32,188 nucleotides of DNA, from NCBI GenBank assembly GCA_040005975.1, contig JBDTXW010000001.1:1-32188 (forward strand), read 5' to 3'. Source of the stretch: Betaproteobacteria bacterium (GTDB taxonomy: Bacteria; Pseudomonadota; Gammaproteobacteria; Burkholderiales; Casimicrobiaceae). Numbering within the stretch: position 1 is the first letter of the stretch; every line of letters starts with the position of its first letter. Of the stretch, positions 1 through 32,188 are shown in pieces. The notes under the pieces are model-generated. The model was not told the origin of the DNA. It worked only from the letters and a program-made list of their open reading frames with translations, and did not search any database. The position numbers and the translations under genes are program-made.

Positions 1-2
1 TG

Positions 3-1901
3 ATGCGCGAGCGCCTGAATGCGCTGGAGGTCCCGGCGCTGGATACTGCTGCGGGCTGGACCGATGGCGGCATTGCCCTGCCTGGTCGTATCGCGGCGTA
101 TTCGACCGAGGGCGCGGGGCAGGGCGCAACGCCGCGAAGCGATGCGCTGCTCGCCAAGGTCAAGGCGGCGGGACCCGAGCTCAACCGCGTGCTCGGCGAC
201 TGGCTCGCCGGCATGCGCTGCCGTGACGATCTCGCGGCCGCGCTGCGCGATCGCGCGTCGCTGGCCATCGGCGAAGCCTTCGTCACGCCGGCCGGCCACG
301 TGGTGACTGCGCAGTCGATCGGATTCTTCGCGCCGGACAGCGACCTGCACGGCGTGCTGGCACGGCAACGGGAGCTTGCCGAGCTCGAACATGCGATCGG
401 CGCGGCGCGGACTGCAACCGCCGCGGCGGCGAGCGCGCGCGAGGCCGCCGAGAACGAGCTCAAGGCGCGGCAGCAGGAATATCACGGTGAAAGCATGGCA
501 CTGTCGTCGCAGCAGCGGCGATGCCATGACCTCGAGCTGGAATTGCTGCAATTGAGGCAGGCGGCGGAGACTGCCGAACGGAGGCGCACGCAAATCGCCG
601 ACGAGGTCGCGGCGCTCGCCGGTGAGGAACGCTCCGAACACGAGGCGATGGCCGCGATCGATACCGAAGTCGCCGCACAGCGCGCCCGACTCGATGAACA
701 AACTGCCGCACGCGAGCGCGCGCGGCACGCACGGAACGAAGCCGAGGTCGCCCTGGCGCGCGGCCGCGAGCGCTCGCGCGCGGCGGAGCGCGCGGCGCAG
801 GAGGCAGGGTTTGCCGAACGCTCGTGCCGCGAGCGCATCGCCGAGCTCGCCCGGCGGCGCGACGCGATCGCCGCGCAGGTGGCGCAGCAGGAAGCGCTGC
901 TGGGAGAGCTCGCGACCGAACGCCAGCAGATCGACTGGACGCCGGTCGAGCAATCGTTGCAGGCGCAGCTCGTCGTCCGTGGCGGCACCGAGCAGGCGCT
1001 GGCCGCGGCGCGCGACCGGATCGAGGCGATGGCCGCCGAATTGCGCGCGGCGGACGAGTTGCGGCTCACCGCCGATCAGAAGCTCGAGCCGGCGCGGAAC
1101 CGGATGGAGGAGGTTCGGCTCAAGGAGCAGGCGGCTCTGCTGTCCGGGCAGCAGTACGCCGATCAGCTCGCCGAAGCGCACGCCGAGCTTGCCGAGTTGC
1201 CCGATCGGCTGAAGGCCTGGGGCCGCGCCAGCGCGTTGCCCGCCGAGATCGAGCGCCTGACCCAGGCGATCGCCGGACTGGGCGCGGTCAATCTCGCCGC
1301 ACTCGACGAGCTCGCGCAGGCAAGCGAGCGCAAGAGTTACCTCGATGCGCAGTCGCAGGACCTGACCGAGGCGATGGCGACGCTGGAAAGCGCGATCCGC
1401 CAGATCGATCGCGAGTCGCGCGCGCTGCTGCAGCAGACGTTCGACGCCGTCAACGTCAACTTCGGCAAGCTGTTCCCGACGCTGTTCGGCGGCGGCCAGG
1501 CGCGCCTTCTGCTGACCGGCGAGGAAATCCTGGATTCCGGCGTGCAGGTCGTCGCGCAACCGCCGGGCAAGCGCAACACATCGATTCATCTGCTGTCGGG
1601 AGGCGAAAAATCACTGACGGCGATCGCGCTGGTGTTCGCGCTGTTTCAGCTCAATCCGGCGCCTTTCTGCCTGCTCGACGAGGTCGACGCGCCGCTCGAC
1701 GATCCGAACACCGACCGTTTTTGCGCGCTGGTGCGGACGATGGCCGACGTCACCCAGTTCGTTTTCATCAGCCACAACAAGATCACGATGGAGATGGCGA
1801 ACCAGCTGATCGGGATCACGATGGCAGATCCCGGCATCTCGCGCGTTGTTGCTGTCGACATTGCCGAAGCGCTCGAGTTGGCGGAGACGGTGCCGCAGTA
1901 G
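3..1901 (+). CDS. smc: Chromosome segregation protein SMC, C-terminal 632 aa (5' end cut by the window edge)
   Basis: There is a long Ala/Glu/Arg/Gln-rich coiled-coil stretch followed by an ABC-type head. The head carries the signature [18 protein letters not shown] and Walker [13 protein letters not shown]. The frame is open to the window start, and the conserved smc-zipA-ligA order follows. Confidence 0.9.
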
Positions 1902-1910
1902 GCGCGCGCA

Positions 1911-5082
<3,172 letters not shown>

Positions 5083-5955
5083 ATGGCGTTCGGAAGAATA
5101 ACCAAGGCCGTTTTTCCGGTTGCCGGGCTCGGCAGCCGTTTCCTGCCGGTGACCAAAGCGAGCCCGAAGGAGATGCTGCCGGTGGTCGACAAGCCGCTGA
5201 TCCAGTACGCGGTCGAAGAGGCCGCCGCCGCCGGCATCACCGACATGGTCTTCATCACCGGACGCAACAAGCGCGCGATCGAAGATCATTTCGACAAGGC
5301 CTACGAGCTGGAAACCGAGCTGGCGGCGCGCAACAAGATGGCGTTGCTCGAAACTGTTCAGTCGGCTACCCCGCGCGGCATCAACTGCATCTATATCCGC
5401 CAGACCGAGGCACTCGGACTGGGCCATGCGGTGTTGTGCGCCGAACCGGTGATCGGCGACCAGGCGTTTGCGGTCCTGCTCGCCGATGACCTGATCGACT
5501 CCACGGTGCCGGTGATGCGGCAGATGATCGAAGTCGCCGAGCGCGAGCAATATTCGGTCATCGGCGTCATGCCGGTGCCCGCCGCCGATGTCAGCAGCTA
5601 CGGTATCGTCGAAACCGAAGGCATGGTCAACCGCGTCGGCCGCATTTCGCGCATCGTCGAAAAGCCTGCACTGGGCTCCACAACGTCGACGCTGGGCGTC
5701 GTCGGCCGCTATGTGCTGACGCCGCGCATCTTTCACCATTTACGCACGATGCCGGCCGGCGCCGGAGGCGAGATCCAGCTGACCGACGGGATCGCGCGGC
5801 TGCTCGAAGACGAGAAGGTCCTCGCATTGGAATTCGAAGGCCGCCGCTACGACTGCGGCAACAAGCTCGGCTATCTGGAAGCGACGGTCGAGCTGGCGCT
5901 CAAGCATCCCGAGTTCGGCCTCGCGTTCGCCGAATTCCTCAAGCGCACGCGATGA
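5083..5955 (+). CDS. galU: UTP--glucose-1-phosphate uridylyltransferase GalU (290 aa)
   Basis: The N-terminal motif [35 protein letters not shown] and the later VEKP motif match GalU. The ATG directly abuts the ligA TAG (TAGATG), and a GAAGGA Shine-Dalgarno lies about 9 nt upstream. Confidence 0.93.
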
Positions 5956-6878
5956 CGTTCAACGAGCTTCGCTACATCGTCGCCGTCGCACAGGAACGCA
6001 ATTTCGGCCGCGCGGCGCAGCATTGCTTCATCAGTCAGCCGGCGCTGTCGGTGGCGATCCAGAAGCTCGAGGAGGAGCTGGGCACGCAGATCTTCGAGCG
6101 CGGCAAGAACGAGGTAACTGTGACGCCGGTCGGCGAGCGCATCGTCGAGCAGGCGCAGAAGGTCCTGGAGGAAGCGGCCCGCATCCGCGACATCGCGCAG
6201 GCGGGACGAAATCAGCTGGTCGGACTGTTCCGTCTCGGCGTGATCTACACGATCGCGCCGTACCTTCTGCCCGACCTCATTCCGGAGTTGAACGAGCGGG
6301 CGCCGGCGATGCCGCTGGAGATCGAGGAGAATCTGACAGAAAACCTGGAGACCTCGCTCCGGGCCGGCCGAATCGACGCCGCGATCATCGCTTTGCCGTT
6401 CAACCCTCCCGGTATCGCCACCGACTTTCTCTATGAGGAACCGTTCCAGGTGGTCGTGCCGGAAAAGCACGCCTGGGCCAAGCGCAAGTCGATCGATCCG
6501 TCCGAGCTCGCCAACGAGCATGCGATCCTGCTCAACGTCGGGCACTGCTTTCGCGACCAGGTGCTCGATTCCTGCCCCGAGCTCAATCGCTCCGGTGCAC
6601 CAGTCACGCGCACCAGCTCGTTGGAGACGATTCGCAACATGGTCGCCTCGGGCCTCGGCGTGTCGGTGCTGCCGCGCGACGCGCTGACGCCGAAGTACCA
6701 CAGCCGGCTGGTCGTGCCCGTGCCGTTCTCGCGGCCGGCGCCGTCGCGGCGCGTCGCGCTGGCGCACCGCAAGAGCTTTCCGCGGCCCGCGGCGATCTCC
6801 GCCATACGCGAAGCCGTCGCGGCCTGCCGCGGCGCGAGCGGCGGCGCGAGCCCGCGGCGAGGGGCCCCGCGCGCATAG
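5952..6878 (+). CDS. oxyR: LysR-family peroxide-sensing regulator OxyR (308 aa)
   Basis: The N-terminal wHTH ([27 protein letters not shown]) is LysR-type. The sequence is collinear with my recollection of E. coli OxyR, including [14 protein letters not shown] with Cys at residues 199 and 208 and [19 protein letters not shown]. Its ATG overlaps the galU stop (ATGA). Confidence 0.8.
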
Positions 6879-6927
6879 CAGCACGGATCGCGTAGTACAA
6901 TCCGCTGCGCTCGACTACGACGGAGCA

Positions 6928-7695
6928 ATGATGGCATCCGATCTAAAGAACAAAGTCGTGCTGGTCACCGGCGCATCGACCGGAATCGGTGCGGCCGCAG
7001 CACGGGCGTTCGCTCAACACGGCAGCAAGGTGGTGGTTCATTACAACGCGAGCAAGGACGCCGCGGAGGGCGTCGCGCGCGATGTCAAATCCGCCGGCGG
7101 CGAAGCGCTGCTGGTCGGCGGTGACGTGACCCAAGGCGCCGACGTCAAGCGCATCGTCGCCGAGGCGCTGGCCGGTTTCGGGCGCATCGATGTCCTGGTC
7201 AACAATGCCGGCGGGCTCGTCCGCCGCACCAAGATCGAAGATTACAGCGACGACTACCTGCACCAGGTGCTGGACCTCAATGTCATCCAGGTGGCGACGT
7301 TCGTACACGAGGTCGTCCCGGCGATGCGCAAGCAGGGAGGGGGCAACATCATCAACGTCAGCTCGATCGCGGCGCGCCACGGCGGCGGCGGCGGCGCGAT
7401 CATTTATGCCGGCGCCAAAGGCTTCATCTCGACGGCGACCAAGGGCTGGGCGAAGGAGCTCGTCGGCGACAAGATCCGGGTCAATGCGGTGTCGCCGGGC
7501 GTCATCACCACGCCTTTCCACGAACGCTACTCGAACGCAGAGCAGCTAAAGGCGATGCAGGCGACGATTCCGATGAATCGGCTGGGTACGGCCGAGGAAT
7601 GTGCCGGGACGTTCATCTATCTCGCGTCCGACGCGATGAGCGGCTACGTCACCGGACAGGTGATCGAAGTCAACGGCGGCCAGTACATGCCGTAG
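6928..7695 (+). CDS. Short-chain dehydrogenase/reductase (SDR) family oxidoreductase (255 aa)
   Basis: It has the Rossmann motif VTGASTGIGAAAA, the NNAG motif (VLVNNAGG) and the catalytic Ser...YAGAKGF (YxxxK). The substrate cannot be determined from the sequence. Confidence 0.85.
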   Translation: MMASDLKNKVVLVTGASTGIGAAAARAFAQHGSKVVVHYNASKDAAEGVARDVKSAGGEALLVGGDVTQGADVKRIVAEALAGFGRIDVLVNNAGGLVRRTKIEDYSDDYLHQVLDLNVIQVATFVHEVVPAMRKQGGGNIINVSSIAARHGGGGGAIIYAGAKGFISTATKGWAKELVGDKIRVNAVSPGVITTPFHERYSNAEQLKAMQATIPMNRLGTAEECAGTFIYLASDAMSGYVTGQVIEVNGGQYMP

Positions 7696-7756
7696 CGCCG
7701 AGACCCAGCATCCGCCGCGGCGAATCCTCTCTTGCCGCCTGGTGGTGCCGCGGCGG

Positions 7757-8461
7757 CTACACGCCGGCGAGCAGCGCGGGAAGATCGGCCAGTGTGCTTA
7801 TTGTGCAATCGGGTCGCGGCCCGTGCCGATCGAGTGGTGCGCCGGCGCGGTTGATCCAGAACACCGTAAACCCGAATGCCTTGGCGCCGATCGCGTCCCA
7901 GGCGTTGGACGAAACAAAGCCGATCCGGATCGGCAGGCACTTCAATTCGTCGACGGCGAGCTGATAGACGCGCGGGCTCGGCTTGTAGACGCCGGCATCG
8001 TCGACAGACAGTATCGCCGCGAGATGGCGTGCGAGCCCGGTTGCCGCAGCGAGCGGCTCGAGCATCGCGCGCGTGCCGTTGGACAGAATCAATCGCGGTC
8101 GCGGCGCCAGAGCCGCCAACGTCGGCTCCACGTCGGGGAATGGCGACAGATCGAGATACGCGTCGAGCAGCCGGTGCCGCGCATGCGAGGACAACGGCAA
8201 CGCGAGCGCTTCGGCCGCGTAGCCGAGCGCGTGGCCGGTGACCGCGGCAAAATCCTCGCGCGGCTGCATTGGGCTCTGCATCAGGCTCTGCAGCCAGCTG
8301 TACTCGAGCTGCTTGCTGCGCCAAAGTCGTGCAAGCGTTGCGCCGCGGCCGGGGAAGAGCGCTTCCGCCGTCGCTGCGACCGACTGCACGTCGAACAGCG
8401 TCCCGTAGGCATCGAAAACCAGTGCGTCGACCGCGTACGGTCGGGCGGAATTTTCAATCAT
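7757..8461 (-). CDS. L-2-haloacid dehalogenase (HAD superfamily, type II) (234 aa)
   Basis: The nucleophile motif is FDAYGTLFDV. The stretches LWRSKQLEYSWLQSLM, ILSNG, VYKPSPRVY and FVSSNAWDAIGAKAFGF are collinear with the classical L-DEX type haloacid dehalogenases as I remember them. Confidence 0.88.
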   Translation of the reverse strand: MIENSARPYAVDALVFDAYGTLFDVQSVAATAEALFPGRGATLARLWRSKQLEYSWLQSLMQSPMQPREDFAAVTGHALGYAAEALALPLSSHARHRLLDAYLDLSPFPDVEPTLAALAPRPRLILSNGTRAMLEPLAAATGLARHLAAILSVDDAGVYKPSPRVYQLAVDELKCLPIRIGFVSSNAWDAIGAKAFGFTVFWINRAGAPLDRHGPRPDCTISTLADLPALLAGV

Positions 8462-8539
8462 CGTCGCGGCTCACGTCCGGATTTCGCGACATGCTATGCA
8501 AAAATTGGGGCGATGTGGCGTGTCATTGAAAAGCCGGCC

Positions 8540-8573
8540 AAAAAAATAGGGGTTACACTTGCGTGCAACCCCT
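8540..8573 (-). terminator. Rho-independent terminator downstream of tRNA-Val
   Basis: On the minus strand a hairpin AGGGGTT/AACCCCT (plus-strand 8548-8554 pairs with 8567-8573, with three further inner pairs around a 4-nt loop) is followed directly by a T-run (plus-strand A-run 8540-8546). It starts 8 nt after the tRNA 3' end. Confidence 0.55.
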
Positions 8574-8581
8574 TGGTTCCA

Positions 8582-8656
8582 TGGTGGGCGATACTGGGAT
8601 CGAACCAGTGACCCCTGCCGTGTGAAGGCAATGCTCTACCGCTGAGCTAACCGCCC
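8582..8656 (-). tRNA. tRNA-Val (anticodon CAC), 75 nt with encoded CCA
   Basis: The reverse complement folds by hand into a cloverleaf. The acceptor stem is GGGCGGT/ATCGCCC (one G-U pair) and the D arm is GCTC-AGCGGTA-GAGC. The anticodon arm is TTGCC-TTCACAC-GGCAG, the variable loop GGGTC and the T arm ACTGG-TTCGATC-CCAGT. The discriminator is A, followed by CCA. Confidence 0.93.
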
Positions 8657-8680
8657 GCGCGAACCCAGACAGGAGCGAGT

Positions 8681-8710
8681 ATTTAAGCACGCGGCCCGAT
8701 CGAGGGTCAA
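8681..8710 (-). promoter_or_regulatory. Candidate sigma70-type promoter for tRNA-Val
   Basis: The minus strand reads TTGACC (8710-8705), an 18-nt spacer, then TTAAAT (8686-8681). It lies about 24 nt upstream of the mature tRNA 5' end. This is a pattern match only. Confidence 0.35.
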
Positions 8711-8816
8711 ACCGGCGATAGTATTTGTCCAAGCGTGTCCTGAACAAAAATGGGGCTAGGATGCGCGTGAATTTCTGCTCCGGGAGTGGCGGGGCGCCGC
8801 CTGTCTTGGATCGAAT

Positions 8817-10316
8817 TTGGCTAAGCTTATAGACGCAAAAGCAAAATTCCCGCTGGCTCAAGTCTTGCAGAAACAGTCGATATCCGCCGATAACCCGCTT
8901 GTGTCCCGTCTCTGTTATGACGAAATGCACGTGGCGGGTGGGGGGGTCCGCCCCCAGTACCGGGCCTTTTCGGACTGGCTGGAGAGCACGCCCGGGGACA
9001 AGATCGCGCGCAAGCGCAAGGAAGCGGAGCGCGCCTTCCATCGCCTCGGCATCACCTTTGCAGTCTACGGCGAAGACGCCGGCACGGAGCGCCTGATCCC
9101 GTTCGACATTGTGCCGCGCATCATCCCTGCCGGCGAATGGCTGACGCTGGAGCAGGGACTCAAACAGCGTGTCAGAGCGCTCAACCTTTTCCTGCACGAC
9201 ATCTATCACGGCCAAAGCATCCTCAAGGCCGGCGTGATTCCTGCCGAGCGCGTGCTTTCCAACGCGCAGTACCGGCGCGAGATGCAGGGGATGGACGTGC
9301 CCGGCGGGATCTACGCGCACGTCGCGGGCGTCGACATCGTGCGGGCCGGCGAGGGCGACTACTACGTGCTCGAGGACAATCTGCGCGTGCCCTCGGGCGT
9401 GTCCTACATGCTCGAGAATCGCAAGATGATGATGCGTCTGTTTCCGGAACTGTTTGCCACGCAGGCGATCAAGCCGGTAGAGCACTATCCCGATCTGCTC
9501 CTCGAGACCTTGCACGCGGTGGCTCCCGCCAGTGAAGATCGCCCCGAGGTCGCGGTGCTGACGCCGGGCGCCTACAACGCGGCATATTTCGAACATGCCT
9601 TTCTGGCGCAGCAGATGGGTGTCGAACTGGTCGAAGGGCAGGACCTGTTCGTGCAGAACGACGCCGTATACATGCGAACCACGCGCGGCGCGCAGCGCGT
9701 GCATGTGCTCTACCGGCGCGTCGACGACGACTATCTCGACCCCCGGGCGTTCCGCGCCGATTCGAGCCTCGGCATCCCGGGGCTCTTTGCCGCCTACCGA
9801 GCCGGCAAGGTGACCCTGGCGAACGCCATCGGCACCGGTGTTGCCGACGACAAGTCGATCTATCCGTACGTGCCCGACATGATCCGCTTTTACCTGACCG
9901 AGGAACCGATATTGAGCAACGTGCCGACCTGGCAGCTGCACCGCGACGAAGATCTCTCCTATTGCCTCGATCACTTGGCGGATCTGGTCGTCAAGGAAGT
10001 GCACGGCGCCGGCGGATACGGCATGCTGGTCGGGCCGGCGGCGAGCGCCGCCGAGCGCGAGGCGTTTCGCGCGCGCATCGTCGCCAGCCCCGCAAAGTAC
10101 ATCGCCCAGCCGACATTGGCCTTGTCGACCTGTCCGACGTTCACCGAGTCGGGGCTCGCCCCGCGGCACATCGACCTGCGGCCGTATGTGCTGTCGGGGC
10201 GCACGGTGAGCCTGGTGCCGGGAGGGCTGACCCGGGTCGCGCTGCGGGAGGGTTCTCTGGTCGTCAACTCCTCGCAGGGGGGCGGCACCAAGGACACCTG
10301 GGTGATGGCGGCCTAG
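8817..10316 (+). CDS. Circularly permuted type-2 ATP-grasp protein (COG2308-like amidoligase); 499 aa from TTG 8817, with alternative starts GTG 8901 (471 aa) and ATG 8925 (463 aa)
   Basis: The characteristic stretches are YDEMH..GGVRPQYRAFSDWL, ERLIPFDIVPRIIPAGEWLTLEQGLKQRVRALNLFLHDIYHGQ, YYVLEDNLRVPSGVSYMLENR and TLANAIGTGVADDKSIYPYVPDMIRFYL. These are what I recognise from this family. It is the first gene of an ATP-grasp/alpha-E/Anbu/transglutaminase operon. Confidence 0.88.
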   Translation: MAKLIDAKAKFPLAQVLQKQSISADNPLVSRLCYDEMHVAGGGVRPQYRAFSDWLESTPGDKIARKRKEAERAFHRLGITFAVYGEDAGTERLIPFDIVPRIIPAGEWLTLEQGLKQRVRALNLFLHDIYHGQSILKAGVIPAERVLSNAQYRREMQGMDVPGGIYAHVAGVDIVRAGEGDYYVLEDNLRVPSGVSYMLENRKMMMRLFPELFATQAIKPVEHYPDLLLETLHAVAPASEDRPEVAVLTPGAYNAAYFEHAFLAQQMGVELVEGQDLFVQNDAVYMRTTRGAQRVHVLYRRVDDDYLDPRAFRADSSLGIPGLFAAYRAGKVTLANAIGTGVADDKSIYPYVPDMIRFYLTEEPILSNVPTWQLHRDEDLSYCLDHLADLVVKEVHGAGGYGMLVGPAASAAEREAFRARIVASPAKYIAQPTLALSTCPTFTESGLAPRHIDLRPYVLSGRTVSLVPGGLTRVALREGSLVVNSSQGGGTKDTWVMAA

Positions 10317-10378
10317 CGCTTTTGCGCCGACGAAGCCCATCCCTCTCCCACGCCCAACCGGAACGAGAAACCCCAGCG

Positions 10379-11335
10379 ATGCTGTGTCGCACCGCAAACG
10401 AGCTGTACTGGATGGCGCGCCATATCGAGCGCGCCGAGAACACCGCGCGGCTGCTCGACGTGACGTACCGGATGTCGCTGTTGCCCTATGACGCGGTCGA
10501 GCCGGGCCTCGCTTGGGCCGAGCCCTGGGCGGTGCCGCTGATCACTTCGGGGCTCGCGACCGAGTTCTACGAGCGTTTTCCGCAGCTTTCGGCCGAGAGC
10601 GTGCTGCGCTACATGATTCTGGACGCCGGCAATCCCTCGTCGATCCTGTGCTGCCTGCGCGCCGCGCGTGAATCGGCGCGGGCGGTCCGGGGCGCGATCA
10701 CGTCCGAGATGTACGAAGACCTCAATTCGGCCTGGCTGGAGATGCGCGGCCAGAACTACGACAACATCCAGGGCAGCGGCGTGTCCGAGTTTCTCGGCTG
10801 GGTCAAGATGCGCTCGCATCTGTTCCGCGGCGTGACCTTTGGCACGATGCTGCGCGACGAAGCCTATCATTTCATCCGCCTCGGCACACACATCGAGCGC
10901 GCCGACAATACCGCCCGCATACTGGACGTCAAGTACCACACGCTGCTGCCATCGGCGGCGGAGGTCGGAGGTGCCGTCGACTACTACCAGTGGGGCGCGC
11001 TGCTGCGCTCGGTATCGGGCTTCGAGTCCTATCGCAAGATCTACAGCGACGTGATCACGCCGCGTCGCGTGGCCGAGCTGCTGATCCTGCGGCAGGACAT
11101 GCCGCGCTCGCTGCATTCGTGCATGAATTTCATCAACGAGACCCTCGCGGTGCTTTGCGACGATGGCTCGACCGAGATCAGGCGCGCCAGCGGCGAGCTG
11201 CACGCCAGGCTGCGCTTCGCGCGCACCGATGACATCATCCGGTTCGGCCTGCACGAGTACCTGATGGAATTCCTCGACCGCATTTCGGAGCTGAGCGACG
11301 AAATCAACAGCCACTTCCTGGTCCCGACGTTTTAG
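10379..11335 (+). CDS. Alpha-E domain protein (COG2307-like), 318 aa
   Basis: The start MLCRTANELYWMARHIERAENTARLLDV is typical of alpha-E proteins, and a second copy of the motif (FIRLGTHIERADNTARILDV) occurs at residue 171. The track ORF (9962-) extends upstream only by overlapping the ATP-grasp gene in another frame. Confidence 0.85.
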   Translation: MLCRTANELYWMARHIERAENTARLLDVTYRMSLLPYDAVEPGLAWAEPWAVPLITSGLATEFYERFPQLSAESVLRYMILDAGNPSSILCCLRAARESARAVRGAITSEMYEDLNSAWLEMRGQNYDNIQGSGVSEFLGWVKMRSHLFRGVTFGTMLRDEAYHFIRLGTHIERADNTARILDVKYHTLLPSAAEVGGAVDYYQWGALLRSVSGFESYRKIYSDVITPRRVAELLILRQDMPRSLHSCMNFINETLAVLCDDGSTEIRRASGELHARLRFARTDDIIRFGLHEYLMEFLDRISELSDEINSHFLVPTF

Positions 11336-11386
11336 CGGCTGCGGATTCCGGTAGAATCGCCACACTCAATCGCGGCCACACCGATC

Positions 11387-12118
11387 ATGACCTATTGCGT
11401 TGCCATGTCGCTCGATGCCGGGATGATCTTCGCGTCCGACTCGCGCACGAACGCCGGCGTCGACCAGATCGGGCGGTTTTCCAAAATGCGCGTCTTCGCG
11501 CGCGACGGCGACCGCGTCGTCGTCACGCTGTCCTCGGGCAATCTCTCGATGACCCAGAGCGCGCTTAACATACTGGAGCAGCGCGCGCGCTCCGGCGACA
11601 GTCAGCTGCAACTGTGGAATGCGCCATCGATGTTCGACATCGCCCGGCTGGTCGGCGACGCCCTGCGCGAGGTCAAGACACGCGACGGACCGTATCTGCT
11701 GCAGAACAATATCGATTCGCACGCGACCTTCATCGTCGGCGGCCAGGTGCGGGGCGAGCCGCCGCGTCTGTTCGAGGTCTACAGCGAGGGGAATTTCATC
11801 GAGGCGACTGCCGACACCTGCTATTTCCAGATCGGCGAGAGCAAGTACGGCAAGCCGGTGATCGACAGGGTCATCACGCGCGCGACATCGTTGCAGGAGG
11901 CGACCAAGTGCACGATCGTGTCATTCGACTCGACGATGCGCTCGAATATCTCGGTCGGCCTGCCGATCGACCTCGCCGTCTACGAGACCGACAGCCTGCG
12001 CGTGACGCTGCAAAAGCGGATCGAGGAATCCGACCCCTATTTCCAGATGATCCACACGCAGTGGGGCGAAGGCCTTCGCCGTGTGTTCGCCGAGCTGCCG
12101 AACCCGGAGTGGTCTTAA
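11387..12118 (+). CDS. Anbu-type proteasome beta-subunit homologue (Ntn-hydrolase peptidase), 243 aa
   Basis: The N-terminus MTYCVAMSLDAGMIFASDSRTNAG places Thr directly after the initiator Met, which is the candidate Ntn nucleophile. Candidate Asp (SDSRT) and Lys (FSKMRVF) positions follow. Its size and its operon context with cpATP-grasp, alpha-E and transglutaminase match Anbu. Confidence 0.85.
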   Translation: MTYCVAMSLDAGMIFASDSRTNAGVDQIGRFSKMRVFARDGDRVVVTLSSGNLSMTQSALNILEQRARSGDSQLQLWNAPSMFDIARLVGDALREVKTRDGPYLLQNNIDSHATFIVGGQVRGEPPRLFEVYSEGNFIEATADTCYFQIGESKYGKPVIDRVITRATSLQEATKCTIVSFDSTMRSNISVGLPIDLAVYETDSLRVTLQKRIEESDPYFQMIHTQWGEGLRRVFAELPNPEWS

Positions 12119-12132
12119 AGGGGCGTGTCCGG

Positions 12133-15100
12133 ATGGCGATCCGCGTAGCGCTGCAGCACCACACGACGTACACGTTCGACCGGTTCGTCAATTTGTCGCC
12201 GCACGAAGTGCGCCTTCGACCGGCGCCGCACTGCCGCACCCCGATCGTCGGTTATTCCCTTCGAGTCGATCCGGCGCGGCATTTTCTGAACTGGCAGCAG
12301 GACCCGTACGGCAACTGGGTGGCGCGGCTGGTCTTTCCCGAACGCGCGAACCGGCTGGAGATCATCGTCGACCTGACCGCCGACATGACGGTCATCAACC
12401 CGTTCGATTTCTTTGTCGAGCCCTATGCCGAGCACTTTCCCTTTGGGTATGCGGGATCGCTCGCCAAGGAGCTCATTCCCTTCCTCGAGGCTGAGGTGCC
12501 CGAGCCGCGGCTCGAAGCGTGGCTCGCGGCGTTTCGCGCCAGCATCCAACCGGACGAGGCGACGGTGCCGATGCTGGTCCGGCTCAACCAGCAGATCAAA
12601 ACCGAGATCCGCTACCTGGTGCGAATGGAGCCGGGCGTGCAGACACCCGAGCAGACGCTCGCCGAAGCGAGCGGCTCGTGTCGCGACAGCGGATGGATGC
12701 TGGTGCAGATCCTGCGCCAGCTGGGACTCGCGGCGCGCTTCACCTCCGGCTACCTGATCCAGCTCGTCGCCGACGTCAAGGCGCTCGATGGACCAGCCGG
12801 CCCCGAGCGCGATTTCACCGATCTGCACGCGTGGGCCGAGGTCTATCTGCCGGGCGCCGGGTGGATCGGCCTCGACCCGACCTCGGGACTGCTGGCCGGT
12901 GAAGGGCACATTCCACTGGCGTCCACCGCGGATCCGGGCAGCGCGGCGCCGGTGGTTGGCTACACCGACCCGTGCCGCAGCGAGCTCCACGTGAAGATGA
13001 CGGTGACGCGCGCGCACGAGGATCCGCGCGTTACGCTGCCGTATACCGAAGCGCAATGGGCGGCGATTGACGCGCTGGGCGAACAGGTCGATCGTGATCT
13101 CGCCGCGCACGACGTACGCCTGACCCAAGGCGGGGAGCCGACGTTCGTCTCGATCGACGACATGGAAGGCAAGGAGTGGACGATCGCGGCGCTGGGGACC
13201 AAAAAGCGCGAGCTCGCCGAAATCCTGCTGCGGCGCCTGATGGCGCGCTTCGCCCGCGGCGGATTCGTGCATACCGGCCTGGGCAAATGGTATCCGGGCG
13301 AGCCGCTGCCGCGCTGGGCGCTTTCTGTCTATTGGCGCGACGACGGCATCCCGCTCTGGAGCGATGAGTCCCTGCTCGCCGACACGCGGCGTCCCGGGCG
13401 CGCCGATCTTTCGGCCGCGCGCGACTTCACCGGTGCCCTCGCGGTAGCGCTGGGATTGCCTTCGGAAATGGTGTTGACCGCGTACGAGGACGTGCCGCGG
13501 CTGCTCGGCGAGGAGGCCGCGCTGCCGATCAACGCCGACCCTCTGCAGGCAGATCTGTCGAATCCTGCGGAGCGCTCGCGCCTCGCACAGCTGCTATTGT
13601 CCGGACTCGATCGCCCGGCCGGATTCGTTCTTCCGCTCAAGGCGGTGCCCGAGCATGAGGATCGCGGCCACGGCGCCGTCTGGGAAACGAGCCCCTGGCC
13701 GCTGCGGCGCGAGCGCCTGTACGCGGTTGCAGGCGATTCGCCGCTGGGCTTGCGTCTGCCCTTGTCGGCGCTGCCGAAGGTCTTGCCCGTGGAGGAAGAA
13801 ACCGAGTACGCGGTCGACCCATTCGTGCCCCGCAGCGCGCTGGTGGGGCGATCGCGGGGCGCCGCGAGGCGCGGAACGGCCCGCGGTGACAAACCGCGCG
13901 AGGTCATCAAGACCGCGCTGACCGTCCAGATTCGCGACGGGCACCTTTACGTGTTCATGCCGCCGTTGAAGCGCGTCGAGGATTACATCGAGCTGCTGGG
14001 CACCGTCGAGCACACCGCCCGGGCGATGCGATTGCCGGTCGCCATCGAAGGTTATGCGCCTCCGCGCGACCCGCGTCTGCGCATGCTCGGCGTCACGCCC
14101 GATCCCGGCGTGATCGAGGTCAACGTCCATCCGGCAGCGTCGTGGCACGAATTGACCGCGACGACCGAAACGCTCTATGAGGAAGCGCGGCAGGCGCGGC
14201 TTGGAACCGAAAAATTCATGCTCGACGGCCGCCATACGGGCACCGGCGGCGGCAATCACATTACCCTGGGTGGCGCGACGCCGGCCGACAGTCCGCTGCT
14301 GCGGCGCCCAGACTTGTTGCAAAGCCTGCTCACCTACTGGCAGAACCATCCGGCGCTTTCGTATCTTTTTTCCGGCATGTTCGTCGGACCGACCAGCCAG
14401 GCACCGCGGGTCGACGAGGCGCGAGACGATCGTCTCTACGAGCTGGAGATCGCGTTTCAGCAACTCGCGCGCAAGCACGAGTTCAAGAAGGATGAATCGC
14501 TGCCATGGCTTATCGACCGGTCGTTGCGTCATCTGCTGGCGGACCTCACGGGCAACACGCATCGCGCCGAGTTCTCGATCGACAAGCTGTATTCGCCGGA
14601 CTCGCCGACCGGACGGCTGGGACTGCTCGAATTTCGCGCCTTCGAGATGCCGCCCCATGCGCGCATGAGCGCCGTGCAAATGCTGCTGCTGCGGTCGCTG
14701 GTGGCGCGCTTCTGGCGAGAGCCGTACCGTGGCCCGCTGATACGCTGGGGAACCGCGCTGCACGACCGCTGGCTGCTGCCGCACTATGTGATGACCGACA
14801 TGCGCGACGTCATCGCCGAGCTCAACGCCGCGGGCTACGGGTTCGCGGAGACGTGGCTCGCGCCGTTCGTCGAGTTTCGCTTTCCCCGCTTCGGCGCCGT
14901 CGACTATGACGGTGTGTCGATCGAATTGCGCCAGGCAATCGAGCCGTGGCATGTCCTCGGCGAAGAGATAAGCGGCACCGGCATGGCGCGTTATGTCGAT
15001 TCGTCGGTCGAGCGCCTGCAGGTCAAGACAAACGGCATGACCGAGGGGCGTCACGTGCTGACCTGTAATGGACGGGTGCTGCCGCTGACCGCGACCGGCG

Positions 15101-15429
15101 CGCCGCGGCAATACGTTGCCGGCGTGCGCTTCAAGGCGTGGAGTCCGCCGTCGGCGCTGCATCCGACAATCGGCGTCCATGCGCCGCTGACCTTCGATCT
15201 GGTCGATACCTGGTCCAGACGTGCGATCGGCGGCTGCACCTATCACGTTACCCATCCGGGCGGCCGCAATTACGATACTTTTCCGGTCAATGCGAACGAG
15301 GCGGAAGCGCGCCGCGTGGCGCGCTTCTGGCCGCACGGCCACACGCCGGGACCGTTGGACATTGCGCCGGAGACGCCCAATCCCGCCACGCCGACGACGC
15401 TCGATCTGCGCTGGCAGCCGCCGGGCTGA
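12133..15429 (+). CDS. Large transglutaminase-family protein: Bact_transglu_N-like N-terminus, transglutaminase core, then about 800 aa of DUF2126-like region (1098 aa)
   Basis: The start MAIRVALQHHTTYTFDRFVNLSPHEVRLRPAPH is the typical N-domain. The core triad is intact: GSC(183)RDSGW, DLH(232)AWAEVY and GLD(248)PT. The long C-terminal part contains a Gly-rich stretch HTGTGGGNHITLGG. The track ORF start at 11614 overlaps the Anbu gene and was rejected in favour of ATG 12133. Confidence 0.88.
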   Translation: MAIRVALQHHTTYTFDRFVNLSPHEVRLRPAPHCRTPIVGYSLRVDPARHFLNWQQDPYGNWVARLVFPERANRLEIIVDLTADMTVINPFDFFVEPYAEHFPFGYAGSLAKELIPFLEAEVPEPRLEAWLAAFRASIQPDEATVPMLVRLNQQIKTEIRYLVRMEPGVQTPEQTLAEASGSCRDSGWMLVQILRQLGLAARFTSGYLIQLVADVKALDGPAGPERDFTDLHAWAEVYLPGAGWIGLDPTSGLLAGEGHIPLASTADPGSAAPVVGYTDPCRSELHVKMTVTRAHEDPRVTLPYTEAQWAAIDALGEQVDRDLAAHDVRLTQGGEPTFVSIDDMEGKEWTIAALGTKKRELAEILLRRLMARFARGGFVHTGLGKWYPGEPLPRWALSVYWRDDGIPLWSDESLLADTRRPGRADLSAARDFTGALAVALGLPSEMVLTAYEDVPRLLGEEAALPINADPLQADLSNPAERSRLAQLLLSGLDRPAGFVLPLKAVPEHEDRGHGAVWETSPWPLRRERLYAVAGDSPLGLRLPLSALPKVLPVEEETEYAVDPFVPRSALVGRSRGAARRGTARGDKPREVIKTALTVQIRDGHLYVFMPPLKRVEDYIELLGTVEHTARAMRLPVAIEGYAPPRDPRLRMLGVTPDPGVIEVNVHPAASWHELTATTETLYEEARQARLGTEKFMLDGRHTGTGGGNHITLGGATPADSPLLRRPDLLQSLLTYWQNHPALSYLFSGMFVGPTSQAPRVDEARDDRLYELEIAFQQLARKHEFKKDESLPWLIDRSLRHLLADLTGNTHRAEFSIDKLYSPDSPTGRLGLLEFRAFEMPPHARMSAVQMLLLRSLVARFWREPYRGPLIRWGTALHDRWLLPHYVMTDMRDVIAELNAAGYGFAETWLAPFVEFRFPRFGAVDYDGVSIELRQAIEPWHVLGEEISGTGMARYVDSSVERLQVKTNGMTEGRHVLTCNGRVLPLTATGAPRQYVAGVRFKAWSPPSALHPTIGVHAPLTFDLVDTWSRRAIGGCTYHVTHPGGRNYDTFPVNANEAEARRVARFWPHGHTPGPLDIAPETPNPATPTTLDLRWQPPG

Positions 15430-15444
15430 GAAACTCCGCCCGCC

Positions 15445-18604
<3,160 letters not shown>

Positions 18605-18612
18605 GCCAACGG

Positions 18613-20779
<2,167 letters not shown>

Positions 20780-20787
20780 CGAATCGC

Positions 20788-21105
20788 TTGCGCCTGCTTG
20801 GACTCGTTTTCGCGCTGCTGATCCTGGCCCTGCAGTATCCGCTGTGGCTCGGCAAGGGAGGTTGGCTGCGCGTACGCGAGCTCAACGCCCAGGTCGAGGC
20901 GCAGAAGGACGTCAACGCCGGACTCAAGGCGCGCAATGCGGCGCTGGATGCGGAAGTCAGCGACCTGAAGCAGGGCACCGAGGCCATCGAGGAACGCGCG
21001 CGCTCCGAGCTCGGCATGATTCGCCAGGACGAGGTCTTTTTCCAGCTTCCGCCAGCAACGCCGTCGGGTACGGGCACACCATCCGCGGCGCCGTCATCCC
21101 GCTAG
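20788..21105 (+). CDS. ftsB: Cell division protein FtsB (105 aa, TTG start as listed)
   Basis: An N-terminal TM helix is followed by a coiled coil. The sequence is collinear with E. coli FtsB ([44 protein letters not shown]). The conserved eno-ftsB order supports the call. Confidence 0.88.
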
Positions 21106-21175
21106 TGCGATTCGTACGTCGTTCGGATGTCATGTTGCCGCAGCCGGCGATCCGCCGTGCGTTCCATTGTCAGCC

Positions 21176-21958
21176 ATGCCGCGCATCAGCTCGTCCGACA
21201 ATCCCCGCCTGAAGGAAGCGGCCCGTCTGATCGCGTCGTCGCGAGAGCGCCGAAAATCCGGCCGTTGCGTACTCGAAGGGGAGCATCTGGTCGATGTCTA
21301 TTGCCGGCGCTACGGCCCGCCCGAAACGCTGCTGGTCGCCGAATCCGCCGTCGATCGGCCGACGGTGCGCGCGTTGCTGGCCCGCATCCCGCCGGCGCGC
21401 ACCCTGATCGTCGCCGAATCGGCCTGGGCGGACCTGGCGCAGCTGCCCGCTGCCGTCGGCTTGCTGGCAGTAGTGACCGCACCGGTTCCGGGAGTCGAGC
21501 GCGCTGCGGATTTCTGCCTGCTGCTCGACGGCGTTCAGGACCCGGGCAACGTCGGCTCGATGCTGCGCACCGCCGCCGCGGCCGGCGTCGCACAGGTCTT
21601 CATGTCGCCGCATTGCGCGTTCGCGTGGTCGCCGAAGGTGCTGCGCGCCGGGCAGGGCGCGCATTTTCACCTGGCGATATTCGAGGGCATCGATCTCGGT
21701 GGCTGGGCGCGCGCCTATCGCGGCAAGGTCGTAGCGATGGTCGCGGCCGAAGGCGAGACGCTGTACGAGGCGGACCTGAGCGGGCCGGTGGCCATTGCGA
21801 TCGGCAACGAGGGCGCAGGACTATCCGACCAGCTCATCGCGGCAGCGCGCCTGCGCGTGACGATTCCGATGCCCGGCGGATTCGAATCGCTCAACGCCGC
21901 TGCGGCGGCGGCGATCTCGCTTTACGAGTGCGTCAGGCAACGGGCGCGACGGACGTAG
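21176..21958 (+). CDS. TrmH/SpoU-family RNA 2'-O-methyltransferase (260 aa from ATG 21176; the track lists TTG 21167)
   Basis: The three SpoU motifs are present: LDGVQDPGNVGSMLRTAAAAG, IAIGNEGAGLS and IPMPGGFESLNAAAAAAISLYE. The specific RNA target is not assignable. Confidence 0.8.
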   Translation: MPRISSSDNPRLKEAARLIASSRERRKSGRCVLEGEHLVDVYCRRYGPPETLLVAESAVDRPTVRALLARIPPARTLIVAESAWADLAQLPAAVGLLAVVTAPVPGVERAADFCLLLDGVQDPGNVGSMLRTAAAAGVAQVFMSPHCAFAWSPKVLRAGQGAHFHLAIFEGIDLGGWARAYRGKVVAMVAAEGETLYEADLSGPVAIAIGNEGAGLSDQLIAAARLRVTIPMPGGFESLNAAAAAAISLYECVRQRARRT

Positions 21959-22001
21959 GCCCGCGGCGGCCGAAAAGATGGGCGCCGGCGCGCCGCTTGC
22001 G

Positions 22002-22790
22002 CTAGATCGGCGGCAGGAAAACCGCCGAGAACGTCGCGTCCTCGCGGCATCCGCCGCCGACATTGGGCGCGCTGAAGCTCGCCTCGATGCCGAAGGTCGT
22101 CGCCTTGATTTCGGACACTGCTGCCGTCGTCGACAGCCCCGTCGAGCATGAGTAGCTGGCATCGGGGATGCGGTAGAGCTGGCCGAGCTGCTCGAAGGCG
22201 CCAGACAGGATGCAGGTCATGCCGCTGTCGCTGTAGTTGAAGGTGAACGTCATCGCATCGCCGATGACTTGCGCGATACCGAGATTGAATCTGTCCGTGT
22301 ACGCTGGGGCAGCGCAGTTAGAGTAAGTGCCGGCCTGCGTGCCGCTATACGAGCCGGCGATCGGGATCAAAGTCAGTGCCTGCCGCTGGATCGCCTTGAC
22401 GATCGTGGGACCGCCGGTGAGCGCATAGGTGAGGTTCGCCGTGTAGGCGCTGGTCGGCTGAAACGATGCGGTGCCGACCTGGGCGCTACCGGCGCCGTCG
22501 GCGGGATTCCAAGGTGCGGCGAAATACGTGCCGGTCGTCGCGTACAGCGGGCCGTTGAAGTTGCCGTTGGCGTCCTGAGTGACGGCGGCAACATACCAGG
22601 TAGGCTTGTTGTCGGGCCCATAGATGAAGAACGTCAGAAACACAAACGCGTCGCTTTGCACGACATTGACACCCCAGCCCCCGCCCGCCGTTGACTGCTC
22701 CGCGGGATTGAACCAGATGTCGGTGTAGTCGGAAGCGCCGACGCGAAACGCCGACGCGAGCAGCAAAACCCCGAAGATCAATCGCCGCAC
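22002..22790 (-). CDS. Hypothetical secreted protein (262 aa from GTG 22790; the track lists TTG 22814)
   Basis: GTG 22790 is preceded by AGGAGA with a 5-nt spacer. There is a signal peptide (RRLIFGVLLLASAFRVGA|SDY). The mature part is Gly/Thr/Ala/Tyr-rich and probably all-beta, with six Cys, all in the C-terminal half. I recognise no characterised family. Confidence 0.6.
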   Translation of the reverse strand: MRRLIFGVLLLASAFRVGASDYTDIWFNPAEQSTAGGGWGVNVVQSDAFVFLTFFIYGPDNKPTWYVAAVTQDANGNFNGPLYATTGTYFAAPWNPADGAGSAQVGTASFQPTSAYTANLTYALTGGPTIVKAIQRQALTLIPIAGSYSGTQAGTYSNCAAPAYTDRFNLGIAQVIGDAMTFTFNYSDSGMTCILSGAFEQLGQLYRIPDASYSCSTGLSTTAAVSEIKATTFGIEASFSAPNVGGGCREDATFSAVFLPPI

Positions 22791-22823
22791 TTCGTTCTCC
22801 TGAGAACAAAACAAGCCGCAAGT

Positions 22824-23759
22824 TTAGCAGCGTCGCGACAGCCGCGATGTAACCGAAGGTAACAGCGCATCGATCGCGCTGCGCAGCGGAAGCGCGGGCT
22901 GCGCGCCGGCTGACGTACAGGCAAGTGAGCCTGCGGCGACCGCGAAGCGCAGCGCCATCGGACGATCGTCGCCGGCGTCGAGCGCGGCCGCGTAGGCGCC
23001 GATGAAGGCATCGCCGGCGCCGGTGGTATCGACCACGCTGATCTGCGGCGCGGCGACGCGGATCTCGTCGTCGCCGAGAACGCTCACCGCGCCGGCCGCC
23101 CCTTGCGTGACCACGACCTCGAGCCCGTCGTTGGCTGCTGCCGCCGTCGCCGCGAACGCCGCCGCTTCTGGCGGCCACCCCAGCGCGGACGCCAGCGCAT
23201 GCGCTTCGCTCTCGTTGATGATCAATGTATCGATCAACGCCAGAAGCTCAAGTGTCAAAGGCCGCGCCGGCGCCGCGTTGAGCACGATGCGCATGCCCGT
23301 CCGCATCGCCCGGGCGATCAGCGTCGCGTTGGCCGACGCCGGAACCTCGTGTTGCAGCAACAGTATCGCGTCCTGCCCGAGTACGGCATCGGGGACGGTG
23401 CTGGCATCGACCCGATCGTTCGCTCCGGGCACGACAACGATCGTATTTTCCCCGGCGTCATCGACCAGTATGGTCGCGCAGCCGGTCGGTAAATCGACGA
23501 TGCGCACGCCGGAGAGATCCACAGGGCCATTGCGAACGAGCGCCAGCGCGCTATCCGCTGCAGCGTCGCGTCCTACCGCGCCGCAGAGATGCACGACGCC
23601 GCCGGCGCGCGCTGCCGCCAGCGCCTGGTTGGCCCCTTTGCCACCCGGATAGCTGGCAAAGCCGCGTCCGAGCAGGGTTTCACCGGGCGAGGGCAGCCGT
23701 TCGACGCGCGTGACCAAGTCGAGGTTAATCGAGCCGAAGACGACGATCATGCCGGTCAC
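22824..23759 (-). CDS. rbsK: Ribokinase (PfkB family), 311 aa from GTG 23759 (alternative ATG at 23750)
   Basis: The motifs are IVVFGSINLDLV, GGKGANQALAAARAG and DTTGAGDAFIGAYAAAL (the PfkB anion hole and catalytic Asp). GTG 23759 overlaps the stop of the upstream mini-ORF (GTGA). Confidence 0.85.
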   Translation of the reverse strand: MTGMIVVFGSINLDLVTRVERLPSPGETLLGRGFASYPGGKGANQALAAARAGGVVHLCGAVGRDAAADSALALVRNGPVDLSGVRIVDLPTGCATILVDDAGENTIVVVPGANDRVDASTVPDAVLGQDAILLLQHEVPASANATLIARAMRTGMRIVLNAAPARPLTLELLALIDTLIINESEAHALASALGWPPEAAAFAATAAAANDGLEVVVTQGAAGAVSVLGDDEIRVAAPQISVVDTTGAGDAFIGAYAAALDAGDDRPMALRFAVAAGSLACTSAGAQPALPLRSAIDALLPSVTSRLSRRC

Positions 23760-23932
23760 GCCGGCGGACAGGTGTCGACCCCGCCTTTGACCAGAAGGAT
23801 GTTGCCGTAGGGGCGCAGTTTGGCGGTGCGCACGACCGCATAGGCATTGCGGGCGCGGGCGTAGAAGGTCTCGCGTTCAACACTGCCGACGTCGATCGCC
23901 ACCCTTCCGTGCCGCGCGAAGCCCTTCAGCAT
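23756..23932 (-). pseudogene. 58-codon ORF matching only the C-terminal part of an RbsD/FucU-family sugar mutarotase/pyranase (truncated remnant or mini-protein)
   Basis: My own translation is MLKGFARHGRVAIDVGSVERETFYARARNAYAVVRTAKLRPYGNILLVKGGVDTCPPA, below the ORF-track size cutoff. The segment FYARARNAYAVVRT...PYGNILLVKGGV parallels the FucU C-terminus as I recall it (FYERAQKAFAIVITGE..KYGNILLKKGV). No N-terminal half is present. The ORF starts 4 nt after the permease stop and overlaps the rbsK start. Confidence 0.5.
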
Positions 23933-23936
23933 TGCC

Positions 23937-24806
23937 TCATCCCTTGATGCCGCCGTGCGTGAGCCCGACGACGATCTCCTTCTGGATGACGATCGTGAGT
24001 AGCAGCACCGGCAGCGTGACGACGATCGCCGCCGCGGCCAGAGGCCCCCACGCCAGCTGCTCGAACGTCAGCACGTTGTAGACGGCGGCCGGCAGCGTGC
24101 GCGTCGCGCGCCCGGCCAGCACGGCGCCGAAGACGAAGTTGTTCCAGGAGAAGATGAAGGCGAGAATCGTCGCGACGACGATGCCGGGCCGCGCCAGCGG
24201 CAGCGCAACATAGCGAAACGTCGTCCACACGCTTCCGCCGTCGATCAGCGCGGCTTCCTCCAGCTCGCGCGGCAGCGTTTCGAAATGGCCCGCCATCACG
24301 TAAACGATGATCGGTACGGTGATCACCAGATGGGTGATGACCAGCGCGGTGAGCGTGTTGCTTAGTCCGAGGAGCTGAAACACGGTGAACAGCGGAATCA
24401 GATAGGACAACGCCGGCGTCATGCGGGCAATGAGGATCAGCACCGTCAGCTTGTGCGCCTGCGTGCGCGCGATGCCGTACCCGGCCGGCACGCCGACGGC
24501 GAGCGCGACCAGCGTCGCCAGCCCGGACACGACGACGCTGTTCCAGAAATACAGGCCCATCGAATTTTCCGAAAAGACCTGGACGAAATTGCGCAAGGTC
24601 AGCTGGCTCGGAATGAATACCGGTGGGTAGGAGAGATTGTCGATCTCGTTTTTCAGCGACAGGGACAGCATCCACAGGAACACCAGGATCGCCGGCGAGA
24701 CGATGACCAGGACCGACAGCGCGAAGCCGACGCGGCGCAACTTCCTGCGCCAGCGGGCGCGCTTGGCGCCAGGCGCCGGTATCGCGTGTCCCGCGGCTAC
24801 GTCCAT
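23937..24806 (-). CDS. Carbohydrate ABC transporter permease (CUT1/MalG-like), 289 aa from ATG 24806
   Basis: It is a multi-TM protein with the EAA-type loop region (ELEEAALIDGGSVWTTFRYVALPLARPG). The start overlaps the preceding permease gene by 10 nt. The upstream part of the track ORF (to 25082) overlaps that gene and was rejected. Confidence 0.85.
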   Translation of the reverse strand: MDVAAGHAIPAPGAKRARWRRKLRRVGFALSVLVIVSPAILVFLWMLSLSLKNEIDNLSYPPVFIPSQLTLRNFVQVFSENSMGLYFWNSVVVSGLATLVALAVGVPAGYGIARTQAHKLTVLILIARMTPALSYLIPLFTVFQLLGLSNTLTALVITHLVITVPIIVYVMAGHFETLPRELEEAALIDGGSVWTTFRYVALPLARPGIVVATILAFIFSWNNFVFGAVLAGRATRTLPAAVYNVLTFEQLAWGPLAAAAIVVTLPVLLLTIVIQKEIVVGLTHGGIKG

Positions 24807-25702
24807 TTGGCCTTCTCCCTGACGTGCAGCAGCAGCAACGCGAGTGCGAGGATGATGACGAAAAAGACGACGACCACCGCCGACGCGTTGCCGACGTTGT
24901 AGAAGGCGAACGCCTGCAGATACAGGTAAAGGTTGATCGTCTCCGACGCGGTGCCGGGTCCGCCCTGGCTGATGACGTAGATCGTGTCGAACGCCTTCAG
25001 CGCATCGATCGTGCGGATGACGGCGGCGACAATCAGGAACGGTGCGAGCAGCGGCAGCGTGATATAGCGGAACAATTGCCACTCGCTGGCGCCGTCGAGG
25101 CGTGCGCTTTCGTAGGGCTCGGTCGGCAGCGCGGCCAGCCCGCCAAGCACGATCAGCATGATCAGCGGCGTCCAGTGCCAGATTTCAACAAGGACGAGGC
25201 TCGGAATGACCCAAGTCGGCGAGTAGACCCAGAGCGAAGGCGGCAGTCCGACCAGGCTCAGCAGGTAATTGAGCACCCCCTGCTGCGGGTGGAACATCAT
25301 CGTCCACACCAGCGCCACTGCGACCGGCGTCGCCATCATCGGCATCGTGAATATCGAGCGCAGCATCCCGCGCAGCGGAAACTCGCGATGGAAGATCAGC
25401 GCCGCGACGGTACCCAGGATCAGCGGGAAGACGACCGCCAGCAGCGTGAAGTAGAACGTGTGGACAATCGATTCGAGAAAGCGCTTGTTCGTTGCGAGCT
25501 GCGCGTAATTGTCGAAGCCGACAAAATGCGCGACCGACCCGATCCTCCAATCGAACGCGCTCATCCAGACGGTGAACGCCCAGGGGAAGATGATGACGGC
25601 GCCGATGACGACCAGCGCCGGCACGGCAAACAGCAGATAGCTACGCCGGCGCCGGGCGAGGAAGCCCGGGCGAGGCGCGGGCGGCGCGATGGCTGCGTTC
25701 AT
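24797..25702 (-). CDS. Carbohydrate ABC transporter permease (CUT1/MalF/UgpA-like), 301 aa
   Basis: It has about six predicted TM segments and the EAA loop YESARLDGASEWQLFRYITLPLLAP. Confidence 0.85.
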   Translation of the reverse strand: MNAAIAPPAPRPGFLARRRRSYLLFAVPALVVIGAVIIFPWAFTVWMSAFDWRIGSVAHFVGFDNYAQLATNKRFLESIVHTFYFTLLAVVFPLILGTVAALIFHREFPLRGMLRSIFTMPMMATPVAVALVWTMMFHPQQGVLNYLLSLVGLPPSLWVYSPTWVIPSLVLVEIWHWTPLIMLIVLGGLAALPTEPYESARLDGASEWQLFRYITLPLLAPFLIVAAVIRTIDALKAFDTIYVISQGGPGTASETINLYLYLQAFAFYNVGNASAVVVVFFVIILALALLLLHVREKAKWT

Positions 25703-25757
25703 CGCCTGGGCCGATGCGACGACCCGCGCCGTCGTCGGGACGACGCGGGGCGTGCGT

Positions 25758-27119
25758 TCAGGCTTTCTCGGTCTTGTCGAGAACCGGCTGGAACTCGGCG
25801 GTCGCCCGTTTCAGCTCGGAAGCGGGGTCGGCGCCGTTGATCATGTTGGTCAGCGCGATGCCGAACGTGTCGCGGAACTCGGTCACCGCAGCGATCACCG
25901 GCAAACCAGGTTGCGCGATCTTGGCCGACGCCAGCATGCACTCCACCCACTGCTTCGGCGACTTGAAATCGCTCGACGACTGTGCCGCCGCATAAGCGGA
26001 CGTGCGCACTGGCGCGCCGGCGGCAGCCTGTAGCATGCGCGTCTGGTTGGCCTTGTTCGATGCCCATTGCAGATAGAACCAGGCCGGGCCTTTTTTCTTG
26101 CTGTAGGCCGAAATCCCCTCGCCGTCGGCGAATAGCGCCGAGACCTGCTGCTTCGGGCCGGCGGGCATCACGCCATAGCCGACCTTGCCGACGATCTTCG
26201 ATTTGGTCGGATCCTCGAGCGGTTGCGCGAAGCCGATGCCATCGAGCCACATCGCGGCCTTGCCCTGCAGAAACAGGCTCTGCGCCTCGTTCCAGTTGTA
26301 GCCGGCGACACCCTGCGGGCCGTACTTGGCGAGCATCGTCTGATACATCTTGGCCGATTCGATGGCCTCGGTCGTGTCGGTGAGCAGCTTTCCGTTCTTG
26401 TCGATGAAGCCGCCGCCGTAGCCAAGAAGGAAACTCGTCCATACCGGCACGTTGGCATTCTTCAACCCGCGCCCGACAAAACCCGAGACGCCCTTGGCGG
26501 GATCGTTGAGCTTGGCGGCGGCGTCGATCATTTGCGCGAACGTCTTCGGGAACGCGACGCCCTTGGCGTCGAACAGCTCCTTGTTGTAATAGACGACCCA
26601 GGGATCGAGGTTCAGCGGCAGGCTCATCACCCGGCCGTCCGATTCGACGGCGTAATTGAGCCCGCCCTGCGCGAAGTCGGCGAAGTCGAGATTCGGGTCC
26701 GCCAGCGAACGGTCGTTGATCATCGGCCGCAGATCGGTCAGCCAGTTGTTCTTGGCGAACTGGCGCTTTTGCACGTGATATGAAAGCGCGATCACGTCGA
26801 AGCTCGGATTGCCGGAGTTGAATTCGATGACGGCTTTTTGCCGCTGCTGCTGCTCGGGGACCATTTCCGAGCCGACAGCGATGCCGGTCATGTCCTCGAA
26901 TTCCTTGTGGTACTTCGAGAGCAAGTCGCCGCGCGGGCTCTTGACCAGCAGCACCTCGATCTTTTCGCCGTTGAATCGCTTCCAGTTGAATGCGCCCTGC
27001 GCCTGCGCACCGAGCAGCGAGGCGCCGGGTATCGCGCCCAGCGCCGCAACGCCTGTGCCGGCTTGCAGCAGCCGGCGCCGCAAGGCGTCGGTGCGATCAT
27101 CGCGGATAGGGTGAGTCAT
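25758..27119 (-). CDS. ABC transporter extracellular solute-binding protein (family 1, sugar type) with a Tat-type signal, 453 aa
   Basis: The N-terminus DALRRRLLQAGTGVAALGAIPGASLLGAQAQG carries a twin-arginine signal. Its size and composition fit family-1 sugar SBPs. A strong Shine-Dalgarno GGAGGAGG lies 6 nt upstream of the ATG, and the gene is followed by two CUT1 permeases. Confidence 0.85.
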   Translation of the reverse strand: MTHPIRDDRTDALRRRLLQAGTGVAALGAIPGASLLGAQAQGAFNWKRFNGEKIEVLLVKSPRGDLLSKYHKEFEDMTGIAVGSEMVPEQQQRQKAVIEFNSGNPSFDVIALSYHVQKRQFAKNNWLTDLRPMINDRSLADPNLDFADFAQGGLNYAVESDGRVMSLPLNLDPWVVYYNKELFDAKGVAFPKTFAQMIDAAAKLNDPAKGVSGFVGRGLKNANVPVWTSFLLGYGGGFIDKNGKLLTDTTEAIESAKMYQTMLAKYGPQGVAGYNWNEAQSLFLQGKAAMWLDGIGFAQPLEDPTKSKIVGKVGYGVMPAGPKQQVSALFADGEGISAYSKKKGPAWFYLQWASNKANQTRMLQAAAGAPVRTSAYAAAQSSSDFKSPKQWVECMLASAKIAQPGLPVIAAVTEFRDTFGIALTNMINGADPASELKRATAEFQPVLDKTEKA

Positions 27120-27150
27120 CGTAGTCCTCCTCCGGTGGCGTTATGTGACG

Positions 27151-27206
27151 ATGATCGGAGCAGCGCGGCGCCACCACCATCGCGCCGCAAGCACGGCTCC
27201 GATCAT
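27151..27206. repeat. Perfect 11-bp inverted repeat (ATGATCGGAGC ... GCTCCGATCAT) with a 34-nt GC-rich spacer that itself contains a 6-7 bp inner stem
   Basis: I read it directly from the sequence. The left arm is 27151-27161 and the right arm 27196-27206. The inner pairing is GCGGCG/CGCCGC. It lies in the 104-nt gap between the RraA-family gene and the SBP gene. Confidence 0.7.
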
Positions 27207-27223
27207 ACCCGACGGCGCGCTGC

Positions 27224-27934
27224 CTAGTGGATGACATCGAGCCCGGAAAAGACCTCGATCAAGCGTTCGGCGCTGCAGCCCGGTGCACGGGCCACTTCCA
27301 GAATTCTCGCCTCGCGTTCCGCAACCTGTTGCGCCGCTGCGGGCAATCCGGCCACCGCACCGGCCGGCACGATGACCGCGCCGTGCCTGTCGGCGTGAAC
27401 GATCTCGCCCGATCGGACCCGCATGCCCAGGACGTCGATCACGCCGCCGAACTCGACGACGTGGGCGTACGCGTGCGACGGGCCAATGCTGCCGGCCAGG
27501 AACTGGAAGCCTTGCGCCCATTGATCGATGTCGCGCACCGAGCCGTTGGTCACGAGCCCCAACGCGCCCAGCCCGCGATGGATAGCCGACTGCACCTCGC
27601 CCCAGAACGCCCCGTAGCCTGCATCGGGACCGTCGAGGTCTTCGATCAGGACCACCGATGGCTTGCGTCCGGCATCGATGTAACGGTAGTAGTCGTGACG
27701 CAATCGGTGGAGCTCTTCGGCGGATTGCTGCGGCGCCTGCTTCGCCCGGATGCGGCCGGTGCGCGCGAACCCCACGATCGGTCGCATTGCCGGAAAGCCG
27801 CAATGCGCGGGCCTCGTCGTGTAGCCCCGCGCCCGGGTCGCCGGCAACAGGACTTCGAGGGCGTTGCATATCGTCGGCGTATCGAATGCCGCCAGCGCGG
27901 CGATCGCGTCGGCGTCAGGCTCGATGGTGCTCAC
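27224..27934 (-). CDS. RraA-family protein (RraA / 4-hydroxy-4-methyl-2-oxoglutarate aldolase / oxaloacetate decarboxylase-like fold), 236 aa, GTG start
   Basis: It shows family-typical stretches (FDTPTICNAL, GAFWGEVQSAIHRGLGALGLVTNGSVRDID, SGEIVHADRHGAVIVP). The Shine-Dalgarno GAAGGAGG lies 6 nt upstream of the GTG and overlaps the stop of the upstream gene. Confidence 0.8.
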   Translation of the reverse strand: MSTIEPDADAIAALAAFDTPTICNALEVLLPATRARGYTTRPAHCGFPAMRPIVGFARTGRIRAKQAPQQSAEELHRLRHDYYRYIDAGRKPSVVLIEDLDGPDAGYGAFWGEVQSAIHRGLGALGLVTNGSVRDIDQWAQGFQFLAGSIGPSHAYAHVVEFGGVIDVLGMRVRSGEIVHADRHGAVIVPAGAVAGLPAAAQQVAEREARILEVARAPGCSAERLIEVFSGLDVIH

Positions 27935-27946
27935 TTGGGGCCTCCT

Positions 27947-28870
27947 TCAGCTTTGTCTGGCGGCATCGCGCGCGGCAATGATCCCAGTTCCGGCGACAGC
28001 CTGATGCAGCGCGCGGGCATCGGCGGTCGACAGTGGCAGCAGCGGGGCGCGCAACGCCCGCCAGCTTGCATCGCCGGTAAGTTCGGCCTGCAAGGATTTG
28101 AGCGCACCGAAAATCGGAAACGGCGCGATTGCCGCGAGGAAGCGCTCGATCAGCGTCAGCTCGTCGCCCGAATTCGGCTCGAGCGAGCGATCATAGAGCT
28201 GCCGCAGCAGGCCCGGATAGAGGTTGGCGATGCCGCAGATCGTGCCCGCGCCGCCAAGCTTGCGCAGCGCCGGCAGGTGCGGCTCGTGTCCGACGAAAAT
28301 CGACAAGCGAGGAAGCGCGGCCACCAGTGCGCGAGAATTGTCGAAATTGCCGGAGCTATCCTTGACGCCGGCGACGATAACCGGATACGCGGCGGCGAGC
28401 CGCGACAGCATCGGCACCGATACACCGACGCCGCTGACCTGCGGGATATGGTAGAGGTACAGGCGCAGCCGATCGTCGGCGACGTCATCGATCAACTTCG
28501 CGTACGCCGCGTATATCCCTTCATCGCTGACATCCTTGAAGAAGAACGGTGGCAGCACCAGCGCGCCCGCACATCCGGCGGAAACCGCGTGCCGCGTGAG
28601 CTCGATCGCGTCCGGCAGCGCGGCGCACCCGGTCGCGGCCAGGATGCGCTGCGGCGCGACGCCGGCCGCGAGCAGCGCCTCGAGGCCTGCCCGCCGCTCG
28701 GCGACCGAGAACGATTGGCCTTCGCCGGTCGTACCGAATGGGGCGATGCCGTCGATGCCGGCCGCGAACAGGCGCTGCGCATGCGACGCGAGCCGCGCCG
28801 CGTCGAGTGCGCCCAGCGCATCGAGCGGACTCAAGGTCGCGCACCAGAGGCCTTGCAGCCGCGGATTCAT
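27947..28870 (-). CDS. DHDPS/N-acetylneuraminate-lyase family protein (class I aldolase or 2-keto-3-deoxy-acid dehydratase type), 307 aa from ATG 28870
   Basis: The motifs are FGTTGEGQS, YLYHIPQVSG (YxxP) and the Schiff-base lysine context VAGVKDSSG. The 689-aa track ORF is an artefactual upstream extension that overlaps the opposite-strand AKR gene. Confidence 0.85.
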   Translation of the reverse strand: MNPRLQGLWCATLSPLDALGALDAARLASHAQRLFAAGIDGIAPFGTTGEGQSFSVAERRAGLEALLAAGVAPQRILAATGCAALPDAIELTRHAVSAGCAGALVLPPFFFKDVSDEGIYAAYAKLIDDVADDRLRLYLYHIPQVSGVGVSVPMLSRLAAAYPVIVAGVKDSSGNFDNSRALVAALPRLSIFVGHEPHLPALRKLGGAGTICGIANLYPGLLRQLYDRSLEPNSGDELTLIERFLAAIAPFPIFGALKSLQAELTGDASWRALRAPLLPLSTADARALHQAVAGTGIIAARDAARQS

Positions 28871-28978
28871 TCGTTGCAATGTCTTCCTGTGCTTTTGCAC
28901 TTCGGCCCCGATGCGGGGAACATGGCAGTCGCGCCGCGTCCGCATTTGTGACGGAGCGGGCTGCCGACGGCGTCGACA

Positions 28979-29998
28979 ATGAATTCTAGTCTCAGACAGC
29001 GGTTGTACGCCAACGCCCCGGGTTTCGGCGGCGCGCCGCTGGGCAACCTGTTCCACGCCGTCGCGGAAGATGATGCGATCGCGCTGGTGCGGCATGCGCA
29101 CGCCGTCGGCGTTCGCTATTTCGACACGGCGCCGCATTACGGCAACGGCCTGTCGGAGATCCGGATCGGCAAGGCACTCCGCGGTATCGCAAGAGACAAT
29201 TACCTGCTGTCGTCGAAGATCGGCAGGATTCTCGTAGCCGACCGCGCCGCGCCGCGCGAGCAGAATGGCTATGTCGGCGTGCTGCCGTACCGGCAGCGCT
29301 GGGACTATTCGCGCCGGGGCACGCTGCGCTCGATCGAGGACAGCCTGCAGCGCCTTGGCGTATCCCGACTCGATATCGTCTACATTCACGACATCGATCG
29401 CAATACGCACGGCACCGCGTATGCGCAGTGCTTCGAGGACGTAGTGGCCGAAGCGATCCCGGCGCTGGCCGAAATGCGAGAAGCCGGTCTGATCGGCGGC
29501 TTCGGGCTCGGCGTCAACGATATACGTGTCTGCGTCGACGTGCTGGCGCGGGTCGATCTGGACATTCTGCTGCTGGCGGGCCGCTATACGCTGCTTGACC
29601 AGACTGCGCTCTCCGAGCTCTTGCCGCTCTGCGTGCGGCGCGACGTCGCGATCGTCATCGGCGGCCCGTACAACTCCGGCATCCTCGCCACCGGCGCACA
29701 TCCGGCCGATGGCACCGTACCCTATTTCAACTACGCGCCGGCGCCGGCCGAGCTGGTCGCACGTGTTGCCGCGATCGAAGCCGTCTGCGCCGAGTTCGAC
29801 GTGCCGCTGCGCGCGGCCGCGCTGCAGTTTCCGCGTGCGCATCCGGCCGTCATCAGCGTCGTTGCCGGCGCACGGACGATCGAGGAATTGGACCAGAACC
29901 TCGAGCTCGCCGCCCGTACTGTGCCAGTGGCGTTCTGGCAGGCACTGCGCGATCGTGGGCTGATCGCGCCAGACGCGCCGCTTCCGCATAGCAATTGA
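28979..29998 (+). CDS. Aldo/keto reductase, aldose 1-dehydrogenase-like (D-threo-aldose / L-fucose dehydrogenase type), 339 aa
   Basis: The AKR motifs are GFGGAPLGN, YFDTAPHYGNGLSE (catalytic Asp/Tyr region) and LSSKIG (Lys). Its length and pattern resemble the AKR-type D-threo-aldose 1-dehydrogenases, but the substrate call is an inference. Confidence 0.82.
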   Translation: MNSSLRQRLYANAPGFGGAPLGNLFHAVAEDDAIALVRHAHAVGVRYFDTAPHYGNGLSEIRIGKALRGIARDNYLLSSKIGRILVADRAAPREQNGYVGVLPYRQRWDYSRRGTLRSIEDSLQRLGVSRLDIVYIHDIDRNTHGTAYAQCFEDVVAEAIPALAEMREAGLIGGFGLGVNDIRVCVDVLARVDLDILLLAGRYTLLDQTALSELLPLCVRRDVAIVIGGPYNSGILATGAHPADGTVPYFNYAPAPAELVARVAAIEAVCAEFDVPLRAAALQFPRAHPAVISVVAGARTIEELDQNLELAARTVPVAFWQALRDRGLIAPDAPLPHSN

Positions 29999-30840
29999 TG
30001 ATGCGGGTCGACGCACACCATCACGTCTGGCGGCTCGACCGTGGCGATTACGGCTGGCTCAAGGGGACAAAAGGACTGCTGCCGATCTGTCGCGACTTCG
30101 GCCTCGACGAGTTGAAGCCCATGCTGCTCGCCGCAAACGTCGACACCACCGTGCTCGTACAGGCGGCACCGACACTCGCCGAGACGCACTTCCTGCTCGA
30201 CGTCGCGCGCGACAGCGGGGGCCTGGTGGGCGGCGTCGTCGGCTGGGTCGATCTGGCCGGTGGCGACGCGATCGGCGTGCTGAGCGCGCTCGCCACCGAT
30301 CCGCTGCTCAAAAGCGTGCGGCCGATGCTGCAGGACCTGCCCGATTCGTCCTGGATCGCGCGGCCCGAAGTGCAGCCGGCGCTGACCGCGCTGCCGGCGC
30401 TGGGCCTGCGCCTGGACGCGCTGGTGACGCCGCGGGAGCTCAAGCCTCTGCTCGCCACACTCGTGCGCCATCCCGACCTAGCGGTCGTCATCGATCATTG
30501 CGCCAAGCCCGACATCGCGCGCGGTGCGTGGCAACCCTGGGCCGACGACCTCGCGGCGATCGCGCGACGCACGGGCGCGTATTGCAAGCTCTCCGGCGTC
30601 GTCACCGAAGCCGGAGCTGGGTGGAGCGTCGAGGCACTCCGCCGCTACGTCGCGCATGTACTCGAAGCGTTCGGCACCGACCGGGTGCTCTGGGGCAGCG
30701 ACTGGCCGGTTCTCACGCTGGCGGCAAGCTACGCCGATTGGATCGGGGCCAGCGATGCGCTGCTTTCGGGGCTGACGGTCGCGGAGCGCGACGCCATCTA
30801 CGGCGGGAATGCGCGGCGTTTCTACACTCTACTGGTCTAG
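29998..30840 (+). CDS. Amidohydrolase_2 (COG3618-like) family protein, probable sugar lactonase, 280 aa (ATG 29998; the track lists TTG 29995)
   Basis: The start MRVDAHHHVW carries the HxH metal motif. The stretches VIDHCAKPD, CKLSGVVTEA and WGSDWPVLTLAASY match the pattern I recall for L-fucono-1,5-lactonase-type amidohydrolases. The start overlaps the AKR stop (TGATG). Confidence 0.78.
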   Translation: MMRVDAHHHVWRLDRGDYGWLKGTKGLLPICRDFGLDELKPMLLAANVDTTVLVQAAPTLAETHFLLDVARDSGGLVGGVVGWVDLAGGDAIGVLSALATDPLLKSVRPMLQDLPDSSWIARPEVQPALTALPALGLRLDALVTPRELKPLLATLVRHPDLAVVIDHCAKPDIARGAWQPWADDLAAIARRTGAYCKLSGVVTEAGAGWSVEALRRYVAHVLEAFGTDRVLWGSDWPVLTLAASYADWIGASDALLSGLTVAERDAIYGGNARRFYTLLV

Positions 30841-31661
30841 AAAATGTGCCGCTGCACGCCAGCCCGGTGCAGGATCGTCGTCGCGATCTCCTCGATCGAG
30901 CGGGCCGTCGTATCGAGCATCGCCACCCGCTCGCGCTGCATCAGGACTTCCGCCTGGTGAACCTCATAGCGGCAATTTTCCAGCGACGCGTACTTGCTCG
31001 CCGGCCGGCGCGCCTCGCGAATCTGCTGCAGGCGCTCGGGATCGATCGTCAGGCCAAACAGCTTGTCCCGGTACGGCAGGATCGACGCCGGCAGCTTCTT
31101 GTCGACAAAATCATCGGGCGTGAGCGGAAAATTCGCCGTGAGGATGCCGAATTGGAGCGCGAGATAGAGCGCAGTGGGCGTCTTGCCGCAGCGCGAGACG
31201 CCGATCAGGATCAGCTGCGCCTTGGCGAGATCGCGCGTCGTCGCGCCGTCGTCGTGCGCTTGCGTGAAATTGATCGCCTCCATCCGCGCAAAATACTCGA
31301 GGCTGTTGGCGATGCCGTGCGTACGCCCGGCCGCATGCGAAGACTTGACGCCGAGCTCGGACTCCAGCGGCGCGATGAAGACCTGGAAAAGATCGAGCAC
31401 CAGCGCATTGGCCCGGCCGAGCTGCGCGCTCATCGTATCGTCGACGATCGAACTGAACACCAGCGGGCGGCGGCCTTCCGCCGCGGCGTTCGCGTCGATC
31501 CGGCGCAGGATCTCGTCGATCTTTTCCGGTGTGTCGACGAAAGGAATCGTTTGCCGCAGGAAGCTCAAGCCTTCAAATTGCGACAGCAGGCTGTTGCCGA
31601 GCATTTCGGCGGTGATGCCGGTGCGGTCGGAAACGAAAAATACCGTACGCCGGTCGGGCAT
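30837..31661 (-). CDS. ppsR: PEP synthase regulatory protein PpsR (bifunctional kinase/pyrophosphorylase, DUF299), 274 aa from ATG 31661 (the track lists ATG 31679)
   Basis: The start is MPDRRTVFFVSDRTGITAEMLGNSLLSQF, the P-loop is LIGVSRCGKTPTALYLA, and the C-terminal IEEIATTILH is present. The shorter start avoids a 16-nt overlap with the upstream gene and matches the E. coli PpsR N-terminus. Confidence 0.88.
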   Translation of the reverse strand: MPDRRTVFFVSDRTGITAEMLGNSLLSQFEGLSFLRQTIPFVDTPEKIDEILRRIDANAAAEGRRPLVFSSIVDDTMSAQLGRANALVLDLFQVFIAPLESELGVKSSHAAGRTHGIANSLEYFARMEAINFTQAHDDGATTRDLAKAQLILIGVSRCGKTPTALYLALQFGILTANFPLTPDDFVDKKLPASILPYRDKLFGLTIDPERLQQIREARRPASKYASLENCRYEVHQAEVLMQRERVAMLDTTARSIEEIATTILHRAGVQRHIF

Positions 31662-31663
31662 CC

Positions 31664-32188
31664 CTACCAATCTTTCCATACCGCCGTCAGGCCTGCCGGC
31701 AGCGGCGGCATGTCGCCGAGATCGGCCCAGCCTTCGCCCGGTCCGTGATAGTCCGAGCCGCTCGACGCCAGCAAGCCGAAGCTTCGCGCGTGGCGTGCAT
31801 ATTCGGCAGTCTGCTCGAGCGTATGGCTGGGCGACACGACTTCGATCGCATCGCCGCCGGTCTCCCTGAACTCACCGAGCAGCTCGCGCATCGCCTGCGA
31901 GTCGACTTTGTAGCGTGCCGGATGCGCGAGCACCGCCTGGCCGCCGGCTTCGTGGATCCAGCCGATGGCCTCGGTCATCGTCGCCCACTCGTGCTCGACG
32001 TGGCCGGGCATGCCGGTGACCAGATAGCGCTTGAAGACTTCCTTGGTTTCGCGCGCGTGACCGGTCTCGACCAGAAAGCGCGCGAAATGCGTGCGGCTGA
32101 TCAGGCGCTCGCTCGTCACGTATTTCATCGCGCCTTCGTAGGCGCCCGGGATGCCCGCGGCCGCTAGCGAATCGGCAATGCGGCGTGC
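31664..32188 (-). CDS. PHP-domain phosphoesterase (TrpH/YciV-like), C-terminal part; the reading frame stays open to the window end
   Basis: The stretches AHPARY, GGDAIEVVSPSH and SSGSDYHGP are typical of the C-terminal half of TrpH/YciV-type PHP proteins. By my translation the frame upstream of the listed ATG (32128) has no stop up to position 32188. Confidence 0.7.
   Translation of the reverse strand, partial: ARRIADSLAAAGIPGAYEGAMKYVTSERLISRTHFARFLVETGHARETKEVFKRYLVTGMPGHVEHEWATMTEAIGWIHEAGGQAVLAHPARYKVDSQAMRELLGEFRETGGDAIEVVSPSHTLEQTAEYARHARSFGLLASSGSDYHGPGEGWADLGDMPPLPAGLTAVWKDW

Follow-up and report, generated by a model that had tools for sequence, protein, structure and literature searches.

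The proteasome homologue Anbu has been argued to lie near the ancestor of the proteasome, and to our knowledge its substrate, activity and phenotype are all unestablished eighteen years past its discovery. The published reconstitution attempts that we know of were all made with canonical Anbu operons and without DUF2126. In the P. aeruginosa PA1733 region, P. putida (PP_2685-2688) and Yersinia bercovieri the canonical operon comprises COG2308, COG2307, COG1305 and COG3484, and its order is ATP-grasp, Alpha-E, short transglutaminase (TGase) and Anbu (PMC6376114). Piasecka 2018 detected neither peptidase activity of Anbu nor stable complexes of the operon proteins, and for the Yersinia ATP-grasp orthologue release of Pi from ATP was shown and nothing further (PMC6376114). 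Fuchs 2017 reported that MG132 and epoxomicin modify Pa-Anbu, a binding interpreted as mimicking the initial stage of cleavage, that proteasome inhibitors do not modify an Anbu-2 protein, and argued that Anbu is a processive protease of general protein degradation, a peptide-synthesis system being less likely (PMC5666114).

A second group of relatives is formed by DUF2126 operons of the kind present at locus L049, which combine a TGase-DUF2126 protein with a fused ATP-grasp/Alpha-E protein and a short transglutaminase. The B. cenocepacia cluster I35_5080-83 is taken, by its gene descriptions, to be L049-like, the Burkholderia DUF2126 cluster is NtrC- and sigma-54-dependent, and M. tuberculosis Rv2566-Rv2569c is presumably an operon of the same kind. 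Glutathionylspermidine synthetase/amidase (GspS) offers a known case in which an amide ligase of the ATP-grasp type is paired with a papain-like thiol amidase directed at the ligase-made bond. HslV is, like Anbu, a single-gene bacterial proteasome beta homologue with Thr1/Asp17/Lys33 chemistry, but it works with HslU, an AAA+ ATPase, and is under heat-shock control, whereas Anbu has neither feature and is induced by nitrogen limitation (PMC3235984).

Gene content and order of the operon

The window, by which we mean the whole stretch analysed, covers 32,188 nucleotides (positions 1-32,188 of contig JBDTXW010000001.1, GCA_040005975.1) of a Betaproteobacteria bacterium of the Casimicrobiaceae; the host is an uncultured betaproteobacterium from soil. 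The first-pass annotation had described four co-directional genes, separated by 62, 51 and 14 nt, as a complete Anbu-type operon. The coordinates of the plus-strand ORFs agree with this spacing, Pfam HMM and PDB searches upheld all four family assignments, with gene 3 placed by solved Anbu structures, and the catalytic residues are intact; gene order and the type of transglutaminase, however, differ from the canonical operon (Table 1).

Table 1. Positions of the operon genes, modules and promoter in the window
Feature	Position	Strand	Basis
Sigma-54 (-24/-12) promoter TGGCTCAAGTCTTGCA	8854-8869	+	1 mismatch to TGGCAC-N5-TTGCW
Gene 1, ATP-grasp	8901-10316 (ORF starts 8817/8901/8925)	+	Pfam, PDB 3n6x
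Gene 2, Alpha-E	10379-11335	+	Pfam Alpha-E
Gene 3, Anbu-1	11387-12118	+	solved Anbu structures in PDB
Gene 4, TGase-DUF2126	12133-15429	+	Pfam Bact_transglu_N, Transglut_core, DUF2126
Gene 4 N-terminal module, residues 1-278	12133-12966	+	Bact_transglu_N + transglutaminase core
Triad codons Cys183, His232, Asp248	12679-12681, 12826-12828, 12874-12876	+	
Gene 4 C-terminal module, residues 279-1098	12967-15429	+	DUF2126 (PF09899)

The window and the canonical operon have in common the four families, the Anbu catalytic and S1 residues, co-directional and adjacent ATP-grasp and Alpha-E genes upstream of Anbu, and the lack of an AAA+ partner, no AAA+ unfoldase gene being found in the operon or its neighbourhood. 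In the window, however, the transglutaminase lies downstream of Anbu and carries an extra 820-aa DUF2126, and no separate COG1305 transglutaminase of the short kind (about 270-300 aa) lies between Alpha-E and Anbu. With the DUF2126 operon the window shares the ~1100-aa TGase-DUF2126 protein and its association with ATP-grasp/Alpha-E, but its ATP-grasp and Alpha-E are unfused and of the Anbu-operon type, a second short transglutaminase is lacking, and an Anbu gene is inserted right upstream of TGase-DUF2126. The operon copy is real and intact and belongs to a known kind of bacterial operon; that it is an Anbu-1 operon of the variant order ATP-grasp, Alpha-E, Anbu, TGase-DUF2126 we regard as virtually certain.

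No convincing internal terminators were found across the operon, and gltX begins 15 nt past gene 4, again with no terminator between, so that the transcription unit may run beyond position 15429. The operon neighbours are a HAD hydrolase, tRNA-Val, gltX, pyrG, kdsA and eno, and tRNA-Val and gltX bracket the same four genes in the same order in two relatives (L001 and L002). The tRNA gene that directly adjoins the operon would be compatible with an anti-phage or conflict system, or a mobile island, but PADLOC matches none of the genes, the GC content of the operon equals that of its flanks, neither an integrase gene nor repeats were seen, the housekeeping flanks are in conserved synteny (smc, zipA, ligA ... 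gltX, pyrG, kdsA, eno) and the regulation is of the nitrogen-limitation type, leaving this explanation very improbable.

Catalytic features of the four proteins

The 243-aa Anbu protein matches solved Anbu structures over its full length (5loy, 5.2e-98, residues 2-242 against 1-239; further entries 5nyw, 7.7e-77, 5nyj, 5nyf, and 5lox, 5.9e-74), its C-terminal segment aligning through the end of the solved chains, and scores 16 bits against Pfam Proteasome, under the 22.4-bit cut-off. Its sequence identity is 62% with the Anbu-1 consensus protein and 52% with 5nyw. A Thr directly after the initiator Met had been pointed out beforehand and is indeed there (MTYCVAM, Thr1 codon 11390-11392), with no propeptide. 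This Thr occupies the conserved catalytic position, as Thr2/Asp18/Lys33 (mature Thr1/Asp17/Lys32) are invariant in 80-81 of 81 Anbu sequences and likewise in a three-sequence Anbu alignment. The S1 pocket (T20, F30, S48, L52, T55) is of the hydrophobic/amphiphilic Anbu-1 type, defined by T20, F30, S/T48, L52 and S/T55 (PMC5666114), and not of the basic Anbu-2 type.

The gene 1 product matches Pfam CP_ATPgrasp_2 over the whole profile (5.7e-168, 374/374), CP_ATPgrasp_1 (1.7e-157) and PDB 3n6x (1.2e-224, residues 6-469 against 10-472). This nearest solved homologue, which carries the deposit title 'putative glutathionylspermidine synthase', was the sole PDB match, and no sequence similarity to the solved GspS structures in the PDB was found. 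The gene had been started at TTG 8817, but the conserved sigma-54 promoter falls within that ORF. Because of this, and because an ATG (5/9) or GTG (3/9) of the relatives aligns with GTG 8901, the latter codon, ~84 nt downstream, is most likely the start; it gives 471 aa, against 474 aa for 3n6x. The alternative ATG 8925, the start annotated in relatives, gives 463 aa. Alpha-E (318 aa) covers its Pfam profile completely (PF04168, 2.1e-98, 294/294) and contains two ER motifs, HIERAENTAR and HIERADNTAR, of which E17/R18/E20/R24 and E173/R174/D176/R180 are invariant in 36 sequences. Its AF2 model is all-alpha (pLDDT 82.6) and found no structural neighbour in the PDB.

Description of gene 4 as a transglutaminase holds for residues 1-278, whereas the remaining 820 of 1098 aa are DUF2126. 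The N-terminal module matches Bact_transglu_N (3e-24) and Transglut_core (3e-14), and its closest solved relatives are 3isr and TgpA (6g49), both in a profile search of the PDB (2e-05 and 6e-04) and by Foldseek (6e-10 and 3e-04). Cys183, His232 and Asp248 are present as claimed, are invariant in 28 and in 121 homologues, and align with G-x-C, H-A-W-x-E and D-P-T of these two structures, that is at the conserved catalytic positions. The module is 25-28% identical to the short transglutaminases of canonical loci. DUF2126, labelled 'putative amidoligase' in Pfam, is matched in full (E=0, 1281 bits, 826/826). The family counts 6101 representatives of 50% clusters (E<=0.001), with the invariant motifs GGEPTF, PDPGVIEVN, GRHTGTGGGNH, GPTSQAPRVDEAR, GNTHRAEF and EFRxFEMPPH. 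Outside the transglutaminase module neither sequence nor Foldseek searches of the PDB gave a match, the latter with an AF2 model of pLDDT 69.5 in which the best-conserved loops fall below 50, and a weak-threshold Pfam scan gave no further family match. EFRxFE and GGGNH could be read as resembling glutamine synthetase (GS) motifs, but this is a reading only; hhalign against one glutamine synthetase returned a probability of 0.2.

These features bear on the analogy with pupylation or ubiquitin systems that had been drawn for the operon. The Pup-proteasome of Actinobacteria (PafA, Dop, Mpa and 20S core) could be likened to it in function, as each joins an ATP-dependent amide ligase to an amidase-type enzyme and a Thr hydrolase of the proteasome family. 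PMC5666114 cites Iyer et al. 2009 for the proposal of a peptide ligation/peptidase system, and the operon does bring a ligase together with a proteasome homologue and an enzyme resembling thiol (iso)peptidases, as would be expected if ATP-grasp attached a peptide or amino-acid tag, Anbu degraded the tagged proteins and the transglutaminase removed or recycled the tag. The window, however, has no Pup-like tag gene, AAA+ unfoldase or alpha subunit, and the sole small ORFs in or near the operon are unconserved, with gaps of 14-62 nt. The ligase is of the ATP-grasp type instead of the GS fold, and DUF2126 has no detectable PafA/Dop-like similarity. Compared to the Pup 20S core, Anbu is an open dodecameric split ring for which proteolysis is undemonstrated, and its operon proteins gave no detectable stable complex (PMC6376114). 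The analogy is thus unsupported at this locus, and a tag-and-degrade role appears improbable.

Association of Anbu with TGase-DUF2126

In a species-level census of Anbu loci (80 in all), 34 have the window order ATP-grasp, Alpha-E, Anbu, TGase-DUF2126, and 5 more have DUF2126 nearby in another arrangement; the canonical order ATP-grasp, Alpha-E, TGase, Anbu accounts for 17 and Anbu alone for 13. In about half of the sampled loci the neighbour of Anbu is TGase-DUF2126 and not the small transglutaminase studied to date. Anbu proteins from the TGase-DUF2126 architecture fall mostly into one clade, the Anbu phylogeny following partner type. When sampled from the other side, all three DUF2126 homologue loci had an Anbu gene within 3 kb, and these Anbu copies include some 38-40% identical to that of the window. 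In L049 and L052 an Anbu set and a DUF2126 set are adjacent in a six-gene cluster, which resembles a junction that could have given rise to the four-gene form. ATP-grasp, Alpha-E and transglutaminase without Anbu occur in L085 and in the second gene set of L049.

The solitary Anbu loci, the failure to detect complexes (PMC6376114) and the general protein-degradation role favoured by Fuchs 2017 (PMC5666114) would all suit a stand-alone, ATP-independent protease of damaged or unneeded proteins whose neighbours are co-regulated but biochemically separate. Adjacency of Anbu to ATP-grasp/Alpha-E and to a transglutaminase or TGase-DUF2126 nevertheless recurs in several arrangements over multiple orders and phyla, and partner type is tracked by the Anbu phylogeny, so that we consider this explanation quite improbable. 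Since the phylogeny is tracked and the linkage has been kept through several rearrangements, TGase-DUF2126 becomes a concrete candidate partner for reconstitution of Anbu in vitro.

Probable nitrogen control and a proposed model for operon function

The sigma-54 promoter, which the first-pass annotation had not noted, is invariant among aligned close relatives and places the predicted transcription start at ~8879-8881. In 35 of 46 loci such a motif precedes the ATP-grasp gene by 62-117 nt, compared to a background of 0.038 per 260 nt. The 2.5 Mb of locus sequence contains 11 perfect matches to the consensus, and 7 of these fall at the promoter spot. We consider sigma-54 dependence of the operon probable. 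NtrC-type sites were found upstream of 24 of 44 operons (0.027 expected), but none at <=2 mismatches upstream in the window or its closest relatives. In P. putida, PP_2685-2688 rise 11- to 37-fold under nitrogen limitation, an induction assigned to NtrB/NtrC (PMC7801951, PMC3325844, PMC3235984 note added in proof), and COG3484 is enriched among predicted sigma-54 regulons (PMC12316311). The promoter, together with the NtrC-type sites of relatives, fits the published NtrC/nitrogen-limitation induction in Pseudomonas putida and Burkholderia, and as predicted from sequence it ties the operon to the nitrogen-limitation regulon; sigma-54/NtrC control may thus be common to the window and the canonical operon. 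The nitrogen link would then reach past Pseudomonas.

We propose a model in which the operon serves nitrogen salvage by remodelling the amide bonds of peptides and proteins, and is not an unfoldase-dependent proteasome; to this model we tentatively give close to, but short of, an even chance. All four genes would be expressed as a single transcript from the sigma-54 promoter, co-transcription being suggested by the 14-62 nt gaps and the absent internal terminators. Under nitrogen scarcity an NtrC-type enhancer-binding protein would activate this promoter, although no NtrC-type site is recognisable upstream in the window. ATP-grasp, with Alpha-E as its obligate partner, would then spend ATP to form an acyl-phosphate from the carboxylate of a peptide or unfolded polypeptide and join the activated carboxylate to an amine, a step that we infer from the chemistry of the family and the release of phosphate from ATP by the Yersinia orthologue. 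The resulting amide or isopeptide bonds may be cleaved, deamidated or transferred by the Cys-His-Asp module and the Thr1 Anbu ring, which would free amino acids or ammonia. DUF2126, covalently tied to the transglutaminase and genetically to Anbu, would add a further conserved function, catalytic or in substrate handling, and we regard it as the leading candidate for the partner that Anbu has so far lacked. The substrates named in this model are entirely inferred. A more specific version, in which TGase-DUF2126 is a functional partner or activator of Anbu that, across this widespread clade, ligates and/or trims amide-linked polypeptide marks and so feeds the Anbu split ring, seems to us unlikely. 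Were it true, it would represent NtrC-controlled, unfoldase-independent salvage of protein nitrogen by TGase-DUF2126 and Anbu, and a bacterial counterpart to tag-dependent proteolysis built from non-homologous parts.

The same enzymes could also serve a small-molecule pathway, in which ATP-grasp/Alpha-E, possibly with DUF2126, would ligate an amine or amino acid to a small carboxylate, and the thiol module and Anbu would act as amidohydrolases. The product might, for instance, be a short storage peptide or a conjugate of the gamma-glutamyl or polyamine type, with a role in nitrogen assimilation or release. Glutathionylspermidine synthetase/amidase and urea carboxylase/allophanate hydrolase could serve as models, the window differing from the former in placing the two activities on separate proteins. 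Such a pathway would accommodate the deposit title of 3n6x, the gene sets of L085 and L049 that lack Anbu, the inactivity of Anbu on proteasome peptide substrates (PMC6376114) and the richness of NtrC regulons in catabolism of alternative nitrogen sources, including urea carboxylase. It is harder to reconcile with Anbu being nearest to proteasome beta subunits and retaining a proteasome-like S1 pocket, with the modification of Pa-Anbu by MG132 and epoxomicin (PMC5666114), with the many active sites of the Anbu ring, which point to polypeptide substrates, and with the lack of a linked transporter or other metabolic gene at the locus. We therefore hold it to be somewhat doubtful, and retain salvage of peptide or protein nitrogen as the preferred reading.

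The first-pass annotation had regarded the Anbu system as one of no established function, and the literature likewise reports none; the present locus sharpens this question without solving it. Nitrogen limitation is the condition under which a phenotype may best be sought. In Ferriphaselus, nif genes adjoin the DUF2126 gene.

Families and catalytic residues of the four proteins

The window locus is of a known Anbu kind, with an architecture that makes it a sub-variant. Its four consecutive same-strand ORFs are separated by gaps of 62, 51 and 14 nt, exactly as the first-pass annotation had read them, and the families proposed for the first two are secure: the gene 1 product matches Pfam CP_ATPgrasp_2 at 5.7e-168 over the whole profile (374/374), together with CP_ATPgrasp_1, and that of gene 2 matches Alpha-E at 2.1e-98 (294/294). 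The ATP-grasp protein is also a very strong match to its solved homologue 3n6x (1.2e-224). The AF2 model of the Alpha-E protein is confident and all-helical (pLDDT 82.6, pTM 0.84), and as Foldseek finds it no significant PDB neighbour, the best E being only 0.12, the fold gives no functional lead.

Gene 3 had been called a proteasome homologue, with placement by HMM search as the test of the claim. Taken literally that test goes against it, the score for Pfam Proteasome being 16 bits and below the 22.4-bit cut-off, but the homology itself stands on full-length matches to all solved Anbu structures (5loy 5.2e-98, 5nyw 7.7e-77, 5nyj, 5nyf, 5lox 5.9e-74). The threonine read directly after the initiator Met is there (MTYCVAM), and 80-81 of 81 Anbu sequences share mature Thr1, Asp17 and Lys32. 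The S1 pocket residues T20/F30/S48/L52/T55 correspond to what Fuchs et al. 2017 (PMC5666114) describe as Anbu-1; no S1-pocket or other residues separating Anbu by architecture passed our thresholds. An exact-sequence look-up of the window Anbu protein found no record, and its closest homologues, 91-97% identical, belong to Casimicrobiaceae/Betaproteobacteria MAGs, mostly from soil metagenomes.

The fourth protein, described at first as a transglutaminase, is one in residues 1-278 only, the equivalent of a complete short bacterial transglutaminase (Bact_transglu_N 3e-24, Transglut_core 3e-14), whereas residues 279-1098 form a full-length DUF2126 domain (E=0, 826/826). The Cys183/His232/Asp248 triad lies at the residues claimed and does not vary in either of two homologue sets, of 28 and of 121 sequences. 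Profile comparison and fold comparison (Foldseek, 6e-10 and 3e-04) both align it with the catalytic motifs of 3isr, a transglutaminase-like protease, and P. aeruginosa TgpA 6g49. The DUF2126 domain carries many invariant polar motifs, among them GGEPTF, PDPGVIEVN, GRHTGTGGGNH, GPTSQAPRVDEAR, GNTHRAEF and EFRxFEMPPH, and its family is large, with 6101 50%-cluster representatives at E<=0.001 (1771 at E<=1e-30). The Pfam label of putative amidoligase is neither confirmed nor refuted here: Foldseek of the TGase-DUF2126 model against the PDB returned matches to the transglutaminase module only, a Pfam scan of four sub-segments at E<=10 returned DUF2126 alone, and hhalign of the 28-sequence profile against the only glutamine synthetase that the loci contained yielded a probability of 0.2. 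The predictions for circularly permuted ATP-grasp, Alpha-E and DUF2126 proteins reportedly originate in Iyer et al. 2009, from which the Pfam descriptions probably derive.

The full-length AF2 model of TGase-DUF2126 is mediocre (pLDDT 69.5, pTM 0.61). The most strictly conserved motifs of DUF2126, GRHTGTGGGNH, GPTSQAPRVDEARDD and NTHRAEFSIDKLYSP, coincide with modelled regions of pLDDT <50, a pattern that would fit mobile loops at the active site or ordering upon ligand binding. In L001, a close relative's 800-kb contig, the gene was called as two ORFs, probably through a frameshift or assembly error; unlike that copy, the window's is intact.

Coordinates of features in the window and, where a locus handle is given, in compared Anbu/DUF2126 loci
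Feature	Position	Strand	Details
Terminator-like hairpin	8548-8573	-	11 pairs, then T-run
tRNA-Val(CAC)	8582-8656	-	upstream of operon
Near-palindromic block	8685-8693		TTAAGCAC region
Near-palindromic block	8736-8746		TGTCCTGAACA
Gene 1, ATP-grasp	8817-10316	+	ORF reading from TTG
Sigma-54 -24/-12 motif	8854-8869		TGGCTCAAGTCTTGCA
Gene 2, Alpha-E	10379-11335	+	ORF reading
Gene 3, Anbu	11387-12118	+	ORF reading
Gene 4, TGase-DUF2126	12133-15429	+	ORF reading
Low-pLDDT conserved DUF2126 regions	~14203-14616		residues 691-707, 748-764, 802-828
Gene 4-gltX gap	15430-15444
gltX	15445-16848		starts 15 nt past gene 4 stop
ORFs, Pfam scan at 1e-5	20643-22814, 27141-27869, 30498-31745
Sugar kinase and ABC permease genes	22824-30016	-
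L001, TGase-DUF2126	10746-14038		ORFs of 791 and 297 aa
L044, second Anbu	2039-2758		39% identical
L049, six-gene cluster	7572-17638		fused protein 852 aa, short transglutaminase 299 aa
L084, Ferriphaselus amnicola chromosome	1-11369
L086, second Anbu	3628-4362	-	56% identical

Gene order and the Anbu-DUF2126 linkage

The locus works like the Anbu operon family and belongs to it, but its order differs from the published one, in which ATP-grasp and Alpha-E are followed by a transglutaminase (COG1305) and then Anbu (PMC3235984, PMC6376114). In the window Anbu precedes TGase-DUF2126, and one defining feature of the canonical four-gene form, a stand-alone short transglutaminase before Anbu, is lacking; the Anbu operon family is here joined with the large protein that belongs to the DUF2126 operon. 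Dozens of public genomes carry this arrangement; PMC5666114, PMC3235984 and PMC6376114 make no mention of it.

For the census one genome per GTDB species was scanned with an Anbu alignment, the best 80 loci were retained, and the window proteins were mapped onto them by tblastn before the architectures were classified. Among these best 80, the window's architecture occurs at 34 loci, DUF2126 lies nearby in another arrangement at 5, and 17 are canonical, their Alpha-E and Anbu genes flanking a short transglutaminase of 25-28% identity to the window's module; a further 4 have ATP-grasp, Alpha-E and Anbu only, 13 have Anbu alone and 7 lie on contigs too short to be classified. All loci with the window's architecture lie in MAGs, whose assignments are to Casimicrobiaceae, other Burkholderiales, Gallionellaceae, Rhodocyclales, Methylococcaceae/Methylomonas and Nitrospira, with Azovibrio and Propionivibrio among the genera, and their Anbu proteins fall mostly into one clade of a neighbour-joining tree that is rough and drawn from a sample biased towards relatives of the window.

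Three DUF2126 homologues, selected solely by the length of their contigs, each proved to lie within 3 kb of an Anbu gene: a soil contig repeats the window's order and adds a second, divergent Anbu, in a zetaproteobacterium DUF2126 is followed directly by an Anbu of 38% identity, and in Ferriphaselus the Anbu gene is convergent, at a locus beside nif genes. Two compared loci, L049 and L052, carry a six-gene cluster of the same layout (ATP-grasp, Alpha-E, Anbu, TGase-DUF2126, fused ATP-grasp/Alpha-E, short transglutaminase), that is, an Anbu set and a large-DUF2126-protein set head to tail, and the four-gene form of the window could derive from such a junction. The linkage of Anbu and TGase-DUF2126 is tight and conserved, recurs and survives rearrangement, which argues for their functional coupling; that Anbu is a stand-alone protease whose neighbours are merely co-regulated we regard as highly improbable.

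L084, from the one isolate encountered with these genes, has a split arrangement: TGase-DUF2126 lies directly downstream of a nif cluster (nifE/N-like, NifZ, ferredoxins), with ATP-grasp, Alpha-E and a 40%-identical Anbu convergent at 2 kb. A second, divergent Anbu directly upstream of the ATP-grasp gene is seen in L086 and L044.

Promoter, probable nitrogen control and proposed activity

A conserved sigma-54 promoter precedes the ATP-grasp gene: the motif lies 62-117 nt upstream in 35 of 46 loci, of both architectures, against a background of 0.038 per 260 nt in the same loci, and 2.5 Mb of strand sequence contain only 11 perfect matches to the consensus, 7 of them at this position. In the window it falls inside the ORF that the first-pass annotation had opened at TTG. 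Aligned with eight Casimicrobiaceae relatives, the stretch from promoter to coding sequence diverges freely, indels included, and there is one conserved start column (ATG in 5/9, GTG in 3/9 including window position 8901), five codons ahead of a conserved YDEM motif; read from GTG 8901, gene 1 encodes 471 aa, of which residues 6-469 align to 10-472 of the 474-aa 3n6x. Together these observations most likely move the start of gene 1 about 84 nt downstream of the one first proposed. The relatives' gene callers chose ATG 8925, giving 463 aa.

NtrC-type palindromes (GCACC-N5-GGTGC, at most 1 mismatch) occur 90-260 nt upstream, often in tandem, in 24 of 44 loci versus 0.027 expected, including 5 of the 8 aligned Casimicrobiaceae relatives. 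None is recognisable in the window or in the compared loci L001, L004 and L006, and the window's stretch from tRNA-Val to promoter holds none at up to 2 mismatches; TGase-DUF2126 genes apart from the ATP-grasp gene show no consistent upstream sigma-54/NtrC signal. The motif findings agree with published data, in which P. putida PP_2685-2688 are among the genes most strongly induced by nitrogen limitation and are assigned to NtrB/NtrC (PMC3235984 note added in proof, PMC7801951, PMC3325844), and COG3484 is over-represented among the sigma-54 regulons predicted for Proteobacteria (PMC12316311). Sigma-54 dependence of the window operon is well supported, and its nitrogen control is likely by inference. 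Between tRNA-Val and the promoter lies a near-palindromic block, consensus TGTCC-N-GGACAAAAA, kept in most of the aligned relatives and situated just upstream of the NtrC-type site in five of the eight; it could be a candidate site for a different regulator.

We tentatively propose, at somewhat short of an even chance, that the operon encodes a nitrogen-starvation-induced system for amide-bond remodelling and salvage on peptides or unfolded polypeptides. The ATP-grasp and Alpha-E proteins would carry out ligation, while hydrolysis or transfer would fall to the Cys module and to Anbu with its ring of Thr1 sites. DUF2126, which shares a chain with the transglutaminase and a locus with Anbu, would contribute a further conserved activity, and of the missing Anbu partner it is the strongest candidate. 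The Yersinia ATP-grasp protein liberates Pi from ATP, and no stable complexes were seen among the canonical four proteins (PMC6376114); proteasome inhibitors modify Pa-Anbu, binding that is interpreted as imitating the initial cleavage steps (PMC5666114). Anbu cleaves none of the standard peptides (PMC6376114), and the ATP-grasp protein has no similarity to solved glutathionylspermidine synthetases even at E<=10; that the operon serves a small-molecule amide pathway is possible, if rather doubtful, and none of the computed evidence separates this reading from the one proposed. Unfoldase, tag gene and leader RNA are all absent at the locus, no tag or leader peptide ORF being conserved upstream of or within the operon and Rfam finding tRNA only, and the true tag-and-degrade system suggested by the first-pass annotation appears improbable. 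This instance, from an uncultured organism, adds leads on the long-studied Anbu system rather than answers: DUF2126 as candidate partner, and nitrogen limitation with sigma-54 as condition.

Chromosomal setting

The operon occupies a chromosomal housekeeping neighbourhood and not an island. Downstream follow gltX (glutamyl-tRNA synthetase), pyrG, kdsA and eno, the relative's 800-kb contig has the same synteny from smc-zipA-ligA through eno, GC content is uniform across the window and PADLOC matches no defence system there; a defence system or island is scarcely credible. Neither a terminator nor a sigma-70-like promoter was detected between gene 4 and gltX; some transcription of gltX may come by read-through from the sigma-54 operon, or an internal promoter that escaped recognition may drive it. 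The two genes stay adjacent in Casimicrobiaceae relatives (at 5 nt in L001) and not elsewhere. A strong terminator-like hairpin stands just downstream of tRNA-Val, and the three ORFs scanned at 1e-5 have no Pfam match. Solo Anbu genes just upstream of pyrG, in Burkholderiales MAGs and isolates (L073, L075, L070; Rhizobacter, Leptothrix), share the window's chromosomal neighbourhood without the three partner genes. Further along the window, a PfkB-family sugar kinase, two ABC permeases, a solute-binding protein and a DHDPS-family protein look like a cluster for sugar or sugar-acid uptake and catabolism.
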